A stretch of 64,000 nucleotides of DNA, from contig JAZSLT010000016.1 of assembly GCA_045535515.1 (NCBI GenBank), positions 11,598 through 75,597 on the forward strand, in the 5' to 3' direction. Made by a program: the position numbers and the translations under genes. Shown one piece after another: positions 1 through 64,000 of the stretch (its first letter is position 1; each line of letters opens with the position of its first letter). The DNA is from Clostridia bacterium (GTDB lineage: Bacteria > Bacillota > Clostridia > UMGS1883 > UMGS1540). The notes under the pieces were generated by a model. That model did no database searches. It saw only the letters and a list, made by a program, of their open reading frames with translations, and was not told the DNA's origin.

Positions 1-673
1 CATCATACGGACTGTTATTCCAATCATTCGTGCCGTACGCGGCAAAAACAATGTCGGGCGTATGTGGCACGGCACCGCCTAGTAGCTCCGGAAAAAACAC
101 CTCTCCGCCGACTGCTTTATTGATGCTGTCCATATGGAGAAGCCTTGCGATTTTGTTTGCGTAGGAGAGAGAAGGAAATTTTGCGTCATACCCTTGCGTG
201 ATGGAATCGCCATAAAAAATGATTTGTCCTCTTCGGCTTCGAGGCGTTATCTCGGCATTATCGTCTACCGTAAGGCCGGCAATTTTAACCTGCACAGACC
301 AGGGGAAATACAGCTCCACATGCTTTCGGCCGGGGGAGAGCGAAAAGGAGAAAGTCATCTCCTCGCTTTCAAAGGCCTCGGTGCCAAGATGCGCACGCAT
401 CACGCCCCCCTCGTATAAATCAAAATATGCGTAGGTGCGGCTGGAGCCGCTTGCCATTTTACAGGTTAAGGCAAGAAAACGCGAATCCGTCACAAACGAA
501 AAACGGATATGGGAGGAACCGCGGGCCTTTCTGTTCAAATCCGCATCCTTATACGCCTCGTAAAGCGAAAGCTCCTCCGCGGTAAAGCGGGAGGGGATTA
601 AAAACCCGTCTTCTTCCGTTATACTTTCCGCGCCGAAGGTTATTGCCTTTATGGTTTTAGTATCTACCTGCAT
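1..673 (-). CDS. SGNH/GDSL-family hydrolase, C-terminally truncated by window edge
   Basis: Reverse-strand ATG at 671-673 with upstream GGAAGTGA SD-like element. Manual translation is open to position 1 (MQVDTKTIKAITFGAE...FYGDSITQGYD...GTNDW) and shows GDS(I) and GxND blocks of SGNH hydrolases. Absent from ORF track because it runs off the edge. Confidence 0.6.
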   Translation of the reverse strand, partial: MQVDTKTIKAITFGAESITEEDGFLIPSRFTAEELSLYEAYKDADLNRKARGSSHIRFSFVTDSRFLALTCKMASGSSRTYAYFDLYEGGVMRAHLGTEAFESEEMTFSFSLSPGRKHVELYFPWSVQVKIAGLTVDDNAEITPRSRRGQIIFYGDSITQGYDAKFPSLSYANKIARLLHMDSINKAVGGEVFFPELLGGAVPHTPDIVFAAYGTNDWNNSPYD

Positions 674-700
674 TATGCTTCACTTCCGTTTCGTACCGGA

Positions 701-1150
701 TTATTCTTCGCTTTCGCCGTGCGTATGTGCATGGCAGCTGCCGCAGCAGCCGTCACACTTTTTCTGGTTTTCAAAGGTAAGACCGGTGCGGTCGCAGTAA
801 TCCTGTATCGCCGCCCCGATAGCCTCCTCCGCCAGCACCGAGCAATGCAGCTTTGCCGGCGGCAGACCATCGAGCGCCTCTACAACGGCCTTGTTTGTAA
901 GGCGAAGCGCCTCCTCCACCGTCTTGCCCTTTACGAGCTCCGTGGCCATACTGCTCGTGGCAATCGCCGCGCCACAGCCGAAGGTTTTGAACTTAATATC
1001 GGTAATTACCTGGTTTTCGTCAATCTTCATATAGATTTTCATAATATCGCCGCATTTGGCGTTTCCGACAGTACCAACGGCGTTGGCATCGGGGATTTCG
1101 CCTACATTACGCGGGTTTTGAAAATGGTCCATTACTTTTTCAGAATACAT
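701..1150 (-). CDS. iscU: Fe-S cluster assembly scaffold protein IscU/NifU
   Basis: 149 aa; three scaffold cysteines in the motifs GNAKCGD, TFGCGAAIATSS and KLHCSVLAEEAI. Sits directly downstream of a cysteine desulfurase. Confidence 0.9.
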   Translation of the reverse strand: MYSEKVMDHFQNPRNVGEIPDANAVGTVGNAKCGDIMKIYMKIDENQVITDIKFKTFGCGAAIATSSMATELVKGKTVEEALRLTNKAVVEALDGLPPAKLHCSVLAEEAIGAAIQDYCDRTGLTFENQKKCDGCCGSCHAHTHGESEE

Positions 1151-1154
1151 TTTT

Positions 1155-2324
1155 TTATTCCTTTCCGTTTTGTATTTCTTCGTATAAGGGGGACATCTGT
1201 CTTAGCTTTTCCACCACGGCGGGAAGTGTTTCCAAAAACGCGTCCACCTCTTCCTCGGTATTCTCCGCCGAAAGGCTCACGCGCAGAGACCCGTGCGCCA
1301 CTTCATGCGGCAGACCAATAGCAAGCAGAACATGCGAGGGGTCCAGAGATGCCGAGGCACAGGCAGAGCCGCTGGAAACGGCAAAGCCGGCGAGTGCCAG
1401 ATGTAAAAGCAGGCCTTCTCCTTCAATAAAACGGAAGGAGAAATTTGCGTTGCCGGGGAGGCGGAGTGTTTCGTGCCCGTTTAAAAGCGTAAAGGGAATT
1501 TTATCTAAAACGCCGCGTATAAGCTTATCGCGAAGATGCGTTACCTTTTCTGTTTTGGCGCGAAGATTAGCCGTAGCATCCGAAAGCGCTTTGGCAAGAC
1601 CGACAATATAGGCGGTGTTTTCCGTACCGGCACGCATGCCGCGTTCCTGACCGCCGCCATGGATAAGACGGCCGATTTTTGTACCCTTTTTGATATATAA
1701 TGCGCCGATGCCTTTGGGGCCGTGGAACTTATGCGCAGAAAGGCTCAGCATATCTACGCCCAGTGTGGACAGGTCAATCGGCAAAGCGCCGACAGCCTGC
1801 ACCGAATCGGTATGAAACAAAACGCCCTTCTCATGCGCCACGGCGGCAAGCTCCGGTATAGGCTGAATGGTGCCGATTTCGTTATTGGCATACATGATGG
1901 AAACGAGCGCCGTATCCTCGCAAATCGCAGCGCGAAGCGCCTCGGGCGAAACTAATCCCTTTTCATCTACCGGCAGATAGGTCACGCGATATCCCTGCTT
2001 TTCCATAAATCCGCAGGTGTGCAAAACGGCATGATGCTCAATGGCCGAGGTGATAATGTGCTTTTTTCCGCTTTTTAAAGCGGCACCCCAGATGGCCCAG
2101 TTATCGGCCTCGCTGCCGGAGGCGGTGAAATAAATTTCACCGGCGGCGCAGCCAAGACAGTCTGCCACCGTCTGCCTCGCCTCTTCCACCGCACGACGGG
2201 CCGAGGAGCCTATCTCGTAGAAAATGGAGGAGGGATTGCCGAATTTTTCGGTGAAGTATGGAAGCATCGCGTCACGGACAGCCGGACTTACAGCTGTGGT
2301 GGCCGCGTTGTCAAAATATATCAT
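1155..2324 (-). CDS. nifS: cysteine desulfurase (NifS/IscS class V aminotransferase)
   Basis: 389 aa; N-term [13 protein letters not shown]-lysine region [12 protein letters not shown] and active-site SSGSACAS loop. Forms an operon with iscU. Confidence 0.85.
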
Positions 2325-2350
2325 GGTATATCATTCCTTTCCAATAGTAC

Positions 2351-2379
2351 ATTATACACCGAAGAGGAAAAGGTTTCAA
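2351..2379 (-). promoter_or_regulatory. sigma-A type promoter for nifS-iscU
   Basis: On the minus strand TTGAAA, 17 nt, TATAAT lies immediately upstream of the nifS start. Confidence 0.5.
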
Positions 2380-2497
2380 GCCTTTTTTATAAAGAAACAG
2401 AAATTTTGCAAAGTGACTTGTTTTGCCTTCTTTTTTGTGATATAATGTACGCATGCATGTTATATCCATAAAAGGAATAAAAAGGGAGGAAAAAAGT

Positions 2498-3298
2498 ATG
2501 GGATTTTTACAGGGAAAAACAGCGATTATTACGGGTGCAGGCTTTGCCGCGCTCTCTGACGGCCGATGCGGCTCTATTGGTTACGGCATCGCCGTAGCAT
2601 ACGCCAAGGAAGGGGCCAATCTCGTTATCACCGGCCGTAATGTTGCCAAGCTCGAAAAGGCGAAGGAGGAGCTGGAAAAGCTTTACGGCATCCGTGTACT
2701 GATAATTGCCGCCGATATTTGTGACGGGGCGGATAACGAAAGCGTTGTCAAAAATGTGGTGGACAAAACGATAGCGGAATTCGGCAGAATTGATGTTCTT
2801 ATTAACAACGCACAAGCCTCTGCGTCCGGTGTGCCGATACAGGAGCACACAACAGAGCAGTTTAATCTGGCACTTTATTCCGGTCTGTATGCGACCTTCT
2901 ATTATATGAAGGCCTGCTATCCGTACCTCAAGGAAACAAAGGGAAGTGTGATTAACTTCGCATCCGGTGCCGGCCTTTTCGGCAACTACGGCCAATGCTC
3001 GTATGCTGCCGCAAAGGAAGCTATCCGCGGTCTTTCCCGCGTAGCCGCTACCGAATGGGCAAAGGATGGCATTAACACCAATATTATCTGTCCGCTTGCG
3101 TGGACAGCACAGCTGGAAAACTTCCAGAAGGCGTATCCCGATGCCTTCCAGGCCAATGTAAAGATGCCGCCTGCCGGTCATTTTGGCGACTCGGAGCTGG
3201 AAATCGGCAGAGTATGCGTACAGCTGGCCTCGCCTGACTTTAAGTACATGAACGGCGAAACACTCACACTAGAAGGCGGAATGGGACTCCGTCCGTAA
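2498..3298 (+). CDS. SDR family NAD(P)-dependent oxidoreductase
   Basis: ATG at 2498 preceded by AAGGGAGG. TGAGFAA glycine-rich Rossmann motif, NNAQ and YxxxK (YAAAK) catalytic motifs. Hairpin at 3311-3334 follows. Confidence 0.8.
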   Translation: MGFLQGKTAIITGAGFAALSDGRCGSIGYGIAVAYAKEGANLVITGRNVAKLEKAKEELEKLYGIRVLIIAADICDGADNESVVKNVVDKTIAEFGRIDVLINNAQASASGVPIQEHTTEQFNLALYSGLYATFYYMKACYPYLKETKGSVINFASGAGLFGNYGQCSYAAAKEAIRGLSRVAATEWAKDGINTNIICPLAWTAQLENFQKAYPDAFQANVKMPPAGHFGDSELEIGRVCVQLASPDFKYMNGETLTLEGGMGLRP

Positions 3299-3357
3299 GA
3301 GAACATAGTTGTAGGGCAGAGATTTCTGCCCTACAAATTCTATACAGGGAGAAGTGT

Positions 3358-4242
3358 ATGCAGTACTACGCACCGGATTATTATACGGCATTTTCCTGCC
3401 TTGGAAGTGCGTGCCGGCACACCTGCTGTCGCGGCTGGGAAATTGACATAGATGCCGAAACCTACGCGCGCTACCAAAAGGAAGAGGGCGCGTTTGGTGC
3501 ACGCCTTCGCGCCGCCATAATGAAAGATGAGAGCGGCGCACATTTTCGCCTGGGAGAGGACGAGCGGTGTCCCTTTTTAAGTCGTGATAATCTGTGCGAC
3601 ATTATCATAGAGCTTGGCGAGGAGGCGCTTTGCGCTATTTGTACCGACCATCCGCGCTACCGCAATTTCTTTGAAAACCGCACGGAAATTGGCCTCGGCC
3701 TTGCCTGTGAGGCGGCGTGCGGGCTGATTTTGTCGGGCAAAACAAAACCTGAAATGCGTTCACTTGGCGGAGAGGGGAACGGTACCTGTACGCCGGAGGA
3801 ACAGCTTTTTTTCGCGCTCAGGGCGGAAATTCTCGAGGTCATTTTTGCGGCTGATACGGCGGAGGAGGCTATGGAAACCTTGGCGGCGCGCTTTTCGCTT
3901 TGCGAGCCGGAGCTGGATTGGGCGGCCTTTTACGGCGGTTTAGAAATCCTCCATGCTTCTTGGGCGGATAAGGTGAAGACTCTTTCCGAAAAAAGGGAAC
4001 AGGCGCCGATTTCAGACCTTCCGAAAAAACAGCTTATGGCCTATTTCGTTTATCGCCATCTGGCAGACGGACGGGAGGATGGCCGCTATGTGCCCCGCAT
4101 TTCGTTTGCCCTGCATGCCACGAAAATCATAAGCCGCCTTTCTTCATCCGATGCGGAATTTTTGGATACGGCGCGCCGGTATTCGGAGGAAGTGGAATAT
4201 GCGGCCGAAAATATGGAGCGGGTGCTTTCCGTTTTGGAATAA
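3358..4242 (+). CDS. YkgJ/FliB-like cysteine-cluster protein (flagellin lysine-N-methylase family)
   Basis: N-terminal FSCLGSACRHTCCRGWEIDIDAETYARY matches the Cx4Cx3CC-GW-I signature I recall for FliB/YkgJ proteins; 294 aa. Confidence 0.55.
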   Translation: MQYYAPDYYTAFSCLGSACRHTCCRGWEIDIDAETYARYQKEEGAFGARLRAAIMKDESGAHFRLGEDERCPFLSRDNLCDIIIELGEEALCAICTDHPRYRNFFENRTEIGLGLACEAACGLILSGKTKPEMRSLGGEGNGTCTPEEQLFFALRAEILEVIFAADTAEEAMETLAARFSLCEPELDWAAFYGGLEILHASWADKVKTLSEKREQAPISDLPKKQLMAYFVYRHLADGREDGRYVPRISFALHATKIISRLSSSDAEFLDTARRYSEEVEYAAENMERVLSVLE

Positions 4243-4339
4243 AAATAAAAAAAGAGGGAACTTTCTGCGCACCCGGGCCGTCTTACATAGTGAACATAGA
4301 GAAAAGCTAAAAAATACTTAATGCAAAAGGAGAATGAAA

Positions 4340-5203
4340 ATGCAGAAAAAGAGAATACTGGCCCTGCTTTTGGCTGCCATGATGATATGCACCATGGCCG
4401 GTTGCCAAAGCGAGAACGGTGGGGAGGAGCCCCCGAAGGTAGAAACGGGGGAATCCGTGGCAACACCTGTGCCGGAAAGCACAGAGACGCCTTCCTCGGA
4501 AGTAGTGGCAGACCCGACAGCACCGGTACAATCGGAAAAACCGGCAGACAAGCCCGCGGCGAAACCGGCTGCAAAGCCGGCAGATACACCCGAGGGGAAG
4601 CCTGTTCAGAAACCGGCCGAGGCGCCTGAGGCAGCGCCCGCCCCGAAACCAGCGGAGAAGCCTGTGGTAGTACCCACCCCGAAACCGGCTGAGAAACCTG
4701 ATGCAGCACCCACCCAGAAACCGACGGAGAAGCCTACGGCGGCACCTACCCAGAAGCCGACCGCGGCTCCCTCCGAGGCACCAACGGCAAAACCGCAGGA
4801 AGCCAAAACCGTGGGACAAATTCTTTTGGCAGATTTTAAGGCCAAGGCCGGCTCGGCAGAGGGCGCGGAAGAATTAGCCAACGCCCTGTCTTCTAATTCT
4901 ATCCTGCCTTTCTTTGGCGCCACTATGCCGGTAGAGCCGGGACTTCTGTCCGGCTTTGGCAATACGGAGATAAAAGGTTTTCGTGAAGGGGCCATGTTCG
5001 CGCCTATGATTGGGGCCATTCCCTTTGTAGGCTATGTGTTCGTGCTGGAGGATGGTGTGAGCGCGGGTGACTTTGTTGCCACCTTAAAAAAGAGCGCAGA
5101 CCTTCGCTGGAATATCTGTGTGGAGGCGGAAGAAATGGTTACCGGCACGGTAGGGAATAAGGTATTCTTCGTGATGTGCCCCAAGGATTTTTCTGAGGAA
5201 TAA
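4340..5203 (+). CDS. lipoprotein with long Lys/Pro/Ala/Thr-rich low-complexity linker and C-terminal globular domain
   Basis: Signal peptide with lipobox (LLLAAMMICTMAGC). About 110 aa of KPAAKPA/EKPT-type repeats, then a roughly 130 aa C-terminal domain. ATG at 4340 has better SD spacing than 4334. Confidence 0.65.
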   Translation: MQKKRILALLLAAMMICTMAGCQSENGGEEPPKVETGESVATPVPESTETPSSEVVADPTAPVQSEKPADKPAAKPAAKPADTPEGKPVQKPAEAPEAAPAPKPAEKPVVVPTPKPAEKPDAAPTQKPTEKPTAAPTQKPTAAPSEAPTAKPQEAKTVGQILLADFKAKAGSAEGAEELANALSSNSILPFFGATMPVEPGLLSGFGNTEIKGFREGAMFAPMIGAIPFVGYVFVLEDGVSAGDFVATLKKSADLRWNICVEAEEMVTGTVGNKVFFVMCPKDFSEE

Positions 5204-5264
5204 GATACCAAAAACAAAGACGAGCGCCTCTTTTTGCGTTCGTTTTTGTGTATAGAGGTGCAGT

Positions 5265-6665
5265 ATGGTTTTTTCAAGTATTCCGTTTTTATATTATTTT
5301 CTGCCGCTATGTATCCTCGTTTATACGGCGGCACCCAGAAAGTGCAAAAACATCGTATTGCTCGCGTTTAGTCTGTCATTTTACGCGTGGGGCGAACCGA
5401 AATATGTTTTTTTGATGGTAGCGACCATCGTGGTAAACTACGGACTCGCGTTAGGCGTGGGGAAGTATAGAGGAAAAACCCTCGCGAAGTGCTTTTTGTG
5501 GACGGCTGTTTTATTTGACATAGGGTGTCTCGGTTATTTCAAGTATGCCGATTTCTTCATCCAAAACTTTAACATGGCCACAGGGCAATCTGCAAAGCTT
5601 TTGCAGGTGGCGCTGCCCATCGGCATCAGCTTTTATACATTTCAGACGCTCAGCTATGTCATCGATGTATACCGCGGCGATGCAGAGGCGCAAAGAAATC
5701 CGATTACCCTTGCGACTTATATAACACTTTTCCCACAGCTGATTGCCGGTCCCATTGTGCGCTATGTGGATGTAGAGCGCGAGCTTTGCACGCGCGTGCA
5801 CACCACCGAAAAGACGGCAGAGGGCATCCGCCGCTTTATTATCGGGCTTTCCAAAAAGGTACTGCTTGCCAATACCTTGGGCGAGCTTTGCGCGGCTTTT
5901 TCCCAAAGCGGCGAAAAATCCGTCCTCTTTTATTGGCTGATGGTGGTGGCGTATATGCTGCAGGTCTACTTCGATTTTTCCGGCTATAGCGATATGGCGA
6001 TTGGCCTTGGAAAAATCTTTGGGTTTCATTTTCTGGAAAACTTCCGCTATCCGTTTATCTCCCGCAGCATTACAGAATTCTGGCGGCGATGGCACATATC
6101 TTTGGGCAGCTGGTTTCGCGACTATGTGTATATACCCTTAGGCGGCAACCGCGTCAGGGCGGGAAGACTTCTCGGTAACATCTTTGTCGTCTGGTTTCTG
6201 ACAGGCTTCTGGCACGGCGCTGAATGGAATTTTATCGTGTGGGGCGTATATTTTGGTGTGCTGCTCACGCTGGAAAAGCTATTTTACCGGAATTTTGTGG
6301 AGAGAAGTAAAGTTTTCGGGAACCTGTATGTTTTATTCTTTGTAGCTATCAGCTTTGCCATTTTCAGCGCAGGCTCTCTCTCCGGCGCACTGGAGATGGT
6401 AGGCGGTATGTTTGGCAAAGGCAATTTGCCGCTATCGTCCGGTGCCTTTTTGTATAACCTTCGCAGCTACGGCATAATTTTGGCCGTGGGTATGCTGGCG
6501 GCCACACCCATCCCGAAGCGCATCCATGCGTGGATTATGACGAAAAAAGGGCCGGCGACCGTGTGGGGCATACTGGAAATACCGCTATTGGCCCTGCTGC
6601 TGCTTTTGGCAACGGCTTTTCTGGCGGACGGTGCCTTCAATCCATTTTTGTACTTCAGATTTTAA
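5265..6665 (+). CDS. MBOAT family membrane-bound O-acyltransferase (DltB/AlgI-like)
   Basis: 466 aa polytopic protein with N-term MVFSSIPFLYYFLP and the conserved FWRRWHISLGSWFRDYVYIPLGGNR His motif of MBOAT enzymes. Confidence 0.85.
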   Translation: MVFSSIPFLYYFLPLCILVYTAAPRKCKNIVLLAFSLSFYAWGEPKYVFLMVATIVVNYGLALGVGKYRGKTLAKCFLWTAVLFDIGCLGYFKYADFFIQNFNMATGQSAKLLQVALPIGISFYTFQTLSYVIDVYRGDAEAQRNPITLATYITLFPQLIAGPIVRYVDVERELCTRVHTTEKTAEGIRRFIIGLSKKVLLANTLGELCAAFSQSGEKSVLFYWLMVVAYMLQVYFDFSGYSDMAIGLGKIFGFHFLENFRYPFISRSITEFWRRWHISLGSWFRDYVYIPLGGNRVRAGRLLGNIFVVWFLTGFWHGAEWNFIVWGVYFGVLLTLEKLFYRNFVERSKVFGNLYVLFFVAISFAIFSAGSLSGALEMVGGMFGKGNLPLSSGAFLYNLRSYGIILAVGMLAATPIPKRIHAWIMTKKGPATVWGILEIPLLALLLLLATAFLADGAFNPFLYFRF

Positions 6666-6677
6666 GGAGGGATTTGC

Positions 6678-7784
6678 GTGAGAGGAAAACGAAAAAATAT
6701 ATGCTTTATCCTTTTCTTTTGCCTTTTGCTTTTTGGTACGAGCATCCTTTGCATGGTAAGCCCCGCGGAGGTATTTTCCCAGAGCGAGCGGCGGGAGCTG
6801 GCGACCTTTCCGGCCTTAACTGCCGCCTCCTTCCAAAGCGGAGAGTTTGCGGAAGGGTTTGAAACCTACGCGACAGAGCGGTTCCCCTATCGCGATACCT
6901 TTCGTGCGATTAAGGCGTGGTTTTCCGCAAATGCGATGGGAAAACTCGATAACAACGGCCTTTTTGTAGCGGATGGGCATATCTCCAAAATAGACAGCAC
7001 AGAAAACCCCGCCATGATGGAGCATGCGGCCGAGCGGTTTTCGTATTTATACCGGTCGTTTATCGAGAATAAAAACGCCCATGTATATCTGGCCATCATA
7101 CCTGACAAAAACTTTATTCTCGCACCGCAAAACGGCTATCCTTCTCTGGATTATGCCGGCTTTACGGAAAGGATGCGCCAAAAGCTTCCGTTCATGACAT
7201 ATATTGATGTGACGGACATGCTGTCGCTTTCCGATTATTATACCACCGACACGCATTGGCGGCAGGAAAAAATACAGGATGTGGCGGTGAAAATAGGCGA
7301 TGCCATGGGCACAGATGTTCGGGCGGACTACGAGGAGCTTACGCTCGAAAACAAATTTTACGGGGTGTATAAGGGACAGCTGGCACTTCCCTTTACGCCG
7401 GATACACTTGTTTACTTGCAAAATGAGGAACTTCGCGGCTCCCGGGTGACCTATTATGATACCGGAAAACCCAAAAAGGGCGAGATGTACAACATGGAAA
7501 AGGCGGCAGGGAAGGACCCGTATGAGATGTTCTTATCCGGCACCACGCCGCTTGTTACCATCGAAAACCCAAGCGCGAAAAGCGACAGGGAGCTCGTCAT
7601 GTTCCGCGACTCCTTCGGCAGCAGCATAGCGCCGCTTCTTTCTGCCGGCTACCGCAAAATAACGCTCGTGGATATCCGCTATATGCAAAGCAGCTTCGTG
7701 GGGAATTTTGTAGATTTTGAAAATGCGGATGTGCTCTTTTTATACAGCACCACGCTTTTAAATAACAGCTTGGCACTCAGATAA
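6678..7784 (+). CDS. DHHW-family extracytoplasmic partner of MBOAT (AlgJ/AlgX-like)
   Basis: GTG start 6 nt after AAGGAGGG. N-terminal signal/anchor, then TTDTHWRQ (D-x-H-W) motif. Adjacent to MBOAT as in known MBOAT-DHHW pairs. Terminator hairpin at 7784-7820. Confidence 0.6.
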   Translation: MRGKRKNICFILFFCLLLFGTSILCMVSPAEVFSQSERRELATFPALTAASFQSGEFAEGFETYATERFPYRDTFRAIKAWFSANAMGKLDNNGLFVADGHISKIDSTENPAMMEHAAERFSYLYRSFIENKNAHVYLAIIPDKNFILAPQNGYPSLDYAGFTERMRQKLPFMTYIDVTDMLSLSDYYTTDTHWRQEKIQDVAVKIGDAMGTDVRADYEELTLENKFYGVYKGQLALPFTPDTLVYLQNEELRGSRVTYYDTGKPKKGEMYNMEKAAGKDPYEMFLSGTTPLVTIENPSAKSDRELVMFRDSFGSSIAPLLSAGYRKITLVDIRYMQSSFVGNFVDFENADVLFLYSTTLLNNSLALR

Positions 7785-7889
7785 AAAAGAAGGCATGCAA
7801 AACATGCCTTCTTTTTTATCTGGCATAGAATTTTTATCCGTATAAAAAGATTTTTTCTGTTTATACTACAAGAGGAAGGAGTGAAACCC

Positions 7890-8516
7890 ATGAAAAGCAT
7901 AACATGTATTATTTTGCTTATGGCGTTATGTTTGCTTGGCGGCTGCAACATGGCGGAAGACCGGTTGCCCATGCCCTCATCCATGCCGACCATAAAGCCT
8001 TCTATGCTTCCATCTATTATCCCCTCTGACATGCCGATAGAGATGGCGACGGAAAGCCCCGTCGCCCTCGGCGCCTTTACGACAGAAATTTTGGACACTA
8101 CGCCGGCGCGCGTCCATAACATAGAGCTTTGCGCGCAAGCCTTAAATGGTCTGGTGGTAGAGGGCGGTGCCGAGTTTTCCTTTAACGGTGCCGTGGGTGA
8201 GCGTACAAGCGAAAAAGGATATGGGGAGGCGCTTATGCTGGTGGGCGGAGAAAGAAAGATGGCCATAGGCGGGGGCGTGTGTCAAATCAGCAGTACCTTG
8301 TACAAGGCGGCAGAAGCGGCCGGCATGGAAATTCTGGAGCGGCACAACCACACCGGAGAAGTACATTATATCGAAATCGGGCAGGATGCGGCCGTATCCT
8401 TCGGGGAACAGGATTTTCGGTTTCGTAATCCGTATGCCGAACCGGTAAAAATTGCCATCACGATAGAAAATACAAAAGTGGGAGCGGTTTTATACAAAGT
8501 TGTAACAAACATGTAA
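7890..8516 (+). CDS. VanW family lipoprotein
   Basis: Lipobox LLGGC; GGGVCQISSTLYKAA matches the VanW domain core motif. Confidence 0.65.
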   Translation: MKSITCIILLMALCLLGGCNMAEDRLPMPSSMPTIKPSMLPSIIPSDMPIEMATESPVALGAFTTEILDTTPARVHNIELCAQALNGLVVEGGAEFSFNGAVGERTSEKGYGEALMLVGGERKMAIGGGVCQISSTLYKAAEAAGMEILERHNHTGEVHYIEIGQDAAVSFGEQDFRFRNPYAEPVKIAITIENTKVGAVLYKVVTNM

Positions 8517-8545
8517 CAAAAAAGTTTACATTTTTTAAAAAAGAG

Positions 8546-8574
8546 ATTGACATAAAGGCTTATTTGTGGTATAC
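8546..8574 (+). promoter_or_regulatory. strong sigma-A promoter of veg
   Basis: TTGACA, 17 nt, then TGgTATACT, an extended -10. Lies about 75 nt upstream of the veg ATG. Confidence 0.7.
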
Positions 8575-8649
8575 TGTAAACAAGGATACCGCTATATATT
8601 GCGTTTGCAAGACGGCGGAGGCCGGAAACAGAAGAAGGATGTGTTAGGA

Positions 8650-8910
8650 ATGATTGTACGCAGTGATTTGACGAAAATGAAAGAAAATTTAGACAGCATT
8701 GTGGGACAGGAAATTCAGTTGACAGCACGAAGGGGACATAAACGGGCGGTAACGAGAAGGGGTGTAATTGAAAAGACATACCCCAGCATTTTTATCGTTC
8801 GTCTTGAAAATACGCGGGATAGTGCACAGGACGGCCGTCGCATTTCCTATAGCTACGCCGATGTTCTCACAAAGGTAATTGAGGTAACGCCCTTTGTGGC
8901 AGCACAATAG
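8650..8910 (+). CDS. veg: Veg family protein (biofilm stimulator Veg, DUF1021)
   Basis: 86 aa; TARRGHKRAVTRRGVIEKTYPSIFIVRL...RISYSYADVLTKVIEV closely parallels B. subtilis Veg (RVSYSYADILTK). Terminator at 8923-8966. Confidence 0.8.
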   Translation: MIVRSDLTKMKENLDSIVGQEIQLTARRGHKRAVTRRGVIEKTYPSIFIVRLENTRDSAQDGRRISYSYADVLTKVIEVTPFVAAQ

Positions 8911-9015
8911 ATATTTTGGCTTAAAGGAGGCTGTTTAAAACGAAGAGTTTTAAGCAGCCTTTATTTTAGAAACCATACAAAAAACCTCCTCATAGTATAT
9001 AGAGGAGGTGATTTT

Positions 9016-9498
9016 ATGCCCGGAATAAAGGAATATAACAGACGGCGTGCCGCAGAGTATGCGAAAAAATGGGCCTATGAAAGAAACCCGGCTTATTTTG
9101 ATTTTACGGATATTGGCGGAGATTGCACAAATTTTATCTCTCAATGCCTGTATGCCGGAAGCGGCGTGATGAACTACACGCCGGAGGTGGGGTGGTATTA
9201 CCGGAATATAAACGACCGCTCCCCTTCGTGGACGGGTGTGGAATTTCTGTATGATTTTCTGGTTACTAACACCGAGCGTGCCCCGTTTGCAAGAGAATCG
9301 GTGCCGGAAGAAATGGAGATAGGCGATGTCATTCAGCTGGGGAACGGAGAAAAATTCTACCATTCCCTGCTGGTAACGGGGATACGCGGTGGGGAGATTT
9401 ATGTAGCCGCCCATAGCTTCAATGCGTATATGCGTGCCCTTTCAAGCTACACCTTTTCCGAAGTCCGGTTTTTGCATATAGAAGGCGTGTATATTTGA
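9016..9498 (+). CDS. putative amidase-domain protein (Cys-peptidase-like)
   Basis: 160 aa; WAYERNPAYFDFTDIGGDCTNFISQCLYAG resembles the putative amidase domain family of Firmicutes. SD is sequestered in a hairpin (see findings). Confidence 0.5.
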   Translation: MPGIKEYNRRRAAEYAKKWAYERNPAYFDFTDIGGDCTNFISQCLYAGSGVMNYTPEVGWYYRNINDRSPSWTGVEFLYDFLVTNTERAPFARESVPEEMEIGDVIQLGNGEKFYHSLLVTGIRGGEIYVAAHSFNAYMRALSSYTFSEVRFLHIEGVYI

Positions 9499-9643
9499 AG
9501 ACACAAAAGGCGCCCCGGGGGGGTGCCCCTTTTGTGAGAAAAATGAAAAAGAATTGGTTTTTGGGGAGCATCGCTCCCGCATATATAAGGATACCACATA
9601 TTTGTTTCTGTATTATAAGAAGTTCTTGAATAATCTGTAAACA

Positions 9644-10780
9644 TTATGCCGCGCACCAGCGGAATAAAAGTGCACAAAGCACACTGCCGAAGGATTTTTT
9701 CGGCACATCCTCGGCTACCACGAGCGGCACCTCGCCAAGCACCTCCTCGCCCACATAAAAGAGAACGCGTCCCACTGCCTCGCCGGCAGGAAGCGGTGCC
9801 GTCAAGGCCTGGGAGGCCTCGATGCGGGTTTCCACCTTATCTCGCTTTGCCTTTTCCACAAGGGCCGAAAAGGGCGCGCCGCACCGAAGGGGGACCTCTC
9901 CTCGCACGCCTTTTTCCACGCGGGCCATGTGTACCGGCGTTTTTGTATCGGCCGCGGAGACGAGGGAGAAGTTAGCAAAGCCGTAGTCGAGAAGGGCGCG
10001 GGCGCTGTTGAACCTGTCCTTTGTGGTAGGTGCACCCATAATAACGGCAATAAGCTGCATATCCTGTCTTTTGGCTGTGGCGGAAAGACAGTAGAGCGCA
10101 TCGTCCGTCGAGCCTGTTTTGAGGCCATTGGCACCCTCGTAAAAGCGAATCAGCTTATTGGTGTTGGCCAGACCAAAAGCGCCGCCGCGAAGGCTGTCTA
10201 CCCATATCGTTGTAAAATCAAATATTTTTTCATGCCGCAGTAGTGCCTGGCTCATCAGCGCAATGTCATACGCGCTGGTAACATGCCCCTCCGTATCGAG
10301 TCCGTTGCAGTTTACAAAATGCGTATTTTGCATACCGAGGGCGGCTGCGCGTTCGTTCATCTGGCGGACAAACTCCGCCTCGCTGCCGGCCAGATGCTCC
10401 GCCATGGCCACACAGGCATCGTTGCCGGAGGCGACGGCGATCCCCTTCAAAAGGTCATGCACCGTCATCTGCTCGCCTGTGTCCAGAAAAATGGTGGAGC
10501 CACCCATGCGTTTTGCGTTTTCGCTGGCGGTGACAACGGTGTCGAGCGTGATGCGGCCATCTTCTATCGCCTCCATGATAAGGAGCATCGTCATTACCTT
10601 CGTTACGGATGCCGGCGGAAGCGGCTCGTGTATATTACTTTCATACAGAACACGGCCGGTAGATGCTTCCATCAAAAGGGCCGATTTGGCATGTATATCA
10701 AGTGCCGGTTCTTCCGCGGTGACCCGGGCACTCGGCAAAAGAAAAAGGGTAGAAAGAAAAAGGGCAAGAAATGTTTTCAA
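9644..10780 (-). CDS. D-alanyl-D-alanine carboxypeptidase (serine-type, PBP5/DacB/DacF class)
   Basis: Signal peptide; SVTK (SxxK), SGND (SxN) and KTG motifs in the canonical order. Confidence 0.8.
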   Translation of the reverse strand: MKTFLALFLSTLFLLPSARVTAEEPALDIHAKSALLMEASTGRVLYESNIHEPLPPASVTKVMTMLLIMEAIEDGRITLDTVVTASENAKRMGGSTIFLDTGEQMTVHDLLKGIAVASGNDACVAMAEHLAGSEAEFVRQMNERAAALGMQNTHFVNCNGLDTEGHVTSAYDIALMSQALLRHEKIFDFTTIWVDSLRGGAFGLANTNKLIRFYEGANGLKTGSTDDALYCLSATAKRQDMQLIAVIMGAPTTKDRFNSARALLDYGFANFSLVSAADTKTPVHMARVEKGVRGEVPLRCGAPFSALVEKAKRDKVETRIEASQALTAPLPAGEAVGRVLFYVGEEVLGEVPLVVAEDVPKKSFGSVLCALLFRWCAA

Positions 10781-10825
10781 AGGATAACCTCCCGGCTCGG
10801 CAAAAAATGCCGTTTTGGTAGTATC

Positions 10826-12085
10826 CTATTCTACCATGCCTACAATTATGCCCGGCACGGCAATATTTTCTTTTTCTATCTGCACGGCGGCACGGATTTT
10901 TTCCTCCGCCTCGGAAAGCGTTTCCTCGCGGTCTGTATATAGCTCGCAGAGAACGCCCCTGGCGCCATCGCCAAGGGATTTGTGCATCCGTATACCGGCA
11001 GAGGGGTCAATTTCGTCTTCCTTACGGACACGCCCGGCGCCTAAAAGGCATGCCGCCCGGCCGAGGGCGGCGGCGTCCATTTTCGTAATAAACCCTTCTT
11101 CCCGAAGGGTAATCCGGCGCGTAAATCGGGCAGGTTTAAAGTGCGAGAAATCCGATAAAATGTTTGGCTCTCCACCTTGCGCCTCGATAAACCGCCGGGC
11201 ACAGGAGAGGGCGGCGCCGCTGTCTAAAAGCGTTTCGAGCTTTTCCCGAGAGGCCCCTGTCAGCAAAGCAGCAAGGGCAACGGAAACCTCGCGAAGCGTA
11301 CCCTTTTTTCCCTGCAGGACGGCGATGGCCTCCATCACCTCAAGGGTATTGCCAATCGCATCCCCCAAAGGGGCGTCCATACGCGTCACGAGTGCGCGGG
11401 TATCGCGCGAGGCGCCTTTGCCTATATCCACCATAAGCCGCGCCAGCGCCAGCGCCTCTTCCTCCGTTTTCATAAAGGCACCGCTGCCTACCTTCACATC
11501 CAGAATGATTTTCCCGGCTCCAAGGGCCAGCTTTTTGCTCATAATACTCGCGGCAATCAGCGGCAGACTATCCACGGTGGCCGTAACATCGCGAAGGGCG
11601 TACAAAATTTTGTCTGCCGGGGCGATATTTGCGGTCTGCGCCGTGAGCACGCACCCGATTTTCTCAAGCTGTGCTTCAAATTCCGGGCCGGACAGGTTTG
11701 TCCGAAACCCGGGAATAGCCGAAAGCTTATCAATCGTGCCGCCCGTAAACCCGAGACCGCGACCGGAAAGCTTTGCCATTTTACCGCCGGCCGCCATCAC
11801 GAGCGGCAGCAGCACCAGCGTTGTGGTATCCCCTATGCCGCCGGTGCTGTGCTTGTCCGAAATATCCGGCCGAAGGGGAAAAACATCGCCGCTACCGGCC
11901 ATTTCCTGTGTAAGCGCCAGCGTCTCCGCGGCGTCCATTCCTCGTATAAACATGGCCATAAGAAGGGCGGCCGTCTGGTAATCGGCGATGGTGCCGCCTA
12001 CAAGACCGCGTACAAAAAAGGCGAGCTCCTCACGGGTTAAGGTGCCGCCATCTCGCTTTTTCTCTATAATGGAATAAATGTGCAT
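10826..12085 (-). CDS. pdp: pyrimidine-nucleoside (thymidine) phosphorylase
   Basis: MHIYSIIEKKRDGG N-term and DKHSTGGIGDTT phosphate-binding motif. Start moved to the internal ATG 6 nt after GGGGATGG rather than the track start. Confidence 0.85.
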   Translation of the reverse strand: MHIYSIIEKKRDGGTLTREELAFFVRGLVGGTIADYQTAALLMAMFIRGMDAAETLALTQEMAGSGDVFPLRPDISDKHSTGGIGDTTTLVLLPLVMAAGGKMAKLSGRGLGFTGGTIDKLSAIPGFRTNLSGPEFEAQLEKIGCVLTAQTANIAPADKILYALRDVTATVDSLPLIAASIMSKKLALGAGKIILDVKVGSGAFMKTEEEALALARLMVDIGKGASRDTRALVTRMDAPLGDAIGNTLEVMEAIAVLQGKKGTLREVSVALAALLTGASREKLETLLDSGAALSCARRFIEAQGGEPNILSDFSHFKPARFTRRITLREEGFITKMDAAALGRAACLLGAGRVRKEDEIDPSAGIRMHKSLGDGARGVLCELYTDREETLSEAEEKIRAAVQIEKENIAVPGIIVGMVE

Positions 12086-12101
12086 CGTTTCCATCCCCTT
12101 T

Positions 12102-12965
12102 TTAATTGGCGCGCGGGTGCGCCTTGTTATAAACATCCAGAATTTTATTTTCAATAATTTTAGTGTAGATAGCCGTAGAGGAAGGGTCAATAAAGCCCAT
12201 CATTTCCTGAATGGAAGAAAGGTCCGCTCCGTTTTCCAGAAGATGCGCCGCAAACGAATGGCGGAGCATGTGCGGTGTAATTTCCTTATCCAGGCCGGCG
12301 GCGCGGCTGTATTTTTTAAGTAACTTCCAAAAGCCCTGACGGGACATACGCGTACCGTTGCAGCTGACAAAAAGTGCCACCTCGCCGCTGCCCCGGAAAA
12401 GGTGCGGCCGGGCGTTTTTCAGGTAGTCATTCAGCGCCGTATAGCAGGGCCTTCCAAAGGGAATGGTGCGCTTTCGCTCGCCGCGGCGCAAAACGAGCGT
12501 ACGCCGTCTTATGTTCAGATTTTCAATATTAAGACCGACAAGCTCGGAAACCGTAATACCGGTAGCATATAAAAGCTCAAGCATGGCGCGGTCACGCATC
12601 GCTTTTGGCGTATCGCCTGCCGGTGCCGCCAGAAGGCGTACCGCTTCTTCATAGGTAAGAATAACCGGGAGCTTATGGTCCAGAGCCGGCCGCGTGATGT
12701 TTGCCGTGGGCAATGCGTGGCACCGGCCAATCGAAACCAGATAGTGATAATAGGTACTCAGCGAAGAAAGCATCCGCAAAATGGTGGCGCTGGACCGTCC
12801 GGCGCTTTGCAGATGCCGCATAAAGGCGAGGATATCCTCCTCACCGGCCTCGGCCGCATCCCGCCCTAAAAAGGCAGAAAATTGCCCGAGGCTCTCGAGG
12901 TATGCCCTGGCAGTTTGGGGAGAAACACATTTTTCTGTTTGTAAAAAGGTAAGATAGGCTTGCAA
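12102..12965 (-). CDS. xerD: site-specific tyrosine recombinase XerD
   Basis: 287 aa; C-terminal catalytic region HMLRHSFAAHLLENGADLSSIQEMMGF...Y (R..H-R-H..Y pattern). Confidence 0.8.
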   Translation of the reverse strand: MQAYLTFLQTEKCVSPQTARAYLESLGQFSAFLGRDAAEAGEEDILAFMRHLQSAGRSSATILRMLSSLSTYYHYLVSIGRCHALPTANITRPALDHKLPVILTYEEAVRLLAAPAGDTPKAMRDRAMLELLYATGITVSELVGLNIENLNIRRRTLVLRRGERKRTIPFGRPCYTALNDYLKNARPHLFRGSGEVALFVSCNGTRMSRQGFWKLLKKYSRAAGLDKEITPHMLRHSFAAHLLENGADLSSIQEMMGFIDPSSTAIYTKIIENKILDVYNKAHPRAN

Positions 12966-12978
12966 AAAGAAAACTCCT

Positions 12979-13536
12979 TTACAGATGTGTGCCTAAAACG
13001 GCCTTTAAAATCGGCGCGGAAATGTAGCCTTCTATCAGACACCCGAAAAAAAGCGGGATGGACAGAAAAAGCGAAGAAAGCAAATAGGAGGACAGGCGGT
13101 TTTTGCCCTCCCGCAGAAGGAGCCGGCGGGAAAAACGCGCCCCGTGTATGGCTAAAAGACATAAAAACGGTACATAAAAGAGGTTGTGCGGAAACACGCC
13201 GCCCACCGCCGCCCAGAAGCCGCGAAGGCCGAAGGAACCCACAAGCGCACCCACCGTTTTTCCGATGGTATAGCCGCGTCCGCCCAGAAGAACGCAAGCA
13301 GGCAGCGCACCCAGCACGGTCGTGCCGAAAACGCAAAGGAGAGAGGCGGCTATCGCAGTTTGTCCCAGCGCTTTTTGAAAGCTGTCCAGACAAAGCGAGG
13401 GGGAGGAAAGGCTTTCTGCCGCCGCCGCAAATAAGGGGGCCGTATCCAGACCTGCCGATGCCACCGCACCTAAAATAAGGCCGGCCACCAGCGCCGCCGG
13501 CATACAGATAAAACGAAGATTGCTCTTTTCTTTCAT
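12979..13536 (-). CDS. spoIIM: stage II sporulation protein M
   Basis: Polytopic 185 aa; FPHNLFYVPF and C-terminal IEGYISAPILK match B. subtilis SpoIIM (FPQNLFFIPA ... IEAYISPVLMK). Confidence 0.7.
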   Translation of the reverse strand: MKEKSNLRFICMPAALVAGLILGAVASAGLDTAPLFAAAAESLSSPSLCLDSFQKALGQTAIAASLLCVFGTTVLGALPACVLLGGRGYTIGKTVGALVGSFGLRGFWAAVGGVFPHNLFYVPFLCLLAIHGARFSRRLLLREGKNRLSSYLLSSLFLSIPLFFGCLIEGYISAPILKAVLGTHL

Positions 13537-13584
13537 GGTAAGCCTCCTTTTGGCACAGTTTATGCGCCGGGGAGGACAAGTATG

Positions 13585-14370
13585 TTATTTTTTCAGCGCG
13601 GCACTTTTTTCGGCACACTTTTTCTCGGCCTCCAGCACAGCGGCGCGAAAGCCCTTCTTTTCAAGTGCCTCTACCGCCGCGATGGTTGTGCCGCCGGGCG
13701 AGCAGACATTATCACAAAGAATGGCCGGATGTTCCCCGGTTTCCAGCACCATTTTGGCGGCGCCGAGGACGGTTTGTGCCGCAAGCAAAAGCGCGTCCTT
13801 TTTCGTAAGACCTTGTACCACACCGCCGGCGGCCATGGCATCTATCAGCATGTAGGCATAGGCGGGGCCGCTGCCGCTGACGGCCACAACGGCATCCATC
13901 AGGCTCTCCGGCACCTGTACACAAAGTCCCACTGCCGAGAAAACGGCCTCTACTTTGTCGGCATCCGCTTTTGTGGCCGGCGGCGCGAAGGAGATAGCCG
14001 TCATCCCTGCGCCGACGAGAGCCGGTGTATTCGGCATCAGGCGTACGATGCGGGCATCCGGTAAAAGAGAGGCAATAAAGCCGATAGTAATTCCGGCAGC
14101 AATAGAAACGACAAGCTTTCCGCGAAGAACGGCGGAAAGGGCCGGGAGTGCCTTTTCATAAATATTCGGCTTTATGGCCAAAATCACCATATCGCCAAAA
14201 GAAGCGGCAGCCTCATTGGTTCCTGTTTGTACCCCCAGTGCCGCGGCGGCATGGAGCTTTTCGGCCGAAATGTCGCTTACAAAAATGTCAGCCCGTGCCG
14301 TACCTGCGCCAAGGAGTCCTTTTGTGATGGCGGTGGACATATTCCCCGCTCCTATAATGCCTATTTTCAT
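13585..14370 (-). CDS. proC: pyrroline-5-carboxylate reductase
   Basis: MKIGIIGAGNMSTAI Rossmann N-term and typical P5CR length (261 aa). Confidence 0.85.
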   Translation of the reverse strand: MKIGIIGAGNMSTAITKGLLGAGTARADIFVSDISAEKLHAAAALGVQTGTNEAAASFGDMVILAIKPNIYEKALPALSAVLRGKLVVSIAAGITIGFIASLLPDARIVRLMPNTPALVGAGMTAISFAPPATKADADKVEAVFSAVGLCVQVPESLMDAVVAVSGSGPAYAYMLIDAMAAGGVVQGLTKKDALLLAAQTVLGAAKMVLETGEHPAILCDNVCSPGGTTIAAVEALEKKGFRAAVLEAEKKCAEKSAALKK

Positions 14371-14645
14371 TTTTTATCCTGCCTTTCTGTGGTCCCCGGG
14401 CGCGTTTCTTTTGCCGGATAGCCGGAAGGGCATCCGGCCCCCGAAAATAAAATTTGATTTTTTTTCCATGTTGTGATAAGATAAGAAAAACCGGGTTACA
14501 CATAAAATCGATATATTCCCAGTATACTACATATTTTTTAAAAAAGCAAGGGGCGAATACAAAATCAAAATATCCCCGTTGCCGTTGCCCCGCGGCGAAG
14601 GGAACCAAACAGCAAAACCGATATAGCAGGAAAGGATGATGCAGA

Positions 14646-15389
14646 ATGAAAGCCATTATTTTAGCAGCGGGGAAGGGAACGCGTCTACAATCGGAGGCCT
14701 TCCAGCTCCCGAAGGTGCTTCGCTCGCTTTGCGGCAAGCCCTTAATTGGCCATGTGCTGGAAAACACCGCCTTTATTGCACCGGAGGATACGGTGCTTGT
14801 GGTGGGGTATATGCACGAGAAAGTAAAAGCTGAGGTTGGTGACCGGTATCCGTACGCCTTGCAAACGGAGCAAAAGGGAACGGGACATGCGGTGCTGGCG
14901 GCCGAAGAATATTTTACGGACTATGACGGCGATGTGATTATCCTCTTTGGTGATATGCCCATGTTCACGCGTGAAATCTATGAAGGTGTGGTAGAGAAGC
15001 ATAAGGCGAGCGGCGCCGACCTTACCATTCTGACCGCTGAACTGGACGCGCCGCTACCCTACGGCAGAATTGTCCGCGATGCCGCCGGTAAGATTTCGGA
15101 TATCGTGGAGCAAAAGGATGCCACCGAGGAACAGAAGGCCATAAAGGAGCTGAATGTCGGCATTTTTGTCGCGAAGAGCCGTGAACTGTTTGCCGCCCTG
15201 CATAAAATAGGCAACAACAATGCCCAAGGCGAGTATTACCTTACCGATGTGCCGAAAATCCTGCTTCGTGAGGGCAAAAAGGTGGACACGCATACCATTT
15301 ACGATGAGGTGGCGATTGTCGGCGTAAACACGGTAGAGGATTTGGCGTTTTGCGAAAAGCACATGAAGGCAAGAGGACAAAAGGCGTAA
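14646..15389 (+). CDS. GlmU-like sugar-1-phosphate nucleotidyltransferase domain only (no acetyltransferase domain)
   Basis: 247 aa; AIILAAGKGTRL, LPKVL and GKPLI motifs, and IVEQKDATEEQKAIKELNVGIF...NNAQGEYYLTDV closely parallels the GlmU N-terminal domain. ORF stops before any left-handed beta-helix domain. Confidence 0.7.
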   Translation: MKAIILAAGKGTRLQSEAFQLPKVLRSLCGKPLIGHVLENTAFIAPEDTVLVVGYMHEKVKAEVGDRYPYALQTEQKGTGHAVLAAEEYFTDYDGDVIILFGDMPMFTREIYEGVVEKHKASGADLTILTAELDAPLPYGRIVRDAAGKISDIVEQKDATEEQKAIKELNVGIFVAKSRELFAALHKIGNNNAQGEYYLTDVPKILLREGKKVDTHTIYDEVAIVGVNTVEDLAFCEKHMKARGQKA

Positions 15390-15532
15390 AGTGTTTATGG
15401 CCGAGTTGTCCAAAAAAAGACGAATTATTTGAAAAAAAGAGGCAAAGCTATTGACATTTTTGGTAAAAAAATGTATGATAAAGGAAACGATGGAATCGTT
15501 CCAACATTTATTTTCTTTATAGGAGGAAAACA

Positions 15533-16702
15533 ATGAGCAGAGTGCAAATTCCCTTGGAGGAATACAAGCAGAGAGTTAAAAACGCAGCGGCAAAGGCTGC
15601 GGAATGGGGCCTGGATGTGCTGGTCGTAAACGGCAACGAGGCCGATTACGCAAACACCCGTTATTTCAGCAATTTCTGGCCTGTATTTGAAAGATGTGGC
15701 GTAGCCATTTCCGCTACCGGCAATGTAGCGCTGATGGTTGGCCCGGAAAGCGAAATTTTCGCTTCGGATTTCGGCGTGATTGATGATATTTTCGTACTGC
15801 TCGAGTATCGTGAATCGGCAAACCCCGCTTATCCGGAGCTCAAACCCCAGACCTATAATGATGTATTTAAAAAGCTGGGCGTTACCGGCGAAAACATCCG
15901 CATCGGTGTTGCCTCCTGGCTGGACACCAATGTAGTTATGATGGAGGGCCTCAAGGCCGCTTACCCGAAGGCAGAAATCGTTCGCGCGGATGACATTATG
16001 GTACAGCTTCGCTCGGTAAAGAGTGACAATGAAATTGCCTGCCTTAGAGAAGCGGCACGCATCACCCAGCTGGCTACAGATGCCGTTATTAAGGCTATCC
16101 GCCCGGGTATGACCGAGCTGCAGCTCGTAGGTGTTGCCCAGAAGACCATTTATGAAAACGGTGCCGAATACGAAGGCCTGCCGATGTACTGCTTCAGCCA
16201 GAAGAGCACAAAGCATGCTATTTCCCGTTCTTCCTATAAGGAAATCCAGATGGGCGATATTGTACAGCTGAACCTTTCCGCTAAAATCTGCGGTTATTCC
16301 CCCAGTATCGGCATGCCGATTAGCATGGGCAAGCTGACGGGTGAGAAGAAAGAGCTGGTTGAGTTTGGTCTCGAGGCGCATATGTGGACAGAAAAGCAGC
16401 TGCGCGCCGGCGTTCTTTCCGGCGATATTGCCAAGAACTTCATCAAGTTCTTTGAAGAACACGGCAAGCGCCAGAACTATTTTTACGGTCCTTGCCACGG
16501 CCTCGGTCTTATCGAGGTAGAGGCGCCGTGGATGGAAACTATTTCTGATTATGTTCTGAAGAAGAATATGACCTTCCAGATTGATACCTTTGCCATGGGA
16601 AGCGATTTCGGTCTGCGTTGGGAGAAGCCGATTGCCATTACGGAAACCGGTGTGGACCTTCTGAGCGACCAGATTGGTACGATTTACGAGCTGGAATTCT
16701 AA
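15533..16702 (+). CDS. M24 family metallopeptidase (Xaa-Pro aminopeptidase/creatinase-like)
   Basis: 389 aa with N-terminal creatinase-like domain and C-terminal pita-bread fold. Confidence 0.7.
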   Translation: MSRVQIPLEEYKQRVKNAAAKAAEWGLDVLVVNGNEADYANTRYFSNFWPVFERCGVAISATGNVALMVGPESEIFASDFGVIDDIFVLLEYRESANPAYPELKPQTYNDVFKKLGVTGENIRIGVASWLDTNVVMMEGLKAAYPKAEIVRADDIMVQLRSVKSDNEIACLREAARITQLATDAVIKAIRPGMTELQLVGVAQKTIYENGAEYEGLPMYCFSQKSTKHAISRSSYKEIQMGDIVQLNLSAKICGYSPSIGMPISMGKLTGEKKELVEFGLEAHMWTEKQLRAGVLSGDIAKNFIKFFEEHGKRQNYFYGPCHGLGLIEVEAPWMETISDYVLKKNMTFQIDTFAMGSDFGLRWEKPIAITETGVDLLSDQIGTIYELEF

Positions 16703-16765
16703 AAGTAATTTTTAGCGGCAGTACGGCAAGTGCCGTACTGCCGCTACGATTAAGGAGAAAAAATA

Positions 16766-17130
16766 TGGATAACGGAAAGAAATTATGGGTATTTCCGGAT
16801 TTGGAAATGCCGCAAAAGGGCAAATTTGAAAATATCGGACATGAGTCTATCATCATTCTGAATATGAACGATGCACCGGCCAATATTAAAATGACGCTGT
16901 ATTTTGCCGACCGTGAGCCGGTACGCGACATCCCGCTTGTGGTGGAGGGTAACCGCGTTCGTTGCCTGCGCACCTATAATCCTGATGATTTCGGCGGATT
17001 TGAAATCCCTGTAGAAACGCAGTACGCCATCCGTATTGACAGCGATGTGCCGGTGGTTGCCCAGTATGGCCGTCTTGACACCAGCGACCAGCCGATGGCA
17101 TTTTATACGGTAATGGGATACTCGAATTAA
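16766..17130 (+). CDS. sensory rhodopsin transducer (ASRT) family all-beta protein
   Basis: 121 aa; GHESIIILNMNDAPANIKMTLYFADREPV...VPVVAQYGRLDTSDQ resembles my recollection of Anabaena ASRT/TM1070. ATG at 16766 after AAGGAGA. Terminator at 17152-17195. Confidence 0.45.
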
Positions 17131-17473
17131 AGGGCACCAAAAGGAAAAAACAGACTGACTTCGTTTTGAAAGCGGAGTCAGTTTTATTTTTTCTGTTTTG
17201 CTAAAATGAGGTACATGGGCGCGCTCTTTTTTATCGCAAAACAAGGAGGGAAATGTTTTTTTGTAACATGCAGAAATAAGGACACAATTCAAAAGAATTT
17301 TTGCGTGTAATAAAAAATGGCAAAATATTTAAGAACTTTTCGTAATATCTTTACTTTTTTGTTCTTTTTTGCTATATTTTAAGTAGGTAATAGGTGGCGA
17401 GCGGATGCCTTTTTGGTGCAAGGCTCTGCGCACCTGAAAACGGAACAAAAATTTTAAAAAGGTGGTATGAAAG

Positions 17474-18631
17474 ATGGTTATTGGTATCCCGAAGGAGATT
17501 ATGCACGGCGAGGGCCGTGTATCCGCAATTCCCGAAACGGTTTCTCTGCTCCGCGCGGAAGGCTTTGATGTTCTTGTAGAGAACAAAGCAGGCGAAGGCG
17601 CACTTTTTTCTGATGCAGAATATGCAGCAGCCGGCGCTACCATGATTGCGGACGCGGAAGAGCTTTACGCAAAGAGCGACATTATCTTAAAGGTTAAAGA
17701 ACCGCAGTTCAACGAAGCGAAGGGCAAGCACGAGGTAGATATGATGCATGAGGGGCAGTACCTCATCACCTTTATTCATCCGGCCTCGCCCGTTAACCAC
17801 GAAATGGTGAAGAACATGGCGGCAAAGGGCGTAATCAGCCTTACTCTTGACGGTGTTCCGCGTATTTCCAGAGCGCAGAAGATGGACGCGCTCTCTTCCA
17901 TGAGCACCTGTGCAGGCTATAAGGGTATCCTTATGGCGGCCAATGATTTGAAGAAGTTTATTCCCCCGATTTTCTGTGCCGTCGGTCAGGTTAAGCCCTG
18001 TAATGTAATGGTTATCGGTACAGGCGTTGCAGGCCTCCGCGCACTCGCTACCGCAAAGGGTCTTGGTGCGATTACATACGCGGCCGACATTCGTCCGGCA
18101 GCAGCCGAGCAGGCCATGAGCCTTGGGGCCAAAATCGTGGACACCGGCGTTCCGGCTGAAATTGCAGTTGGTGAGGGCGGCTATGCCAATGCCCTTCCCG
18201 AGGAATGGCTCGTAAAGGAAAGAGCCGCGCTGGCAGATGCGATTAAGGAGATGGACATTATCTTCTGTTCTGCCCTCGTTCCCAGCAAGCTCGCCCCTGT
18301 TATTCTGACGGAAGAGCTTGTCAAGACCATGAAGCCCGGCTCCGTTATCGTAGACATTTCGATTGACCAGGGCGGTAACTGTGCGATTACAGACCCCGGC
18401 GAAACGGCTGTAAAGCATCAGGTTACGATTGAAGGCATCAAGAATATTCCCGGTATGCTGCCCACAAGCTCTACCTGGATGTTCTCGCATAATATCTACA
18501 ACCTCGTAAAGTATCTGGCTAAAGACGGCAAGATGAGCCTGGATATGAACGATGATATCGTAAAGGGAATCCTGACCACCATCGGTGGCGAGATTGTTCA
18601 TAAGGGCGCGCTGGAAGCCATGAACAAATAA
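17474..18631 (+). CDS. pntA: NAD(P) transhydrogenase subunit alpha part 1 (dI domain)
   Basis: 385 aa; alanine dehydrogenase/PNT fold, MVIGIPKEI N-term and GxGxxG (VIGTGVAG). Confidence 0.9.
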   Translation: MVIGIPKEIMHGEGRVSAIPETVSLLRAEGFDVLVENKAGEGALFSDAEYAAAGATMIADAEELYAKSDIILKVKEPQFNEAKGKHEVDMMHEGQYLITFIHPASPVNHEMVKNMAAKGVISLTLDGVPRISRAQKMDALSSMSTCAGYKGILMAANDLKKFIPPIFCAVGQVKPCNVMVIGTGVAGLRALATAKGLGAITYAADIRPAAAEQAMSLGAKIVDTGVPAEIAVGEGGYANALPEEWLVKERAALADAIKEMDIIFCSALVPSKLAPVILTEELVKTMKPGSVIVDISIDQGGNCAITDPGETAVKHQVTIEGIKNIPGMLPTSSTWMFSHNIYNLVKYLAKDGKMSLDMNDDIVKGILTTIGGEIVHKGALEAMNK

Positions 18632-18703
18632 TTTTTAAAAAGCAATCCCATCAACCCGCACTCTTTCTGGGTGCGGATTGATGTGTATATGGGAGGAAAT
18701 ATT

Positions 18704-18997
18704 ATGGGAATTATTTTAATACTCATATTCGTGGTGGCCGCCATTGTCGGTTATTTTATCATCAATAAGGTGCCCACCCTTTTGCACACACCCCTCATGT
18801 CCGGCATGAACGCGCTTTCCGGCATAACGGTCTTAGGAGCGCTCACCACCATCGCCGTGGTGGTCCGGGAAAAAGGCTCCGTTTTAAGTGTAATTATCGG
18901 CATTTTGGCCATTATCTTTGCCATGGTCAATGTAGTGGGCGGATTTGCCGTAACCGGCAGAATGCTTAGAATGTTTAAGACAAAGGAGGACAAATAA
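18704..18997 (+). CDS. pntA: NAD(P) transhydrogenase subunit alpha part 2 (membrane)
   Basis: About 97 aa with 3 TM helices; ATG at 18704 lies 7 nt after GGGAGG. Stop overlaps the pntB start. Confidence 0.8.
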   Translation: MGIILILIFVVAAIVGYFIINKVPTLLHTPLMSGMNALSGITVLGALTTIAVVVREKGSVLSVIIGILAIIFAMVNVVGGFAVTGRMLRMFKTKEDK

Positions 18998-20893
18998 ATG
19001 ATAACAAGCACAGCGTATTACATCATAAGCGCCGTCCTCGTTTTAGGTGTTCTTCTGGGCATCAGCCGGATGAGCAAGGTAAAAAGCGCCAACAGCGGTA
19101 ACACCCTTTCGGCCGTTTGTACCCTCGTTGCCATTTTGGTTATCATGTATAACTGCGAAATCCTGACGGCGTGGCAGGCCTGGCTTGGGCTTGCAATCGG
19201 TGCGGTTCTCGGCATTATCGGCGCGGTCAAGGTTAAAATGATAGAGATGCCGCAGGCGGTGGCCCTTTTAAATGGTCTGGGCGGTCTTGCCAGCGCACTC
19301 GTGGCGATTTTAACCGTCCAGCAAACAGAAAACCGCTTTGAAATTTATGTAGGTGCGGTCGCTCTCGTTGTCGGCTTTGTTACCTTTACGGGAAGCGTTG
19401 TGGCAGCCGGAAAGCTGCATAAGCTTCTGCCGCAAAAGCCGGTTGTATGGAAGGCACATTCCCTGATTGTAGCCGTTACCATTGTGGCAACCGCTTTGGC
19501 CGTTATTTTCTGCCCCGAATGTATGTGGCTGATTTCCATTTTGTCCGCCTTCTTCGGCGTAGCCTTTGCCATTCGCGTCGGTGGTGCGGATATGCCCATC
19601 ACCATTTCTCTCTTAAATTCCCTAAGCGGTGTTGCCGGCGGTATTGCCGGTATTGCGGTGGGTGATGTTTTGCTTGTGGCGATTGGCGGCATAGTAGGCG
19701 CTTCGGGCCTTTTGCTTACGCAAATTATGTGCCGGGCCATGAACAGAAGCCTTATCAGTATTCTCGTTGGCGGCAAGGCCAAAAAGGCGGCGGCAAAAAT
19801 AGAGAAGGCCGCGGCGCCGGATAAAAAGGAAGAGCCGAAAAAGGAAGAAAAACTAAACGCGGGCGATATTTTAAATGCCGCGAAAAAGGTTATTATCGTA
19901 CCCGGTTATGGCATGGCACTCGGGCAGGCGCAGAGCATTGTTAAGACCTTTGCGGATAAGCTCGAGGCAAACGGCGCCGAGGTAAAATATGCCATCCATC
20001 CTGTCGCCGGCAGAATGCCCGGCCACATGAATGTACTTCTTTGTGAAGTGGATGTGCCGTACGATAAGCTTTACGAAATGGAAACGATTGACGGCGAGTT
20101 TAAGGAATGTGATGTAGCCGTTATCATCGGCGCAAACGATGTAGTAAACCCTGCGGCCAACACTGCAGAGGGCACACCGATTTATGGTATGCCGGTACTC
20201 TCTGCCGCCGATGCGAGACATGTCATTGTATGTAATTTTGACGCAAGTCCCGGCTACGCCGGCGTGCCGAACCCCTTGTATGAGGCGGAAAATACGATTA
20301 TGATGCTCGGTGATGCGAAGGAAACGGTCTCCGGTCTTATCGCAACCATCGGCAAAAGTGCGCCGAATGGCGAGGCGGCACCTGCAAAGAGCGTAAACGC
20401 AGGCGACATCCTGAAAAATGCCAAAAAGGTTATTATCGTACCCGGTTATGGTATGGCACTCGGGCAGGCGCAGAGCATTGTCAAGACCTTTGCGGATAAG
20501 CTGGAGGCAAATGGCGCCGAGGTAAAATATGCCATCCATCCTGTCGCCGGCAGAATGCCCGGCCACATGAATGTACTTCTTTGTGAGGTGGATGTGCCGT
20601 ACGATAAGCTTTACGAAATGGAAGCGATTGACGATGAGTTTAAGGAATGTGATGTAGCCGTTATCATCGGCGCAAACGATGTAGTAAACCCTGCGGCCAA
20701 CACCGCAGAGGGCACACCGATTTATGGTATGCCGGTGCTCTCTGCCGCCGATGCGAGACATGTCATTGTATGTAATTTTGACGCAAGTCCCGGCTACGCC
20801 GGCGTGCCGAACCCCTTGTATGAGGCGGAAAATACAATTATGATGCTCGGTGATGCGAAGGAAACGATAGCAGAGCTAATGTCCGCATTTTAG
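18998..20893 (+). CDS. pntB: NAD(P) transhydrogenase subunit beta with tandemly duplicated dIII (NADP-binding) domain
   Basis: 631 aa versus about 460 expected. TM domain followed by two near-identical copies of the roughly 180 aa dIII domain (VIIVPGYGMALGQAQ...GANDVVNPAA...). Confidence 0.9.
   Translation: MITSTAYYIISAVLVLGVLLGISRMSKVKSANSGNTLSAVCTLVAILVIMYNCEILTAWQAWLGLAIGAVLGIIGAVKVKMIEMPQAVALLNGLGGLASALVAILTVQQTENRFEIYVGAVALVVGFVTFTGSVVAAGKLHKLLPQKPVVWKAHSLIVAVTIVATALAVIFCPECMWLISILSAFFGVAFAIRVGGADMPITISLLNSLSGVAGGIAGIAVGDVLLVAIGGIVGASGLLLTQIMCRAMNRSLISILVGGKAKKAAAKIEKAAAPDKKEEPKKEEKLNAGDILNAAKKVIIVPGYGMALGQAQSIVKTFADKLEANGAEVKYAIHPVAGRMPGHMNVLLCEVDVPYDKLYEMETIDGEFKECDVAVIIGANDVVNPAANTAEGTPIYGMPVLSAADARHVIVCNFDASPGYAGVPNPLYEAENTIMMLGDAKETVSGLIATIGKSAPNGEAAPAKSVNAGDILKNAKKVIIVPGYGMALGQAQSIVKTFADKLEANGAEVKYAIHPVAGRMPGHMNVLLCEVDVPYDKLYEMEAIDDEFKECDVAVIIGANDVVNPAANTAEGTPIYGMPVLSAADARHVIVCNFDASPGYAGVPNPLYEAENTIMMLGDAKETIAELMSAF
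19884..20866 (+). repeat. 540-bp-period in-frame tandem duplication inside pntB (units 19884-20326 and 20424-20866, about 98% identical)
   Basis: Direct nucleotide comparison: about 9 substitutions over 443 bp, most of them synonymous; only 2 amino-acid differences (T to A, G to D). Confidence 0.85.
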
Positions 20894-20907
20894 TCGCAGA
20901 ATAAAAC

Positions 20908-20946
20908 AAAGAGCCGCGTGTTCACCCGAACATACGGCTCTTTTCC
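20908..20946 (+). terminator. intrinsic terminator after pntB
   Basis: Hairpin AGAGCCG...CGGCTCT followed by a T-run. Confidence 0.6.
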
Positions 20947-20964
20947 TTGCTTTGTAAAATACAC

Positions 20965-20993
20965 TTGAAAAAATACACATATTGCGGTATAAT
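20965..20993 (+). promoter_or_regulatory. sigma-A promoter reading into hairpin-array element A
   Basis: TTGAAA (20965-70), 17 nt, TATAAT (20988-93). Confidence 0.55.
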
Positions 20994-21010
20994 GATTACA
21001 AGCACTGCCC

Positions 21011-21160
21011 AAAATCGTCGATATGAATCCTTGCCAGAATTCTCGATATGTCGCTAATGCGACGAGAATTCATATCATATCGAGTTCGACCAAAGGAAAA
21101 ACATATCGATTTTGCGACAGCAAAAATATTGAGCAAACGAAGGGTGCATATCGACATAGT
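21011..21160 (+). repeat. hairpin-array element copy A (TCGATATG/CATATCGA motifs interleaved with short hairpins); candidate structured RNA or 5' leader
   Basis: Two forward TCGATATG units (21018, 21043), each followed by a short stem-loop, then three reverse CATATCGA-type units. Same architecture as the elements at 33.4-33.8 kb and 36.5 kb. Confidence 0.6.
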
Positions 21161-21227
21161 TTTTATTCCGGTCTTGACACGAGCTTTGTTGATAAATAAC
21201 AAGATATTTTGAATGTGAGGAAGGAAA

Positions 21228-23594
21228 ATGAAAAAAAGAGTTTTAGGCTTGTTTTTAGGCATCGTTATAATCATGTCGATTTCAACCATTTTTCCGGTTT
21301 GCGCGTTGGAAGAAGCAAGCGGAACTTGTGGTGATAATGTTACATGGACTCTAAATGACGCCGGAAGACTTGTTATACGAGGGGAAGGTGATATGACCAG
21401 CGCGCCATGGCTAACGGAATACAAGAGTGATATTACGGAAATCAAAATAAGAGATGGCGTGACATCCATTTCTCAGAATGCGTTTAATGGATGTATCAAT
21501 CTGGTGGATGTTGATATTGCTGATACTGTTACAACAATTGGAGGAAATGCATTTTATAAATGTGAAAGCCTGACATCTGTGTATTTACCCGAAAGCGTTT
21601 CGACTGTAGGAGGATGTGCGTTTGGATATTGCACAAACTTAGAGGAAATAAACTTTCCGGATGGTGTAACTGTTATTAGGGACAGCATGTTTTTCCGATG
21701 TGTTAATCTAAAAGAAGTGACGCTTCCGGATACAATTATAGACATCGAACGACTTGCCTTTTATGCCTGTGAGAGTCTGGAGGAACTTCAATTACCAGAA
21801 GGGCTGGAAACAATCGGGAGGGAGGCTTTTGCTTTTACCACACTTGGCGATTTGGTTATTCCTGAAAGTGTTAAAAGCATTACCTACCCAGCCTTTGATT
21901 ATAATAGTTATATCTGCCTGAATGTATATGCCGGAAGTTACGCCTTAGAATATGCGCAACAATATAACAAACCGTATGTGATTATAGAGAGGGAAAAAAC
22001 GCCTGCTGAAAAACTTTGCGACATAATCAATGCACAGACCGCAAATTCTTGCGAAGTTAATGCCAAATCACAAACAGTAACCCTTTTATCCGATGTGCAA
22101 CTGTCAGAAACGATTGCAATACCAACCGGCGGGAGCATCATATTGCAAATTGGCGACTTCAGCATTTTAGGGGCAAACGACCTCGATGCTATCCATGTCC
22201 CGACGGATGCCCTCATAAATATTTATGGTTCGGGAATAATTAAGGGCGGAAATGTTACGGAAAGTGGTTATTATGGCGGTAACGGAATTTCCAGTTCGGG
22301 GGAGCTACTTATAAGCGGTCCAACCCTTATTGGCGGCGATGCCCTTGCGGAATATGGATATGCAGGAGCCGGCGTTGAAACATGTGGCGCGGCGCCAACT
22401 TATTTTACAGAAGGTATAATTCAAGCAGGCGAAGGTTGTTATCAAAAAAGGGTGATGTTTGAAAGACTGAATCTTACGGTTGTTAAAGAAAGTGATGATG
22501 GCATAAATTACACGGTTGCTGCAAATTCGTTTTCTAACAATAAAAAATACTTAAAAGCAATTAAAATTTCAAACAATTTATCAGCAGCATCCAAACTTTC
22601 TGCTTTATTAAATGAAATACAAGCGGACACTTGTAGCATTGTCGGGGATGTAATAACATTAAACAAGGATTTTTCTTGCCCTTACGAAATCTATATACCA
22701 ATAGGCGATGCAATCATACTTGATTTTAATGGACATACTGTTACAACATATGATTTCTTTATTCCGTTCATAATACCTGCGCAGGCAGAGATTACTCTTA
22801 AAGGAACAGGTGTGCTTACCAATAAAGAACAAGAGTCCGGGGCGACATCCGGGATGGGCGGAAATGCCGCAGTACTTCCTAACGAAGGACAACTTACCAT
22901 CGATGGAATTACTGTCCGGGGGGCTGGACTATGCGGAATCAATAATTCCGGAGAATTGACAGTAAGTAGCGGAAAAATAATCGGAAGCGATAGTGCGAGC
23001 GGGAGAGAGGCTATATTTAATAGCGGAACGATATGGATATCCGGCGGGGAGATTATAGGTGGTAATGCTACCCGCGACGGCGGAGATGGCGGAGACGGGA
23101 TAGTCGGGCGTGCGTCAGTATCGCCGGACGGCATATATCCTATTAAACTGCATGGTGGTATATTGTGCGGCGGTAAAGGCTTGGGCGATGGTGAAAACGG
23201 AAGCGCAATCAGCACAAGATTTAATGTGGGTGAGGATTGCATCGCATACGAAAGTGATGATGGCGTAAATTATTCTGTATTAGAGGGTACAAGTTGTAGT
23301 GCGCGTTATCTCCAAATTGCAAACAAAAGCGGCAATGCTATATTTACAAGTAATATAGCATATGATGGCACAAATTGGTCATGTAACCTGCATTTGCATA
23401 GTGACGATGCCATAAGCGGTATTGTCTATGCGGCAGTTTATGAAGATAAACAGTTAAAAAAATTAACCCCATTTTCTGCGACAACACAAATTCCCGTCAG
23501 CCTTGCATGCGAAGAAGAACAAACGATTAGAATCTTCTGGTGGGATTCAAATTTAGAACCCAAAAGTCGAACGGTAGAGATAGAAGTGCAATAA
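21228..23594 (+). CDS. secreted cell-surface protein with BspA-type leucine-rich repeats and Gly-rich beta-helix-like repeats
   Basis: Signal peptide. Repeated units such as IPESVKSIGxxAF and VTSISQNAFNGC are typical of the LRR_5/BspA class. Downstream GG(N/D)G-rich repeats. Gene is AT-richer than its flanks. Confidence 0.65.
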   Translation: MKKRVLGLFLGIVIIMSISTIFPVCALEEASGTCGDNVTWTLNDAGRLVIRGEGDMTSAPWLTEYKSDITEIKIRDGVTSISQNAFNGCINLVDVDIADTVTTIGGNAFYKCESLTSVYLPESVSTVGGCAFGYCTNLEEINFPDGVTVIRDSMFFRCVNLKEVTLPDTIIDIERLAFYACESLEELQLPEGLETIGREAFAFTTLGDLVIPESVKSITYPAFDYNSYICLNVYAGSYALEYAQQYNKPYVIIEREKTPAEKLCDIINAQTANSCEVNAKSQTVTLLSDVQLSETIAIPTGGSIILQIGDFSILGANDLDAIHVPTDALINIYGSGIIKGGNVTESGYYGGNGISSSGELLISGPTLIGGDALAEYGYAGAGVETCGAAPTYFTEGIIQAGEGCYQKRVMFERLNLTVVKESDDGINYTVAANSFSNNKKYLKAIKISNNLSAASKLSALLNEIQADTCSIVGDVITLNKDFSCPYEIYIPIGDAIILDFNGHTVTTYDFFIPFIIPAQAEITLKGTGVLTNKEQESGATSGMGGNAAVLPNEGQLTIDGITVRGAGLCGINNSGELTVSSGKIIGSDSASGREAIFNSGTIWISGGEIIGGNATRDGGDGGDGIVGRASVSPDGIYPIKLHGGILCGGKGLGDGENGSAISTRFNVGEDCIAYESDDGVNYSVLEGTSCSARYLQIANKSGNAIFTSNIAYDGTNWSCNLHLHSDDAISGIVYAAVYEDKQLKKLTPFSATTQIPVSLACEEEQTIRIFWWDSNLEPKSRTVEIEVQ

Positions 23595-23718
23595 TCTTTT
23601 GTGTGACAAAACGCGAGAGATTTTACGCATGTCAAGTCTATAAATTTAAAGGAACAGCCTACCAATTTTAAATTTTTACATACACTGGCAAAACAGAAAC
23701 CAGCTGGGAGGACGAAAA

Positions 23719-24276
23719 ATGCGCGTAATTGCAGGAACGGCCCGAAGCGTCCGGCTTTCGAGCCTTCAAGGGGAGGACACGAGGCCGACGACGGACAGGG
23801 TGAAGGAATCGGTTTTTAATATGGTTATGCCTTATATTGCAGATGGCGAGGTGCTGGACCTGTTTGCCGGAAGCGGCGCGCTGGGAATAGAGGCGTTATC
23901 CCGCGGGGCAAAGAGCTGTACCTTTGTGGAAAATAACAGGCCGGCGGCCGAAGTAATCCGGCAGAATCTCGCGCATACAAAGCTTGCGGATGCAGCGAAG
24001 CTTTCCGAAAGAGATGCCCTCTCATTCTTAGAAGAAACAGAGGAGGATTACTCGCTTATTTTTCTCGACCCGCCGTATGACGGCGGCTGGTATACGCCTG
24101 TTTTATCGCTTATCAGGCGGCGGGGGCTTTTGCGACCGGACGGTGTTCTCGTTTTAGAAAAGCGTGCCGGCGCCCCCCTTTCGCTGCCGGAAGGCTGGGC
24201 GCTTATAAAAGAAAGAAAATACGGCAATATAGAAGTGTGGATTTTGACGACAAAAGGAGAGGAAGAGCATGATTAA
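23719..24276 (+). CDS. rsmD: 16S rRNA (guanine966-N2)-methyltransferase
   Basis: 185 aa; LDLFAGSGALGIEALSRGA SAM-binding motif and DPPY motif. Confidence 0.85.
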   Translation: MRVIAGTARSVRLSSLQGEDTRPTTDRVKESVFNMVMPYIADGEVLDLFAGSGALGIEALSRGAKSCTFVENNRPAAEVIRQNLAHTKLADAAKLSERDALSFLEETEEDYSLIFLDPPYDGGWYTPVLSLIRRRGLLRPDGVLVLEKRAGAPLSLPEGWALIKERKYGNIEVWILTTKGEEEHD

Positions 24277-25234
24277 AACAATCGGGGTACTGACAAGCGG
24301 TGGTGACGCACCGGGTATGAATGCGGCCATTCGTGCCGTTGTTCGTACAGGCTGTGCAAACGGCCTTCGCGTCATGGGTATTCAAAGGGGATATCAGGGA
24401 CTGATTGACGGGGAAATTCAGGAGCTTCATCCGAGAAGCGTGTCCGACATTCTGCAAAGAGGCGGAACCTTTTTGCAAACGGCGCGCTGTGCGGCCTTTA
24501 AAGAAGAGGCAGGCATTGTCCGCGCGATTGAGGTCGCCAAGGTGTTCGGCATAGATGCCGTCGTGGTCATCGGCGGTGACGGCTCTTTCCGCGGTGCGCG
24601 GGATTTAAGCCGCCATGGACTTACGGCGGTTGGTATTCCCGGCACCATTGACAACGATATTGACTGTACGGAATACACCATCGGCTATGATACGGCGATG
24701 AATACGGCCATGGAGGCTATCGACAAAATCCGCGACACCATTTCCAGCCATCAGCGGTGCAGTATCGTAGAGGTTATGGGCCGCGGCGCGGGGCATATCG
24801 CGCTCAGCCTTTCTATTGCAAACGGCGCGGAGGCGGTCATCGTGCCGGAAAAGAATTTTTCTGTAGACGAGGACATCATAAAACCGATTTTCGCCTGCCG
24901 CAACCGCGGTAAAAAGCATTATATCATCATTTTAGCCGAGGGCGTGGGGAAGGCCGAGGAGATTAAGGCCGAAATACACCAGAAAACCGGCATTGACGCG
25001 CGTATCAGCGTTTTGGGATACATCCAGCGCGGCGGCAGCCCCACCGCGCGGGACAGAATAGAGGCCAGCCGCATGGGGGCGCACGCGGTAGATGTTCTTT
25101 TGAAAGGGTGCGACAGCCGCATTGTCGTTATGAAAAACGGTCTTGTTACCGATATTCCCATAGAAGAGGCGCTGGACATGAAAAAGACTATCAGCAGCAC
25201 GGATTTGGCGCTCACCAGAATTCTCTCTACCTGA
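24269..25234 (+). CDS. pfkA: ATP-dependent 6-phosphofructokinase
   Basis: IGVLTSGGDAPGMNAAIRAVVR N-term, GGDGS and MGR motifs. Confidence 0.9.
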   Translation: MIKTIGVLTSGGDAPGMNAAIRAVVRTGCANGLRVMGIQRGYQGLIDGEIQELHPRSVSDILQRGGTFLQTARCAAFKEEAGIVRAIEVAKVFGIDAVVVIGGDGSFRGARDLSRHGLTAVGIPGTIDNDIDCTEYTIGYDTAMNTAMEAIDKIRDTISSHQRCSIVEVMGRGAGHIALSLSIANGAEAVIVPEKNFSVDEDIIKPIFACRNRGKKHYIIILAEGVGKAEEIKAEIHQKTGIDARISVLGYIQRGGSPTARDRIEASRMGAHAVDVLLKGCDSRIVVMKNGLVTDIPIEEALDMKKTISSTDLALTRILST

Positions 25235-25355
25235 TTTGACAAAGAAAGTCAGAAAACTTATCGTTAAAGTGACATATTTTGCACCTCTTTTCCTGTATAC
25301 TGGTAAGGACAGGGAAAGAGGTGCCTTTCTTTTTCCCCGAAAAGGAGGTGCGTGC

Positions 25356-26258
25356 ATGACCATTTACGCCGATGTTCTCCTGGGAACAAACTTCCTCATA
25401 AACCTTCTGGTTTTATACCTGACCGCGAAAATCGGGCGCGTATCGCCGCCTCCCTGGCGTCTTGTCCTTGGGGCGGCCTGTGGAGCCTTGTATGCGGTTT
25501 TGCTCTTTTTTCCGCGCCTTTCCTTCGGATACTCGGCCCTGGCAAAATTTCTGTTTTCGCTCTTTTTGGTGGCGCTCACTTTTCATATCCGCGGCGTGCG
25601 GCTGTACCTGAAAATCGTGGGGGCCTTTTATCTCGTAACCTTTTGCCTTGGCGGAACGGTGATGGCGCTCTTTTATTTTACGGGCGTGGGGCAGGGACTT
25701 GGCGCCGTCGTAAAAAACGGGATTTTATATTTCAATCTGCCGTGGCGCGTTTTGTTTTTGACGGTGCTGGCCGCCTACTGTATTCTCCACATTGTCTGGG
25801 GTGTTTTGCGGCACCGTCTTTCCAAAACTGCCATGCAGCGGAAAATCGGTATTGTGTGGAACGGCCGCGAGGTCTGGATAGATGCCTTGCTTGACACAGG
25901 CAACTCGCTTTGTGAGCCGTTTTCGGGCGCGCCTGTAATTGTGGCGGAATACGAGCGGCTGCTGCCGATTTTGCCGCCCCAGCTGCAAAAGGCCTATCAG
26001 AATGGGGGAGAGCCGCGTGTGGCCGATATCACCGATGAAAGCACGAGAGGGCGCATCCGCATTATTCCCTTTTCCTCTTTGGGGAAGGAGCACGGCATTT
26101 TAGTAGGCTTTCTGCCGGACCGCGCGCATCTATTGGAGAACGAGAAGATACGCGATGCCGGAGCGGTTGTGGTGGCCATTTACACACGAAGGCTTGCGCG
26201 TGACCATAGCTACGGCGCGCTTTTGCCGCCACAGCTTGCCACAAACGAATTTATATAA
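25356..26258 (+). CDS. spoIIGA: sigma-E processing peptidase SpoIIGA
   Basis: Polytopic N-term and aspartic protease motif IDALLDTGNSLCEPFSGAPVIV (compare B. subtilis LIDSGNQLYDPLTKTPVMII). ATG at 25356 follows AAAGGAGG. Directly upstream of sigE. Confidence 0.8.
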   Translation: MTIYADVLLGTNFLINLLVLYLTAKIGRVSPPPWRLVLGAACGALYAVLLFFPRLSFGYSALAKFLFSLFLVALTFHIRGVRLYLKIVGAFYLVTFCLGGTVMALFYFTGVGQGLGAVVKNGILYFNLPWRVLFLTVLAAYCILHIVWGVLRHRLSKTAMQRKIGIVWNGREVWIDALLDTGNSLCEPFSGAPVIVAEYERLLPILPPQLQKAYQNGGEPRVADITDESTRGRIRIIPFSSLGKEHGILVGFLPDRAHLLENEKIRDAGAVVVAIYTRRLARDHSYGALLPPQLATNEFI

Positions 26259-26273
26259 AGAAAGGGAAAAGTT

Positions 26274-26972
26274 ATGAAATGGCAGGAGCTTTTGCGCGCG
26301 ATTTTCTCGCGCCTTTGCGCAAGAGAAGTGCACTACATAGGCGGAACCGAAATACTCCCGAAGGCCCTTTCGCACGAGGAGGAAGCCGAGCTTATCGCGC
26401 TTTTGCCCATGGAGGGGGAGGAGGCAAGGAGGAAGCTAATAGAGCATAATCTCCGGCTGGTGGTATATATCGCGCGGAAGTTTGAAAATACGGCGGTGGG
26501 GGCCGAGGATTTAATTTCTATCGGCACGATAGGGCTTATCAAAGCCATCAACACCTTTCAGCCGGAAAAGAATATAAAGCTTGCCACCTATGCCTCGCGC
26601 TGTATTGAAAATGAAATCCTGATGCAGCTCCGAAAAAACGCCTCCCGCCGCACCGAGGTTTCGATTGATGAGCCGCTGAATGTGGACTGGGACGGCAACG
26701 AGCTTTTGCTCTCGGATATTTTAGGTACCGACAGCGATTTGGTGCATCGGCATCTGGAGGACGAAACGGAGCGGGAAATGCTGACAAAAGCGCTTTCCCA
26801 CCTTTCCGAACGGGAACGGACGATTATGCACCTTCGTTTCGGCCTTGGCGGCTGTCAGGAGAAAACGCAAAAAGAGGTGGCCGATATGCTGGGGATTAGT
26901 CAGTCTTATATTTCGCGCCCCGAAAAGCGCATTATTGCGAGACTACGCAAGGAGTTTTCCGCTATGGGGTAA
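26274..26972 (+). CDS. sigE: RNA polymerase sporulation sigma factor SigE (pro-sigma-E)
   Basis: 232 aa; pro-sequence followed by YIGGTEILP, sigma-70 regions 2 and 4. Confidence 0.9.
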
Positions 26973-26978
26973 GAAAAA

Positions 26979-27015
26979 AGCCTTTGTCCGACCGGACAAA
27001 GGCCTTTATATTTTC
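26979..27015. terminator. bidirectional intrinsic terminator between sigE and cdd
   Basis: GCCTTTGTCCG...CGGACAAAGGC perfect stem flanked by an A-run and a T-run. Confidence 0.7.
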
Positions 27016-27018
27016 GTT

Positions 27019-27360
27019 TTACAGCCGGAAGGCATCCGGCAAAAGAGCGGACAGGCGCGTCACCCCTCGGGGCGTGACGACATCCATATCCCCGAACTCC
27101 GAAAGCACCTGCCGGCAAGTACCGCAAGGGGTATGCGTGACGGCGATGGCGCGAAAGACGCGTGCGCCCGCGGCTACTGCCGAAAAAAGTGCAACGCGCT
27201 CGGCACAAACGGTAGCGCCATAGGCGGCATTTTCAATATTACAGCCGGTGAAAATGCGGCCGTCCTCCGCCAAAAGGGCGGCACCCACAGGGAAGTGGGA
27301 GTAGGGCGCATACGCATTTTGGGCGGCTTTTTCGGCCATTTCCATAAGGCTTTTATACAT
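27019..27360 (-). CDS. cdd: cytidine deaminase
   Basis: CAERVAL and PCGTCRQ zinc-binding motifs. ATG at 27358-27360 lies 6 nt after GGAGGG. Confidence 0.9.
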   Translation of the reverse strand: MYKSLMEMAEKAAQNAYAPYSHFPVGAALLAEDGRIFTGCNIENAAYGATVCAERVALFSAVAAGARVFRAIAVTHTPCGTCRQVLSEFGDMDVVTPRGVTRLSALLPDAFRL

Positions 27361-27802
27361 CTGTTTCCCTCCAAAGGCCAAGTGCTGACAAAATTTTCTC
27401 CTCCATCGCGCGCATTTTCAGGCGGTCTTCCTCTTCTATATGGTCGTAGCCGTACAGGTGCAGCATAGAGTGAACGGTTAAAAAGCCGATTTCGCGCGCA
27501 GGACTATGCCCGTATTCTTCGGCCTGCTCGTACGCTTTTTCAAGGGAAAGCACAATATCGCCGAGAATACGCTCCTCGTCCTCCATGGGGAAGGACAAAA
27601 CATCCGTTGCCTTGTCAATCCCGCGCCACGCGGCGTTTAATTCCCTTATGGCGGCGTTATCGCACACTAAAACGGAAACGGCTTTCCGACCGCCCTGCCC
27701 CAGCATACGAAAGGCCATGCGGATGCTCTTTTTTATGGTGCGGCGTACCCGAAAGGTCAGGGGATACGCCGTCTGTTCATTTTTCAGCCAGATGGTCAGC
27801 AT
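27353..27802 (-). CDS. ybeY: rRNA maturation RNase YbeY
   Basis: HSMLHLYGYDH zinc motif; start at MLTIWLKNE (149 aa). Confidence 0.85.
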   Translation of the reverse strand: MLTIWLKNEQTAYPLTFRVRRTIKKSIRMAFRMLGQGGRKAVSVLVCDNAAIRELNAAWRGIDKATDVLSFPMEDEERILGDIVLSLEKAYEQAEEYGHSPAREIGFLTVHSMLHLYGYDHIEEEDRLKMRAMEEKILSALGLWRETDV

Positions 27803-27803
27803 A

Positions 27804-29768
27804 TCAGTTCTCCTTTTTCTCAGTTTCCGGATAGGCGATGCGGCTGTGAAAATAGCCGCAGAATACATGGACAAATGCCGATTCTATCGTTTCTATATCG
27901 CGAAGCGCAAGGCCGCTTTCCCCGAGCTGGCCGTCCTCGAGCTTTCCCTTTACAATTTTCTGCACCATATCCCGTATGGCAGGCTCGTTTTTATCCTCCA
28001 GCGCGCGAACCGCCGCCTCGACAGAGTCCGCTAGCATGACGATAGCCTCCTCGCGCGTTTGGGGGCGCGGGCCTGCGTAGCGGAACTTTTCTTCCTCGGC
28101 CTCCCCTTCGTTTTCGATTTTCGCCTTGTGGTAGAAGAAGGAAACGAGAGAGGTGCCGTGGTGCGAGGCAATAATGCTGCGGATGGCACCGGGCAAACGA
28201 TGCTGCCTTGCCAGCTCCGAGCCTTCTTTTACATGCGAAAGAATAATGGAGGCGCTCAGAAGCGGGTTCATTTTATCATGCGGATTTTCGGCGTATTGAT
28301 TTTCTTTGAAATACTGGGGGCGGCGCAGCTTGCCGACATCGTGATAGTACGCACCGGTGCGACAGAGGAGCGCGTTGCCGCCAACGGCCTCACAAGCCAC
28401 CTCGGCGAGATTTCCTACCATAAGGCTATGATGGTAGGTGCCGGGCGCCTCCGTGAGAAGGCGCTTTAGGAGCGGCTGGTCGGGATTTGAAAGCTCTAAA
28501 AGCTTAAAAGGGGTAGTGACATCAAAGGCGTACTCCCAAAACGGCAGAGTGCCGATAATCAAAATGGAGCTGATACCGCCGGCGCCCAGACCATATACAC
28601 CGCGTAAAAGTGCACTGCGTATTTCGAGTCCCTCCAAAATGCCGATGGAAAAATATAAGGCAAGCTGGCAGAGCGACTGGATAACAGCCGACAGAACAAG
28701 CGTATGGCGAAGACCGGGGCGCGTAAACACAAAAGCAGAAAGCGTGCCGGAGAGAATAAGACAGGATAAACAGTAAATATCGCCCTCGAAAATCAAAACG
28801 GACAAAATGGAAATAACGAGATTATAGATAACGGCAAAGCGGATATCCACCAAAATCGCAAGGAGCGCCGCGCCGGCAATAACCGGCAGGAGATAGGGGC
28901 TGACCGTGCGTGCGATGCCTGCAGAGCTGAGCAAAACGGTAAGCGCAAAGATGATGGCAATCATAAGGAGAAGGCCGTCGTTTTTCAGGCATTCGTGCGC
29001 GTAGCGGCGCATGTAAAAATACAAAATAGCATAGCAGAAGGCAAGGAGCAAAAAGGCGCCGACAATGCTGACTACAGGAAGACCGCGCGCGTCCGACTCT
29101 ACCATGCCAAGGGCCGCGAGAACTTCAAATTGTGCCTCCGTGAGGATATCCCCTTTGCGCACAATTACCTGGTTTGCCTTATATGTAACTTCTTCTACGC
29201 TGCTGCGGAGCGCAAGCCGCGCCTCCTCCGTTTTTTCCGCATTGTATACCTTGTTTTCTACAAGCGTTGCCGAAAGAAGCGAAAGCGCCAGTTCCGTATG
29301 GCGCGTGCTTGCTGAAAGAGAGGCGCGCGCTTCCTCGAGTGCCGCGTCCTTATCGGTTATGCCGTTTTCCAAAAGGGTGGCTTGCGTTTGTGAAACAAGC
29401 GCGGAAAACGAAGAAAAGGCGGTATCCTCCATGGATAAAAGCGGTGCGATATCAACATCCGCCGGCCCGTTTTCCGTTATCCGGTCGCCTTCGGTGCGGC
29501 GCTTTTCGGCAAAGGCAAAAATATCGCGGAGTGCTTTTTCGGCATCGCGCGTGGCCTCCGGCAAAATATCATATTTGTCCTGCAAATCGGCCTCGGCTTC
29601 CGTACGCCGTTTTTCGGTGGTCAGCTCGTCCACAATTTCGCGCGGGGCATAAATATCCGCCGGCGCGGCGCGGCCGGCCGCAAGGTCATACTGTGTGGGG
29701 CGAAGCCCATTTACAACCAGCAGAAAGGTCACAACAAAGGAAAGAACGACAATGATTATTTTTTTCAT
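27804..29768 (-). CDS. pgpH: 7TM-receptor HD phosphohydrolase (PgpH/YqfF-type, c-di-AMP phosphodiesterase family)
   Basis: 654 aa with N-terminal extracellular domain, 7 TM helices and C-terminal HD domain (HHSLMVGNLAE...HDVGK). Confidence 0.75.
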   Translation of the reverse strand: MKKIIIVVLSFVVTFLLVVNGLRPTQYDLAAGRAAPADIYAPREIVDELTTEKRRTEAEADLQDKYDILPEATRDAEKALRDIFAFAEKRRTEGDRITENGPADVDIAPLLSMEDTAFSSFSALVSQTQATLLENGITDKDAALEEARASLSASTRHTELALSLLSATLVENKVYNAEKTEEARLALRSSVEEVTYKANQVIVRKGDILTEAQFEVLAALGMVESDARGLPVVSIVGAFLLLAFCYAILYFYMRRYAHECLKNDGLLLMIAIIFALTVLLSSAGIARTVSPYLLPVIAGAALLAILVDIRFAVIYNLVISILSVLIFEGDIYCLSCLILSGTLSAFVFTRPGLRHTLVLSAVIQSLCQLALYFSIGILEGLEIRSALLRGVYGLGAGGISSILIIGTLPFWEYAFDVTTPFKLLELSNPDQPLLKRLLTEAPGTYHHSLMVGNLAEVACEAVGGNALLCRTGAYYHDVGKLRRPQYFKENQYAENPHDKMNPLLSASIILSHVKEGSELARQHRLPGAIRSIIASHHGTSLVSFFYHKAKIENEGEAEEEKFRYAGPRPQTREEAIVMLADSVEAAVRALEDKNEPAIRDMVQKIVKGKLEDGQLGESGLALRDIETIESAFVHVFCGYFHSRIAYPETEKKEN

Positions 29769-29779
29769 ACTGTTTTCCC

Positions 29780-30739
29780 TTACTTTCGTTTATTCGCATT
29801 TCTTTCGTAGGCATCAATAATTTTCTGTACCAACGGATGACGGACAACATCCTTCGCCGTCAGCTGTACGAAGGAAATTCCTTCAATATTTTTAAGAATG
29901 GGAATAACATCCCGAAGGCCCGACCGTTTTCCGTCCGGCAGGTCAACCTGCGTGATGTCGCCGGTAATAATCGCCTTGGAACCAAACCCGATACGCGTTA
30001 AAAACATTTTCATCTGCTCGGGCGTTGTGTTTTGCGCCTCGTCTAAAATAATAAAGGCATCGTCGAGCGTGCGTCCGCGCATATAGGCAAGCGGCGCCAC
30101 CTCAATAAGGCCGCGCTCGAAGTATTTGAGGTAGCTTTCCGTCCCCAGCATATCACTCAGAGCGTCGTACAGGGGGCGGAGATACGGGTCCACCTTGTTT
30201 TGCAAATCGCCCGGCAAAAACCCGAGCTTTTCGCCGGCCTCCACCGCCGGCCGCGTGAGAATGATGCGGCTGGCCTGTTTTTTGCGGAAGGCATCTACCG
30301 CAAGGGCAACGGCCAGATATGTTTTGCCCGTTCCGGCCGGCCCTATGCCGAAGGTTACGGTGCTGTTTCGTATGCTGTCCACATAGGTTTTCTGGCCCAG
30401 CGTTTTGGCTTTTATCGGTTTCCCTTTTGCGGTAATGCAAACATAATTTTCCCCGAGGCTGGCCGCCGAGAAGGTAATGCCGTCCTCCGCCATGGTAATC
30501 GCATAGCGGACATCCTGCTCGGAAAGGCCGTCGCCTTTTTCTAAAATGCTGGCAAGATTTTCAAAAACATAGATGGCCTTCTGGGTGTTGGTATCCTCCC
30601 CGAGTGCTTTAATCACACCGTCACGCGTAATCAGCTGCACATCCAGCTCCTTCTCAATCAGCATCAGATTTTTATCAAAAGCGCCAAAAAGCTCCGATTG
30701 GTTTGTGATACCGCTTATGTCAAAATATCTTTCCGTCAT
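29780..30739 (-). CDS. phoH: PhoH family ATPase
   Basis: GPAGTGKT P-loop; 319 aa. Confidence 0.85.
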   Translation of the reverse strand: MTERYFDISGITNQSELFGAFDKNLMLIEKELDVQLITRDGVIKALGEDTNTQKAIYVFENLASILEKGDGLSEQDVRYAITMAEDGITFSAASLGENYVCITAKGKPIKAKTLGQKTYVDSIRNSTVTFGIGPAGTGKTYLAVALAVDAFRKKQASRIILTRPAVEAGEKLGFLPGDLQNKVDPYLRPLYDALSDMLGTESYLKYFERGLIEVAPLAYMRGRTLDDAFIILDEAQNTTPEQMKMFLTRIGFGSKAIITGDITQVDLPDGKRSGLRDVIPILKNIEGISFVQLTAKDVVRHPLVQKIIDAYERNANKRK

Positions 30740-31925
30740 CCTCTGTTTCCTCCAATATTTCGCGTATTTCTCCGATTTCTTCTATGCAGGTAACGGTGCA
30801 ACTCACCGTAACACTTCCATCCTCGTTTAGTATGTGCGTATATTCCGTGTTTAAAACCTCGGCATCCGCCGGAATTTGTATTTTTTCCCGAAGGCGTGGC
30901 CCATACAGCGCCGCCGCTTCCTCCGGTGAAAGCAGTACCTTGTGCGTATTCGTTTCGTAAAAGGTACTTTTTTCTATCGCCAGCGGCAGATATATGCGGC
31001 CGAACAGGCAAAGCTCCTTTTTTTCCGTCTCTGTACGAGAAGACGGGAAGGGGTCTCCTTTCCGATATAGCGGCAAAAGATGTTCCCCGACGCAAAGCGT
31101 ATAGCGTACGGCCTTCCCGCCTCTATCGGTTTCGACAAGGGACGAAAGGGGGAAGGTGCCGCTTTCCCTCCGAAAGGTCTGCGCGCGCACAGCGCCTTCC
31201 GCATGGACAAGGAGCGTGCCGCCGTGCTTGGTTTCCACGGTACCGCTTATAAGGAGCGTGCCCTTTTGTACCGCGTCACCTTCTTTTACACATGGCGTAC
31301 CGCGTGTGGCCGTACAATCCAGAATAACGCCGTCCGTTTCCGCAACCACATTAGAAGGCCGCTTTTGTGGGACAATCTCTGGCTTCGGCGTTTTTTCACG
31401 CACATGCACAAAAGCGCGCGTGCCTTTGATTTCCACCCACAGCCACGAAAGCTCCGGCATTTTCCGAAGCATTTCCTCTTTTATGTCGGAGGCCTTCAAG
31501 GTATATTTTATCACACCTTCCTCTAAACCGCAAGTCCCAAGCGCATTTCTTATTATATTTTCATCTGTTTTCTCGAAGCCGTCTATTTCAATGCGCCAAA
31601 TAAACGAGGACAGAAGTGTCAGAATAAGGATAAAAAGCAGAATGCCCACAATGAAAGCGCGCCTTTTTCGGTGCTTATGCAAAAAGAGGGGCATGCCGCG
31701 TTTTTGCAGGATATGCACCCGCGTTTTTGTCTTTCTTGCCGCCTCGCGCATCCGGAAAAAGCCGGGAATGCTTACATGGATACGCGCCTTTTCTCCGTCC
31801 ACCTTTTTGATGTGCCAGAGATAAATGCCGCGGCGCACACAGAGGTTAATAAACCGCTCGAGATAGGCGCCCTCGAGTTCTAAAACAAGAAAGCCGCGAA
31901 GATAATGTAAAACAGAAAAAATCAT
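30720..31925 (-). CDS. yqfD: sporulation protein YqfD
   Basis: 401 aa; N-term MIFSVLHYLRGFLVLELEG with a single TM helix. Position between yqfC and phoH matches the Bacillus arrangement. Confidence 0.7.
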   Translation of the reverse strand: MIFSVLHYLRGFLVLELEGAYLERFINLCVRRGIYLWHIKKVDGEKARIHVSIPGFFRMREAARKTKTRVHILQKRGMPLFLHKHRKRRAFIVGILLFILILTLLSSFIWRIEIDGFEKTDENIIRNALGTCGLEEGVIKYTLKASDIKEEMLRKMPELSWLWVEIKGTRAFVHVREKTPKPEIVPQKRPSNVVAETDGVILDCTATRGTPCVKEGDAVQKGTLLISGTVETKHGGTLLVHAEGAVRAQTFRRESGTFPLSSLVETDRGGKAVRYTLCVGEHLLPLYRKGDPFPSSRTETEKKELCLFGRIYLPLAIEKSTFYETNTHKVLLSPEEAAALYGPRLREKIQIPADAEVLNTEYTHILNEDGSVTVSCTVTCIEEIGEIREILEETEDDGKIF

Positions 31926-31936
31926 GGCGCCCCCCT

Positions 31937-32215
31937 CTATTCCAGTTCGATTTTGCGGATGGAGCCTATGATGGAGATATCCTCATCGGTAATGGCCGAA
32001 ACATCCATATTTTCCCCATAAAGGCACACAATACCGGCCGCCGTATACAGGCGGATTTCCTCGCGCCCCAGCGCAATAATGCCCTTATAATTTTCGATAT
32101 TGGCCTCCTTTTCGGCAAGCACCGTAATCTTAGGCATGGAGAGAGCCACTTCCTTCGGAAGCTCTATCGCTTCGGTCACTTTTTCCCGCAAGGGGGTCCG
32201 GTTTCGTTTTCGCAT
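31937..32215 (-). CDS. yqfC: sporulation protein YqfC
   Basis: 92 aa from the internal ATG at 32213-32215 (MRKRNRTPLREKVTEAIELPKEV...). Confidence 0.7.
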   Translation of the reverse strand: MRKRNRTPLREKVTEAIELPKEVALSMPKITVLAEKEANIENYKGIIALGREEIRLYTAAGIVCLYGENMDVSAITDEDISIIGSIRKIELE

Positions 32216-32287
32216 GAAATCAGTCCTTTCGCCATATGTATATGAGAAAGAGACGAGAAAAAAACCTGATTTTAAGGAGGACACGCC

Positions 32288-33334
32288 ATGAAAAAGCTTT
32301 TGGGGGCAGGGGCGGCGATACTAGCGGTGCTCTATGCGATAGAGCCGGCATGTAGTATGGGGGCGGCGGCAGAAGCGCTGAAAATGTGCGGCGAAACGCT
32401 CCTTCCTTCTCTCTTTCCCTTTTTCGTTTGCGCCAATATGCTTATCGGCAGTGGTATGACCGCGGCCTTCGGGCGTGTTTTGCAAAGGCCCTGTCAGCAC
32501 CTGTTTGGTGTTGGCGGAGTGGGGGCATCTGCCGTTTTTCTGGGGTTTATCAGCGGATATCCGGCCGGTGCCGCGGTAACCTGCCGCCTTTTTTCCGGTG
32601 GGAGCATTACAAGGACGGAGGCACAGCGGCTTTTGGCCTTTACGAATAATGGCGGGCCGCTTTTTGTTATCGGCGTTATCGGGATGGGTGTATACGGCAG
32701 CACGCGCACTGGGTATCTCCTGCTCGCCGCCCAGGTCCTGGCGGCACTCACGACAGGCCTTTGTATGCGCTTTTACGGAAGGGGAGAGTCTATACGGAGA
32801 GCAGGAAAAAGGCAAGGCTTTGGTGACCCTGTGACAGATGCGGTACGAACGCTCCTTTCCCTTTGCGGCTTTGTCGTTTTCTGCGCCACCGTGGTAGCCT
32901 TCATGGAAAAACTGGGCATTCTCAGCCTTTTGCGCCGTCTTCTCATGGGCCTTGGCATGGGGGAAAATACGGCCATGCTCCTCTCGCGCGGCGTGTGGGA
33001 AATTACGGCGGCGGCGCGAGGAGGGGGAGCCGCTCTCCCTGCGATGGCGGCGCTTCTCTCTTTTGGTGGCTTTTCTGTTTTTCTGCAAACGCTTTCCCTT
33101 GTCCGAAAGGCCGGTCTTTCCATAAAAAGCTACGCATTCGGTAAGCTTTTATCCGGGGGTTTTGCCGCCTTTTATTGTCGCATTTTGCTTATTTTCTTTC
33201 CGCTTTCGCATTCCGTCAGCCTTTCCCGGGGAGGCGAAAAGGCCGTTTTGTTCGGCGGTTATCTCATAGCGGCGACTTTTCTGGCGGCTGCTGTATATGC
33301 CTTGTATGCGTGTATGGAAAAAATCCGGCGCTAG
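32288..33334 (+). CDS. ylbJ: sporulation integral membrane protein YlbJ (two nucleoside-recognition-like domains)
   Basis: LLPSLFPFFVCANMLIGSG, GFISGYPAGAAVT and RLLAFTNNGGPLFVIGVIGMG parallel B. subtilis YlbJ. Confidence 0.65.
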   Translation: MKKLLGAGAAILAVLYAIEPACSMGAAAEALKMCGETLLPSLFPFFVCANMLIGSGMTAAFGRVLQRPCQHLFGVGGVGASAVFLGFISGYPAGAAVTCRLFSGGSITRTEAQRLLAFTNNGGPLFVIGVIGMGVYGSTRTGYLLLAAQVLAALTTGLCMRFYGRGESIRRAGKRQGFGDPVTDAVRTLLSLCGFVVFCATVVAFMEKLGILSLLRRLLMGLGMGENTAMLLSRGVWEITAAARGGGAALPAMAALLSFGGFSVFLQTLSLVRKAGLSIKSYAFGKLLSGGFAAFYCRILLIFFPLSHSVSLSRGGEKAVLFGGYLIAATFLAAAVYALYACMEKIRR

Positions 33335-33346
33335 ACGCGCTTTCGT

Positions 33347-33375
33347 TTGACTATTTTTCGTATGTATGCTATAAT
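33347..33375 (+). promoter_or_regulatory. sigma-A promoter reading into hairpin-array element B
   Basis: TTGACT (33347-52), 17 nt, TATAAT (33370-75). An 11-bp perfect hairpin starts 1 nt later. Confidence 0.6.
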
Positions 33376-33840
33376 GAATTTAATTGCAAAGCAATTAAAT
33401 TCAGCGATATAAATTCCTTACGGAATTTGCGATATGTACTTCGTACGCGATATATCTTCGATGCGATATGTCCCTTCGGGACGAGAAATAGGAATTTATA
33501 TCATATCGCAACGGAATGAAATGGAGTTATATCGCATTTGAACGGAGAGAAAATATATCGCACGAGCGTGAGCGAGTATATCGCCAAAAAGTTGGCATCT
33601 AAATTGTGCACGAATTCTATAATGATTTCATCTTTGATGAAATCAGCGATATAAATCTCTTGCGAGATTTTCGATATGTCACAAGTGACCCGATATGTGC
33701 TAACGCACTCGATATGTTGCCCACAGGCAACGAGATTTATATCATATCGAGTTTTGAGCGAAGCGAAAAACATATCGATTTTACGAAAGTAAAAATATCG
33801 AGCAATCGTAGATTGCATATCGACAAAACAGGCTGCATCT
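33376..33840 (+). repeat. hairpin-array element copies B1 and B2 (tandem, about 242-bp period); candidate structured RNA or long 5' leader of czcD
   Basis: B1 (about 33376-33600) uses GCGATAT(G)/ATATCGC motifs. B2 (about 33640-33840) uses TCGATATG/CATATCGA. Both open with (a)TCAGCGATATAAA plus a hairpin and contain ATATCATATCG at mid-element. Confidence 0.6.
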
Positions 33841-33891
33841 TTTCTATCACCTAATTCTATACCGGAACAAATGACCGGGAGGAGGGTTTTT

Positions 33892-34785
33892 ATGCAATCC
33901 GATAAAAAAATACGCGCGGCGTTCTTTTTAAATCTCATGTTTTCTATTATAGAATGTGTGGGTGGCCTTTGGACAGGAAGTGTGGCCATTCTTTCCGATG
34001 CCCTGCATGATTTTGGGGACAGTATCAGCATTGGCATTTCCTACTTTCTGGAAAAGACGAGCCAAAAGGAGCCGGATAATCAGCACACCTACGGATACAG
34101 GCGGTACAGCGTGTTGGGCAGCGTGATTACCACGGTAATTTTACTCTTTGGCTCGCTGGCGGTATTGTATCATGCCGTACCGAGAATTTTTCGTCCTGTG
34201 CCGGTAAACTACGACGGTGTCCTGGCGTTGGCGGTAATGGGCGTGCTTATCAATTTTTTGGCCGCCTATTTTACTAAAGAGAAGGACTCCTTAAACCAAA
34301 GAGCCGTCAATCTCCACATGCTGGAGGATGTTCTGGGCTGGCTGGCCGTTTTGGTCGGGGCCGTTTGTATGAAAATCTGGGATGCGCCCTGGATAGACCC
34401 GCTTTTATCGGCGGGTGTGGCCGTCTTTATTTTCGTGCATGCCGCGAAAACCTTAAAAAGTGCCATAGATATCTTCCTCGAAAAAACGCCGGCCAATATA
34501 AGCGCGGCCAAAATCCGGGAAATTGCTCTCGGGGTAGACGGCGTTTTGGATGCGCACCATATCCACATCCGCACGCTGGACGGGTATCTGCATTATGCCA
34601 CTCTGCATGTGGTGACGGATGCGGCGCCGAAAGAAATAAAGCACAGAATCAAGGAGGCGCTCTCTGCATGCGGCATCTCCCACACGACCATCGAGATAGA
34701 AACGAGCGAGGAAGGGTGCGACGATGTTTTCTGTAAAACCGACACTTCCCGACCGCATCACGAACACCACCACCATCATCACTAA
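33892..34785 (+). CDS. czcD: cation diffusion facilitator family transporter (CzcD-like) with His-rich C-terminus
   Basis: 6-TM CDF fold, HDxxD-type motifs (LHDFGDS) and C-terminal HHEHHHHHH. ATG at 33892 lies 8 nt after GGAGG. Confidence 0.8.
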   Translation: MQSDKKIRAAFFLNLMFSIIECVGGLWTGSVAILSDALHDFGDSISIGISYFLEKTSQKEPDNQHTYGYRRYSVLGSVITTVILLFGSLAVLYHAVPRIFRPVPVNYDGVLALAVMGVLINFLAAYFTKEKDSLNQRAVNLHMLEDVLGWLAVLVGAVCMKIWDAPWIDPLLSAGVAVFIFVHAAKTLKSAIDIFLEKTPANISAAKIREIALGVDGVLDAHHIHIRTLDGYLHYATLHVVTDAAPKEIKHRIKEALSACGISHTTIEIETSEEGCDDVFCKTDTSRPHHEHHHHHH

Positions 34786-34800
34786 GGAGCAGGGAAGAGC

Positions 34801-36384
34801 ATGCTGACTTTGTATAGCGGAAGTTATGACAAAATGACGGTTTTCCCGGAAATGGAGCCGGATGAGAGGGCGATTTTGACGCTGACCTGCGGCAAAAAAG
34901 AAGAACGCGTGCCGGCCACAAACCGGCAAAGAGTAGAGTTTGTCCTTCAGAAAAACACCCTGTATTCTCTTTCGCTCGGCATAGCGAGAGCGGGACTTAT
35001 TTATCTGTATGACGAGGCAGATGTTCTGGAAAAGGGCGTTTATTTTTGGGAAAGGGACGGCGCGAAAAGAAAGGGCGGCGGCCATCATTTTCGGCCGTAT
35101 CAGGGGTACATGGGCGCACCGTGCGGTCTTTGCCATTATCAGGGGCTTTATCATCTGTTTTACGAATGGAACCCCTTTGGAGAGGAAGGGGATACGCTTT
35201 ACTGGGGACACGCGGTAAGCGAGGATATGCTATCATGGCGGCATTTGCCGCTCCTTTTTGAGCCGCAGGCGGAGCTTCGCCTTATCCGCCATCGCACGGG
35301 CGGTGCACGCGCAGGAAGTGCCGAGGTGTGCCCCGGTCTTGTGCGGCTTTATTTTACCCGCAGCATAGCCGCACGCAGTACAGGTGCGGTGCAAAGAGAA
35401 TATCCCGTATGGGCAGGCAGCCGCGATATGGTTCATTTTTCGGAGGAAATGCCGCTTCCCATAGAGCTGCCGGAAAGCCATGCTGGTCCGGCGTTTGGCG
35501 GGCCGCACCTTTTCGGGAAAGACGGCACGCGCTATATGGTTTTAGGGAGTACATGGCAGAGCACGGCGGCCCTGCTCCTTTACAGAGAAAAGGGGAACGG
35601 CTGGGAGTTTGTGCGTCCGCTCGTGAAGGAAAAAGGGGCGACCGTGTGGGAAAATCCCGACTTTTTCCGGCTCGGCCGGAGCTATGTCGCCATCGGCACC
35701 TTTGGGGAAGAAGGAAACCCGTATTGGTACCTAGGTGGATTTGCAGACGGCACCTTCCGCAAAAGGAGCCGCGCCAGGCTTGATTTCGGCGGTGATTTTT
35801 TCGCACCACAGACCTTCCTGCAGGACGGACGCAGGCTGATGATAGGGTGCATAGACCGAAAAGAATACGGAAACTGCATGTCGCTTCCCAAAGAGGTGTT
35901 CTCCCGCGGTGGTCGCCTTTTTCTGCGGCCGGCGAAAGAGGTATACAGCCTTCGGGCCCAGCCGCTATATAGGGGGCATGGCGAAAACAAAACCATAGAG
36001 ACAGAAAGCGATGCCTTTATGGCGGAGCTGCAGTTTTCGGGAGAAACTGACCTTTCTCTTCGGCTTGGTGAGGCGGAAAACGCCGTTTGTCTGCGCTATC
36101 GGGGCGGACGGTGCTTTTGGGAAACGAAGGACGGGGAAAGCGAGGCGGCGGAAATAGAAAAATTGCACCGCATGGAGCTTTTTGCAGACGCGTTCGCCGC
36201 GGAAGTGTTTTTAAACGACGGCGAGGCCGCAGGCACCGTGGCATTCTTCGGGTCTGCCGGGAGAATACAGGCCGACTTTTCGGCACCGGATAAGGTAAAA
36301 GCCTATTCTGTGTGGCGGCTGAACGCGCCGGCGGCACGCGAGCCGGAGATGGAAATACCGGAAGACGAAACCTTTGAATTTTAA
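34801..36384 (+). CDS. glycoside hydrolase family 32-like protein with degenerate catalytic residues
   Basis: HHFRPYQGYMGAPCG...YHLFYEWNP...WGHAVSEDMLSW aligns to the GH32 WMNDPNG...YHLFYQ.NP...WGHA.S.DL.HW blocks, with the NDP Asp replaced by Ala. FGGPHLF replaces RDP, WENPDFF keeps the EC(P) acid/base Glu, and FAPQTF is present. Confidence 0.65.
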   Translation: MLTLYSGSYDKMTVFPEMEPDERAILTLTCGKKEERVPATNRQRVEFVLQKNTLYSLSLGIARAGLIYLYDEADVLEKGVYFWERDGAKRKGGGHHFRPYQGYMGAPCGLCHYQGLYHLFYEWNPFGEEGDTLYWGHAVSEDMLSWRHLPLLFEPQAELRLIRHRTGGARAGSAEVCPGLVRLYFTRSIAARSTGAVQREYPVWAGSRDMVHFSEEMPLPIELPESHAGPAFGGPHLFGKDGTRYMVLGSTWQSTAALLLYREKGNGWEFVRPLVKEKGATVWENPDFFRLGRSYVAIGTFGEEGNPYWYLGGFADGTFRKRSRARLDFGGDFFAPQTFLQDGRRLMIGCIDRKEYGNCMSLPKEVFSRGGRLFLRPAKEVYSLRAQPLYRGHGENKTIETESDAFMAELQFSGETDLSLRLGEAENAVCLRYRGGRCFWETKDGESEAAEIEKLHRMELFADAFAAEVFLNDGEAAGTVAFFGSAGRIQADFSAPDKVKAYSVWRLNAPAAREPEMEIPEDETFEF

Positions 36385-36420
36385 AAAATGATGCAAATAT
36401 TTCATAAGGAACAAATATAA

Positions 36421-36463
36421 CGGAAAAGAGACATTTTTCTTTGACGAAAAATGTCTCTTTTCT
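36421..36463 (+). terminator. intrinsic terminator after the GH32-like gene
   Basis: AAAGAGACATTTTT...AAAAATGTCTCTTT stem followed by a T-run. Confidence 0.7.
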
Positions 36464-36489
36464 GGCTTTCGGCTACATAATAGATGCAA

Positions 36490-36675
36490 GTTATTTTTTC
36501 GATATGCAATCTTCGATTGCTCGATATTTTTGTTATCACAAAATCGATATAATCTCACTTCGTTCGATTGAGATATGATATAAATCTCGTTGCCGTAAGG
36601 CAACATATCGTGTGCACCAGCACATATCGAGTTAATTTTAACATATCGAAAATCTCGACAGAGATTTATATCGAT
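36490..36675 (+). repeat. hairpin-array element copy C (stand-alone, between two terminators)
   Basis: TCGATATG at 36498, then TCGATAT x2 with hairpins, then ATATCG(A) x4 in the opposite orientation. Confidence 0.55.
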
Positions 36676-36712
36676 GAAAAAACGACTTGTCGGAAAACAA
36701 GTCGTTTTTTCT
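36676..36712. terminator. bidirectional terminator downstream of tRNA-Leu
   Basis: ACGACTTGT...ACAAGTCGT stem flanked by an A-run and a T-run. Confidence 0.7.
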
Positions 36713-36798
36713 GGTGCTCGAGACCGGAATCGAACCGGTACGGGATTGCTCCCACGGGATTTTAAGTCCCGGGCGTCTGCCAGTTCCGCCACTCGAGC
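36712..36798 (-). tRNA. tRNA-Leu (anticodon UAA), type II with long variable arm
   Basis: Reverse complement folds as GCTCGAG acceptor, anticodon stem CGGGA/TCCCG with loop CTTAAAA, long variable arm, T-loop TTCGATT and 3' CCA. Confidence 0.85.
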
Positions 36799-36981
36799 TT
36801 TTCAAAACACATATATTTTAGCACATTATTTTCCGCTTGTCAATGCTTTTTTCGCAAAAAGGAAACTCTTTCGGGAGAGACTATTGCTTTTTGGAGAAAA
36901 ATATGGTACAATGACAAAAGGTAGCAGGAAAGTACCCTGTGCGTATGGGGACAGAAAAATTATGCAAAAGAGGAATGAGAC

Positions 36982-38358
36982 TTGAAAACATTTGAGAAGG
37001 ACTTATCAAAAGGGAGCGTAGGCAAGCAGCTTTTTGCGTTTGCCCTGCCTTTTCTTATTTCTAATTTAATACAGTCGCTTTACAGTATGGCCGACATGGT
37101 CATTGTAGGGCGGTACAGCGGCGCGGCGAGCATGTCGGGCGTTAATATCGGCGGGCAGATTACCCTGCTGCTTACCAATTTGGTAATCGGCCTTTGCGCC
37201 GGCGCTACGGCGCTGATAGCGCAGTATATGGGCAGCGGCAAAAGGAAAGCCATGAAAGAAACGGTTGGCACACTTCTCACCACACTCCTTCTTTTGAGCG
37301 TGGTGCTGACGGTGTTTATGGTCCTTGCCAAGGGGGCGCTTTTGCGACTTGTGCAGACGCCGCCGGAGGCTTTTGGGGAGGCGGAAAGCTATCTCCTCAT
37401 TACCGCGTGCGGAACGATTTTCATTTTCGGTTATAATGCGCTGAGCGCCATTATGCGCGGTATGGGCGACAGCCGGAATCCCTTGATTTTCGTGGGGATT
37501 GCCTGTGTCATCAACATTATTCTGGATTACATTCTGGTCGCCGGCTGTGGCATGGCGGCTACAGGCGCGGCCATCGCCACCGTTTTTTCGCAGGCGGTGA
37601 GCATGGTGCTTTGCATCTTATATTTAAAACGCAACAACTTTATTTTCGATTTCAGCCTGCATTCCTTCGGCTTTCACAAAGAGCGGCTGAAAATGCTTCT
37701 GAAGGTGGGCATTCCCACTTCTGTACAGAATGTGGTGGTCGGTATGTCCTTCCTGTTTTTAACAAGCCTTGTAAACACCATGGGCGTTACCGAATCGGCG
37801 GCGCTCGGAGCCGTCGCGAAGTTCAACACCTTTGCCATTTTGCCGGCCTTTGCCATGAACGCCTCGATTGCCGCCATGAGCGGGCAGAATTTAGGAGCAG
37901 GCGAAATGGAGCGCGCGGTAAAGACAATGAAGATTGGCGTGGTTATTGGCTTTTGCATCAGTCTTGTCATCTTCCTGATAGCGCGGATTTGGCCGGAGTG
38001 GATTCTTAGCCTGTTTGCCGATGATGCGGCCATGATTTTGGCCGGTAAGGAATATATGCGCTCCTTTAATTACGAGTACCTTTTAGTGGCACCCCTGTTT
38101 GGCCTGGGAGGCTTGTTTGTCGGAAGCGGACATACAACCTTTACGCTTTTCAACAGCATTCTTTCCTCGGTGCTTATCCGCGTGCCCATGGCGTACATTG
38201 GAGGGGTAGTACTGCATTGGGGCATGTTCGGCGTGGGACTTGCCGGCCCCGTCTCCTCGCTTGTCTCCCTTCTTCTGGCCGTGATTTTCTATAAGACGGG
38301 GAAGTGGAAGAAGATGGTCATTTTAAGAGAGGATACAAAAGGCGCGGAAACGGTGTAA
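36982..38358 (+). CDS. MATE family efflux transporter
   Basis: 458 aa, 12 TM; N-term LPFLISNLIQSLYSMADMVIVGR typical of MATE. TTG start 8 nt after AAGAGGAA; start codon is uncertain. Confidence 0.8.
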   Translation: MKTFEKDLSKGSVGKQLFAFALPFLISNLIQSLYSMADMVIVGRYSGAASMSGVNIGGQITLLLTNLVIGLCAGATALIAQYMGSGKRKAMKETVGTLLTTLLLLSVVLTVFMVLAKGALLRLVQTPPEAFGEAESYLLITACGTIFIFGYNALSAIMRGMGDSRNPLIFVGIACVINIILDYILVAGCGMAATGAAIATVFSQAVSMVLCILYLKRNNFIFDFSLHSFGFHKERLKMLLKVGIPTSVQNVVVGMSFLFLTSLVNTMGVTESAALGAVAKFNTFAILPAFAMNASIAAMSGQNLGAGEMERAVKTMKIGVVIGFCISLVIFLIARIWPEWILSLFADDAAMILAGKEYMRSFNYEYLLVAPLFGLGGLFVGSGHTTFTLFNSILSSVLIRVPMAYIGGVVLHWGMFGVGLAGPVSSLVSLLLAVIFYKTGKWKKMVILREDTKGAETV

Positions 38359-38407
38359 ATTTTCGCATCCTCGCGCGCCTGTGGACGGCGGTAAGTTATA
38401 AAAGCCC

Positions 38408-38436
38408 TTGACAAAAAGAGGGAATTTTTATATAAT
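38408..38436 (+). promoter_or_regulatory. sigma-A promoter of asnA
   Basis: TTGACA, 17 nt, TATAAT. Confidence 0.55.
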
Positions 38437-38502
38437 AATGGGCATAGTTTCTATACAGCGAGGGTGCAAAAGGCGCCTTAGGCGTTAGAAGGGAATGGTT
38501 AT

Positions 38503-39510
38503 ATGAGTAAGATGATGCTCCCGGAAGGCTATCGGGATACGCTCAGCCTGTTTGATACACAGATTGCTATTGGCATGATAAAAAGAAGCTTTGAGGATAA
38601 GCTGTCGGCGGCGCTCAATCTCCGCCGCGTGTCGGCACCGCTGTTTGTAGAGCCGGCAACGGGACTTAACGATGATTTGAGCGGAAAGGAACGCGCCGTC
38701 CGCTTTGATGTTCTGGAAACGGGGCGCGATGCAGTTGTGGTACATTCTTTGGCCAAGTGGAAGCGCATGGCGCTTTATACATACGGCTTTGCGCCGGGCA
38801 TGGGACTTTATACGGATATGAACGCCATCCGCCGCGATGAGGAAATGGACAATCTGCACTCTATATATGTGGACCAATGGGATTGGGAAAAGGTGATTAC
38901 ACCCGAGGAGAGAACCGGGGAGTACCTTTGCCGTACTGTAGAGGCGATTGTAGGCGCCCTTTTTGAAACATGGGAAGAAATTAAGACGGTATATCCGGCT
39001 TTGACGACAGAGCTTCCCCGCACCGTTTCGTTTGTGACGACGGAGGAGCTTCTCGGGATGTACCCGGATAAAACCCCGAAGGAAAGAGAAAACGCGTATC
39101 TGAAAGAACATAAGTGCGCCTTTATCATGCAAATCGGCGATGTATTGTCAAACGGCGAAAAGCATGACGGCCGCGCACCGGACTATGACGATTGGACGCT
39201 CAACGGCGATATTTTGTACTGGAACGATGTTTTAGGATGTGCCTTTGAAATTTCGTCCATGGGTATTCGCGTCGATAAGGCGGCGCTGGAGGCGCAGCTT
39301 AAAAAGGCAGGGTGTGAGGACAGAAAGGGCCTTTTGTTCCACAAGCTCCTTTTAGAGGATAAGCTGCCCCTGACCATCGGCGGCGGCATCGGCCAATCGA
39401 GAGTTTGCATGCTGCTTTTAGGTAAGGTGCATGTGGGGCAGGTGCAGGTTTCCGTGTGGGATGATGCCACCGTGAAAACTTGCCGCGATGCAGGGATTAC
39501 ACTTTTATAA
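38503..39510 (+). CDS. asnA: aspartate--ammonia ligase (asparagine synthetase A)
   Basis: 335 aa; class II aaRS-like fold, N-term MSKMMLPEGY..., and typical AsnA length. Bidirectional terminator at 39519-39555. Confidence 0.85.
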   Translation: MSKMMLPEGYRDTLSLFDTQIAIGMIKRSFEDKLSAALNLRRVSAPLFVEPATGLNDDLSGKERAVRFDVLETGRDAVVVHSLAKWKRMALYTYGFAPGMGLYTDMNAIRRDEEMDNLHSIYVDQWDWEKVITPEERTGEYLCRTVEAIVGALFETWEEIKTVYPALTTELPRTVSFVTTEELLGMYPDKTPKERENAYLKEHKCAFIMQIGDVLSNGEKHDGRAPDYDDWTLNGDILYWNDVLGCAFEISSMGIRVDKAALEAQLKKAGCEDRKGLLFHKLLLEDKLPLTIGGGIGQSRVCMLLLGKVHVGQVQVSVWDDATVKTCRDAGITLL

Positions 39511-39567
39511 GAAAAAGCAAAAGGCAGAACGAAGTATTCGTTCTGCCTTTTGAAATGGCTGTCCGTA

Positions 39568-40233
39568 TTACACGATAGAGGTGATAATACCGTCCTCTAC
39601 CGTTATGGTCTTGTTGTCTGCCACAAAGGTACCGCTTGCGCCGCACCCGATGGATACAGAGCCGCTTTGCGAGCCGATTACAATTCTGTGCCCGAAAATT
39701 TCCATGCCGCCGGCATCCAGCATACGGATACCGCCGATGCGCGTGCCGCTGTAATAAAGGCTTAAGGTATCCTCTCTTCCGTCATTTTCGAGGGCAATAT
39801 AGTCTTTGAAAACATTGGGCGCGATGCGGACATTGGTACCTTCAATTTCCGCACCGGAAATCTTGGCGCCGGAAATGGAGGCCCCTTCAATGTGGCCGGA
39901 AAATACGGCGTTGCCGTCCTCGTCGAGATGGATAGCCTCGCCGCCGCGCGCATCATAAATTTCAAAAACGAAATCGCCTTCGCGGCTTTTGCCGAATACG
40001 GCGCGAAGGCGGCCACTGGCGTCCAGCATCCGGATTTGCGCGCCGTCGAGCGTGGTTGCACCGTCTTCACTTTCTATCTTGGTAAGACTTGTGTTTAGGG
40101 CGGTTACATTCCGGCTGTCCAGATGCGAAAGTAGCCACGAAAGGTTTTTCTGCATCTTCACAATGGCTTCGCTAAGTGCCTCGTTGTCCTCCGAAAAGCC
40201 GGCTAAATTCTGTTCCAGTACAATTTCTGCCAT
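39568..40233 (-). CDS. phage-related structural protein (tail-fiber-like, Gly-rich beta repeats)
   Basis: 221 aa; repeated GxI(E/S)G segments (FSGHIEGASISGAKISGAEIEGTNVRI). Immediately downstream of a terminase large subunit and shares a 10-nt gap with it. Confidence 0.35.
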   Translation of the reverse strand: MAEIVLEQNLAGFSEDNEALSEAIVKMQKNLSWLLSHLDSRNVTALNTSLTKIESEDGATTLDGAQIRMLDASGRLRAVFGKSREGDFVFEIYDARGGEAIHLDEDGNAVFSGHIEGASISGAKISGAEIEGTNVRIAPNVFKDYIALENDGREDTLSLYYSGTRIGGIRMLDAGGMEIFGHRIVIGSQSGSVSIGCGASGTFVADNKTITVEDGIITSIV

Positions 40234-40242
40234 ATAGATTCC

Positions 40243-41568
40243 TCACTTTCTTTTTTTAATATCAATGCTGTTTTCGTCCCGATTATCTAAAAGCTCACCC
40301 GGCGTAAAACGCCCCTGCCGGATTTTAGGCGGAGTGGACAGCGCAGGGCGCGACATCACGGCATAGCGGACCGATTCGGGCGCGTGCGTAATTTCATGGG
40401 GACTGTCGGACGCGTCCTCGGGCGAGTGGGGGTCATACAAAAGCGCAGGAAGGGTTCGTATAATGTGAATACAGTTTTCAAAAAACGAGATTTTCTTTCC
40501 GCGCAAGTATTCCCGCAGTACGCGCCAGCCGGCCACGCGGCGGTTGTCGGCACGAATAAGGCCGCATAAGCCCTTTTCGGCCATAATTTCCACACCGCTT
40601 TTCCCCGTGTCCTGCCGCCGGTTCCATAAATCGGGGGAGGCCACCGTATAGGAAATTTTTTCCTCCGGCGGCGAGAGAGACAGAATTTCCTGCGCCGCCT
40701 CGGAAAGGGTAAGTCCGCTTTTGTAAAGCTCGCGGTAGCAGGTAAGATTGCCCTCGCCATCTACGGCCCACCAGTGACAGGCCGTCATATCCAGACCATA
40801 GTCAAGGCTCCGAAACCGCTTGTGATAGGCAGGGATAGCCTCGGGCGGCCGGACATGTGTCCGGCGGGAAAACTCGCCGAAGAACTGGCCCTCAAAGATG
40901 TCCCAATCCCCATAGAGGAGCGCCCTTTTTTCGTTTTCGGGGAGAAGCATAAGGCGGGAGAGGTAGTCGGCATCCTTTTCCATTAAAAACCGGTTTTCCT
41001 CCACGCGCGCAGGGATAAAAATGCGCGTTCGCTCCTCGCCGAATACCGTAAACGGCGGCGCAGGGGAAATAAATCGCGCCTTCACCCAGCCGTGTCCGCG
41101 GCTGCCGGGATTTGTGGTGCTTTTCATTTGTTTCGGGTATCCGCTCGTGCCGCGCAGGCGGCTGAGCATATATAGGTATTGGTATTCTGTAAAATGCGTC
41201 AGCTCGTCAAAACGAATGACATCATATTCGGCCGATTGATACATCATCACATCCGTATCCGCCGCCAGAAAACCAAATTCAATCAGGGAACCGTTGGAAA
41301 GCGTTAATTTGTGCTTGGTGCTCTGGTACTTATAAAGGGGCCTTGGAATAAGCTCCAGCGCCGTCAGAATGAGAGAACGCTCCAGCGCAGGGAATGAGGA
41401 GCGGAGCAGGAGCTGGCGGCTTTTGGGGTAGCGCATGGCATAGAGAAAGGCATCCACCACCTGCCCGTACGATTTGCCGCCTCCGGCTGCACCGCCGTAC
41501 AAAACCTCGTCGGCCGCGGCCTCGACAAAGGCCGCCTGCTTTCGGGTAATGGAAAGGGTATATTCCAT
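40243..41568 (-). CDS. phage terminase large subunit
   Basis: Walker A GGAAGGGKS near the N-terminus and a C-terminal nuclease-like half; start at MEYTLSITRKQ. No other phage genes adjacent. Confidence 0.8.
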   Translation of the reverse strand: MEYTLSITRKQAAFVEAAADEVLYGGAAGGGKSYGQVVDAFLYAMRYPKSRQLLLRSSFPALERSLILTALELIPRPLYKYQSTKHKLTLSNGSLIEFGFLAADTDVMMYQSAEYDVIRFDELTHFTEYQYLYMLSRLRGTSGYPKQMKSTTNPGSRGHGWVKARFISPAPPFTVFGEERTRIFIPARVEENRFLMEKDADYLSRLMLLPENEKRALLYGDWDIFEGQFFGEFSRRTHVRPPEAIPAYHKRFRSLDYGLDMTACHWWAVDGEGNLTCYRELYKSGLTLSEAAQEILSLSPPEEKISYTVASPDLWNRRQDTGKSGVEIMAEKGLCGLIRADNRRVAGWRVLREYLRGKKISFFENCIHIIRTLPALLYDPHSPEDASDSPHEITHAPESVRYAVMSRPALSTPPKIRQGRFTPGELLDNRDENSIDIKKRK

Positions 41569-41569
41569 T

Positions 41570-41746
41570 TCATTCGACCACGCGGATTTTGACCTCCACA
41601 TTCTGGGCGTGCGGAGTCTCCTCGTCTGCAAGCTTTAAAAGACATTCCGAAACCTTGAGCCGGTCCTTCACATCCGCCGCCTCATCGCGGAGAACAGAGG
41701 TCAGAAAGGCTTGCACTTCCTTTTTGTCGGCTACTTTTTTTCGCAT
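41570..41746 (-). CDS. small phage-associated protein upstream of terminase (possible small-subunit remnant)
   Basis: About 58 aa from MRKKVADKKEVQAFL..., GGAGG 7 nt upstream. Stop is separated from the terminase ATG by 1 nt. Start coordinate is +/-1 nt. Confidence 0.3.
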   Translation of the reverse strand: MRKKVADKKEVQAFLTSVLRDEAADVKDRLKVSECLLKLADEETPHAQNVEVKIRVVE

Positions 41747-41957
41747 GGATTTCACCTCCTTTCTCCCATTAGTATACAGGAGAAAGCATGAAGGGAACAG
41801 GGCAGGAAACAGGCGCAGGAAAAAGGCGGAAAACAGGCACGGCGTCGATAAAGGGCGGATTTTCAAAAATTTCCGCGTTTTGTGAAAATAAGGCTTGATT
41901 TATCCGGTGGAAAATGGTAAAATATTGGTAAATTCATTTGGAAGGATGGTTACAACT

Positions 41958-42650
41958 ATGAAATTTTCCCACGAAGTGCAACAGATGCAATGCGTGGCAA
42001 AGGGTGTTTGTCACGGACCCGCTCCCATTCCGGAAGAGGGAAAATGGGTTAAAGTGAAGGAAATCAGCGATATTTCCGGCCTGACACATGGTGTGGGCTG
42101 GTGCGCACCCCAGCAGGGTATGTGCAAGCTTACGCTGAATGTGAAAAACGGTATTATTGAAGAGGCCCTGATTGAAACCTGCGGCTGCTCGGGCATGACA
42201 CATTCTGCCGCTATGGCCGGCGAAATTCTGACCGGGAAGACGCTTTTGGAAGCACTCAACAGCGACCTTGTATGTGATGCTATCAATACGGCTATGCGCG
42301 AGCTGTTCTTGCAGATTGTATACGGCAGAAGCCAGACGGCTTTCTCTGAGGACGGTCTGCCCATCGGTGCCGGTCTTGAGGACCTTGGCAAAGGTCTCAG
42401 AAGCCAGATTGGTACGGTTTTCTCCACAAAGGAAAAAGGCCCCCGCTATCTGGAACTTGCGGAAGGCTATATTACTAAGATTGCGCTCGATGACGAAGGC
42501 CATATTATTGGCTACAAGTTTGTGCATCTCGGCAAAATGATGGATATGATTGCCAAGGGCGTAGATGCAAACGAAGCTTTGGAAAAGGCTTCCGGTCAGT
42601 ATGGCAGATTTGATGACGCAGCAAAGGTCATCAATCCGCGCGAGCAGTAG
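41958..42650 (+). CDS. IscU/NifU-like Fe-S scaffold-domain protein (extended, 230 aa)
   Basis: IETCGCSGMTHSAAMAGEILTGKTLLEAL parallels iscU KFKTFGCGAAIATSSMATELVKGKTVEEAL. LVCDAIN and VCHGP supply the other two Cys positions. Confidence 0.5.
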   Translation: MKFSHEVQQMQCVAKGVCHGPAPIPEEGKWVKVKEISDISGLTHGVGWCAPQQGMCKLTLNVKNGIIEEALIETCGCSGMTHSAAMAGEILTGKTLLEALNSDLVCDAINTAMRELFLQIVYGRSQTAFSEDGLPIGAGLEDLGKGLRSQIGTVFSTKEKGPRYLELAEGYITKIALDDEGHIIGYKFVHLGKMMDMIAKGVDANEALEKASGQYGRFDDAAKVINPREQ

Positions 42651-42664
42651 AAAGGAGAATGGAC

Positions 42665-43660
42665 ATGCCTTTATTTGAAAGCTATGAAAGAAGAATTGAC
42701 CAGATAAATGCCACCTTGGCAAAATACGGTATTGGCTCTATTGAAGAAGCTAAGAAAATTTGTGACGATAAGGGTCTGGATATTTACAACCTCGTAAAAT
42801 CCATTCAGCCCATTTGCTTTGAGAATGCTTGCTGGGCGTACATAGTCGGCGCGGCGATTGCCATTAAGAAGGGCTACAAGAATGCAAGCGAAGCTGCCGA
42901 AATTTTGGGCGAAGGTCTCCAGTCCTTCTGCATCCCCGGCTCTGTTGCGGATGACAGAAAGGTTGGTCTTGGCCACGGAAACTTGGGCGCCATGCTTCTC
43001 CGCGATGAAACGAAGTGCTTTGCCTTCCTGGCCGGTCACGAATCCTTTGCCGCCGCAGAAGGCGCCATCGGTATTGCCCGTTCTGCCAACAAGGTAAGAA
43101 AAGAACCGCTGCAGGTAATCCTCAATGGTCTCGGCAAGGATGCAGCACAGATTATTTCCAGAATTAACGGCTTTACCTATGTAGAAACGGAATTTGATTA
43201 CTACACAGGCGAGCTGAAGATTGTATATGAAAAGGCATATTCGAATGGCGAACGCGCAAAGGTACGCTGCTTCGGTGCGGACGATGTTCGCGAGGGTGTT
43301 GCCATTATGCACCATGAAAAGGTTGATGTTTCCATTACCGGTAACTCCACCAACCCCACCCGTTTCCAGCACCCTGCTGCCGGCACCTACAAGAAGGAAT
43401 GTATCGAACAGGGCAAAAAGTACTTCTCCGTGGCTTCGGGCGGCGGTACAGGCAGAACGCTCCATCCCGATAACATGGCCGCAGGTCCTGCTTCCTACGG
43501 CATGACCGATACGATGGGCCGTATGCACTCGGACGCCCAGTTTGCAGGCTCCTCTTCCGTTCCTGCACATGTAGAGATGATGGGCCTTATCGGCGCCGGT
43601 AACAACCCGATGGTTGGTATGACCGTTGCGGTGGCGGTTGCCCTTTCTGAGCTTCTGTAA
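42665..43660 (+). CDS. GGGtGRT family protein (function unknown)
   Basis: Contains the eponymous SGGGTGRT motif near the C-terminus. About 330 aa as expected for the family; start at the ATG 7 nt after AAAGGAGA. Terminator at 43672-43706. Confidence 0.55.
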   Translation: MPLFESYERRIDQINATLAKYGIGSIEEAKKICDDKGLDIYNLVKSIQPICFENACWAYIVGAAIAIKKGYKNASEAAEILGEGLQSFCIPGSVADDRKVGLGHGNLGAMLLRDETKCFAFLAGHESFAAAEGAIGIARSANKVRKEPLQVILNGLGKDAAQIISRINGFTYVETEFDYYTGELKIVYEKAYSNGERAKVRCFGADDVREGVAIMHHEKVDVSITGNSTNPTRFQHPAAGTYKKECIEQGKKYFSVASGGGTGRTLHPDNMAAGPASYGMTDTMGRMHSDAQFAGSSSVPAHVEMMGLIGAGNNPMVGMTVAVAVALSELL

Positions 43661-43713
43661 GAATAAAACACAAAAAAGCGCATCCAAAATTCGGATGCGC
43701 TTTTTGCGTGGCA

Positions 43714-44730
43714 TTACGACATCGTAACATGCTTATACATTTTTTCTACCGCTTCGTTCATATTCACGGGGGAGAGTTTAATGTACGGATGTTCGCTTTG
43801 GAACACAACAAAAATCTGATGTGCAAAGCCTTGTCCCATCCAGTCCACTTTGTCAAAATCCAATACAACCTCTTCAAATTTCGAAAGCTGATTACAAACG
43901 CGCCGCGCCTGTGAGCGGGAGACGGGTGAAGTCTCAAAAATATTTTTAAGCGGAATTTGCGTTTTGACAAAGCGCGAGTCCGCATCGGAATATTCGTCAA
44001 AAATTTCTTTGGCCTGTTTTTTGGAATGATTGGAAAGGGACATAATAACAATGGTTCCCTTGTGGTTTGAAAATTCGGGAAAATCAAGCGTCCGGCTATC
44101 GTCATATTTATTTACCGCGAACAACTTTCCGGAGGAATAGATTAAAAAACCATCCATTATCTTGGAGCTGAAAAAGATGCCTTCTCCCGAATGTCTTGTT
44201 TCATCGGTGGTAAGCTTGCCTTTGAACAGTTCGCAAACGGCATCATCATAGCTGTCAAGGTTAAAATGCGTTTTAATCTTTTCAAATATACCTACGCCGT
44301 CATCGATGATAGTAACCACAGTTTCGAGGAAATTGCGCGAAACCGTAATAACTGCGCGCTCTGCCTGCGAATGGTCAATGACATTATTTATCATTTCGCT
44401 GAAGGTGTATTCCCATATACCCTTCACATTCTCGTCTAAATCCGAAATGATGTCTTTCAGATATTTAGAATACGCATAACTGTCATCATCTAAATCTCCG
44501 GCATTTCTATATAAAACAAAGGTGGTTTTCTGATTGATAAGCGCATATTCGCCTCTTTTTAGTTTTTCAATAGTTCCTTGTTGTAAAAGTTTTTTGATGT
44601 ACGAATGAACGGTGGATTCGTTGATGCCAAATGCTTTTTGTACGCTGGGCACAATGCTGTCGCTCTTTTTGCTAATCTTTTCCAGGATATATTGTATAAT
44701 GGCGTTTTTCTTTTCCGCATCAAATTTCAT
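43714..44730 (-). CDS. single-chain winged-HTH / GHKL-ATPase / STAS-like (DUF4325-type) protein
   Basis: N-term wHTH (VHSYIKKLLQQGTIEKLKRGEY). Central GHKL-like region (INNVIDHS...DDGVGIF). C-terminal VLDFDKVDWMGQGFAHQIF resembles STAS domains of the anti-anti-sigma type. About 40% GC against a roughly 58% background. Confidence 0.45.
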   Translation of the reverse strand: MKFDAEKKNAIIQYILEKISKKSDSIVPSVQKAFGINESTVHSYIKKLLQQGTIEKLKRGEYALINQKTTFVLYRNAGDLDDDSYAYSKYLKDIISDLDENVKGIWEYTFSEMINNVIDHSQAERAVITVSRNFLETVVTIIDDGVGIFEKIKTHFNLDSYDDAVCELFKGKLTTDETRHSGEGIFFSSKIMDGFLIYSSGKLFAVNKYDDSRTLDFPEFSNHKGTIVIMSLSNHSKKQAKEIFDEYSDADSRFVKTQIPLKNIFETSPVSRSQARRVCNQLSKFEEVVLDFDKVDWMGQGFAHQIFVVFQSEHPYIKLSPVNMNEAVEKMYKHVTMS

Positions 44731-44790
44731 ATGCACACCTCTTTTATGCTCTATTATATGCTTATTATACAGGCTTATTCAAATAAAGTC

Positions 44791-44874
44791 AAGAGAAACT
44801 TGTTATAAATTGCAAAAAACTATTTAAAAATAAAAACAAACTGGTTTTTATAAAAATTAAAACAAGTTTCTCTT
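44791..44874. repeat. perfect 14-bp inverted repeat (AAGAGAAACTTGTT / AACAAGTTTCTCTT) separated by 56 bp of AT-rich DNA
   Basis: Read directly in the sequence, in the divergent intergenic region between the HTH-GHKL-STAS gene and the L,D-transpeptidase gene. Confidence 0.7.
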
Positions 44875-45023
44875 TTTCAAGGCATGATTTAGGTGAAAAC
44901 CGCGAAGAAAGATGAAACAGGGAAAAACCTTATAAAATGGGAGGTTCTGCCATATTTTTCTTGACTTTTCAAAGGCTTTGTGGTATTATCGAACAAGACA
45001 TAAAATGAGGAGTGAAAAAGAAT

Positions 45024-46262
45024 ATGAAATTCCTACGGCAGGGCCTTTCTATAATCCTTTTCTGCGTGCTTTTTGTTGTACCCGCAGCGGCAGAGGGAAT
45101 GGAAGAGGCATTTGTGACGGCAGAGATGCTGCCGACCTTTGACAAGGTGCATGTACATATCGAACTGACAAACGCACCCGATGGGGAAGGGGAGCTTACC
45201 TTCGGTCTATACCCCGAAGGGGCAGGCGAGGCGGTCGATACGGAAACGGTTATGGTAAAACCGAACGATACAAGCTTTAACATGGAGTTTTCCGTGCCGG
45301 AATATGAAATCGGCGCTACCTTCCTTTTGAAATTGGAAAGCGGCGAGGCGGCGATGGGATTTATAGAGCCTGCGTACAGGGAGCTTTGGTTGCAGACCTA
45401 TATCTGGGCAGAGGACGAAAAGCCGATGTACCAAACCGGTTTCTATTTAAGCATGGAGCCGAAATGGAGAAGGAATGTCCGCGTACAGATGGGTACAATG
45501 CCGGTTCCGGCCCCCTACTACCCGATAAATGGGGATGTATATGTAAGCGATAGTGTATTTTCGGCTCTGGGGATTACGGTTACCAAAACGGCGAGTGATA
45601 TTTTCCTCCGGTCCCAGACCGGTAGCTACTCTATGCAGTTTTTCAGAGATAACATTTTTGCCTGCCGCGGTGGCGTGGGATACAATTTGTCCGCACCCGT
45701 GTTTTGCCAAGGGGAAAACTGGTATCTGCCGCTTTCGGAGGTAGGGACATATTTTGCCTGTTCCTATGCCAGAATAGATTTAAACCGGGAGGCCTTACAT
45801 ACTGTACAGCGCTCTGCATACGCACCCTTGCCGGAAGAAAACAATTCGGACAGCGAAAGCTATGTAAATAGTCGAGATATCGAAAGCCAGACGGATTATC
45901 TTATCTGGGTTTCCAAAAAGGATTATACCGTAAATGTCTACCTTGGCTCGAACCGAAACTGGAGAATGGTGAAAAGCTTTCCTTGCACTATAGGCGCACC
46001 GAATACGCCCACCATTGAAGGCGAATTTGAATATATTGAGTACCTTAATAGGTGGCCATATCCCGATTACTATTGCGGGCCGGTTATGCGTTTTCATGGT
46101 GGGTATGCCTTGCACTCCACTTTAATCCGCTATGACGGAACACCCTACGATGACCGCGTCGGCATGCAGCTTTCACTCGGTTGCATACGCCTGCATCCGG
46201 AGGATATTAACTGGCTGGTTGCCTATGCGCCCATGTATACGAAAATTGTGATTACGCCGTAA
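45024..46262 (+). CDS. secreted L,D-transpeptidase (YkuD domain) with N-terminal accessory domain
   Basis: Signal peptide. C-terminal HSTL...SLGCIRL matches the (S/T)HGC(I/V)R catalytic motif. Extended -10 promoter TTGACT-17-TGgTATTAT upstream. Terminator at 46261-46293. Confidence 0.7.
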   Translation: MKFLRQGLSIILFCVLFVVPAAAEGMEEAFVTAEMLPTFDKVHVHIELTNAPDGEGELTFGLYPEGAGEAVDTETVMVKPNDTSFNMEFSVPEYEIGATFLLKLESGEAAMGFIEPAYRELWLQTYIWAEDEKPMYQTGFYLSMEPKWRRNVRVQMGTMPVPAPYYPINGDVYVSDSVFSALGITVTKTASDIFLRSQTGSYSMQFFRDNIFACRGGVGYNLSAPVFCQGENWYLPLSEVGTYFACSYARIDLNREALHTVQRSAYAPLPEENNSDSESYVNSRDIESQTDYLIWVSKKDYTVNVYLGSNRNWRMVKSFPCTIGAPNTPTIEGEFEYIEYLNRWPYPDYYCGPVMRFHGGYALHSTLIRYDGTPYDDRVGMQLSLGCIRLHPEDINWLVAYAPMYTKIVITP

Positions 46263-46303
46263 AAAAAGGGACCTCTAAGCGAGGTCCCTTTTCGCATAAG
46301 CAT

Positions 46304-47473
46304 CTATCGCACAATATTTTGGCTGTATTCTATATCAAAAAGCCTGTCACATAAATTAAAGGCCGTGCCGTAAAAAATATTTTCCTCCGTTTCATTCGTT
46401 CGTTTTATGAGCAGCTTTTTGGTAAGGGTGGGGTACGCGCGCCGTTGCATTTCCAGCTCCGCCTCTTTTATCAGCGAAGGGCAGCACTCAAAATCGCCTG
46501 CATTAATCACCATAACGGAGGGATTGAACAGATTTACGAGATTAGCAAGGCCTATCCCCAAATACCGTCCACATTCGAGGATGGCATGCACGGCGGCCTC
46601 CTCACCTTTTTCGTAAAGCTTATCCATTTCCGCTAAAGAGGGCGCCTTTTTGCCGGTTGCCTGTTCGTAAAGGGACATAAGCCTTTGCGCGGAGCACATA
46701 GCCTCCAGACAGCCGCGGTTTCCGCAAAAACAGGCTTCGCCGTGAATGTCTACGGTCGTGTGTCCTATTTCGCCCAAAGTAGAGCGGGAGATGGCGCCGC
46801 CAAAAAACTGTACGGCCCCGATGCCGTTATCCATATCCACAAAAAGCATGTTATCCCGAAGGCTCTTGCTATGCTTATGAAAGTACCAGACCGCCCTTAC
46901 AAGCGAAACATTATCAACAAAAACAGGCAGGGCGGTGGCCGCTTGTAAGCTCTTTTTTATATCAAAGGACTTCCATTTAAGACGCGAGGAAAAAACGAAA
47001 TTACTGTCATCGAGTATAAGGCCGGAAATCGCAAGACCGATGCCGAGGATTTTATCCGCTCGGTGCCTTTTGATAAGCGTGAGCGTGTTTTTGCAAAGCG
47101 CATCCATCGTATCGGAGGCCGTCAGGGTGTCCATTTTCATTTTAATTCTGTCTTTCGTATGCCCGGCAAGGTCTGTATACGCAATATTTATATAGTTTTC
47201 ATGGAGATAAATACAAATCAGACTATAGTTTTGCACGCAAAACCGCAGAAGAACACTCTTCCTTCCCACGCGCCCCACCTTTTCCACACCGCTTTCATAG
47301 AGCACACCAAGCTCCAGAAGATAAGAAGTGATATTGGTAATGGAAGCGAGGGAGAGGCCTGTTTTTTCCGCAATAAAGGGCCTAGTCACATCCGGATTAT
47401 GGCGGATGAAATCCAGAACCTTCAGCCTGTTCATCTGCTGCATGAGCTGCACATTTCCAACTTGCGTATTCAT
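46304..47473 (-). CDS. ROK family transcriptional regulator (NagC/XylR type)
   Basis: N-terminal HTH, ROK sugar-kinase fold and zinc motif GEACFCGNRGCLE. Divergent from the amino-sugar operon. Confidence 0.8.
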   Translation of the reverse strand: MNTQVGNVQLMQQMNRLKVLDFIRHNPDVTRPFIAEKTGLSLASITNITSYLLELGVLYESGVEKVGRVGRKSVLLRFCVQNYSLICIYLHENYINIAYTDLAGHTKDRIKMKMDTLTASDTMDALCKNTLTLIKRHRADKILGIGLAISGLILDDSNFVFSSRLKWKSFDIKKSLQAATALPVFVDNVSLVRAVWYFHKHSKSLRDNMLFVDMDNGIGAVQFFGGAISRSTLGEIGHTTVDIHGEACFCGNRGCLEAMCSAQRLMSLYEQATGKKAPSLAEMDKLYEKGEEAAVHAILECGRYLGIGLANLVNLFNPSVMVINAGDFECCPSLIKEAELEMQRRAYPTLTKKLLIKRTNETEENIFYGTAFNLCDRLFDIEYSQNIVR

Positions 47474-47646
47474 TCTTTCTCACCTGCCGATTGATAAATT
47501 TCCTCTGTCAGTATATCACCGCACGAAAAAAATGTCAATAATATATATTTTCTATTGACAAGCGGCGCGTATAATGATACAATTAATTTAGACGGTAAAA
47601 GAATTAGTTTAACCCCAAAATACGGGACGAAAAGGAGCAAGGGCAT

Positions 47647-48271
47647 GAAGGATATACATTTGCTGGGAAAGAAAATAATAGTCGATAAATCCCCCGTTTT
47701 GTTTTCGTACCAGCCGGACGAAAACTGGCAGGAATACTGGTTTGCCGGAACGGGAACCTGGAAGCATGAAAACGGCTACCTCATCGGAGAAGAAAGACAA
47801 AACCGCGGCGGTATATTGATGTCCAAGGAAAGATTTGACAAGGACATTATGTTCAGCTTTACCATCGGTGCTGTTTTGCCGGCTACAAGAGATGTAAACG
47901 CTGTTTTTTGCGCCGATTGGGATAAAGAAACCGATTATCTCGCGGATTCTTACATCTGCGGTTTAAACGGCTGGTATGAAGGAAAGAGCGGCATCGAGAG
48001 AAACGCAAGATACGGCTCGCCGCTGTATGCTACCACCGCCTCGTACACTTATGTACCCGGCAGCGAGGTACGCATGACGGCGGGCGCCATAAAGGGCCAT
48101 ACCTTTATGGTAGTGGACGATGAACTGGTGACAGAGCTGATTGACCCGGACCCGCTTTTGGGCGGACGCGTCGGCTTTTCTGCATATTGCACCAAGCTCA
48201 AAATCAAGGATATCGAGGTTCGTGAAATATTTTGGGAGGAATTCCCACAAAAATATATTCCAGAATTTTAA
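47647..48271 (+). CDS. concanavalin/LamG-like small protein (possibly DUF1961/YesU-like)
   Basis: 208 aa from the ATG 8 nt after AAAGGAG. Beta-rich, no signal peptide. Family assignment is from weak recollection only. Confidence 0.25.
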
Positions 48272-48283
48272 GGAGAGAGTAAA

Positions 48284-49594
48284 ATGGGAAAACAAACAAC
48301 TGATTTTCGGTACAACACAGGAGCGACCAGAGTGCCCTGGGCGGCAGTAGGTGAAAACTATAATGTACAGGACCTTATGGAAATTATCCGTTTTCTGATG
48401 CAGGGTGAAGGCAAGGAATATACGGATGCGCTGGAGGCTGTTTGGGAGCAGGTGAAAAAGCTGGATGCGCTGGCAACACCGCCCGGAAAGCTTTCCCTCG
48501 GCCGCAAGGTGGAAGAGGCAGAAAATCTCTGTAACGAATACCTCGGCACAGACACCTCTACCTTCGTAACCAATGCCACCGCCGGTTTTGAAATTGCTTA
48601 TAAGTATGCCAATCTCAAAGCAGGGGACGAGGTTATCGTTCCGGCCATCACCTTTGTAGCGACTATGGCTTATCCGCTTTCCATCGGCTGCAAGCTGGTG
48701 TTTGCGGATGTAGACCCGAAGACTATCAACATGGACCCCGCCGATGTAGCCAGAAAGATTACCGACAAAACGAAGATGATTGTGCCGGTACATATTGGCG
48801 GCTATCCGGTGGATATGGACCCGATTATGGAGCTTGCCAGAAAGCACAACATTCTGGTTTTAGAGGATGCGGCACACGCCTTTGGCGCTATGTATAAGGG
48901 CAAGAAAATCGGCACCATCGGTGATTTTGCAGCCTTCTCCATGCACGAGGTTAAGAATATCACTTCCTTCGGCGAAGGCGGTATTTTAACAACAACCGTT
49001 CCCGGCTTTGGCCCGGACATGAAGAGAGCGCGTTTCCTCGGTCTGGACTTCTCCTGCCCGATAAAGGATTGGCTCTACAACATTACACCGATTCCCGGCA
49101 AAGAAGGCCCGTTTGTAGCCGGCAACTCCTCTACAACGGAAATTCAGGGTCTTGGTCTTTCGCTGCAGATTGCGCGTAACGAAGAGATTATCGCCAAGAG
49201 AACGGCGGCCGCTAAATATCTGACAGAGAGATTTGCCGAAAACGATGCGATTATCCCGCAGGACCTCGGCAATGCCGACATTAAACCGAGCTACCATCTG
49301 TATCTTCTGCAGATTGACCCGGCCAAGGCGGGCGGCGATATTCAGGTGCTGAAGAAGAAGCTGGAGGAGAAGGGCGTAACACAGATTGCCCACTTTGGTC
49401 CGCTTTACAGATTTAAGGTTGTGCAGGATATGGGTTACGATTCTGACGAAATTGCAAAGACATGCCCCAGTTGCGAAGAAGTATTCTACAAGAGATTTAC
49501 CCATTTGCCGCTGTATGGTCTGAGCGATGAGCAGCTCTCCTATATGGCAGATGCCGTACTGGAATCTGTTGCGGAGATGCAGGCCGGAAAATAA
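48284..49594 (+). CDS. DegT/DnrJ/EryC1/StrS family PLP-dependent sugar aminotransferase (long, NtdA-like)
   Basis: 436 aa; about 60 aa N-terminal extension before the fold-type I aminotransferase core. The Schiff-base lysine is probably in the SMHEVKNITSFGEGG region. Confidence 0.75.
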   Translation: MGKQTTDFRYNTGATRVPWAAVGENYNVQDLMEIIRFLMQGEGKEYTDALEAVWEQVKKLDALATPPGKLSLGRKVEEAENLCNEYLGTDTSTFVTNATAGFEIAYKYANLKAGDEVIVPAITFVATMAYPLSIGCKLVFADVDPKTINMDPADVARKITDKTKMIVPVHIGGYPVDMDPIMELARKHNILVLEDAAHAFGAMYKGKKIGTIGDFAAFSMHEVKNITSFGEGGILTTTVPGFGPDMKRARFLGLDFSCPIKDWLYNITPIPGKEGPFVAGNSSTTEIQGLGLSLQIARNEEIIAKRTAAAKYLTERFAENDAIIPQDLGNADIKPSYHLYLLQIDPAKAGGDIQVLKKKLEEKGVTQIAHFGPLYRFKVVQDMGYDSDEIAKTCPSCEEVFYKRFTHLPLYGLSDEQLSYMADAVLESVAEMQAGK

Positions 49595-49637
49595 ATTTTC
49601 CCGAAGTCTTAGATAGTACAGAAATGGAGTGGGTTAG

Positions 49638-50681
49638 ATGAAAATTAAATGGGGCGTAATCGGCTGTGGCGGTATTGCCGACAGAAGAACTCTGCCGGGC
49701 ATGATGCTGGCCGATAATGCGGAGCTGATTGCCGTTATGGATGCAAACCAGGCGGCGGCCGAGGGCTGCAAGGAAAAGTATCAGGCAAAGTATGCGTTTG
49801 ATAATATACAGGACCTTCTGGCACTTGACGAAATCGAGGCGGTATACATTGCATCCCCCGTATTTTGCCACAAGGAGCAGGCCATGGCGGCCGCTGATGC
49901 CGGCAAGGATATCTTAATCGAAAAGCCGGTGGGGCTGACCTCCGAGGAAGCTGAAGAAATTGCGGCTTACTGCGAGAAAAAGGGGGTAAAGCTGGGTGTT
50001 GGTTTTATGATGCGCTTTCATGCCTACCACCAGAAAATGCGTGAAATCGTACAGGGCGGCAAAATAGGTGACATCGTTTCGGCGCGCGCACAGCTGACTT
50101 GCTGGTACCCGAAAATGGAGAATTGCTGGCGGCAGGACATAAAGCTTTCCGGCGGCGGTGCGATGATGGATATGGGCGTGCATTGTGTGGACCTTATCCG
50201 CTATATTACGGGCATGGAGGTTACGGAGGCGGCAGGCCTTGTCGGCAACCAGGTCTTTGATTACAGTGTAGAGGATGCCGGCGCCGTCATCATGCGCCTT
50301 TCCAACGGTGCCGTAGCGTATGTGGACGCTAATTTCAATATTCCGGATGCGGCGGCAAAGTGCAAGATTGAGTTTTACGGCACAAAGGGCAGCATCTTTG
50401 CCGAGGGCACCATTTCACAGGTAGAAGGCGGCGAAATTGAGGTGCTTTGCGCCGACTCTTCTCTGGGATACGATGCAAACCAGAACCGCGAGAGCGTAGT
50501 TCCCATGGAAATTGCCGTTACCTTCGGCAATATGTACACGAAGGAAATCGAAGGCTTTGGCCGCGCGGTGGCAGGCGAGGGCGAGGTTCCCGTAACGGCC
50601 GCCGATGCCATTGCATCGCAGAAGGTTATCGAGGCCGCTTATACAAGCTGCGCTTCCAAGAAATACGAAAAACTGGTATAA
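49638..50681 (+). CDS. Gfo/Idh/MocA family sugar oxidoreductase (NtdC-like)
   Basis: N-terminal Rossmann KIKWGVIGCGGIA and EKP motif. Terminator at 50691-50720. Confidence 0.8.
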   Translation: MKIKWGVIGCGGIADRRTLPGMMLADNAELIAVMDANQAAAEGCKEKYQAKYAFDNIQDLLALDEIEAVYIASPVFCHKEQAMAAADAGKDILIEKPVGLTSEEAEEIAAYCEKKGVKLGVGFMMRFHAYHQKMREIVQGGKIGDIVSARAQLTCWYPKMENCWRQDIKLSGGGAMMDMGVHCVDLIRYITGMEVTEAAGLVGNQVFDYSVEDAGAVIMRLSNGAVAYVDANFNIPDAAAKCKIEFYGTKGSIFAEGTISQVEGGEIEVLCADSSLGYDANQNRESVVPMEIAVTFGNMYTKEIEGFGRAVAGEGEVPVTAADAIASQKVIEAAYTSCASKKYEKLV

Positions 50682-50790
50682 AAAAACGAGAAAACGGGAT
50701 GTGAGAACATCCCGTTTTTTATATGTGGTATTGCTTTTTTGTGTTTTATATGGTATTCTAATGGTATAAAGGGGAAGGAGAGGAAATAAA

Positions 50791-51513
50791 ATGAAAATTT
50801 TGTCCATTGGCAACAGCTTTTCGGAAGATGCCCAGCGGTATCTGCACCGTTTGGCAAAAAGCGGCGGTGTGGATATGAAATGCGTAAATTTATATATTGG
50901 CGGTTGTTCTTTAAAAACCCATTATTATAATATGCTGGAGGACAGTAAGGCGTATGCCTTCCAGTTTGACGGGGAAGATACGAAAATCAAGGTGACCATC
51001 AAGGAAGCGCTTATGAGCGATGAATGGGATTACATCACGCTGCAACAGGTAAGCGCCCAGTCTCCGGATTACAAAACCTATCAGCCGTACTTAAATGCAC
51101 TTACAGACTATGTACGGAAATACTGTCCGCACAGTAAAATACTGCTGCACCAGACATGGGCGTATGAGGACGGCTGCTCGCGCCTTGTAGAAACGCTCCG
51201 GTACCCGGGGGCAAAAGATATGTTTGCCGATATCGAAAAGGCGTATATGGTGGCCAAAGAGGAAATCGGGGCCGATGGCATCATCCCGTGCGGAGAAGTG
51301 TTTATAAAAGCCTTGGAGGGCGGCATCGGCAAAATACATAGGGATTGCTACCATGCCGACCTCGGTATAGGCCGCTATGCTCTCGCGCTGACATGGTACA
51401 CATATTTGACCAAAAACAACCCTGTCGGGCTACCTTTTGATGCGTTCGATGTGCCGGTAGAGGCAAAGGAAAAAGAAATTATCGAAAAAATTGTAGCAGG
51501 CGTTTGCCTGTAG
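50791..51513 (+). CDS. SGNH-like hydrolase-fold protein (DUF4886-like)
   Basis: N-terminal ILSIGNSFSED resembles the GNSFS block I associate with DUF4886/SGNH-like proteins. 240 aa, no signal peptide. Confidence 0.35.
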   Translation: MKILSIGNSFSEDAQRYLHRLAKSGGVDMKCVNLYIGGCSLKTHYYNMLEDSKAYAFQFDGEDTKIKVTIKEALMSDEWDYITLQQVSAQSPDYKTYQPYLNALTDYVRKYCPHSKILLHQTWAYEDGCSRLVETLRYPGAKDMFADIEKAYMVAKEEIGADGIIPCGEVFIKALEGGIGKIHRDCYHADLGIGRYALALTWYTYLTKNNPVGLPFDAFDVPVEAKEKEIIEKIVAGVCL

Positions 51514-51521
51514 GAGGAAAA

Positions 51522-52664
51522 ATGCAAGCAATCGTGGGCGGCAAAATCATTTTGGAGGATACTATAGTCGAAGGGAAGGCTCTTTTATTCTCGGAGAAGA
51601 TAGAAGGAGTTTGTGATGGGAGCGAAATCCCTTCGGACGCTGCGGTGATAGAGGCAGAGGGCGGATATGTAGCCCCCGGCCTTATCGACCTGCATATACA
51701 CGGGTTTCTCGGCCGCGATGTTTGTGATGCCAGCGAGGAGAGCCTCCGCCTGATATCGGGCGGTCTTTTGGAAAATGGTGTTACCGGCTACCTGCCGACA
51801 ACGATGACCGTAGACATGGACAATATAAAAGCGTCGGTAGAAATGATTGGCCGTCTTATGGAGGAAAGCCGCTCCTGGAATGGGAGCCGGATACTCGGAT
51901 GCCATGCGGAAGGCCCCTTTATAAACGAGGGAAAAAAGGGCGCACAAGTTGCAAGGCATATAAAAAAGCCCGATGCAGATTTTGTGAAAGCATACAAGGA
52001 TATTCTGAAAATTATATCCCTTGCGCCGGAGAAGGATACAGAGGATTTCCGCGTTATAGGGGAAATCAAAAGAAAAACAGATGTAGTTGTCTCCATGGGC
52101 CATACGGCGGCGGACTACGAAACCGCAAAAGCGAGCATGCAGGCGGGGGTGGCGCATGTTACGCATCTTTTTAATGCCATGACGCCCATTTCCCATCGTG
52201 CGCCTGGTGCGGCGGTGGCGGCACTCGGGGAAGATGTAAGCTGTGAGCTGATTGCCGACACCTTCCATGTATCGCCTGCCTTTTATGATATACTTTGGAA
52301 AGTAAAGGGAAGAAAGCTCTGCCTTATCACCGATTGTCTGCCGGCAGGCGGACTTGATGAGGGGGCGTATGCCCTCGGCGGACAGAAGATACTGTATCAT
52401 GATGGAATTTGCCGTCTGGAGGACGGCACGGTGGCCGGCAGTGTGCTCCGTCTTAATCGCGGCGTGTGGAATGTATATCAAAATTCCTCCATTCCGCTTT
52501 GGGAATGTGTCAATGCGGCCTCCTTAAACCCGGCGGCCGTTTTAGGCCTTGCAAGCGAAATCGGCTCTCTGGAAAAGGGGAAGAGGGCGGATATTATTAT
52601 TACGGATAATACCTTCGGCGTGCGGAAAACGATTATGGACGGTCAAATTAAATATGGGGCGTAA
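51522..52664 (+). CDS. nagA: N-acetylglucosamine-6-phosphate deacetylase
   Basis: Amidohydrolase fold with HIHG metal-binding motif; ATG at 51522 lies 4 nt after AGGAGG. Confidence 0.85.
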   Translation: MQAIVGGKIILEDTIVEGKALLFSEKIEGVCDGSEIPSDAAVIEAEGGYVAPGLIDLHIHGFLGRDVCDASEESLRLISGGLLENGVTGYLPTTMTVDMDNIKASVEMIGRLMEESRSWNGSRILGCHAEGPFINEGKKGAQVARHIKKPDADFVKAYKDILKIISLAPEKDTEDFRVIGEIKRKTDVVVSMGHTAADYETAKASMQAGVAHVTHLFNAMTPISHRAPGAAVAALGEDVSCELIADTFHVSPAFYDILWKVKGRKLCLITDCLPAGGLDEGAYALGGQKILYHDGICRLEDGTVAGSVLRLNRGVWNVYQNSSIPLWECVNAASLNPAAVLGLASEIGSLEKGKRADIIITDNTFGVRKTIMDGQIKYGA

Positions 52665-52668
52665 TCTT

Positions 52669-53697
52669 TTACGCCGATAGCGAGGAAATCGTTTTCGACA
52701 GGGCGTGGCCTACAAGCTCTGCACAGTAAAGCGCCTCCTCCATCGTGTTGCCGCAAGAGCCGATTTCAATGAGAAGCGCGCCCTCTGCGGCATGGCCGTT
52801 AAAGCGTTCGGTACGAAGATGAAGTGGACGCGCCAGCCCCGGATACATCTCACAAAGCGTTTTTTGCAGTTTCAATCCCAGAGAAAGATTTTTTTCCCAG
52901 CTTGGGTGGGTAAGACCGCCTGCGTCGGTGCCAACTACCACGAGGGCCTGTGCAGACGGTTTTCCGTTTATCTCGGCAAGCGTTTTCAAATACGAGCCGT
53001 CGCCTGCGGAAATTGCATCCCTATGCAGGTCAATCACAATTTCAATGGACGGATAGAGCGCCAGATTTTTTTCGATAGTTTCCAGAGAACGACCATAACA
53101 GCCGCTATAGGAAGGATAATCGTGGCTGGTCGTATCGTGGATGGCTGTGATGCCGCCCGCTTCGAGCGTTTGTGCGAGAACGCGGCCGATACGGCAGATG
53201 TTGAAGTCCGTATCCTCGGTCCGATAGGCGTCGGAAGGTGTGTAGCCATATCCTTCGCTCGGGGTGTAGGCTTCCGAGGTGTGCGTATGTAAAATGAGAA
53301 CCTTTGGCTGCATGGCGGTCAGAGGGAAGGGACTTTCTAAAAGCGCCGCTATATCTACCGGATATGCGGTGCTGTTTTTAATTTGCAATACACCGTTTTT
53401 CATAGCCGGCTCGGCCTCGTAGGTGGGATATTCCTCCTGCGGGGGTGTTTCCACCTTCTTTGGCTGGGAAGATGGTAGGGGAACCGTTCTTTTGTCACCG
53501 GGGGCGCGCAACGAAAGCGGAAGTGCCGTAAGGAGTGAAGAGGGAGGTGGCGAAAAATCCGCGCTCGCAAAAACAACTTCTTCCCCCATGAGCGACGGCA
53601 GGGAGGGAAAGACGGATAAAAGCGCCGTGCCAATACCATAAAAAATCGCTGAAAAAAGCAAGAAAAAAAGAACGGGCGTCCGTTTTATTCGCCGCAT
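52669..53697 (-). CDS. spoIIP: stage II sporulation protein P
   Basis: Hallmark LILHTHTSEAY motif and N-terminal signal anchor. Confidence 0.8.
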   Translation of the reverse strand: MRRIKRTPVLFFLLFSAIFYGIGTALLSVFPSLPSLMGEEVVFASADFSPPPSSLLTALPLSLRAPGDKRTVPLPSSQPKKVETPPQEEYPTYEAEPAMKNGVLQIKNSTAYPVDIAALLESPFPLTAMQPKVLILHTHTSEAYTPSEGYGYTPSDAYRTEDTDFNICRIGRVLAQTLEAGGITAIHDTTSHDYPSYSGCYGRSLETIEKNLALYPSIEIVIDLHRDAISAGDGSYLKTLAEINGKPSAQALVVVGTDAGGLTHPSWEKNLSLGLKLQKTLCEMYPGLARPLHLRTERFNGHAAEGALLIEIGSCGNTMEEALYCAELVGHALSKTISSLSA

Positions 53698-53795
53698 ACT
53701 GTTATCACCTCACAGTATGTATTTTATGGACATCCCTTTTATTTTATGTCTGCAAAAAGCGGAGCTGTAAAGAAGTTTACAGCTCCGCTTTTTGG

Positions 53796-53963
53796 TTATT
53801 TCTGTATACCGCGCTCAGCCATTTCAATCGCTCTTGTCACCATGTTGCCGCAATCGCGGGAGCTGACGGCGCCCCAACCCTGCTTTTTCACAATGTCGTA
53901 CACACCAAGCTCCTTGGCAATTTCCTGTTTTAAATTTTCACTCATCATACCGCGTCCGCGCAT
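53796..53963 (-). CDS. small acid-soluble spore protein, alpha/beta type (not in ORF track)
   Basis: Manual reverse-strand translation gives MRGRGMMSENLKQEIAKELGVYDIVKKQGWGAVSSRDCGNMVTRAIEMAERGIQK. GGGAGGG lies 7 nt upstream of the ATG at 53961-53963. Carries SASP germination-protease and DNA-binding signature elements. Confidence 0.65.
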   Translation of the reverse strand: MRGRGMMSENLKQEIAKELGVYDIVKKQGWGAVSSRDCGNMVTRAIEMAERGIQK

Positions 53964-54037
53964 CACTTTGCCCTCCCTTATTCAAAATCGACTTTCCGCT
54001 CTTAGTATTACCGAAGGGCGGGAGATTATCGGCGGTG

Positions 54038-55405
54038 CTATATGGTAAGCATGCCAGCTTCCGTTTCCAGAAGCATTAAAACATCTTCCTCAGCGCCTGT
54101 TTCGGCATTCAGATAAATTAAAAAGGTATGATTTTCCATTTTGCATTTAAATTCCCAGCAAAGTGCCTCATCCTGCGTATCCCGCGGAATAACGGCCAGC
54201 TGCGCGCCTTCCACAAAAAGGGAGGGAGAAAGGCGCTTTTGTGCCTCCTCGCGGCTAAGACGGGGCGCGGGGAAATGGCGGACCGTATGATTGGCCGCGT
54301 ATCCTCCGGCCTCCATCCCTAAAATTTCGCCGTTGTCCATGGCTACAAGCACCTTGACAAGGTCGGGATAATACAGGATATCGGCTTCATAAAAGGCAAA
54401 ATTTATGGTGGCAATATTTTCGCGCAATTCAAAATAACTGTCGCGCATGGACGAAATACCGATGCTCTGCAAAAATTGATTTGCCCGTCCTTTGGCTTCC
54501 TCTATATCTATATTTTTCGAAGGGACGGAGCGATTGTCCAGCATCTCCAAAAGCATGCCGCCCTTTTTTGTAATTTGCAGCGTGAGCGTGCGGTCCTTAT
54601 TTTCTTTATCGGGCCGCACCGTGAACATATAGGTAGGCAGATGACCGCCTACCTCGCCGTCATAGGAAACATCAGAAAGGAGAGAGGGAGCTATAAAGGT
54701 AGAAAGGCGCGCACGCGCATCCTCAGGGGTAATATCCGTTGTGTTTTGGAGAAACAAGGTCTCCTTGTCCTGCACATGGTCGGAAAACGGCCCATCGTAA
54801 ATCAGCGAAGGATAGTCCTGAAACTGCGATTCCAGCTGCTGCATATCCGAGGCGAGCACATCGCCGGCACCGCCCCCGGGGTTATCAAAGTGAACAGCAC
54901 CGCTGTATAATTTTTGCTGTGTATCGTAAAGCCCGGACTCCAGCGCATTGGCATACCGGCAAAGAGAGAGCATCGTTTCGCGCTGCTCGGGGGTTATTAC
55001 GGGATTATCCATATAGCCGAGCGCCAGCATATAGGTAAAGTCGCCAACCTGCGAAAGGAATTTAGCCGTATTTTCAAGATTTGCATCGGAGAGGGGAAGC
55101 TGGCCAAGACAGGAGGAGGCGGCGGCCGTTTTGGCATATATGTCATTGGCAAGACGAACTACACTTTTGGGGCTGGATACGGCCGCGCATTTTAAAAGGG
55201 AGGTTTCTATCGTAGAAACATACTCCGCCAAATCATCAAACGCTCTTGTGTACTGGGAATCCAGCCTTGTTTTGTAGTCGGCGCTTACCTTCGCCTGATA
55301 CGAAAAGACGGCTACTACCGCCACCAGCAGTCCTACAATGACGGAATACATCTTCCGGTCGATAAGTCGTGTTTTAAAGCTTCTGAATTTCCGCAGAAAA
55401 GACAT
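54038..55405 (-). CDS. ypeB: germination protein YpeB
   Basis: QLPLSDANLENTAKFLSQVGDFTY parallels B. subtilis YpeB QLPLTLMPFNKTEEFLSNIGDFSY; C-terminal ITKKGGMLLEMLDNRSV parallels ITKKGGHPVYMIENREV. True start may be the internal MYSVIV. Confidence 0.75.
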   Translation of the reverse strand: MSFLRKFRSFKTRLIDRKMYSVIVGLLVAVVAVFSYQAKVSADYKTRLDSQYTRAFDDLAEYVSTIETSLLKCAAVSSPKSVVRLANDIYAKTAAASSCLGQLPLSDANLENTAKFLSQVGDFTYMLALGYMDNPVITPEQRETMLSLCRYANALESGLYDTQQKLYSGAVHFDNPGGGAGDVLASDMQQLESQFQDYPSLIYDGPFSDHVQDKETLFLQNTTDITPEDARARLSTFIAPSLLSDVSYDGEVGGHLPTYMFTVRPDKENKDRTLTLQITKKGGMLLEMLDNRSVPSKNIDIEEAKGRANQFLQSIGISSMRDSYFELRENIATINFAFYEADILYYPDLVKVLVAMDNGEILGMEAGGYAANHTVRHFPAPRLSREEAQKRLSPSLFVEGAQLAVIPRDTQDEALCWEFKCKMENHTFLIYLNAETGAEEDVLMLLETEAGMLTI

Positions 55406-55519
55406 AGTATCTTCCTTCCTTTTTAGCTATAGTCTTTCCGTTTGCGGAAGAAAATATGCCGCATTTAAAATAAAAAGTGCAAGGCCCGAAGGACTTGCAC
55501 TTTTTTCTGCAAAATAATA

Positions 55520-56386
55520 CTATGCGCGCTTTTTCTTCCAGTTTTCCTGCAGCACGACCCAAAGCGGGGTGGAAATGCAGATGGAAGAATAGGTGCCTAC
55601 CAGAACGCCGATGATAATGGGGAGAGAGAACTCACGGATGGAATCGATACCTAAAATGAACAATAACAAAATGGTAATGAGCGTTGTGATGGAGGCGTTA
55701 ATGGTTCTTGTCATAACCTGTCCGAGTGCTGAACCGGCAACCTCTGCAAACGGCAGACGGCGGTTATGCTTTCTGTTTTCGCGGACTCTGTCAAAAATAA
55801 CAATCGTGTTGTTGATAGAATAACCAACGATGGTTAAGATAGCCGCAACGAAGGTGGAATTAATCTGCATCCGGAATATGGCATATACAGCGATGAGCAC
55901 AAGAACATTATGCAAAAGGCCTAAAACAGCAGCCAGACCGGACTTAAAGTCGAAACGGAAGGTGATGTATACAAGCATGCACAAAACAGAATACAGGAGT
56001 GCTTTTAAAGCGTCTGTCAAAAGCTTTGTGCTGGCGGAAGCCGAAACATTGGTGGCTTCCTGCAGAGCCGTTTCGTCCAGTGCGTATTTTCCCTTGATGG
56101 CCTCTACAACCGCGTCGCGCTTTTCGGTTTCTATTTCTTCTGTTTTAATGGAAACCTCAGCCTCGCCAACCTTTTGTATCTGCGCGCTGACGCCGGCTTT
56201 TTCCTGAACAATGGCCGAAATATCATCATTGTTAAATTCCTTGCCGATGTTCATGCGGATTTCCGTACCACCCGTAAAGTCTAGACCGAAATTCAGGCCG
56301 CCGAAAGCAATATAAGCTACAATGCCCGCGAGAATTATAATGGCGGAAATTGCGAAGTAAATCTTTTTACCCTTTAAAATGTTCAT
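55520..56386 (-). CDS. secF: protein translocase subunit SecF
   Basis: 288 aa, 6 TM; N-term FGGLNFGLDFTGGTEI. Confidence 0.9.
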   Translation of the reverse strand: MNILKGKKIYFAISAIIILAGIVAYIAFGGLNFGLDFTGGTEIRMNIGKEFNNDDISAIVQEKAGVSAQIQKVGEAEVSIKTEEIETEKRDAVVEAIKGKYALDETALQEATNVSASASTKLLTDALKALLYSVLCMLVYITFRFDFKSGLAAVLGLLHNVLVLIAVYAIFRMQINSTFVAAILTIVGYSINNTIVIFDRVRENRKHNRRLPFAEVAGSALGQVMTRTINASITTLITILLLFILGIDSIREFSLPIIIGVLVGTYSSICISTPLWVVLQENWKKKRA

Positions 56387-57711
56387 TATGCCTGCACCTC
56401 CTTCTTAACCTTTACGCCAAAGGCGCTGCTCTTCTTCAGCCCCAGATTGAGGAAAATCTTGAGGAGCATGCGGGTAACAAATACAGCCGTGAGCATGCTG
56501 ACCACAACACCAATAGACAGCGTCCAGGCAAAGCCCTTGATAGAGCCTGTGCCAAATATGCCTAAAACAATAGCGGCGATAATGGTGGTGATATTCGAGT
56601 CGATAATCGCGGAGAGTGCGCGATGGAAGCCGGAATCTACGGCAGCGCGTGCCGTTTTGCCTGTGCGGAGCTCTTCCTTGATTCTTTCAAAAATAACAAC
56701 ATTTGCGTCAACCGCCATACCGACACCAAGCACGATACCGGCAATACCGGGCAGCGTAAGCGTACCGTTTACGCCAAGGAACGAGAAGTATCCCGAAATA
56801 ACCAGTACAACAACGCCAATGTAGCCGGTGAGCGCGATATCCGCAATCAGACCGGGAATACGGTATACAAGCAGCATAAACAGCATAACGAGCAAGATGC
56901 CGATGCCGGCCGCCATAAGGCTCGTTTCCAGTGCCTTATCACCTAAAGTAGGCCCAATGCTGCGAAGCTCTGCTTCTTTAAGTGCAAAGGGGAGCTGACC
57001 GCTCTGAATCTGGTTTGCCAGCGCCGAAGCCGTAGCCTCGGTAAAGTTGCCGCTGATAACACAATTATCCGTGGTAATCGGCTTGTCCACAGAAGGTCTT
57101 GAAATTTCTTCTTCATCCAGATAAATGGCAATAAAGTTCGTGCCATCGGTCTTTGCCGAAATCGTGGTGGTAGCGTCGGAGAACTTCTTCGTACCGTCGC
57201 TTGTAAACTCCAGCTCTACAAAATGCTGCATGGAGCCGTTTTCAGTGATTTGACCATAGCGGTAGGTGGCGCGTTTGACATCCGTTCCGCCTTCCATAAT
57301 CACATTACCGCTCGAGTCGCGGAATGTAAGCTTGGCGGTTGCGCCCAACATCTGAACGGCATCCTCCGGGTTTGAAATGTTCGGGATTTCAATCGAGATT
57401 GTTTTATTTCCGCGCTGTGCCACGGTAGCATCGTAGTACCCCTGGTTATCCAGACGGTTACGAACGACCGAGATAGCCGCATCCATATCCGTCTGCGAGG
57501 GGTCATCAGCATCCGCTTCGAAGGATATAATGGAACCACCTACAAGGTCCAGACCGCGTTTGATACCATATTCATCATCCAGTGCTTTCGGGAAATAGTA
57601 CTTGTCCCCCGTGAAAGGATTTTCAATGGTTACGCCACATACTGCCGTGAAAATCAGGGCGGCAATGACTAAAAGTGTCAAAACCAGCCCTATTATGCTT
57701 TTCGCTTTCAT
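56386..57711 (-). CDS. secD: protein translocase subunit SecD
   Basis: Start at MKAKSIIGLVLTLLVIA, 8 nt after GGAGGAG; 441 aa. Stop overlaps the secF start. Confidence 0.9.
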   Translation of the reverse strand: MKAKSIIGLVLTLLVIAALIFTAVCGVTIENPFTGDKYYFPKALDDEYGIKRGLDLVGGSIISFEADADDPSQTDMDAAISVVRNRLDNQGYYDATVAQRGNKTISIEIPNISNPEDAVQMLGATAKLTFRDSSGNVIMEGGTDVKRATYRYGQITENGSMQHFVELEFTSDGTKKFSDATTTISAKTDGTNFIAIYLDEEEISRPSVDKPITTDNCVISGNFTEATASALANQIQSGQLPFALKEAELRSIGPTLGDKALETSLMAAGIGILLVMLFMLLVYRIPGLIADIALTGYIGVVVLVISGYFSFLGVNGTLTLPGIAGIVLGVGMAVDANVVIFERIKEELRTGKTARAAVDSGFHRALSAIIDSNITTIIAAIVLGIFGTGSIKGFAWTLSIGVVVSMLTAVFVTRMLLKIFLNLGLKKSSAFGVKVKKEVQA

Positions 57712-57917
57712 TTGGGCAACTCCTCCTGTAAAAATAAAAAGTATTTGCATCTTTCCCCTTGTGCTGCACGAGGAAAAGATTTTTACTATTTTGCCGGTGA
57801 GAAGCTTGTCCCACCCATACAAACACGCGTCCCGGCTGTACCGGCCGGCAAACGGCAGATACATCCGCCGTGTCTTTTCGCAAAATGAGCATGGCCTTGC
57901 GGCCCGTCCGTTTTATC

Positions 57918-58325
57918 TTATCGTCTTTTTCGGCCGATATTTACGCCGATAATGCCACCCAGCGCGCCAAAGATAAGGCCGAGGGCAAAAAGCCTCATCG
58001 TACCCGCACCAATCGAAAAACTGCCGAAAACCAGCGCGGCAATCGTGTACGCCACCGCCACATAAAGCAAACCGCCAAGGCCGCCCAGCATAAAACCGCG
58101 TCCCGCTTTCTGCCGCGCAGAAAGAAAACCGGTTAAAAGGATGCAGAAAATGGTGGCGAGAAGGATAGAGGTGTCAGCCGCTCCCTCCGTCACAGGCCCC
58201 CAGGTGATGGCGGCCGCTAAAAAGCAAAGCGCCAGAAAGGTTACGACAAGAGAGATAAAAATTGGTTTTAAAACGGAAACAAAAAAACCGGGTGCCGCCA
58301 CAGGGGCGGCAGAATGTCTTGCCAT
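57918..58325 (-). CDS. small polytopic membrane protein (4 TM), function unknown
   Basis: 135 aa hydrophobic ORF between yajC and secD. Confidence 0.4.
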   Translation of the reverse strand: MARHSAAPVAAPGFFVSVLKPIFISLVVTFLALCFLAAAITWGPVTEGAADTSILLATIFCILLTGFLSARQKAGRGFMLGGLGGLLYVAVAYTIAALVFGSFSIGAGTMRLFALGLIFGALGGIIGVNIGRKRR

Positions 58326-58380
58326 ACTATATTCCCCTTTTCATAGAAATTACTGTATGTCTATGCAAGGGGATAGGGGA

Positions 58381-58662
58381 TTATTCCTTAATGGTCAAGC
58401 AACTTGCAATGGAAGTTTTGGAAAGGGTAATCACGGATTTTTCTGTGCCGCTTCCCGATTCTATAACAACCGTATCGTCTTTCAGTTTGACCACCTTACC
58501 GTGGATGCCGCCGATTGTGACAATCTTGTCACCAACCGCGAGGTTATCCAGCATAGTCTTCATGGCCTTCTGCTGCTTTTTCTGCGGACGGATAAGCATG
58601 AAATAGAAAAGGACAATCATCAGGACAATCCAGACAATACCGCCGATACTGCTTTCTTGCAT
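58381..58662 (-). CDS. yajC: preprotein translocase subunit YajC
   Basis: 93 aa; single TM followed by MLIRPQKKQQK, characteristic of YajC. Confidence 0.85.
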   Translation of the reverse strand: MQESSIGGIVWIVLMIVLFYFMLIRPQKKQQKAMKTMLDNLAVGDKIVTIGGIHGKVVKLKDDTVVIESGSGTEKSVITLSKTSIASCLTIKE

Positions 58663-58732
58663 AGTAGTACCTCCTTTATATATATGAATATATCTATTAT
58701 ACTGTTTTTTTTATCATTTGGCAAGGGATTTT

Positions 58733-59161
58733 TCAAAAAATTCCAAATTTCATAAGAAGGGCATCATCCGACGGGTTCTGGTAGTATTTTTTGCGCATAC
58801 CGATAACGGAAAAGCCGATTGTCGTGTAAAAGGAAATGGCCGTTTCGTTTTTGGCGCGTACCTCCAGAAAAACGGAAACATCCCGGCCAAGCTCGCGAAG
58901 GGCATACGAAAAGAGAGCGCGCGCGATGCCGCGCCGCCTTGCCGCGGGCGCGGTGGCAATAGACAGGATTTCCGCCTCATCCATGCACACCTGCAGAATA
59001 AGTGCACCCAAAATTGCCTCGCCCTCTTCCCATACCCAAACGACCATGGTGGGAGAGGACAACGCATCTTCCACATCTGATTTTTTCCAAGGGGAGGGCA
59101 TGCTTTCGTAAAACAAGGCGGCAATAGCCCCGGCGTCCTCTCGCCTCGCCGCGCGAATCAA
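58733..59161 (-). CDS. rimI: ribosomal-protein-alanine N-acetyltransferase (GNAT)
   Basis: GNAT acetyl-CoA motif RRRGIARALF. Probable TTG start at 59159-59161, 6 nt after GGGGAGG; overlaps the upstream phosphatase gene by 4 nt. Confidence 0.65.
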   Translation of the reverse strand: MIRAARREDAGAIAALFYESMPSPWKKSDVEDALSSPTMVVWVWEEGEAILGALILQVCMDEAEILSIATAPAARRRGIARALFSYALRELGRDVSVFLEVRAKNETAISFYTTIGFSVIGMRKKYYQNPSDDALLMKFGIF

Positions 59162-59577
59162 AGGGAAACCTCCCCGGAAAGGCGGGCAAGCTTTTCGGCA
59201 CATTCGCGATAAACCTCTATATCGCCGCCAAACGGGTCCTCCAAATCGCCCTTTCCGCCGGCATAGGAACTAAACAGGAAGATTTTATCCCGCGCTGCCG
59301 GAAAAAGCGTATGCAATATAGCCAGGTGTCCGCTTGTCATCGTCAAAATAACATCGGCCGCCTCCACCAGCTTATCGGTAAGCTGGCGGCTCTGGTGCGA
59401 AGAAATATCAAGACCGTATTCCTGCATGACGGTTATGGCATTTTCGGCCGCCGGCGCTGGATATAAAACGGAAAGGCCGGCAGAGCTTACCTGATGCGCC
59501 GCATGGTCCTTGCGGAAAAGTGCCTCCGCCATCGGACTGCGGCAGGTATTCCCTGTGCAAACAAAAATAATGTTCAT
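59158..59577 (-). CDS. low-molecular-weight protein arginine/tyrosine phosphatase (YwlE-like)
   Basis: N-terminal CTGNTCRS (CX5R) P-loop and DP motif. Confidence 0.8.
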   Translation of the reverse strand: MNIIFVCTGNTCRSPMAEALFRKDHAAHQVSSAGLSVLYPAPAAENAITVMQEYGLDISSHQSRQLTDKLVEAADVILTMTSGHLAILHTLFPAARDKIFLFSSYAGGKGDLEDPFGGDIEVYRECAEKLARLSGEVSL

Positions 59578-59589
59578 GCTTTCATCCTC

Positions 59590-60573
59590 TTATATCGTTT
59601 TACCGCCTGCCGCTTTGAAAAGGCGGTTTCGTACAGCATCGCCCATGCCGCCTTCCTTTGGCGGTATGGCAAAAATTACATCCGCACCGGCCTCGTCAAA
59701 CGCCCGAAGGGCATAGAAAAGGCGGGCGGCATATTCGGCGGCGGTATGGCCGGCCGAAATGGTAACGGGAAGGGAAAGCTCCCCTTCTCCGTAGCGCAAA
59801 AGTCCGGGGCGCTTATAGGCAGAGGCTACCTGCACAATCCGCTCCGCCGCATTTTCACCCTCCGCAATAAAAACAGGCGCTTTCGGTGCGTAATGCGTAT
59901 ACTTCATACCGGGACTCTTCGGTGCGCTTTCTCCCGTTCCGAAAACCACCGCTCCGATTTCCTCCTCCAGCTCCTCGCGCGTGACGGCGCCGGGGCGGAG
60001 GATGGCAGGCGGTGTTACCGTTACATCCAAAACAGTCGATTCCACACCCCAAAGACAATCGCCACCGTCAATAATGCAATCGGCGCGCCCCTCCATATCC
60101 GCCAAAACATGGGCGGCCCTTGTGGGGCTGGGCTTGCCGGAAAGATTGGCGCTGGGCGCGGCAATCGGAAGGCCCGCAAGACGGATTAAGGCATTGGCGA
60201 CAGGGTGGGACGGCATGCGGACGGCCACAGTAGGAAGTCCGGCCGTAACGGAAAGTGGAATTTTATCCGATTTCGGTAAAATTAAGGTCAGAGGACCACC
60301 CCAAAAACGCGTCATCAGCTTCTTGGCAAGCGGGGTGACAGTACAGATGTCCTGCAGCTGCGCCATATCCGCCACATGCACAATGAGGGGGTTATCCTGC
60401 GGCCGCCCTTTCGCTTTGAATATTTTGGCTACCGCCGCCTCGTCAAAGGCACTCGCGCCAAGACCATATACCGTTTCCGTCGGGAAAGCGCAAATGCCGC
60501 CGCTTTTTAATATAGCGGCGGCAGGTACGAGCAGTTCCTCTTTAAACGAATGGGGACACACCCGAATTTGCAT
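59590..60573 (-). CDS. tsaC: L-threonylcarbamoyladenylate synthase (Sua5/YwlC)
   Basis: YrdC domain (AFPTETVYGLGA) plus C-terminal Sua5 domain; 327 aa. Confidence 0.85.
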   Translation of the reverse strand: MQIRVCPHSFKEELLVPAAAILKSGGICAFPTETVYGLGASAFDEAAVAKIFKAKGRPQDNPLIVHVADMAQLQDICTVTPLAKKLMTRFWGGPLTLILPKSDKIPLSVTAGLPTVAVRMPSHPVANALIRLAGLPIAAPSANLSGKPSPTRAAHVLADMEGRADCIIDGGDCLWGVESTVLDVTVTPPAILRPGAVTREELEEEIGAVVFGTGESAPKSPGMKYTHYAPKAPVFIAEGENAAERIVQVASAYKRPGLLRYGEGELSLPVTISAGHTAAEYAARLFYALRAFDEAGADVIFAIPPKEGGMGDAVRNRLFKAAGGKTI

Positions 60574-60578
60574 TTGTA

Positions 60579-62513
60579 TTACCTCGCTTTGGAAGAAATC
60601 TCTTCCGTAATCTGGTCCATGAAGTCGGCAAGCGACATAGAACCCTTGTCCCCGTCACGACGGCTGCGGACGGAAACGGAGCCGGTTTCCTTTTCGGATT
60701 CGCCTACAATCAGCATATACGGCGTTTTTTCCAGCTGGGCAGAGCGGATTTTATAGCCGATTTTCTCGTCACGATTATCCGCCTCTGCGCGAACGCCCGA
60801 TTTGCGGAGCGCGTCGCACACTTCGTTGGCATAGTCGAGATACTTCTCGCTTATCGGGAGAACCTTAACCTGCAGGGGCGCCATCCAGGTAGGCAGAGCG
60901 CCTGCGTATTTCTCCAGAAGAAGCGCAATCGTGCGCTCGTAGCAACCGATAGAGGTTCTGTGAATGATGTAGGGGTTCTTCTTCGTGCCGTCTACATCCG
61001 TATATTCCATGCCAAATTGTTTGGCCAGCATCTGGTCAACCTGCAGGGTGATGAGGGTGTCCTCCTTGCCGTGTACATTCTTAATCTGAATGTCAAGCTT
61101 CGGCCCGTAGAAGGCGGCCTCGCCGATACCGATTTTATAGTCAATACCCAGGCGGTCTAAAATGTTTTTCATAACGCCCTGTGCCTCGTCCCATTGTGCA
61201 TCGGTACCGATATACTTTTCGCGGTTATCCGGGTCCCACTGGGAGAAACGATAGCTTACATCCTCGGCAAGACCAATCGTTTCGAGCATATAGTTTGCAA
61301 GCTCCAGACAGCGGCCGAATTCGCCCTCCAGCTGTTCGGGCGTACACATTAAATGCCCTTCGGAAATGGTAAACTGACGAACGCGGATAAGGCCGTGCAT
61401 TTCGCCCGAAGCCTCATTCCGGAAGAGGGTAGAGGTTTCGGCAAGGCGCATCGGCAGGTCACGGTAAGAGCGGCCGCGGTTTAAATAGGCCTGATACTGG
61501 AAGGGACAGGTCATCAAACGAAGGGCAAACACCTCATCGTCACTCTCCGGGTCGCCTAAAACAAACATACCATCGCGATAATGGTCCCAATGTCCCGAAA
61601 TCTTATAAAGGTCACTTTTGGCCATGAGCGGCGTTTTCGTGCGTTGCCAGCCCCAGGCCTCCTCGGTGTCCTCCACAAAGCGCTGCAGGGTCTGCATCAG
61701 CATCGCCCCTTTTGGGAGCATAATGGGAAGGCCTTGACCGATAACATCCGAGGTTGTGAAATATTCCAAATCGCGGCCGATTTTATTATGGTCGCGCTTT
61801 TTCGCTTCTTCGAGTGCTTCCAGATAAGCCGTAAGGTCGGCATTTTTCGGGAAAGCCGTACCGTAAATGCGCTGGAGCATTTTATTTTTTTCGTTGCCGC
61901 GCCAGTACGCACCCGTAACGCTGAGAAGGCGAAAAGCCTTCAGCTTGCCGGTGGAGGGCAGATGGGGGCCGGCGCAAAGGTCGGTAAATTCGCCCTGCTC
62001 ATAGAAGGAAAGCTCCGCATCCTCCGGTAAATCCTCAATCAGCTCTACCTTATAAGGCTCGTTCTTCTCCTGCATAAGCGCAAGCGCCTCTTTCCGGGGC
62101 AGAACAAAGCGACGGATAGGCAAATCTTCTTTGATAATTTTTTTCATTTCCGCAGAAATGCTTTCCAAATCCTCCATGGAAAGATTGGTTTCCATGTCAA
62201 TATCATAGTAGAAACCATTTTCAATGGCCGGACCGATAGCGAGCTTTGCCGCGGGGTACAGACGCTTTATGGCCTGCGCCAGCACATGGGAGGCCGTGTG
62301 ACGGTAGACAAGCTTGCCCTCTTCGCTGTCAAAGGTGAGGATTTCTACCACAGCATCCTTGGTAATAGGCATATCCAGCGCGCAAACTGCGCCGTCTACC
62401 TTTACGGCCAGCGCCGCGCGGTATAAGCCTTCGCTGATGCTTTTAGCAATGTCGCCGCCGCAAACGCCGCTTTCAAAGGAATGCACTTCATCGCGCAAAG
62501 TAATTTTCAACAT
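60579..62513 (-). CDS. thrS: threonine--tRNA ligase
   Basis: TGS, second additional domain, class II core and anticodon-binding domains. Start at MLKITLRD (ATG 62511-62513), preceded by a GGTGA SD. Confidence 0.9.
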   Translation of the reverse strand: MLKITLRDEVHSFESGVCGGDIAKSISEGLYRAALAVKVDGAVCALDMPITKDAVVEILTFDSEEGKLVYRHTASHVLAQAIKRLYPAAKLAIGPAIENGFYYDIDMETNLSMEDLESISAEMKKIIKEDLPIRRFVLPRKEALALMQEKNEPYKVELIEDLPEDAELSFYEQGEFTDLCAGPHLPSTGKLKAFRLLSVTGAYWRGNEKNKMLQRIYGTAFPKNADLTAYLEALEEAKKRDHNKIGRDLEYFTTSDVIGQGLPIMLPKGAMLMQTLQRFVEDTEEAWGWQRTKTPLMAKSDLYKISGHWDHYRDGMFVLGDPESDDEVFALRLMTCPFQYQAYLNRGRSYRDLPMRLAETSTLFRNEASGEMHGLIRVRQFTISEGHLMCTPEQLEGEFGRCLELANYMLETIGLAEDVSYRFSQWDPDNREKYIGTDAQWDEAQGVMKNILDRLGIDYKIGIGEAAFYGPKLDIQIKNVHGKEDTLITLQVDQMLAKQFGMEYTDVDGTKKNPYIIHRTSIGCYERTIALLLEKYAGALPTWMAPLQVKVLPISEKYLDYANEVCDALRKSGVRAEADNRDEKIGYKIRSAQLEKTPYMLIVGESEKETGSVSVRSRRDGDKGSMSLADFMDQITEEISSKAR

Positions 62514-62548
62514 AAGAATCACCGCTTCTCTCAAGTTATATACAAAAT

Positions 62549-62578
62549 ATTATACGCTTTTTGCCCGTTATTGTCAAT
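62549..62578 (-). promoter_or_regulatory. sigma-A promoter of thrS with short leader
   Basis: Minus strand TTGACA, 18 nt, TATAAT, about 35 nt upstream of the thrS ATG. Confidence 0.5.
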
Positions 62579-62626
62579 GATAAATCCTCAAAAAACTCTT
62601 TTTTTAATGGAAAAGAAAAAAATTCA

Positions 62627-62655
62627 AAGTTTTTCTTGACATATAATTCCGACTA
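62627..62655 (+). promoter_or_regulatory. sigma-A promoter of rpsU
   Basis: TTGACA, 17 nt, TATAAT; about 135 nt leader. Confidence 0.55.
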
Positions 62656-62790
62656 TTGTATAATATGTATGTTTATGGTAGTTATTGAGATGCTTTTTTA
62701 CATGTGGAAACGGGATGCCGCAAGGCTGTGTACTTAGCATATTACCGTAAAATATTCCCGAATTTGTAGTACTCGGAGGGAGGGATTTAG

Positions 62791-62967
62791 ATGTCGGAAA
62801 TCAGAATTAAAGATAATGAATCTTTAGATAGCGCATTGCGCAGATTTAAGCGCCAGTGTGCAAAGTCCGGTGTTCTGTCTGAAATCAGAAAGAGAGAACA
62901 TTATGAAAAGCCAAGCGTAAAGCGTAAGAAAAAGTCGGAAGCGGCAAGAAAGCGCAAGTTTAAGTAA
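62791..62967 (+). CDS. rpsU: 30S ribosomal protein S21 (not in ORF track)
   Basis: Manual translation gives [58 protein letters not shown] after GGAGGGAGGG. Terminator at 62971-62998. Confidence 0.85.
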
Positions 62968-63105
62968 GAGAAAAGCGGCCAGCATGGGCCGCTTTTTTAA
63001 TGGTCTATACCGCGGAAACGGAAAATAGGAGGCATGGAAAAAATTTTTTAAAAAAGTATTGACAAATGTTTTTGTCTGTGGTATTATAACAAAGTCGCAA
63101 GAAAC

Positions 63106-63181
63106 GCGCCATTAGCTCAGCTGGTAGAGCAACTGACTCTTAATCAGTGGGTCCCGGGTTCGAGTCCCTGATGGCGCACCA
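63106..63181 (+). tRNA. tRNA-Lys (anticodon CUU)
   Basis: GCGCCAT/ATGGCGC acceptor, D-arm GCTC-AGCTGGTA-GAGC, anticodon stem ACTGA/TCAGT with loop CTCTTAA, T-loop TTCGAGT, 3' CCA. One T-stem mismatch. Confidence 0.75.
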
Positions 63182-63183
63182 AA

Positions 63184-63227
63184 GAAACAGAACGATTTAG
63201 ATGATATTCTTGATCGTTCTGTTTTTT
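63184..63227 (+). terminator. intrinsic terminator after tRNA-Lys
   Basis: AACAGAACGAT...ATCGTTCTGTT 11-bp stem followed by a T-run. Confidence 0.7.
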
Positions 63228-63251
63228 ATATAAAGTATGTTTTTAAAACGC

Positions 63252-63385
63252 TTGAAATGTTTATAAAATTATGATATAATTATTATGCTACATACTATAC
63301 TTATAATGGTGTAGGTATATTTTTTTATCGCAAAGTGTACGCTATATAGGTAAAAGCGTACACTCTGACACAAACTTTGCGATAA
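63252..63385 (+). promoter_or_regulatory. extended -10 promoter followed by nested palindrome (candidate operator)
   Basis: TTGAAA, 17 nt, then TGaTATAAT (63252-63280). After that TTATCGCAAAGT (63325-36) and its complement ACTTTGCGATAA (63374-85) enclose GTGTACGC (63336-43) and GCGTACAC (63356-63). Confidence 0.5.
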
Positions 63386-63587
63386 AGTATATGTAAGTAT
63401 AAGTGTGTAGCAACCTTATCGTCAGAGCTTGTATGTTTTTCGTGCGTAGCTCTGAAATATGGGCTGCGCATTTTTTTGAAATAATAATGATATAATGCTT
63501 TTAGGACGTAATGAATAATTAACTTTAATTTTAAAACTTACAGTGTTATAATGGAGTTGCTCATATATAAAATATGGAGATATGTAA

Positions 63588-64000
63588 ATGAAAACTTGTG
63601 ATAAAACTAATAAAAATGGTGAGATGAACGTGTCGGGAGATGCTTTTTTTCAACGACTGTCCACAATTTATATTTCAAGCATAGTAAGTTTTTTTATTTT
63701 ATTTGTAATTGATGGCTACGAGACAATTACATTTTATAAGGCAGTATGTTTTTTTGTGTTGACAGGATGTTATGTACTGATTTCAATATTAGGCAGATTG
63801 GAACTTGTTTTAATTGGAACTCGGCGAATAGTACCTTTGCGTACTTTGTGGTTGAAATCACATATTTCTCAAAAAATGATTTTTATTTATTGGATGCTTA
63901 CGGCAATTTCTACATTATTATCAGTCGACATTAAAACTTCATTAATAGGAACTCTACGGTTTGATGGATTTTTAACTATTACATTATATTGTTGGATGTT
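63588..64000 (+). CDS. hydrophobic membrane protein, 5' part only (runs off window), in AT-rich DNA
   Basis: ATG at 63588 lies 8 nt after GGAG. Manual translation MKTCDKTNKNGEMNVSGDAFFQRLSTIYISSIVSFFILFVIDGYETITFYKAVCFFVLTGCYVLISILG... is open to the window end. Roughly 25-30% GC. Confidence 0.4.
   Translation, partial: MKTCDKTNKNGEMNVSGDAFFQRLSTIYISSIVSFFILFVIDGYETITFYKAVCFFVLTGCYVLISILGRLELVLIGTRRIVPLRTLWLKSHISQKMIFIYWMLTAISTLLSVDIKTSLIGTLRFDGFLTITLYCWM

What the first reader, a model, noticed from the sequence alone, without database searches (positions are those of the whole stretch)
3358..7784. Putative surface-protein modification cluster: FliB-like lysine methylase, Lys/Pro/Ala-rich lipoprotein and MBOAT/DHHW O-acyltransferase pair
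Four consecutive same-strand genes.
- A YkgJ/FliB-family cysteine-cluster protein; the family includes flagellin lysine-N-methylase.
- A lipoprotein whose mature N-terminal half is about 110 aa of KPAAKPA/EKPT repeats, extremely rich in Lys, Pro, Ala and Thr, which makes it an obvious substrate candidate for lysine methylation and/or O-linked modification.
- An MBOAT (DltB/AlgI-like) membrane acyltransferase.
- Its extracytoplasmic DHHW-family partner.

MBOAT-DHHW pairs are thought to acylate extracytoplasmic polymers or proteins. Co-location with a FliB-like enzyme and a low-complexity lipoprotein suggests a dedicated post-translational decoration system for one surface protein. The organism shows no flagellar genes in this window.
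Basis: partly seen in the sequence, partly recalled or inferred. Interest (0 to 1): 0.55.

Follow-up and report, generated by a model that had tools for sequence, protein, structure and literature searches.

The report
Lipoprotein-partnered MBOAT–SGNH envelope acyltransferase module
Three of the four genes (a lipoprotein with an undescribed folded domain, a PatA-like membrane acyltransferase and a PatB1-like transferase) form a strongly conserved cell-envelope acylation module, which suggests that this well-studied two-enzyme system has a dedicated third protein in many gut Clostridia; the FliB-like gene is only a chance neighbour.

Summary
All four ORFs exist as described. The grouping is only partly right.

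**What holds.**
- The lipoprotein, MBOAT and DHHW genes travel together. 144 of 148 evaluable loci from two collection scans keep the MBOAT/DHHW pair next to the lipoprotein gene. No other neighbour is conserved.
- The MBOAT has the catalytic His277 and the C-terminal FXYXXF acyl-shuttle tyrosine (FLYFRF).
- The DHHW protein is a full-length homologue of B. cereus PatB1 with Ser312, D332-x-R-Y and D191-x-H-W.
- The pair is therefore a complete PatA/PatB-type O-acyl(acetyl)transferase.

**What does not hold.**
- The FliB-like gene is absent from all 159 scanned related loci. Its own homologues sit in unrelated contexts.
- The Pro/Ala/Glu/Lys-rich segment is a variable tether (8–425 aa, usually acidic), not a conserved substrate.

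**The conserved part of the lipoprotein.**
- It is the 133-aa C-terminal domain, which has no Pfam family and no close solved fold.
- It is more conserved than the DHHW enzyme.
- A hairpin plus U-run separates it from the MBOAT gene in most loci.

**Best reading.** The lipoprotein is a stoichiometric, acceptor-binding partner of the acyltransferase. This role is inferred, not shown.

The parts
4334..5203 (+). Lipoprotein gene (289 aa). Signal peptide 4334-4402; lipidated Cys24 at 4403-4405; disordered-type tether, residues 25-156, at 4406-4801; conserved C-terminal domain, residues 157-289, at 4802-5200.
   Evidence: ORF. Lipobox present in 245 of 265 homologues. Next to MBOAT/DHHW in 144 of 148 evaluable loci.
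4406..4801 (+). Low-complexity Pro/Ala/Glu/Lys/Thr tether. It contains a 36-bp (12-aa) imperfect tandem repeat of 4.3 copies at 4609-4763.
   Evidence: Composition P31 A24 E17 K15 T13 of 132 residues. TRF result. Family-wide linker length 8-425 aa, median 70, Glu-rich.
4802..5200 (+). Conserved 133-aa alpha/beta domain with no Pfam family. Polar invariants are Y234 (5033-5035), W259 (5108-5110) and C262 (5117-5119).
5214..5249 (+). Terminator-like hairpin (14-bp stem) whose 3' arm runs into a U tract, between the lipoprotein and MBOAT genes. Only 15 nt, holding the ribosome-binding site, follow before the MBOAT start codon.
   Evidence: -22 kcal/mol, z = -4.4, 0 of 200 shuffles. An equivalent hairpin plus T-run occurs in 93 of 118 distinct homologous gaps.
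5265..6665 (+). PatA-type MBOAT acyltransferase (466 aa). Catalytic His277 at 6093-6095. C-terminal acyl-shuttle motif F461-L-Y463-F-R-F466 at 6645-6662.
   Evidence: Pfam MBOAT 99 bits. FXYXXF at the C-terminus in 65 of 65 full-length orthologues, and the W-H-x-S/T-L motif. Motif function from PMC12148441.
6678..7784 (+). DHHW-family SGNH-like transferase (368 aa), a PatB1 homologue. N-terminal membrane anchor at about residues 8-27 (6699-6758). D191-T-H193-W194 at 7248-7259. Nucleophile Ser312 at 7611-7613. D332-I-R334-Y335 at 7671-7682.
   Evidence: Pfam DHHW 36.7 bits. PDB 5v8d PatB1, E = 2.3e-14 over residues 36-363. These residues are invariant in 68 orthologues. Block definitions from PMC9487903.
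7783..7817 (+). Strong intrinsic terminator that ends the module (15-bp stem, then U6).
   Evidence: -19.6 kcal/mol, z = -5.7, 0 of 200 shuffles.
3358..4242 (+). FliB/YkgJ-like cysteine-cluster protein (294 aa). This is an adjacent gene that does not belong to the module.
   Evidence: NF038110 at 176 bits, but only profile positions 1-135 of 373. Absent from 159 scanned related loci. Its homologues sit in unrelated contexts.

Best explanation
The region holds a self-contained three-gene cell-envelope O-acyl (most likely O-acetyl) transferase module.

**Shown by sequence features and homology**
- The MBOAT protein has everything a PatA-type enzyme needs: the catalytic His277, and Tyr463 in the C-terminal FXYXXF motif. 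This motif takes an acyl group from a cytoplasmic acyl-CoA and carries it to the outer face of the membrane.
- The membrane-anchored DHHW protein has the PatB1 active site (Ser312, Asp332/Arg334, Asp191/His193). This site accepts the acyl group on serine and passes it to a hydroxyl of an extracytoplasmic acceptor.

**Shown by comparative genomics**
- The upstream lipoprotein is a dedicated partner of this pair.

**Inferred**
- Its conserved 133-aa domain is held at the membrane surface by a lipid anchor and a tether of arbitrary length. It binds and presents the acceptor (an envelope glycan or glycolipid), or docks on the enzyme pair as a specificity subunit. It would play the role that carbohydrate-binding modules or AlgF-type adaptors play in other systems.
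- The conserved leaky terminator after its gene makes it more abundant than the two enzymes, as with binding lipoproteins of ABC transporters.
- In other Bacillota the same role is taken by DUF4358 lipoproteins.

The FliB-like gene upstream is unrelated.
For: **Enzyme pair**
- MBOAT 99 bits and DHHW 36.7 bits.
- PatB1 (5v8d) E = 2.3e-14 over the full length.
- His277, FLYFRF, Ser312, DIRY and DTHW are conserved in 65-68 orthologues. Their roles are as established for PatA/PatB and PatB1 (PMC12148441; PMC9487903).

**Linkage**
- 77 of 79 species-representative loci have the order lipoprotein, MBOAT, DHHW.
- The two exceptions are extra copies in genomes that also carry the trio.
- The same holds in a second scan seeded with divergent members. 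Overall 144 of 148 evaluable loci.
- The next most frequent neighbour occurs in only 15 of 78 sources, so general synteny does not explain the linkage.
- The gene order varies in places (L003: MBOAT-DHHW-lipoprotein; two paralogues in L003, L004, L032 and L062), yet the adjacency persists.

**Partner rather than passenger**
- Mean identity to the window is 63.5% for the domain, 62.8% for MBOAT and 55.1% for DHHW. The domain exceeds DHHW in 80 of 81 loci.
- Tether length of 8-425 aa shows the domain can work right at the membrane.

**Stoichiometry**
- A hairpin plus U-run occurs in 93 of 118 gaps. The window hairpin has z = -4.4.
- The same element follows the DUF4358 gene in Pusillibacter-type loci.

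**Equivalent third component elsewhere**
- A DUF4358 lipoprotein lies next to MBOAT-DHHW in P. faecalis, C. estertheticum, B. thuringiensis, B. toyonensis and B. cereus. In Paenibacillus it lies next to a truncated DHHW gene, with no MBOAT gene annotated in the stretch.
- The two lipoprotein families were never found in the same locus.

**Fold**
- Fusions of the domain to SLH and Cu_amine_oxidN1 wall-associated modules exist.
Against: - No experiment or structure shows the lipoprotein touching the enzymes or binding a glycan.
- hhalign finds no sequence homology between the domain and DUF4358 (probability 0.6%).
- The characterised relatives are described in the literature read here as two-protein systems, so a third subunit is not mechanistically required: PatA/PatB, PatA1/PatB1 and the proposed CcsH/CcsI. 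Two pairs examined here also lack a third gene: the Bacillus pair closest to PatB1 (L177) and Monoglobus (L169).
- A gene for an abundant protein followed by a leaky terminator and then modifying enzymes is also the classic layout for a substrate.
- The acceptor polymer is unknown. No polysaccharide synthesis genes are conserved nearby.
Confidence: 0.45

Rival explanations
1. The lipoprotein is itself the acceptor. The MBOAT/DHHW pair O-acylates the lipoprotein, or a glycan attached to it. This would be a dedicated protein-decoration system, which is the core of the first reader's idea without the FliB part.
For: - Strict gene linkage.
- The lipoprotein gene comes first and is followed by a conserved leaky terminator, so it is made in excess over the enzymes. 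This resembles precursor or structural genes placed ahead of their modification enzymes.
- An invariant Tyr234 and lone invariant Cys262 sit in an extracytoplasmic domain.
- The tether is Thr/Ser-rich in many members.
Against: - All characterised DHHW/AlgX/PatB-type transferases act on glycans (PMC9487903; PMC12148441).
- No Ser or Thr is invariant in the domain.
- The whole domain is conserved more strongly than the enzyme. That fits a working subunit better than a passive target.
- Acyl transfer from a Ser ester to Tyr or Cys would be energetically uphill, according to the pKa argument in PMC12148441.
Confidence: 0.2
2. One reading: a four-gene system in which the FliB-like enzyme methylates lysines, and MBOAT/DHHW acylates the Lys/Pro/Ala-rich half of the lipoprotein.
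For: - The four genes are adjacent on one strand, with no terminator-like structure in the 91-nt gap between the FliB-like and lipoprotein genes.
- NF038110 scores above its cut-off.
Against: - No FliB-like gene was found in any of the 159 scanned loci carrying the lipoprotein domain.
- FliB-like homologues lie next to unrelated genes. In genome JAZQCN the FliB-like gene is on a separate contig from the trio (L086 against L032).
- FliB-like proteins carry no signal peptide and are expected to be cytoplasmic, whereas the linker is exported. This point is inference.
- Lys is only 11% of the linker here, and linkers elsewhere are acidic.
Confidence: 0.03
3. The lipoprotein is a regulator or counter-activity of the module. 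It might be an inhibitor or gate of the transferase, or a de-acylating enzyme that uses the invariant Cys, by analogy with Ape1 in the patA-patB-ape1 clusters.
For: - Conserved linkage.
- Lone invariant Cys262 in a W-N-x-C-x-x-A-[E/D] motif.
- The DUF4358 trios of the B. cereus group and C. estertheticum also sit next to GDSL esterases and a deacetylase. Acylation and de-acylation genes therefore do cluster.
Against: - There is no invariant His or other catalytic partner for Cys.
- There is no similarity to any hydrolase fold.
- Expression in excess of the enzymes is unusual for an antagonist.
- DUF4358, the positional equivalent, does not share the Cys motif.
Confidence: 0.1
4. The linkage has no functional meaning: the lipoprotein is merely a co-transcribed passenger.
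For: The role of the domain is unknown. Some MBOAT/DHHW pairs exist without it.
Against: - Adjacency is kept in 144 of 148 loci across several Clostridia families while all other neighbours change.
- It survives gene-order rearrangements and duplications.
- A different lipoprotein family fills the same slot in distant lineages.
Confidence: 0.03

Closest known systems
PatA1/PatB1 of Bacillus cereus/anthracis (MBOAT + DHHW-family SGNH; O-acetylation of secondary cell wall polysaccharide)
   Same: - Same two protein families, adjacent and in the same order.
- The DHHW protein aligns with PatB1 over its full length (E = 2.3e-14) and has the same Ser / D-x-R-Y / D-x-H-W active-site blocks.
- The MBOAT carries the catalytic His and the C-terminal FXYXXF motif.
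   Different: - About 25% identity only.
- The acceptor polymer is unknown.
- A conserved third gene for a lipoprotein precedes the pair here. None was detected around the Bacillus pair closest to PatB1 (L177), and none is mentioned in the papers read.
PatA/PatB of Gram-negative bacteria (peptidoglycan O-acetylation) and the general MBOAT-SGNH acyl-tyrosine shuttle mechanism
   Same: The catalytic logic is the same. The MBOAT His loads an acyl group onto the Tyr of the C-terminal FXYXXF motif, and the SGNH Ser then transfers it to a polymer hydroxyl (PMC12148441). The motif here is FLYFRF.
   Different: - Gram-negative PatB belongs to a different SGNH family (DUF459), not DHHW.
- Their third clustered gene is the esterase Ape1, not a small lipoprotein.
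DUF4358 (PF14270) lipoprotein + MBOAT + DHHW trios of other Bacillota
   Same: - A small lipoprotein of about 130-150 mature residues lies directly next to an MBOAT-DHHW pair (next to a truncated DHHW gene alone in Paenibacillus), and in Pusillibacter and C. estertheticum in the same order as here.
- A hairpin plus U-run follows the lipoprotein gene in Pusillibacter-type loci.
- The two lipoprotein families were never found in the same locus.
   Different: - No detectable sequence homology: Pfam gives no hit and hhalign probability is 0.6%.
- The conserved motifs differ (W-N-x-C here; G-G-A-W-Y-P in DUF4358).
- DUF4358 has extra helices.
- DUF4358 itself has no known function. Only one paper in the searched library mentions it, in a proteomics table.
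AlgI/AlgJ/AlgF/AlgX and WssH/WssI/WssF/WssG (alginate and cellulose O-acetylation)
   Same: These are MBOAT-SGNH systems that need additional extracytoplasmic non-catalytic or adaptor proteins. They give a precedent for accessory subunits in this kind of machine (named in PMC12148441; the adaptor role of AlgF is from my own knowledge).
   Different: - They are Gram-negative and embedded in polymer synthesis operons.
- I did not compare the lipoprotein domain with AlgF directly. From my own knowledge AlgF has a beta-sandwich fold, unlike the alpha/beta fold predicted here.
DltB/DltD/DltX/DltC (teichoic acid D-alanylation)
   Same: MBOAT plus an SGNH-like partner plus a small extra protein. The best NCBIfam hit of the MBOAT is DltB.
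   Different: - The DltB score of 169 bits is far below the cut-off of 375.
- No dltA or dltC was seen among the neighbouring genes.
- The FXYXXF motif is fused to the MBOAT here, whereas in Dlt it is on the separate DltX, so the lipoprotein is not a DltX analogue.
FliB flagellin lysine-N-methylase (for the upstream gene only)
   Same: The N-terminal cysteine-cluster region matches NF038110 above its cut-off. Cysteines lie at 14, 19, 23, 24, 71, 80, 92 and 95.
   Different: - Only 135 of 373 profile positions are matched, and the protein is about 80 residues shorter than the profile.
- No flagellin or other flagellar gene was seen next to it, or next to its homologues.

Membership tests
MBOAT, bacterial PatA-type polymer acyltransferase | Pfam MBOAT domain above the gathering score | tested here: met
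   PF03062, 99.3 bits against a cut-off of 27.
MBOAT, bacterial PatA-type polymer acyltransferase | Universally conserved catalytic histidine | tested here: met
   His277 lies in W-H-I-S-L. The W-H-x-S/T-L motif is present in 76 of 77 orthologues. Its role is described in PMC12148441.
MBOAT, bacterial PatA-type polymer acyltransferase | C-terminal FXYXXF acyl-shuttle hexapeptide | tested here: met
   The protein ends in F461-L-Y-F-R-F466. The motif is present in 65 of 65 full-length orthologues and is defined.
MBOAT, bacterial PatA-type polymer acyltransferase | Auto-acylation from acetyl-CoA | not testable with these tools
   This needs biochemistry.
DHHW family (PatB1-like SGNH transferases) | Pfam DHHW above the gathering score and homology to PatB1 | tested here: met
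   PF14286, 36.7 bits against a cut-off of 25. 5v8d, E = 2.3e-14, residues 36-363.
DHHW family (PatB1-like SGNH transferases) | Nucleophilic Ser, Block II D-X-R-Y and Block V D-H-H-W (Asp/His of the triad) | tested here: met
   Ser312, D332-I-R334-Y335 and D191-T-H193-W194 are invariant in 68 orthologues. The first His of DHHW is Thr here. The blocks are defined in PMC9487903.
DHHW family (PatB1-like SGNH transferases) | O-acetyltransferase activity on secondary cell wall polysaccharide | not testable with these tools
   The acceptor is unknown. No conserved polysaccharide genes lie nearby.
DltB (TIGR04091 equivalog) | Score above the equivalog cut-off, with the dltACD(X) context | tested here: not met
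   168.9 bits against a cut-off of 375. The neighbours are SDR, FliB-like, VanW and Veg.
FliB flagellin lysine-N-methylase (NF038110) | Full-length match to the family model | tested here: not met
   The score of 176 bits exceeds the cut-off of 85, but only profile positions 1-135 of 373 align.
FliB flagellin lysine-N-methylase (NF038110) | Genomic association with flagellin or flagellar genes | tested here: not met
   None is present in the window ORFs scanned or in the homologue contexts L084-L086.
DUF4358 (PF14270) | Sequence match to the family | tested here: not met
   No Pfam hit even at E of up to 10. hhalign of A2 against A3: probability 0.6%, E = 0.1.
DUF4358 (PF14270) | Same fold | tested here: inconclusive
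DUF4358 (PF14270) | Lipoprotein encoded next to an MBOAT-DHHW pair | tested here: met
   Window. DUF4358 loci L167, L168 and L170-L175. In Paenibacillus L176 the DUF4358 gene lies next to a truncated DHHW gene only.
Bacterial lipoprotein | Signal peptide ending in a lipobox cysteine | tested here: met
   MKMQKKRILALLLAAMMICTMAG-C24. 245 of 265 homologues have a lipobox.

The most novel reading that the evidence does not exclude
Gram-positive MBOAT-DHHW acyltransferases are generally three-component machines. A small surface lipoprotein would be an obligate subunit that selects or delivers the acceptor. That lipoprotein is either the new domain found here or DUF4358, and the two may be remote homologues sharing a TiME/PknH-sensor-like fold. 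In the boldest version, the lipoprotein itself is the acyl acceptor, which to my knowledge would be the first MBOAT-dependent protein acylation in bacteria.
Probability: 0.3. Interest if true: 0.75.

Novelty: new variant of a known kind. Interest (0 to 1): 0.55.

Why it matters
- MBOAT-SGNH pairs acylate peptidoglycan, teichoic acids, secondary wall polysaccharides, alginate and cellulose. These modifications affect lysozyme and antibiotic resistance, S-layer anchoring and host recognition.
- The current model (PMC12148441) treats the non-Dlt, non-alginate/cellulose (AlgIJFX, WssHIFG) systems as two-protein machines. It leaves open how the SGNH partner finds its polymer, because that partner has no carbohydrate-binding module.
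- A dedicated lipoprotein gene is strictly linked to the pair in a large clade of gut and rumen Clostridia, and DUF4358 is its positional counterpart in Bacilli and other Clostridia. This lipoprotein is a concrete candidate for the missing targeting or specificity factor.
- The finding gives a function-linked context to two uncharacterised families.
- It also corrects an annotation trap: 'flagellin lysine-N-methylase' assigned to a truncated FliB-like protein in a locus with no flagellar genes nearby.

Tried and rejected
- **Pfam, NCBIfam and PDB sequence searches on the C-terminal domain:** nothing meaningful (PrgI E = 0.15; FCPI E = 0.31).
- **Foldseek against PDB:** best E = 0.024, TM 0.25, rejected as noise. 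The afdb50 library was unavailable.
- **Exact look-up of the window's FliB-like protein and of P0121 to identify the source contig:** not on record. The cluster look-up only showed an unnamed NCBI contig of 154 kb.
- **hhalign of the domain against DUF4358:** with full-length alignments only the signal peptides aligned. Domain against domain gave probability 0.6%. I therefore do not claim homology.
- **A DUF4358 HMM weakly hit the trio lipoproteins** (E of 1e-3 to 1e-6). I attribute this to the shared signal peptide and lipobox, and discount it.
- **The lipoprotein as a DltX-like acyl shuttle:** rejected, because the FXYXXF motif is already on the MBOAT C-terminus and the F-V-G-Y-V-F segment of the domain is an internal beta strand.
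- **The lipoprotein N-acetylation pathway of Bacillus (LhaT, PMC12345273):** it uses unrelated proteins.
- **Natural fusions of the domain to MBOAT or DHHW:** none found. The only fusions are to SLH and Cu_amine_oxidN1 domains.

Full report
**1. The observation**

Family scans agree with the labels, with caveats.
- ORF1 matches NCBIfam NF038110 'flagellin lysine-N-methylase' at 176 bits (cut-off 85), but only over profile positions 1-135 of 373. It scores below threshold on Pfam CxxCxxCC.
- ORF2 matches nothing except low-complexity models.
- ORF3 is MBOAT (99 bits). Its DltB equivalog score of 169 bits is far below the cut-off of 375.
- ORF4 is DHHW (36.7 bits, cut-off 25).

The four genes sit inside a longer co-directional run: SDR 2453-3298, then the four genes, then VanW 7881-8516, Veg 8566-8910 and Amidase_6 9016-9498. 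Shared strand therefore says little.

The transcription signals are as follows.
- A hairpin follows the SDR gene (3309-3336, z = -4.1).
- The 91-nt FliB-like/lipoprotein gap has no structure (z = +1.8).
- A 14-bp hairpin running into a U tract lies between the lipoprotein and MBOAT genes (5214-5249, -22 kcal/mol, z = -4.4).
- Only 12 nt separate the MBOAT and DHHW genes.
- A strong terminator follows the DHHW gene (7783-7817, z = -5.7).

**2. The enzymes are a complete PatA/PatB1-type pair**

The DHHW protein aligns over residues 36-363 with B. cereus PatB1 (PDB 5v8d, E = 2.3e-14). PatB1 is the only biochemically characterised DHHW member and is a secondary-cell-wall-polysaccharide O-acetyltransferase (PMC9487903).

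The PatB1 active-site blocks are present and invariant in 68 orthologues:
- the nucleophile Ser312 (RDSFGS);
- Block II D332-I-R334-Y335;
- Block V D191-T-H193-W194.

An N-terminal hydrophobic helix (residues about 8-27) should anchor the protein in the membrane.

The MBOAT has the universal catalytic His (His277 in WHISL). It ends in F461-L-Y463-F-R-F466, an exact FXYXXF. All 65 full-length orthologues keep this motif.

Anderson et al. 2025 showed that in PatA this Tyr is auto-acetylated from acetyl-CoA and donates the acetyl to the SGNH partner. They argue that all non-Dlt MBOAT-SGNH systems work this way (PMC12148441). The acyl relay is therefore complete with two proteins, and nothing in the chemistry demands a third.

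**3. The lipoprotein: what is conserved and what is not**

The protein has a lipobox (…TMAG-C24). A 132-aa segment follows with 23% Pro, 18% Ala, 13% Glu, 11% Lys and 10% Thr, including a 12-aa repeat of 4.3 copies. The last 133 residues (157-289) form the C-terminal domain.

Searching with that domain returned 1584 homologues of 128-233 aa. Many are about 165 aa, that is, signal peptide plus domain with hardly any linker. A profile search of 1.84 billion cluster representatives gave 477 clusters at E<1e-30.

In 269 family members:
- 245 of the 265 that start with Met have a lipobox;
- the linker is 8-425 aa (median 70);
- the linker is on average Glu-rich (22% Glu, then Thr, Pro, Lys, Asp);
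- 11 members carry two tandem domains.

The low-complexity half is therefore a generic, variable tether, not a conserved modification target.

Over 276 domain sequences the invariant residues are mostly aromatic or hydrophobic. The only polar invariants are Tyr234, Trp259 and Cys262, in a W-N-x-C-x-x-A-[E/D] motif.

**4. Gene linkage**

Three initial neighbourhood look-ups all showed the domain gene next to an MBOAT-DHHW pair. The arrangements differed, and two loci carried two paralogues, one with a short linker and one with a long acidic linker.

A scan of one genome per GTDB species returned 79 distinct loci.
- 77 have the order lipoprotein, MBOAT, DHHW.
- The two exceptions (L034, L046) come from genomes that also have the trio (L018, L010).
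- After clustering all ORFs of 78 sources (77 scan loci plus the window), only these three genes are conserved (77, 77 and 72 sources). The next family occurs in 15.
- The contexts differ from locus to locus, so this is a mobile three-gene module and not residual synteny.

A second scan of metagenome contigs was seeded with the most divergent members (41-50% identical to the window). It gave the same picture, down to MBOAT and DHHW identities of about 35-40%. Together, 144 of 148 evaluable loci have the pair next to the lipoprotein gene.

Named sources include Oscillospiraceae, Lachnospiraceae (Fusibacillus, Lachnoclostridium), Ruminococcus, Congzhengia and Limivicinus, mostly from ruminant and human gut.

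The domain is as conserved as the MBOAT and more conserved than the DHHW enzyme. Mean identities to the window are 63.5%, 62.8% and 55.1%, and the domain exceeds DHHW in 80 of 81 loci.

**5. The FliB-like gene is a bystander**

tblastn found no FliB-like gene in any of the 159 scanned loci.

Its own family consists of proteins of about 295 aa with precomputed Pfam hit PF27117, and some members are fused to a GNAT domain. Homologues lie next to unrelated genes:
- Mn-catalase, NAD kinase, ArgR and RecN in L084;
- UDG, MutY and an MFS transporter in L086.

L086 comes from the same genome (JAZQCN) as the trio locus L032, but from another contig. No flagellar genes were seen in the parts of the window I annotated. 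The window belongs to a spore-forming Clostridia chromosome (SpoIIGA, YqfD, YpeB).

**6. The intergenic hairpin is conserved**

In 93 of 118 distinct lipoprotein-to-MBOAT gaps a stable hairpin is followed directly by a T-run. Several more gaps have the hairpin with a weaker T-run, and about ten loci have gaps of 0-29 nt instead.

The sequences differ while the structure persists. Usually only 15-25 nt, holding the ribosome-binding site, separate the hairpin from the MBOAT start, which leaves no room for a separate promoter. The simplest reading (inference) is partial termination. The lipoprotein would then be made in excess of the enzymes, as with binding lipoproteins placed ahead of ABC-transporter permease genes, or structural genes placed ahead of their processing enzymes.

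**7. A parallel third component: DUF4358**

tblastn of the DHHW protein against PLSDB found 12 distant DHHW genes (24-32% identity). The lipoprotein domain found none.

The annotated contexts examined fall into these groups.
- **DUF4358, then MBOAT, then DHHW:** Pusillibacter faecalis and Clostridium estertheticum.
- **MBOAT, DHHW, then DUF4358:** B. thuringiensis, B. toyonensis and B. cereus, beside GDSL esterases, a polysaccharide deacetylase and a two-component system.
- **Truncated DHHW gene next to DUF4358, with no MBOAT gene annotated in the stretch:** Paenibacillus.
- **Further Pusillibacter-type loci** repeat the first arrangement.
- **Neither family within the stretch examined:** Monoglobus (L169) and the Bacillus pair closest to PatB1 (L177, 34.5% identity to PatB1).

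The two lipoprotein families never co-occur in a locus.

Profile-profile comparison detects no homology between them (probability 0.6%). Other observations point to a shared fold class.
- The top-ranked (non-significant) hhalign alignment pairs equivalent secondary-structure elements.
- The Pusillibacter-type DUF4358-to-MBOAT gap also carries a GC hairpin plus U-run.

I conclude that the two families are functional equivalents. They are possibly remote homologues, but that is not shown.

The searchable literature holds one incidental mention of DUF4358 and two papers that mention both DHHW and MBOAT. Neither those two nor the 2025 mechanism paper describes a third component.

**8. Mechanism**

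The steps rest on different kinds of evidence.
- **By homology and motif conservation:** acyl-CoA passes the acyl group through MBOAT His277 to Tyr463. DHHW Ser312 then takes it and transfers it to a hydroxyl on an extracytoplasmic acceptor.
- **By comparative genomics:** the lipoprotein is a dedicated partner.
- **By inference:** the partner works at the membrane surface, because tethers as short as 8 residues are tolerated. It is made in excess, and it binds or presents the acceptor or confers specificity.

Several observations point to acceptor binding:
- the aromatic-rich invariant set;
- the envelope ligand-sensor fold neighbours;
- the existence of SLH- and Cu_amine_oxidN1-fused versions;
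- the authors' own remark that PatB-type enzymes lack a carbohydrate-binding module.

None of these is proof.

The main rival is that the lipoprotein is itself acylated. This fits the gene order and the terminator. It is disfavoured by three points: no Ser or Thr is invariant, the conservation of the domain exceeds that of the enzyme, and all characterised relatives use glycans as acceptors.

The acceptor polymer cannot be named. No polysaccharide synthesis genes are conserved nearby, unlike the C. difficile ccsZABHI locus (PMC7710045).

**9. Verdict**

Remove the FliB-like gene and the 'Lys-rich substrate' idea. Keep the lipoprotein-MBOAT-DHHW unit and the attenuator.

The pair is a new member of a known kind. 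The strictly linked, undescribed lipoprotein domain and its DUF4358 counterpart make the whole a new variant of the MBOAT-SGNH paradigm. It is of moderate interest to the cell-envelope field and directly testable.

Noticed in passing
window 3358-4242; P0173, P0175, P0225, P0228: The FliB-like protein belongs to a large family of ~295-aa proteins (precomputed Pfam hit PF27117, absent from the local Pfam copy). PGAP-style rules would name them 'flagellin lysine-N-methylase', although only the N-terminal third of that model is matched. Some members are fused to a GNAT acetyltransferase domain. The contexts seen contain no flagellar genes.
   Followed up: partly
window 40243-41631 (-), 43714-44736 (-), about 44-46 kb: A phage terminase large-subunit gene and an HATPase_c + DUF4325 (STAS-like) gene lie in a stretch where GC falls to 0.42. 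This may be a prophage remnant or a defence island.
   Followed up: no
window 21228-23594 (+): A 788-aa BspA-type leucine-rich-repeat surface protein sits in a lower-GC stretch (0.44-0.45).
   Followed up: no
window 62001-64000: GC drops sharply to 0.375 at the end of the window.
   Followed up: no
L129, L130, L138, L143-L149, L152, L154, L156 (metagenome loci): In one lineage the gene between the lipoprotein and DHHW genes matches only MBOAT residues 126-265 at about 35% identity. The space between the flanking genes is about 1.1 kb, which suggests a strongly divergent or shortened MBOAT.
   Followed up: no
L114, L150, L163: The lipoprotein gene is followed directly by a DHHW-like gene with no MBOAT between them. 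This is a different gene order, or the MBOAT lies beyond the contig end.
   Followed up: no
P0241-P0247, P0259; P0331; P0335: Some family members carry two tandem copies of the domain. Others replace the lipid anchor with Cu_amine_oxidN1 or S-layer-homology (SLH) domains, which places the domain in the cell wall compartment.
   Followed up: partly
window 7881-8910; L169 7282-7602: A Veg (biofilm formation stimulator) gene lies just downstream of the MBOAT-DHHW pair, both in the window (after VanW) and in Monoglobus pectinilyticus. In Monoglobus the pair also sits beside mltG and rodA.
   Followed up: no
L168, L173, L174, L175: The DUF4358-MBOAT-DHHW trios on B. cereus-group and C. estertheticum megaplasmids are flanked by one or two GDSL esterases. 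The Bacillus loci also have a polysaccharide deacetylase. A HAMP sensor kinase is nearby in L168, L173 and L174, with a response regulator in L173. This looks like a regulated acylation/de-acylation island.
   Followed up: no
L177 (NZ_CP093325.1): A 5.5-Mb 'plasmid' record of Bacillus sp. N5-665 in PLSDB looks like a chromosome. It has only 25 annotated features.
   Followed up: no

What the first reader, a model, noticed from the sequence alone, without database searches (positions are those of the whole stretch)
19884..20866. PntB carries an in-frame tandem duplication of its entire NADP(H)-binding dIII domain
The pntB ORF is 631 aa instead of about 460. Nucleotides 19884-20326 and 20424-20866 (period 540 bp, 180 codons) are about 98% identical, so the protein ends with two consecutive dIII domains joined by an Ala/Pro/Lys-rich linker. 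Only 2 of roughly 9 substitutions change an amino acid, which points to purifying selection on both copies rather than a fresh assembly artefact or a decaying duplicate. In the canonical transhydrogenase each beta subunit contributes one dIII that alternates between dI and the membrane dII. A beta subunit with two dIII domains would alter stoichiometry and is not something I recall being described.
Basis: seen in the sequence. Interest (0 to 1): 0.6.

Follow-up and report, generated by a model that had tools for sequence, protein, structure and literature searches.

The report
Transhydrogenase beta subunit with tandem dIII heads
The membrane transhydrogenase gene here really does encode two complete copies of its mobile nucleotide-binding head in tandem, and this is one case of a widespread architecture in anaerobic bacteria (2 to at least 5 heads per subunit) that I could not find described and that departs from the textbook one-head-per-subunit mechanism.

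Summary
pntB (18998-20893, 631 aa) ends in two complete dIII domains 540 nt apart. Their cores (19884-20326 and 20424-20866) are 432/443 nt identical, with 8 synonymous and 2 non-synonymous codon differences (dN/dS about 0.06, p=5e-5).

It is not an assembly artefact. The same dII-dIII-linker-dIII layout occurs in related gut Clostridia. PntB proteins with 2, 3, 4 and at least 5 dIII occur in Bacillota, Bacteroidota and Spirochaetota, including a closed chromosome (Alkalicella caledoniensis, 4 copies) and many independent Porphyromonas assemblies.

Every copy keeps about 97.6% of the family-invariant residues, whatever its position. Inter-copy linkers are short (median 14 aa), rich in Ala/Glu/Ser/Pro/Lys, and predicted to be disordered. 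Copies within a genome resemble each other more than any orthologue, junctions are conserved, and divergence is mosaic. This points to concerted evolution by gene conversion on an old duplication.

Best reading (inferred): an array of equivalent swinging dIII heads shares one proton channel and one soluble dI dimer.

A second surprise: this whole anaerobe clade replaces the KRS motif of the NADP(H) site with N-x-D.

Literature searches found no description of tandem dIII.

The parts
17474..18631 (+). pntAA: soluble NAD(H)-binding domain I (alpha1), 385 aa
   Evidence: Pfam AlaDh_PNT_N 2.4e-43 and AlaDh_PNT_C 8.1e-57. No transmembrane part is present, so this is the three-subunit enzyme type.
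18671..18997 (+). pntAB: alpha2, the small 4TM membrane subunit (true start is probably an internal ATG)
   Evidence: Pfam PNTB_4TM 3e-28. It ends directly at the pntB start codon.
18998..20893 (+). pntB: beta subunit, 631 aa = dII + linker + dIII + linker + dIII
   Evidence: Pfam PNTB 9.9e-231 in two stretches. ORF. The AF2 model matches T. thermophilus and E. coli PntB.
18998..19774 (+). dII membrane domain (aa 1-259), with GGADMP and NRS motifs
   Evidence: AF2 gives helices up to residue 257 at pLDDT about 76-96. Foldseek TM-score 0.89, rmsd 2.1 A to T. thermophilus dII. Invariant columns G195-P200, N207, R250.
19775..19849 (+). dII-dIII linker (aa 260-284), Lys/Ala/Glu/Pro-rich
   Evidence: pLDDT below 50 and no secondary structure. 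Sequence GGKAKKAAAKIEKAAAPDKKEEPKKEEK.
19853..20347 (+). dIII copy 1 (aa 286-450)
   Evidence: phmmer domain. PDB dIII hits at 3e-54. 57 of 58 family-invariant residues retained.
20348..20392 (+). inter-dIII linker (aa 451-465, GKSAPNGEAAPAKSV)
   Evidence: AF2 pLDDT below 50 for residues 454-465, with no secondary structure. Its composition matches the family-wide linker profile.
20393..20887 (+). dIII copy 2 (aa 466-630), the terminal copy, ending ...ELMSAF* like single-copy orthologues
   Evidence: phmmer domain. 57 of 58 invariants retained. The C-terminus compares with L039 and L013.
19884..20326 (+). homogenised (gene-conversion) tract, copy 1
   Evidence: 97.5% identical to 20424-20866. 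The 30 nt just upstream differ at 11 of 30 positions (p=4e-9), and synonymous-difference codons are 5/7 there versus 8/146 in the core (p=4e-5).
20424..20866 (+). homogenised (gene-conversion) tract, copy 2
   Evidence: Same evidence as for copy 1.
20234..20242 (+). N413-F414-D415 in copy 1, at the position of the KRS motif of canonical dIII
   Evidence: Alignment to PDB dIII sequences (IKRGQ, IKRSM). Clade-wide pattern. The KRS motif is named in PMC9529548.
20774..20782 (+). N593-F594-D595 in copy 2, same position
   Evidence: Same evidence as for copy 1.

Best explanation
The operon pntAA-pntAB-pntB encodes a three-subunit membrane transhydrogenase. Its beta subunit carries two complete, equivalent dIII domains in series, each preceded by a disordered Ala/Pro/charged linker. 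It belongs to a widespread multi-dIII architecture (2 to at least 5 copies) found mainly in an anaerobe-specific PntB clade.

Shown here:
- The duplication is real.
- It is older than the species splits among the relatives.
- Recurrent gene conversion keeps the copies alike.
- Every copy is under purifying selection and keeps the family-invariant residues equally well.

Inferred mechanism: the copies work as a multi-headed swinging arm. In the canonical enzyme one dIII per protomer must dock face-down on dII to exchange nucleotide and couple to the proton. It then detaches and rotates face-up onto the dI dimer for hydride transfer. With several tethered heads, one can sit on dII while another sits on dI. 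This would raise the local concentration of dIII at both sites, overlap the slow docking and rotation steps, and keep the untethered, soluble dI dimer captured at the membrane complex. This is analogous to tandem lipoyl domains in E2 of 2-oxoacid dehydrogenases and tandem ACPs in PUFA synthases (analogy from my own knowledge, not tested here).
For: Real and widespread:
- All of the top 120 homologues have 2-5 dIII: 5 with two, 87 with three, 28 with four, 1 with five.
- Related Clostridia loci have 1, 2 or 3 copies; Treponema putidum ATCC 700334 has 2; a Bacteroidales MAG has 4.
- The closed 3.695-Mb chromosome CP058559.1 of Alkalicella caledoniensis has 4 copies.
- P. endodontalis: all 14 full-length sequences listed for the 290-member cluster have 4 dIII, and one of them occurs on 87 contigs. 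The P. cangingivalis 1003-aa protein occurs in 3 assemblies.
- Seven relatives' contigs end in the first dIII and six more loci begin inside a dIII. Three of these are start/end pairs from one MAG. This is the behaviour expected of a true repeat.

All copies look functional:
- 58 family-invariant residues are retained at 97.7/97.5/97.6% in first/middle/last copies.
- dN/dS between copies within a genome is 0.07-0.26.
- First-versus-last differences are confined to the boundary helices, with no consistent specialisation.

Flexible tethers:
- 267 linkers have median length 14 aa, composition A26/E12/S10/P9/K8 %, and about 3% large hydrophobic residues.
- AF2 gives pLDDT below 50 and no secondary structure at 260-284 and 454-465, with two dIII of identical topology.

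Concerted evolution:
- Within-genome nucleotide identity is 87-95%, against 75-86% to the best copy in any other genome.
- Within-genome dS is 0.1-0.3 in most pairs, against about 2 between the window and its nearest relative L001.
- The junction is conserved: internal copies end '...IG' plus a linker, terminal copies end '...SF*' or '...AF*' (one relative ends '...SI*').
- The window shows flank-versus-core mosaicism.
- 91% of 139 domains from 41 non-redundant proteins have their nearest neighbour in the same protein.

Mechanistic frame from the literature:
- Nucleotide exchange occurs only face-down and hydride transfer only face-up. Three-subunit enzymes lack a covalent dI tether. Protozoan enzymes naturally extend the dIII C-terminus through an Ala/Pro linker (PMC13635403).
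- A 14-19 aa dII-dIII linker is present in all known enzymes. The dI dimer binds one dIII tightly and a second only weakly (PMC5742237).
- All multi-dIII loci examined have a separate soluble dI gene.
Against: - No biochemical or structural data exist for any multi-dIII enzyme, so the benefit (throughput, avidity) is inference only.
- If the slow step is the dII-coupled nucleotide release, extra heads queuing for one dII channel would not speed turnover.
- Single-dIII relatives with the same three-subunit layout exist in the same clade (L013, L017, L020, L039), so extra heads are not required.
- The dI dimer sterically accepts only one face-up dIII (PMC5742237), which limits parallel hydride transfer.
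- The KRS motif is missing, so even the identity or affinity of the bound nucleotide is uncertain.
- Copy number in short-read MAGs, including this window, could be under-counted. The longest identical run between the two copies here is 98 nt.
Confidence: 0.6

Rival explanations
1. Assembly artefact: a single-copy dIII region (or two strain haplotypes) was wrongly assembled in tandem.
For: The window appears to come from a metagenome-type assembly. The exact protein is known from one NCBI contig only, and the exact look-up found no encoding contig on record. Repeats of this kind do break related assemblies.
Against: - The two copies differ at 11 core positions, mostly synonymous, and have different flanks.
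- The junction is an in-frame, unique linker.
- Terminal and internal copy ends differ in the same way as in 10 or more related species.
- The same architecture occurs in a closed chromosome and in many independent isolate assemblies.
Confidence: 0.02
2. A recent, lineage-specific duplication that is neutral or transient (unequal crossing-over), with the second copy not yet decayed. Similar duplications arose independently in other lineages.
For: - Core identity is high at 97.5%.
- Copy number differs among close relatives: 1, 2 or 3.
- Single-copy relatives L039 and L013 are 83-89% identical (best tblastn segment) to proteins with two copies.
Against: - Junction position and the internal and terminal end motifs are shared across species whose dS is saturated.
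- The N-terminal flank of the repeat is far more diverged than the core, including at synonymous sites (p=4e-5).
- The terminal copies of L004 and L005 are orthologous.
- dN/dS is 0.07-0.26 for every intra-genome pair, including pairs with dS of 0.5-1.2.
- The architecture persists across three phyla.
Confidence: 0.07
3. Distal dIII copies are not catalytic heads. They act as tethered nucleotide reservoirs or regulators, or only as avidity anchors that hold the soluble dI dimer, while the dII-proximal copy alone does coupled catalysis.
For: - Only the first copy is directly joined to dII.
- Isolated canonical dIII holds NADP(H) very tightly (own knowledge).
- dI is not covalently tethered in three-subunit enzymes (PMC13635403), and all multi-dIII loci examined have a soluble dI.
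- In some lineages the second dIII is strongly diverged (P0136, P0137).
Against: - In the window and its clade, distal copies keep every catalytic and loop residue as well as the first copy does.
- Gene conversion keeps them interchangeable.
- An anchor or reservoir role would not need all the invariant residues.
Confidence: 0.2
4. Extra heads, together with loss of the KRS motif, give an energy-independent (uncoupled) transhydrogenase side activity. Low-affinity dIII heads would exchange nucleotide free in solution and transfer hydride on dI without visiting dII.
For: - K424 to N and S426 to D are 100% conserved in this clade.
- KRS is part of the NADPH site that becomes protected on binding (PMC9529548).
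- Multi-dIII is enriched in the NxD type: 8 of 30 full-length representatives versus 1 of 14.
- NxD-type loci come largely from anaerobic lineages (Clostridia, Treponema, Desulfosporosinus, Desulfobacteraceae).
Against: - dII, its proton-path motifs and the alpha2 subunit are fully conserved.
- Single-dIII NxD enzymes are the majority.
- There is no measurement of affinity or coupling.
Confidence: 0.1

Closest known systems
Three-subunit proton-translocating transhydrogenase (PntAA/PntAB/PntB) of Thermus thermophilus and Rhodospirillum rubrum
   Same: Same gene order and subunit split: soluble dI, a 4TM alpha2, and a beta subunit with dII plus dIII. The dII and dIII folds match (TM-score 0.89 and 0.80-0.84). 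dIII is 53-59% identical to the solved domains.
   Different: Beta carries two dIII here (up to at least 5 in relatives) instead of one. The KRS/KRG motif is replaced by N-F-D. The protein scores below NCBIfam's PntB equivalog cut-off (545.6 versus 689 bits).
Single-polypeptide protozoan transhydrogenase (dIIb-dIII-linker-dI-dIIa; e.g. Paratrimastix, Entamoeba)
   Same: The C-terminus of dIII is extended through a long Ala/Pro-rich flexible linker into another soluble domain. This shows the position tolerates a tethered domain (PMC13635403).
   Different: There the appended domain is dI. Here it is one or more further dIII domains.
Tandem lipoyl domains of E2 in 2-oxoacid dehydrogenase complexes, and tandem ACP domains of PUFA synthases
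   Same: Small mobile domains that shuttle between active sites. They are repeated 1 to several times and joined by Ala/Pro/charged flexible linkers. Repeats within a protein are nearly identical, and copy number varies between species (analogy from established knowledge; the features on the PntB side were measured).
   Different: No homology. dIII binds a dissociable dinucleotide rather than carrying a covalent prosthetic group, and its docking is coupled to proton translocation.

Membership tests
Proton-translocating NAD(P) transhydrogenase, PntAB (three-subunit type) | Soluble NAD(H)-binding dI (AlaDh_PNT N and C domains) encoded upstream | tested here: met
   Window 17474-18631: PF05222 2.4e-43 and PF01262 8.1e-57. 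The NAD-type Asp ('AADIR') is visible in the translation.
Proton-translocating NAD(P) transhydrogenase, PntAB (three-subunit type) | Small alpha2 membrane subunit (PNTB_4TM) | tested here: met
   Window 18671-18997: PF12769 3e-28.
Proton-translocating NAD(P) transhydrogenase, PntAB (three-subunit type) | Beta subunit with a dII membrane domain carrying the conserved GGADMP and NRS motifs | tested here: met
   Pfam PNTB 9.9e-231. Invariant G195-P200, N207 and R250. Foldseek to T. thermophilus dII: TM-score 0.89, rmsd 2.1 A.
Proton-translocating NAD(P) transhydrogenase, PntAB (three-subunit type) | dIII fold with the GYG fingerprint, the HPVAGRMPGHMN segment and the GAND and GYAG loops | tested here: met
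   Both copies keep 57 of 58 family-invariant residues. PDB dIII hits at 3e-54. TM-score 0.80-0.84.
Proton-translocating NAD(P) transhydrogenase, PntAB (three-subunit type) | KRS motif (E. coli beta K424-R425-S426) of the NADP(H) site | tested here: not met
   N-F-D in both copies. N and D are 100% conserved in this clade, against K 100% and S 86% in the canonical type. The motif is named in PMC9529548.
Proton-translocating NAD(P) transhydrogenase, PntAB (three-subunit type) | One dIII per protomer (a 'three-domain architecture universally conserved', PMC5742237) | tested here: not met
   Two dIII here and 2 to at least 5 in relatives. All solved beta chains have one.
Proton-translocating NAD(P) transhydrogenase, PntAB (three-subunit type) | Score at or above NCBIfam's curated equivalog cut-off for PntB (NF006974) | tested here: not met
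   545.6 bits against a cut-off of 689.
Proton-translocating NAD(P) transhydrogenase, PntAB (three-subunit type) | [quoted passage not shown] | not testable with these tools
   Requires enzyme assays in membranes or proteoliposomes.
Tandem swinging-arm carrier-domain systems (functional analogy only, not homology) | Repeated mobile domain joined by flexible Ala/Pro/charged linkers, with copy number varying between species | tested here: met
   267 linkers, median 14 aa, A/E/S/P/K-rich. Linkers are disordered in AF2. Copy number ranges from 1 to at least 5.
Tandem swinging-arm carrier-domain systems (functional analogy only, not homology) | Each repeat visits the same catalytic stations in turn | not testable with these tools
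   Shown for the single dIII of canonical enzymes by cryo-EM (PMC13635403). Unknown for distal copies.

The most novel reading that the evidence does not exclude
Multi-headed PntB, together with the clade-wide replacement of the KRS motif by N-x-D, may define a mechanistically distinct class of membrane transhydrogenase in anaerobes. Several equivalent, lower-affinity dIII heads would time-share one proton channel and one dI dimer, either pipelined or partly uncoupled. The nucleotide affinity or even specificity at dIII might also be altered. If so, the 'one dIII per protomer, anti-phase alternation' model is only one solution among several.
Probability: 0.3. Interest if true: 0.85.

Novelty: new variant of a known kind. 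Interest (0 to 1): 0.7.

Why it matters
Current models of proton-coupled transhydrogenation rest on exactly one dIII per protomer flipping between dII and dI, in anti-phase with its partner. [quoted passage not shown] Natural enzymes with 2 to at least 5 interchangeable dIII heads on flexible tethers test that model directly. Truncation series should show which step limits turnover. They should show whether a head that is not wired directly to dII can still be coupled to the proton. They should also show how the soluble dI dimer is retained.

The same clade has lost the KRS motif, which raises the question of how, and how tightly, it binds NADP(H). The organisms involved are gut, rumen and oral anaerobes (Clostridia, Porphyromonas, Treponema), whose NADH/NADPH balancing is poorly characterised.

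There is also a practical point. These repeats break short-read assemblies, and copy number in MAGs may be under-called.

Tried and rejected
- Tandem Repeats Finder returned nothing because the 540-nt period exceeds its 500-nt maximum. The repeat finder and a direct offset comparison were used instead.
- The exact-protein look-up of the window's PntB found no encoding contig, so I could not obtain an independent assembly of this same genome.
- Two paper searches failed on syntax because of an apostrophe or parenthesis in a term.
- Six valid literature searches for tandem, multiple or duplicated dIII or PntB, and for the KRS motif, found no description of the architecture or of the N-x-D variant.
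- A search for Entamoeba dIII data that could show whether an N-x-D-type enzyme has been characterised gave nothing usable. PMC5026163 gave no residue-level statement on 2'-phosphate binding.
- I tested for positional specialisation of first versus last copies and found none. Differences lie only in the boundary helices.
- I checked whether multi-dIII correlates with a split, soluble dI. All loci, single- or multi-dIII, are three-subunit, so this feature does not discriminate.
- The long antisense ORF 19871-20761 was considered and set aside as a by-product of the repeated coding sequence.
- Promoter and terminator scans of the operon were at shuffle-expected levels.
Full report
**1. Observation**

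The ORF at 18998-20893 (+) encodes 631 aa. The repeat finder reports a direct repeat with 540-nt spacing. A base-by-base comparison at offset 540 shows near-identity from 19884 to 20326, against unrelated sequence on the C-terminal side and a much more diverged stretch on the N-terminal side.

Over 19884-20326 versus 20424-20866, 432 of 443 nt are identical (97.5%). The 11 differences lie in 10 codons, 8 synonymous and 2 non-synonymous (T363A, G366D). Pfam PNTB matches in two stretches, and phmmer with the window's dIII places domains at aa 286-450 and 466-630.

**2. Context**

- Upstream lie pntAA (17474-18631; AlaDh_PNT_N and _C; soluble dI) and pntAB (18671-18997; PNTB_4TM). This is a three-subunit transhydrogenase operon of the T. 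thermophilus / R. rubrum type.
- An AlphaFold2 model built on a 54-sequence alignment has mean pLDDT 77.5. It shows a helical dII, then two dIII with identical secondary-structure topology.
- The segments 260-284 and 454-465 have pLDDT below 50 and no secondary structure.
- Foldseek matches dII to T. thermophilus dII (TM-score 0.89, rmsd 2.1 A) and dIII to solved dIII domains (TM-score 0.80-0.84). Every solved beta chain has one dIII. Sequence search of the PDB gives dIII hits at 3e-54.

**3. Not an artefact, and not unique**

A search of about 5.8 billion proteins returned 8000 candidates, all below 1e-30. The 120 best all have multiple dIII: 5 with two, 87 with three, 28 with four and one N-terminally truncated protein with five. 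This ranking favours multi-domain proteins.

Named carriers include Porphyromonas endodontalis, P. cangingivalis, P. uenonis, Dysgonomonas spp., Alkalicella caledoniensis, and MAGs labelled Clostridiaceae, Saccharofermentanales, Eubacteriales and Bacillota.

- The Alkalicella gene lies on the closed 3,695,371-bp chromosome CP058559.1, in a pntAA-pntAB-pntB operon. It has four dIII, and the first three are 96-99% identical at the nucleotide level.
- The P. cangingivalis 1003-aa protein is encoded identically in three assemblies.
- All 14 full-length sequences listed for the 290-member P. endodontalis cluster have four dIII, and one of them is seen on 87 contigs.

In GTDB species representatives, the window's closest relatives are gut and rumen Clostridia MAGs (Acutalibacteraceae, Ructibacterium, Congzhengia). 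They carry 1, 2 or 3 dIII. Treponema putidum ATCC 700334 has 2 and a Bacteroidales MAG has 4. More distant lineages (Gemmatimonadota, Thermomicrobium, Acidobacteria, Actinomycetes) have 1.

Seven relatives' contigs stop inside the first dIII and six more loci begin inside a dIII. Three of these are start/end pairs from one MAG. A genuine near-identical repeat does exactly this to short-read assemblies.

In a library of 50%-identity representatives, 696 proteins match dIII below 1e-30. About 22 of the top 150 have two or more dIII, and the most found in one representative is 4.

**4. Evolution**

- *Within versus between genomes.* Within each related genome the dIII copies are 87-95% identical in nucleotides. 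The best match in any other genome is 75-86%. Across 41 non-redundant multi-dIII proteins, 91% of 139 domains have their nearest neighbour in the same protein.
- *An old duplication.* Internal copies in the window's relatives end '...IG' followed by a linker of roughly 10-20 aa. Terminal copies end '...SF*' or '...AF*', apart from one relative (L001) that ends '...SI*'. Synonymous divergence between the window and its nearest relative is saturated (dS about 2), whereas dS within a genome is 0.1-0.3 in most pairs. The terminal copies of L004 and L005 are closer to each other than L005's terminal copy is to its own partners.
- *Mosaic divergence in the window.* The 30 nt upstream of the core differ at 11 of 30 positions, against 11 of 444 in the core (p=4e-9). 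Synonymous-difference codons are 5/7 there versus 8/146 in the core (p=4e-5).

Together this indicates concerted evolution by gene conversion, or unequal exchange in register, on an ancestral duplication. It does not indicate many recent independent duplications.

Selection is purifying on every copy. dN/dS is 0.07-0.26 for all within-genome pairs, and 0.06 in the window's core (p=4.9e-5 against neutrality).

**5. Are all copies competent?**

I defined 58 columns that are at least 95% conserved in 14 single-dIII proteins from diverse phyla. First, middle and last copies of multi-dIII proteins retain them at 97.7, 97.5 and 97.6%. In the window both copies keep 57 of 58.

Differences between first and last copies lie in the N- and C-terminal boundary helices. 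They show no consistent residue swap that would signal specialisation.

The 267 inter-copy linkers have median length 14 aa (range 5-28). Their composition is A 26%, E 12%, S 10%, P 9%, K 8%, T 8% and D 7%, with about 3% large hydrophobic residues. The length is similar to the 14-19 aa dII-dIII linker reported for all known enzymes (PMC5742237).

**6. Mechanism (inferred)**

Published structures and models give the following frame.

- Nucleotide exchange occurs only with dIII face-down on dII, and hydride transfer only with dIII face-up at dI.
- Three-subunit enzymes have no covalent tether for the dI dimer.
- Protozoan enzymes naturally extend the dIII C-terminus through an Ala/Pro linker (PMC13635403).
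- The dI dimer binds one dIII with Kd below 60 nM and a second about a thousand-fold more weakly, because two face-up dIII would clash (PMC5742237).

Given equivalent heads on flexible tethers, the most economical reading is a multi-headed swinging arm. One head occupies dII while another occupies dI. This would overlap the slow docking and rotation steps and hold the soluble dI dimer by avidity. The closest functional analogies are tandem lipoyl domains of E2 and tandem ACPs (my own knowledge). This step is inference, and no biochemical data exist.

The rivals, weighed in the structured fields, are:

- distal heads acting only as anchors or reservoirs;
- partial uncoupling;
- a neutral, recent duplication;
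- an assembly artefact.

**7. A second departure noticed on the way**

Canonical dIII carries K-R-S (E. coli beta 424-426). This 'KRS motif' belongs to the NADPH site that becomes protected on binding (PMC9529548). From my own knowledge of the dIII crystal structures, it binds the 2'-phosphate.

Both window copies have N-F-D there. The T. thermophilus and R. rubrum structures show IKRGQ and IKRSM at the aligned position.

Among the 150 best representatives the domains split cleanly into a KR type (87) and an N-x-D type (71). K424 to N and S426 to D are 100% conserved in the latter, and S404 to T co-varies with them.

- N-x-D loci come from Clostridia, Treponema, Bacteroidales, Prevotellaceae, Prolixibacteraceae, Bacilli MAGs, Desulfosporosinus and Desulfobacteraceae.
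- KRS loci come from Gemmatimonadota, Thermomicrobium, Acidobacteria, Actinomycetes, Planctomycetia and Saprospiraceae.

Multi-dIII is enriched in the N-x-D type (8 of 30 full-length representatives versus 1 of 14). It also occurs, with a strongly diverged second copy, in a KRS-type protein (P0136).

The window protein scores below NCBIfam's PntB equivalog cut-off (545.6 versus 689 bits). dI keeps the NAD-type Asp. The nucleotide affinity and specificity of N-x-D dIII are therefore open questions.

**8. Comparison with what is known, and novelty**

By fold, gene order and nearly all signature residues this is a PntAB-type transhydrogenase. It fails two features that the literature treats as universal: one dIII per protomer, and the KRS motif.

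Databases already hold hundreds of such proteins under the generic name 'NAD(P)(+) transhydrogenase subunit beta'. Six full-text searches found no paper that describes tandem dIII or the N-x-D variant. The searchable library covers open-access papers and preprints only, so an earlier mention in a subscription journal cannot be excluded.

I rate it a new variant of a known kind, with interest 0.7.

**9. Caveats**

- Copy number in this window could be under-called if a third, identical copy was collapsed. The longest identical run between the two copies is 98 nt.
- The single-copy state of close relatives L013 and L039 could likewise be a collapsed assembly.
- All functional statements beyond sequence conservation are inference.

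Noticed in passing
window 20234-20242 and 20774-20782 (N-F-D in both dIII copies); same position in L001-L045: The KRS motif of the NADP(H) site (E. coli beta K424-R425-S426) is replaced by N-x-D in a whole clade of PntB from mostly anaerobic lineages, in single- and multi-dIII members alike. S404 to T co-varies with it. The nucleotide affinity and specificity of this clade are untested.
   Followed up: partly
L021, L022, L023, L026, L027, L029, L030 (contig ends in first dIII); L019, L028, L031, L035, L040, L067 (loci begin inside a dIII): Short-read MAG contigs of related Clostridia break inside the dIII repeat. Start/end pairs from the same MAG are L023/L028, L030/L035 and L022/L040. dIII copy numbers in MAGs are therefore lower bounds, and some 'single-copy' relatives (L013, L039) may be collapsed assemblies.
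   Followed up: partly
P0136 (664 aa, KRS type) and P0137 (659 aa, N-L-D type): Two-dIII PntB proteins whose second dIII is strongly diverged and has lost several otherwise invariant residues (for example 'GIHPYAGRILGHIPFLLSEAG' and 'FNLAEDTGWAEV'). These may be degenerate or regulatory heads, in contrast with the homogenised copies of the window's clade.
   Followed up: no
P0291 (823 aa, 3 dIII) versus P0074, P0287 and P0288 (1003 aa, 4 dIII), all in the P. cangingivalis 90% cluster: Possible within-species copy-number variation (3 versus 4 heads), or a collapsed metagenome contig (6.3 kb). The data here cannot distinguish the two.
   Followed up: no
window 19871-20761, minus strand: A 296-aa antisense ORF runs through both dIII copies and is itself internally repeated. 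It is most likely a by-product of the repeated coding sequence on the plus strand, not a gene.
   Followed up: no
L013 169-1361: In the single-dIII relative L013, the dI gene (pntAA) matches in two overlapping pieces in different frames (169-564 and 546-1361). This suggests a frameshift or a sequencing error in that MAG.
   Followed up: no
window 21228-23594 (+) and 15533-16702 (+): The flanking genes are a 788-aa leucine-rich-repeat surface protein with weak matches to HupY/LrrG-type adhesins, and an M24-family (Xaa-Pro peptidase / creatinase-like) protein. Neither has an obvious functional link to the pnt operon. In P. cangingivalis, pyruvate formate-lyase and its activase lie downstream of pntB (L074).
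   Followed up: no

What the first reader, a model, noticed from the sequence alone, without database searches (positions are those of the whole stretch)
20965..21160. Hairpin-array element copy A behind its own sigma-A promoter, forming the 5' leader of the LRR surface-protein gene
Immediately after the pntB terminator, a TTGAAA-17-TATAAT promoter reads into about 150 bp organised like elements B and C. Two TCGATATG units are each followed by a stem-loop (tcgc-taat-gcga). The junction is gagaattcATATCATATCGAG, and reverse units ACATATCGAT and GCATATCGAC are separated by the hairpins ttttgcgacagcaaaa and so on. No terminator separates it from the LRR gene at 21228, so it would form a leader of about 220 nt. 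Two very different genes, a surface adhesin-like LRR protein and the CzcD metal exporter, therefore carry the same unusual leader architecture, which suggests shared post-transcriptional control. The element also marks the 5' boundary of the AT-rich LRR islet.
Basis: seen in the sequence. Interest (0 to 1): 0.7.

Follow-up and report, generated by a model that had tools for sequence, protein, structure and literature searches.

The report
Decayed hairpin-array RNA element, Gut-1 family
The sequence upstream of the LRR gene is a shortened, partly decayed copy of a widespread gut-Clostridia repeat made of a 7-base unit alternating with small hairpins; it is a divergent full-length form of the orphan Gut-1 RNA motif, and in other genomes it sits next to a small four-helix-bundle protein gene that is its likely binding partner.

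Summary
TCGATATG occurs 14 times in the window against 1.7 expected. Thirteen of these lie in four elements: A (20982-21156), B1, B2 and C.

An intact element has this order:
- a clamp hairpin, P0
- four forward units, NCGATAT, each followed by a hairpin
- a centre, X'-ATATC
- four reverse units, ATATCGN, separated by hairpins

Hairpin stems covary freely while the 6-mer cores never change.

At least 117 loci in uncultured Oscillospiraceae and Acutalibacteraceae genomes carry the element. Rfam's Gut-1 model (RF01706, function unknown) covers only the forward half of sister variants with TGAAAT or TGATAT units. The window's copies fall below its threshold.

A scores 80 bits on my model, against 153-177 for the others. 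It lacks two units and has broken pairs, but keeps an 11/12 sigma-A promoter, so it probably is the LRR leader.

The leader is not gene-specific. Copies follow tRNAs, precede terminators, and are absent upstream of the nearest czcD homologs.

The main new link is a PF05635/TIGR02436 four-helix-bundle gene (Avd and 23S-IVS protein family). It is almost always adjacent to such an array, and its clades match the unit sequence.

Best reading: a structured RNA platform for that protein, with A as a satellite copy that donates a promoter. That the RNA is made, and that the protein binds it, are both inferred, not shown.

The parts
20965..20993 (+). Sigma-A-type promoter of copy A (TTGAAA, 17-nt spacer, TATAAT).
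   Evidence: It matches 11 of 12 positions. The same layout of promoter, then P0, then array recurs in B1 and in L004, L011, L047, L054, L091 and L114.
20994..21017 (+). Decayed remnant of the 5' clamp hairpin P0 (gattacaagcactgcccaaaatcg).
   Evidence: Intact relatives have GATTGCAAGC-aaa-GCTTGAAATC at this position. In A the 3' arm no longer pairs (read directly from the sequence).
21018..21050 (+). Forward half of A: U1 TCGATATG (21018-21025), degenerate hairpin X/X' (GAATCCT tgcc AGAATTC, 21025-21042), U2 TCGATATG (21043-21050). Two further unit-plus-hairpin modules found in intact copies are missing.
   Evidence: The modal family architecture is 4 forward plus 4 reverse units, seen in 73 of 123 parsed occurrences.
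21051..21076 (+). Hairpin h4 (tcgc-taat-gcga), then the distal X' (GAGAATTC) and the central half-unit ATATC.
   Evidence: The distal X' is complementary to X in 103 of 120 elements at 6/7 or better.
21077..21155 (+). Reverse half of A: R1 ATATCGA (21077-21083), h5 (decayed GA/GA hairpin), R2 (21103-21109), h6 ttttgc-gaca-gcaaaa (21110-21125), R3 mutated to ATATTGA (21126-21132), h7 gcaaac-gaa-gggtgc (mispaired), R4 (21148-21154).
   Evidence: The model alignment marks non-canonical pairs in h5, h7 and the unit helices.
21228..23594 (+). BspA-type LRR surface-protein gene downstream of A. It is a neighbour, not part of the element.
   Evidence: Pfam LRR_5, E 2.5e-63. GC is 0.39-0.45.
33347..33586 (+). 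Copy B1: promoter TTGACT-17-TATAAT (33347-33375), P0, then a full 4+4 array of the GCGATAT/ATATCGC subtype (33402-33586).
   Evidence: It scores 153 bits on R1. Its forward half scores 34.6 bits against Rfam Gut-1, below the gathering score of 50.
33620..33825 (+). Copy B2: TATAAT plus P0 (33620-33645), then a full 4+4 array of the TCGATAT subtype (33644-33825). It is followed by the tail GCATCTTTTCTATCACCT and the Cation_efflux gene (33871-34785).
   Evidence: MFE -58.3 kcal/mol, z -5.7. It scores 177 bits. Pfam assignment.
36497..36712 (-). Copy C: an A6-stem-T6 terminator acting as P0 (36678-36712), directly after tRNA-Leu (36715-36798, minus strand), then a full array (36676-36497).
   Evidence: z -5.1; tRNA gap of 38 nt. 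It scores 169.5 bits. A strong terminator lies downstream at 36462-36423.

Best explanation
Copy A is a shortened, partly decayed satellite copy of a dispersed family of modular elements about 180-230 nt long. I read these as structured RNAs: the full-length form, in a divergent CGAUAU-unit variant, of the orphan Gut-1 RNA motif.

**Architecture of an intact element**
- a 5' clamp hairpin, P0
- four forward units, NCGAUAU, each followed by a short hairpin
- an AU-rich centre, X'-AUAUC
- four reverse units, AUAUCGN, separated by hairpins with GNRA or GNA loops

**Two competing folds.** Forward and reverse units are exact complements.
- In the 'ladder' fold they zip into four 7-8-bp helices joined by four-way junctions.
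- In the 'open' fold, U1-X pairs with the distal X'-AUAUC. This leaves the other units single-stranded.
- Covariation maintains both the proximal and the distal X' pairing, which points to a conformational switch.

**Inferred partner.** Within a lineage the units are invariant. Between lineages all of them change together. I infer that a small pentameric four-helix-bundle protein recognises them (PF05635/TIGR02436, the family of DGR Avd and the 23S-rRNA IVS proteins). Its gene lies immediately next to one copy, or between the two halves, and its clades match the unit sequence.

**Role of the gene-less copies.** A, B1, B2 and C are extra platforms scattered through the genome. Their effect on neighbouring genes is incidental. 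In A, what selection appears to keep is the element-borne sigma-A promoter, which now probably drives the LRR gene through a degenerate structured leader.

**Shown:** the architecture, the covariation of hairpins and of X/X'/X', the distribution, the gene adjacency, and the decay of A.
**Inferred:** transcription, protein binding, and any regulatory outcome.
For: **Family and structure**
- At least 117 genomic loci carry the element.
- Local hairpins show many double compensatory changes.
- X pairs with the proximal X' in 105 of 120 elements and with the distal X' in 103 of 120, across at least 9 X variants. A random-partner control gives 10% perfect matches, against 69% observed.
- The intact copies fold far better than shuffles, z -5.1 to -5.7.

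**Strand and RNA evidence**
- G.U pairs in the reverse-half hairpins number 32 on the top strand and 2 on the bottom.
- Forward-half tetraloops are UGAC, UUGC, UAAC and UUAC. Reverse-half loops are GNRA or GAA. The two sets are not mirror images.
- The nearest upstream gene is co-oriented in 85 cases against 21.
- 11 of 11 tRNA-linked copies are co-oriented.
- In rumA-array-4HB operons, P0 is made of rumA's last codons and the RBS follows the last unit by about 10 nt. The array must therefore lie within the mRNA.

**Protein link**
- In 10 genomic loci the PF05635 gene starts 16-31 nt after the last unit.
- A metagenome scan found 547 relatives. By my estimate about 65 of 69 non-redundant loci with enough flank carry an array next to the gene. 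The automatic count gave 44, and the GTGATAT group was added by eye.
- Protein clusters coincide with unit type: TCGATAT 16/17, GCGATAT 7/7, TGAAAT 10/10, and TGATAT and CTAAAT as adjacent leaves.
- Bona fide Rfam Gut-1 hits (52-72 bits) lie between a tRNA and this gene.
- Precedent: the Avd pentamer grips an RNA stem-loop with all five protomers (10.1101/2023.10.23.563531).

**Decay of A**
- A scores 80 bits against 153-177 for the other copies. It lacks two units, R3 is mutated, and the promoter is intact.
Against: - No expression data exist. Transcription is inferred only.
- Most copies have no recognisable promoter: 8 of 110 do, and many sit straight after a terminator-like P0.
- In TGAAAT and TGATAT variants a TTGAAA-17-TATAAT promoter lies between the array and the 4HB gene. 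There the array is upstream of the promoter, which would also fit a DNA operator.
- The forward-half hairpins show no strand bias in wobble pairs, 7 against 11.
- The long-range unit helices rest on invariant sequence. Flanking positions correlate by subfamily, not specifically in the nested pattern, so the ladder is unproven.
- Gene and adjacent array are physically linked, so co-divergence alone does not prove recognition.
- No 4HB gene lies in the 64-kb window.
- The element's overall dyad symmetry is more typical of DNA-level elements.
Confidence: 0.5

Rival explanations
1. A DNA-level repetitive mobile element, analogous to REP/BIME/REPIN or a MITE. The hairpins would form in single-stranded DNA, and the two half-arrays would act like terminal inverted arrays. 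Gene-less copies would be non-autonomous derivatives of a half-array, gene, half-array unit. The 4HB protein would be the cognate mobility or maintenance factor, or only a passenger.
For: - The element has dyad symmetry: R-halves hit the Gut-1 model on the opposite strand.
- Copies are scattered and non-syntenic among close relatives.
- Tandem copies (B1-B2, L014) and truncated or decayed copies (A) occur.
- Unit number varies.
- The same P0 terminator sequence follows different tRNAs in different genomes, directly after the CCA end.
- The halves can flank the gene: F-gene-R in L140, and R-gene-F in L121, L128 and L129.
- GAA triloops closed by C:G match what I recall as the stable DNA mini-hairpin GCGAAGC (from memory, not checked here; loop counts).
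- Several unit types each have their own protein clade in one genome (L014), as in REPIN-RAYT systems.
Against: - No transposase, HUH, RAYT or recombinase gene is associated. PF05635 has no known catalytic activity.
- I noticed no target-site duplications in the flanks I read, but did not look for them systematically.
- Top-strand-specific G.U pairs (32 against 2) and co-orientation with transcription argue for RNA.
- In the rumA operons the arrays are embedded in mRNAs.
- Only 2 hits occur in 2.9 million viral contigs.
- This rival does not exclude the RNA-protein model.
Confidence: 0.22
2. One reading: a gene-specific cis-regulatory leader, riboswitch-like or thermosensor-like, that gives the LRR adhesin and the CzcD exporter shared post-transcriptional control.
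For: - A and B1 carry strong promoters, with no terminator before the downstream genes.
- The alternative X/X' pairings look switch-like.
- Some copies end 3-20 nt before an RBS.
Against: - Downstream genes are unrelated to each other: 4HB, metF-like, ABC-F, transporters and many others.
- Many copies are followed by terminators or by convergent genes.
- The four nearest CzcD homologues lack the array.
- No Rfam riboswitch matches, and in particular none for NiCo/czcD.
- A is decaying.
Confidence: 0.07
3. A double-stranded DNA operator array. The 4HB protein would be a DNA-binding autoregulator that recognises the 7-bp units in either orientation upstream of its own promoter.
For: - In TGAAAT and TGATAT variants the last unit abuts the -35 box of a TTGAAA-17-TATAAT promoter for the 4HB gene.
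- Forward and reverse units are the same site in opposite orientation.
- Many arrays follow terminators and have no promoter of their own.
Against: - Spacing between units varies from 19 to 28 bp, with no helical phasing.
- The intervening palindromes keep pairing, not sequence, which a duplex-binding model does not explain.
- G.U asymmetry is strand-specific.
- In the CGATAT type the array lies inside the transcript, directly before the RBS.
- Avd homologues are known to bind RNA stem-loops.
Confidence: 0.1
4. A type III toxin-antitoxin-like pair. The repeat array would be processed into units that neutralise the adjacent small protein.
For: A repeat array lies immediately upstream of a small protein gene, sometimes with a terminator or promoter between them. 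This resembles the toxI-toxN layout.
Against: - The units are 7 nt and in inverted halves, not about 36-nt direct repeats.
- The protein is TIGR02436/PF05635, not a ToxN, CptN or TenpN endoribonuclease, and it has no PADLOC hit.
- About 90% of arrays are orphans far from any such gene.
Confidence: 0.04

Closest known systems
Gut-1 RNA motif (Rfam RF01706; Weinberg et al. 2010, PMC2864571)
   Same: - It shares the building plan: consecutive short hairpins separated by a conserved 7-nt linker.
- It shares the habitat, uncultured gut Clostridia.
- The authors' own alignment with flanks shows the reverse half as well.
- Bona fide Gut-1 hits lie in the same locus type as the arrays studied here, tRNA then terminator then array then PF05635 gene.
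- B1's forward half aligns end to end with the model.
   Different: - The Rfam model covers only the forward half (77 nt) and units GUGAAAU or GUGAUAU.
- The window's copies use (U/G)CGAUAU. They score 34.6 bits (B1) or nothing (A), against a gathering score of 50.
- The published description gives no function, no protein partner and no reverse half.
Avd-Spacer RNA interaction in diversity-generating retroelements
   Same: - The adjacent protein belongs to the same four-helix-bundle pentamer family: PF05635, and PDB 2RLD at E 2e-33.
- Avd binds an RNA stem-loop capped by a UNCG or GNRA tetraloop, using all five protomers and flipped-out bases.
   Different: - No reverse transcriptase, template repeat or variable repeat is listed among the called genes of L201. 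This was not checked systematically in other loci.
- Here there are eight short hairpins with repeated linkers, not one 9-11-bp stem-loop.
- Most arrays are far from any 4HB gene.
23S rRNA intervening sequences encoding S23p/IVS proteins
   Same: The protein family is the same. In some loci the gene is bracketed by complementary sequences, F-half then gene then R-half (L140, L121, L128), which could enclose it in an RNA stem, as an IVS does.
   Different: - The element is not inside an rRNA gene. It lies after tRNAs, after rumA or between ordinary genes.
- The stem is a modular ladder of 7-mers and hairpins, not one long helix.
- RNase III processing has not been tested.
REP/BIME/REPIN elements with their RAYT transposases
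   Same: - Short hairpin units occur in inverted arrangement.
- There are many gene-less copies plus one copy next to a cognate protein gene.
- Repeat sequence and protein clade co-vary, and several populations can share one genome.
   Different: - The associated protein is not an HUH/IS200-like transposase.
- Hairpin stems are not conserved in sequence; only the 7-mer linkers are.
- Strand-specific G.U pairs and mRNA embedding point to RNA.
Protein-sponge sRNAs such as CsrB/RsmZ
   Same: They are also modular RNAs that present many copies of a short conserved motif on or between variable hairpins.
   Different: - The motif here lies between hairpins, in two complementary orientations that can pair with each other.
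- No CsrA-type protein is involved.
- No sponge function has been shown.

Membership tests
Gut-1 RNA (RF01706) | Scores at or above the Rfam gathering threshold of 50 bits. | tested here: not met
   No Gut-1 call anywhere in the window at gathering. B1 scores 34.6 bits. Copy A gets no hit even at E up to 10. Sister arrays with TGAAAT or TGATAT units score 52-72 bits.
Gut-1 RNA (RF01706) | Three or more consecutive short hairpins separated by a repeated, conserved 7-nt linker. | tested here: met
   This holds in B1, B2 and C and in 120 relatives. In A only two linkers and two hairpins of this half remain, one of them degenerate.
Gut-1 RNA (RF01706) | The same locus type and host range as the seed sequences. 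| tested here: met
   The seed BAAZ01025322.1 (tRNA, terminator, array) reads the same as the L148/L153 locus, which continues into a PF05635 gene. Hosts are gut Clostridia. Copy A itself is an orphan copy, not at such a locus.
Extended hairpin-array family defined here (model R1) | Full architecture P0, 4 forward units, X/X'/X', centre, 4 reverse units; significant score on the family covariance model. | tested here: met
   A scores 80.2 bits, E about 8e-15, but with two forward units missing and several broken pairs. B2, C and B1 score 177, 169.5 and 153 bits.
REP/BIME/REPIN-RAYT | Association with a RAYT gene (IS200/IS605-type HUH transposase) flanked by the repeats. | tested here: not met
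   The recurrent adjacent gene is PF05635/TIGR02436. I saw no transposase next to the arrays in the loci I inspected, but I did not search whole genomes.
Gene-specific riboswitch or leader (for example NiCo/czcD) | Conserved position upstream of orthologous genes of one functional class. | tested here: not met
   Four nearest Cation_efflux homologues lack the array. Downstream genes are heterogeneous. No Rfam riboswitch matches.
Type III toxin-antitoxin (ToxIN-like) | Direct tandem repeats of about 36 nt upstream of a ToxN-family endoribonuclease. | tested here: not met
   The arrays are inverted halves of 7-nt units. The protein is a four-helix bundle with no PADLOC hit.
DGR Avd-RNA module | An Avd-family protein together with a DGR reverse transcriptase and TR/VR repeats. 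| tested here: inconclusive
   The Avd-family protein is present. No RT appears among the called genes of L201. A systematic RT search was not done.
23S rRNA intervening sequence | Located inside a 23S rRNA gene, replacing a helix tip. | tested here: not met
   No rRNA was found in the window or the loci scanned. The arrays lie after tRNAs, after rumA or between protein genes.
Structured RNA (general) | Transcribed, and folded in vivo. | not testable with these tools
   Only indirect evidence is available: promoters in a subset of copies, embedding in an operon, strand-specific G.U pairs and covariation.

The most novel reading that the evidence does not exclude
Gut-1-type hairpin arrays and PF05635 four-helix-bundle proteins may form a previously unrecognised, co-evolving system.
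- Each protein clade would read its own 7-nt unit (CGAUAU, UGAAAU, UGAUAU or CUAAAU), displayed eight times on a switchable ladder of four-way junctions.
- The gene would sit beside or between the two half-arrays, as in a 23S rRNA intervening sequence.
- Gene-less copies would spread through the genome, as REPINs do around a RAYT.

If so, an orphan RNA motif known since 2010 would gain a partner, and so would the Avd/S23p family outside diversity-generating retroelements, whose IVS-encoded members were first described in 1993.
Probability: 0.4. Interest if true: 0.85.

Novelty: new variant of a known kind. Interest (0 to 1): 0.68.

Why it matters
For the window, the result is deflationary. Copy A is a decaying satellite of a common repeat. 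The LRR and CzcD genes are unlikely to share a dedicated control circuit. The element probably supplies the LRR gene's promoter and a structured 5' end.

For the family, three points follow.
- **Gut-1 is half an element.** The Rfam motif models only the forward half of a dyad-symmetric module of about 200 nt, with two competing folds. Rfam also misses whole variants, those with CGAUAU and CUAAAU units.
- **A candidate partner.** These arrays are almost always next to genes of the PF05635/TIGR02436 family. That family is homologous to DGR Avd and to the proteins encoded in 23S rRNA intervening sequences. I found no assigned function for it outside retroelements in the literature I could search.
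- **A testable hypothesis.** Each protein clade should recognise its own repeated unit. This applies to some of the most abundant and least studied gut Clostridia. It may also explain why this protein family turns up inside or beside structured RNA genes.

Tried and rejected
- **Loop-loop (kissing) complementarity between forward and reverse hairpins.** Counts equal the shuffled expectation, so I rejected it.
- **Nested covariation to prove the long-range unit helices.** The 6-mer cores are invariant, and flank positions correlate by subfamily only. Inconclusive.
- **Each half read on its own strand (divergent ssDNA or RNA).** Forward-half wobble pairs show no bottom-strand excess, and the forward loop repertoire is not the mirror of the reverse one. 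Not supported.
- **Empty-site comparison at pntB.** Gene order after pntB differs in every relative, so no clean empty site was found.
- **Phage origin.** Only 2 hits in the viral collection.
- **Literature.** I searched for the unit sequence, for Gut-1, and for PF05635, IVS protein, HEPN and Avd-like terms. No paper in the searchable library links these arrays to the protein.
- **Own-promoter hypothesis for the whole family.** Only 8 of 110 copies have a promoter matching 10 of 12 positions or better. Terminator counts are symmetric, 31 against 31, because P0 is often bidirectional.
- **A 4HB gene in the window.** None found by tblastn.
Full report
**1. The observation**

The 8-mer TCGATATG occurs 14 times in the 64-kb window, against 1.73 expected. 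No shuffle reached that number. Thirteen copies fall in three clusters, at 21018-21154, 33405-33823 and 36499-36674. The middle cluster is a tandem pair, so the window holds four elements:
- A on the + strand
- B1 at 33402-33586 on the + strand
- B2 at 33644-33825 on the + strand
- C at 36497-36676 on the - strand

The promoter TTGAAA-17-TATAAT at 20965-20993 matches 11 of 12 positions. No terminator-like site separates A from the ATG at 21228. The neighbouring genes are PntB, a BspA-type LRR protein, RsmD and a Cation_efflux protein. The LRR region is AT-rich, GC 0.39-0.45 against about 0.52.

**2. Anatomy of the family**

Almost all are uncultured Oscillospiraceae, Acutalibacteraceae and other Clostridia from ruminant and human guts. 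Only two hits came from 2.9 million viral contigs.

From the 122 non-identical elements (123 parsed occurrences) the canonical plan is as follows:
- a hairpin P0 abutting the first unit ('GCA|TCGATAT')
- U1, then X, a loop and X'
- three more forward units NCGATAT(G), each followed by a short hairpin
- a second copy of X', followed by ATATC
- four reverse units ATATCGN separated by three hairpins

Four forward plus four reverse units is the modal form, seen in 73 of the 123 parsed occurrences. Unit number varies from 2 to 5 per half in all but one parse.

Hairpin stems differ between positions. Between copies they change by compensatory substitutions. RNAalifold on 59 elements found 26 of 51 pairs with double changes, all in local hairpins or at helix ends. 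The 6-mer cores CGATAT and ATATCG are invariant.

X is complementary to the adjacent X' in 105 of 120 elements (6/7 or better) and to the distal X' in 103 of 120. Both hold in 99, across at least nine X variants. Random pairing gives 10% perfect matches, against 69% observed. So two mutually exclusive helices are both maintained.
- In the first fold, the 'ladder', X pairs locally. Each forward unit pairs with a reverse unit, giving 7-8-bp helices joined by four-way junctions. This is the minimum-free-energy fold of B2, z -5.7.
- In the second fold, U1-X pairs with X'-ATATC over 12 bp. All other units are left single-stranded.

The ladder's long helices cannot be verified by covariation, because their sequence never varies. 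Flanking positions correlate by subfamily, not in a specifically nested way.

**3. RNA or DNA, and which strand**

Evidence for a top-strand RNA:
- Wobble pairs in the reverse-half hairpins number 32 on the top strand and 2 on the bottom.
- Forward-half tetraloops (UGAC, UUGC, UAAC, UUAC) and reverse-half loops (GAA, GCAA, GUAA, GAUA) are different repertoires, not mirror images.
- The nearest upstream gene is co-oriented in 85 cases against 21.
- All 11 tRNA-linked copies are co-oriented.
- A subset has TTGxxx-17-TATAAT directly before P0.
- In the rumA-array-4HB operon of a close relative (L201, PntB 87% identical), P0 is built from rumA's last codons, with the stop codon inside its 3' arm. 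The 4HB RBS follows the last unit by about 10 nt. There is no room for a promoter, so the array must be part of the mRNA.

Evidence against, or neutral:
- Only 8 of 110 copies have a good promoter of their own.
- Terminator counts are symmetric, because P0 is often an A6-stem-T6 bidirectional terminator.
- The forward half shows no wobble bias.
- The overall dyad symmetry is typical of DNA elements.

No expression data were available to me.

**4. Relation to Gut-1**

At gathering thresholds Rfam reports only two tRNAs in the window. With relaxed thresholds, B1's forward half matches Gut-1 (RF01706) end to end at 34.6 bits, against a gathering score of 50. A gives nothing.

Weinberg et al. (2010) described Gut-1 from 43 human-gut metagenome sequences. 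It comprises three hairpins separated by GUGAAAU. They rated it a likely non-coding RNA and gave it no function. Their own alignment with flanks shows the reverse half too, for example AUAUCAC units in BAAZ01000095.1.

In the metagenomic loci I fetched, bona fide Gut-1 hits of 52-72 bits lie between a tRNA gene and a PF05635 gene. The reverse halves hit the model on the opposite strand. Arrays with CGATAT or CTAAAT units get no call.

The window's elements are therefore a divergent variant of the Gut-1 kind, and the Rfam model captures half of the real element.

**5. The protein link**

In ten genomic loci a 115-120-aa gene starts 16-31 nt after the last unit on the same strand. Its assignments are:
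- PF05635, 23S rRNA IVS protein, E 1.5e-22
- TIGR02436, four helix bundle protein, 84 bits
- nearest solved structure 2RLD, deposited with five chains, E 2e-33
- no PADLOC hit

A metagenome scan with an alignment of these proteins found 547 relatives. Among the non-redundant loci with enough flank, I estimate that about 65 of 69 carry an array next to the gene. The automatic count was 44. The GTGATAT group was added by eye, because a promoter match confused my filter.

The unit changes with the protein. The variants are TCGATAT, GCGATAT, GTGAAAT/ATGAAAT, GTGATAT, TGAAATC and GCTAAAT. Average-linkage clusters of 44 proteins coincide with unit type: 16/17, 7/7 and 10/10, plus two adjacent-leaf groups.

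The usual order is F-half, R-half, gene. I also found:
- R-half, gene, F-half (L121, L128, L129)
- F-half, gene, R-half (L140)
- F-R, gene, F (L039, L109)

So the halves are separable modules that can bracket the gene.

One genome fragment (L014) holds a 4HB gene with a GCTAAAT array and, about 1 kb away, two orphan CGATAT arrays.

One caveat applies. An array and its adjacent gene are linked, so they will co-diverge whether or not they interact. The non-trivial facts are that all eight or so units change together, and that unlinked orphan copies carry the same units.

For a mechanistic precedent, cryo-EM work on the Bordetella phage DGR shows the Avd pentamer gripping an RNA stem-loop with all five protomers through flipped-out bases. 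The same study predicts comparable stem-loops, capped by GNRA or UNCG, in 207 of 278 DGRs (10.1101/2023.10.23.563531).

I found no paper connecting PF05635 with Gut-1 or with hairpin arrays.

**6. What copy A is**

On the family covariance model A scores 80 bits, against 153-177 for the other three copies. Compared with its closest relatives (X = GAATTCT type, for example L011):
- it lacks two unit-plus-hairpin modules
- its P0, X hairpin, h5 and h7 have lost pairs
- R3 reads ATATTGA

The promoter remains near-consensus. Its fold is less exceptional, z -3.6.

Two relatives with 86-87% identical PntB have no array after pntB. Gene order there differs in each of them. A third relative's contig ends too close to pntB to show this. 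The low-GC LRR gene and A are thus lineage-specific.

The four nearest homologues of the Cation_efflux protein have other genes 10-20 nt upstream and no array.

The simplest reading is that A is a decaying satellite copy. Its promoter has been kept and now drives the LRR gene, and a weak TTGACA-like site at 21173 is an alternative start.

**7. Mechanism I commit to, and its status**

I consider it most likely, at about 0.5, that the family is a structured RNA platform for its cognate four-helix-bundle protein.
- The repeated units would be the recognition elements.
- The X/X'/X' switch would toggle them between paired (ladder) and exposed states.
- The copy next to the gene would provide autoregulation or assembly.
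- Orphan copies would act as additional platforms, with only incidental effects on neighbours.

A DNA-level REPIN- or MITE-like life cycle (0.22) is the main rival and may coexist with this.

Shown here: the architecture, the covariation, the distribution, the adjacency to the 4HB gene, the match between unit type and protein clade, and the decay of A. Inferred: transcription of most copies, protein binding, and any regulatory consequence.

**8. Novelty**

The element belongs to a known but uncharacterised kind (Gut-1), in a variant that Rfam does not detect. The full dyad architecture, the two competing folds and the near-constant partnership with PF05635 genes appear to be unreported in the literature I could search. 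I could not search subscription-only papers.

Noticed in passing
window 33347-33825: B1 and B2 form a head-to-tail tandem of two different subtypes, GCGATAT then TCGATAT, each with its own TATAAT and P0. Locus L014 has the same kind of mixed tandem in the opposite order.
   Followed up: partly
window 33826-33870; 36470-36496 (minus strand); L002, L035, L036, L085, L088: Conserved tails of 20-30 nt follow the last unit and begin with TGCATCT. Examples are GCATCTTTTCTATCACCT after B2 (it contains AUCACCU, which resembles the 16S rRNA 3' end as I recall it), GCATCTAAACCATTCGGCTCTTCC elsewhere, and TGCATCTATTATGTAGCCGAAAGSC shared by C and L036. Some overlap a -35/-10-like pair for the next gene or the next element. 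Their function is unknown.
   Followed up: no
window 33717-33745 (+) and 36603-36575 (-): A weak internal promoter-like site, TTGCCY-17-TATCAT (9/12), is formed by hairpin h4 and the AT-rich centre. It would start a transcript containing only the reverse half.
   Followed up: no
L010, L012, L033, L035, L050, L053, L063, L068, L071, L092; window 36678-36798: Arrays begin 34-49 nt after tRNA genes of seven different specificities. The gap is filled exactly by an A6-stem-T6 hairpin that starts right after the CCA end. Nearly the same hairpin sequence follows different tRNAs in different genomes. This suggests either a targeted insertion site or that the terminator travels with the element.
   Followed up: partly
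L201 9500-9560; L038, L045, L106: In the rumA-array-4HB locus the P0 hairpin is made of the last 12 or so codons of the rumA-like methyltransferase, with the stop codon inside the 3' arm. The stem covaries between species while remaining coding.
   Followed up: partly
L121, L128, L129, L140, L130, L039, L109: Half-arrays occur alone on either side of the 4HB gene, and a forward half can directly precede the RBS of the next gene. The two halves could pair across the gene and enclose it in a stem, as a 23S rRNA intervening sequence does.
   Followed up: partly
window 21000-23600: The LRR gene region has GC 0.39-0.45, against about 0.52 for its flanks, and is absent after pntB in the two relatives whose downstream sequence could be read. 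It was probably acquired horizontally, possibly together with copy A.
   Followed up: partly
window 18998-20893: The PntB protein is 631 aa, with a C-terminal extension that weakly matches TPP_enzyme_M. Many homologues are 810-1040 aa, with further C-terminal domains.
   Followed up: no
reverse-half hairpin h5, e.g. window 33751-33770: The first reverse-half hairpin keeps a conserved motif: stem, tandem G.A/A.G, a 2-bp stem, then a GAA or GNRA loop (UUUGAGCGAAGCGAAAA, AACCGACCGAAAGGGAGGUU). This looks like a specific tertiary or protein-recognition feature, distinct from the other hairpins.
   Followed up: no
L118, L119 (IMG/VR contigs): Two contigs labelled viral carry an array. I did not check whether they are real phages or mis-binned chromosomal fragments.
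   Followed up: no
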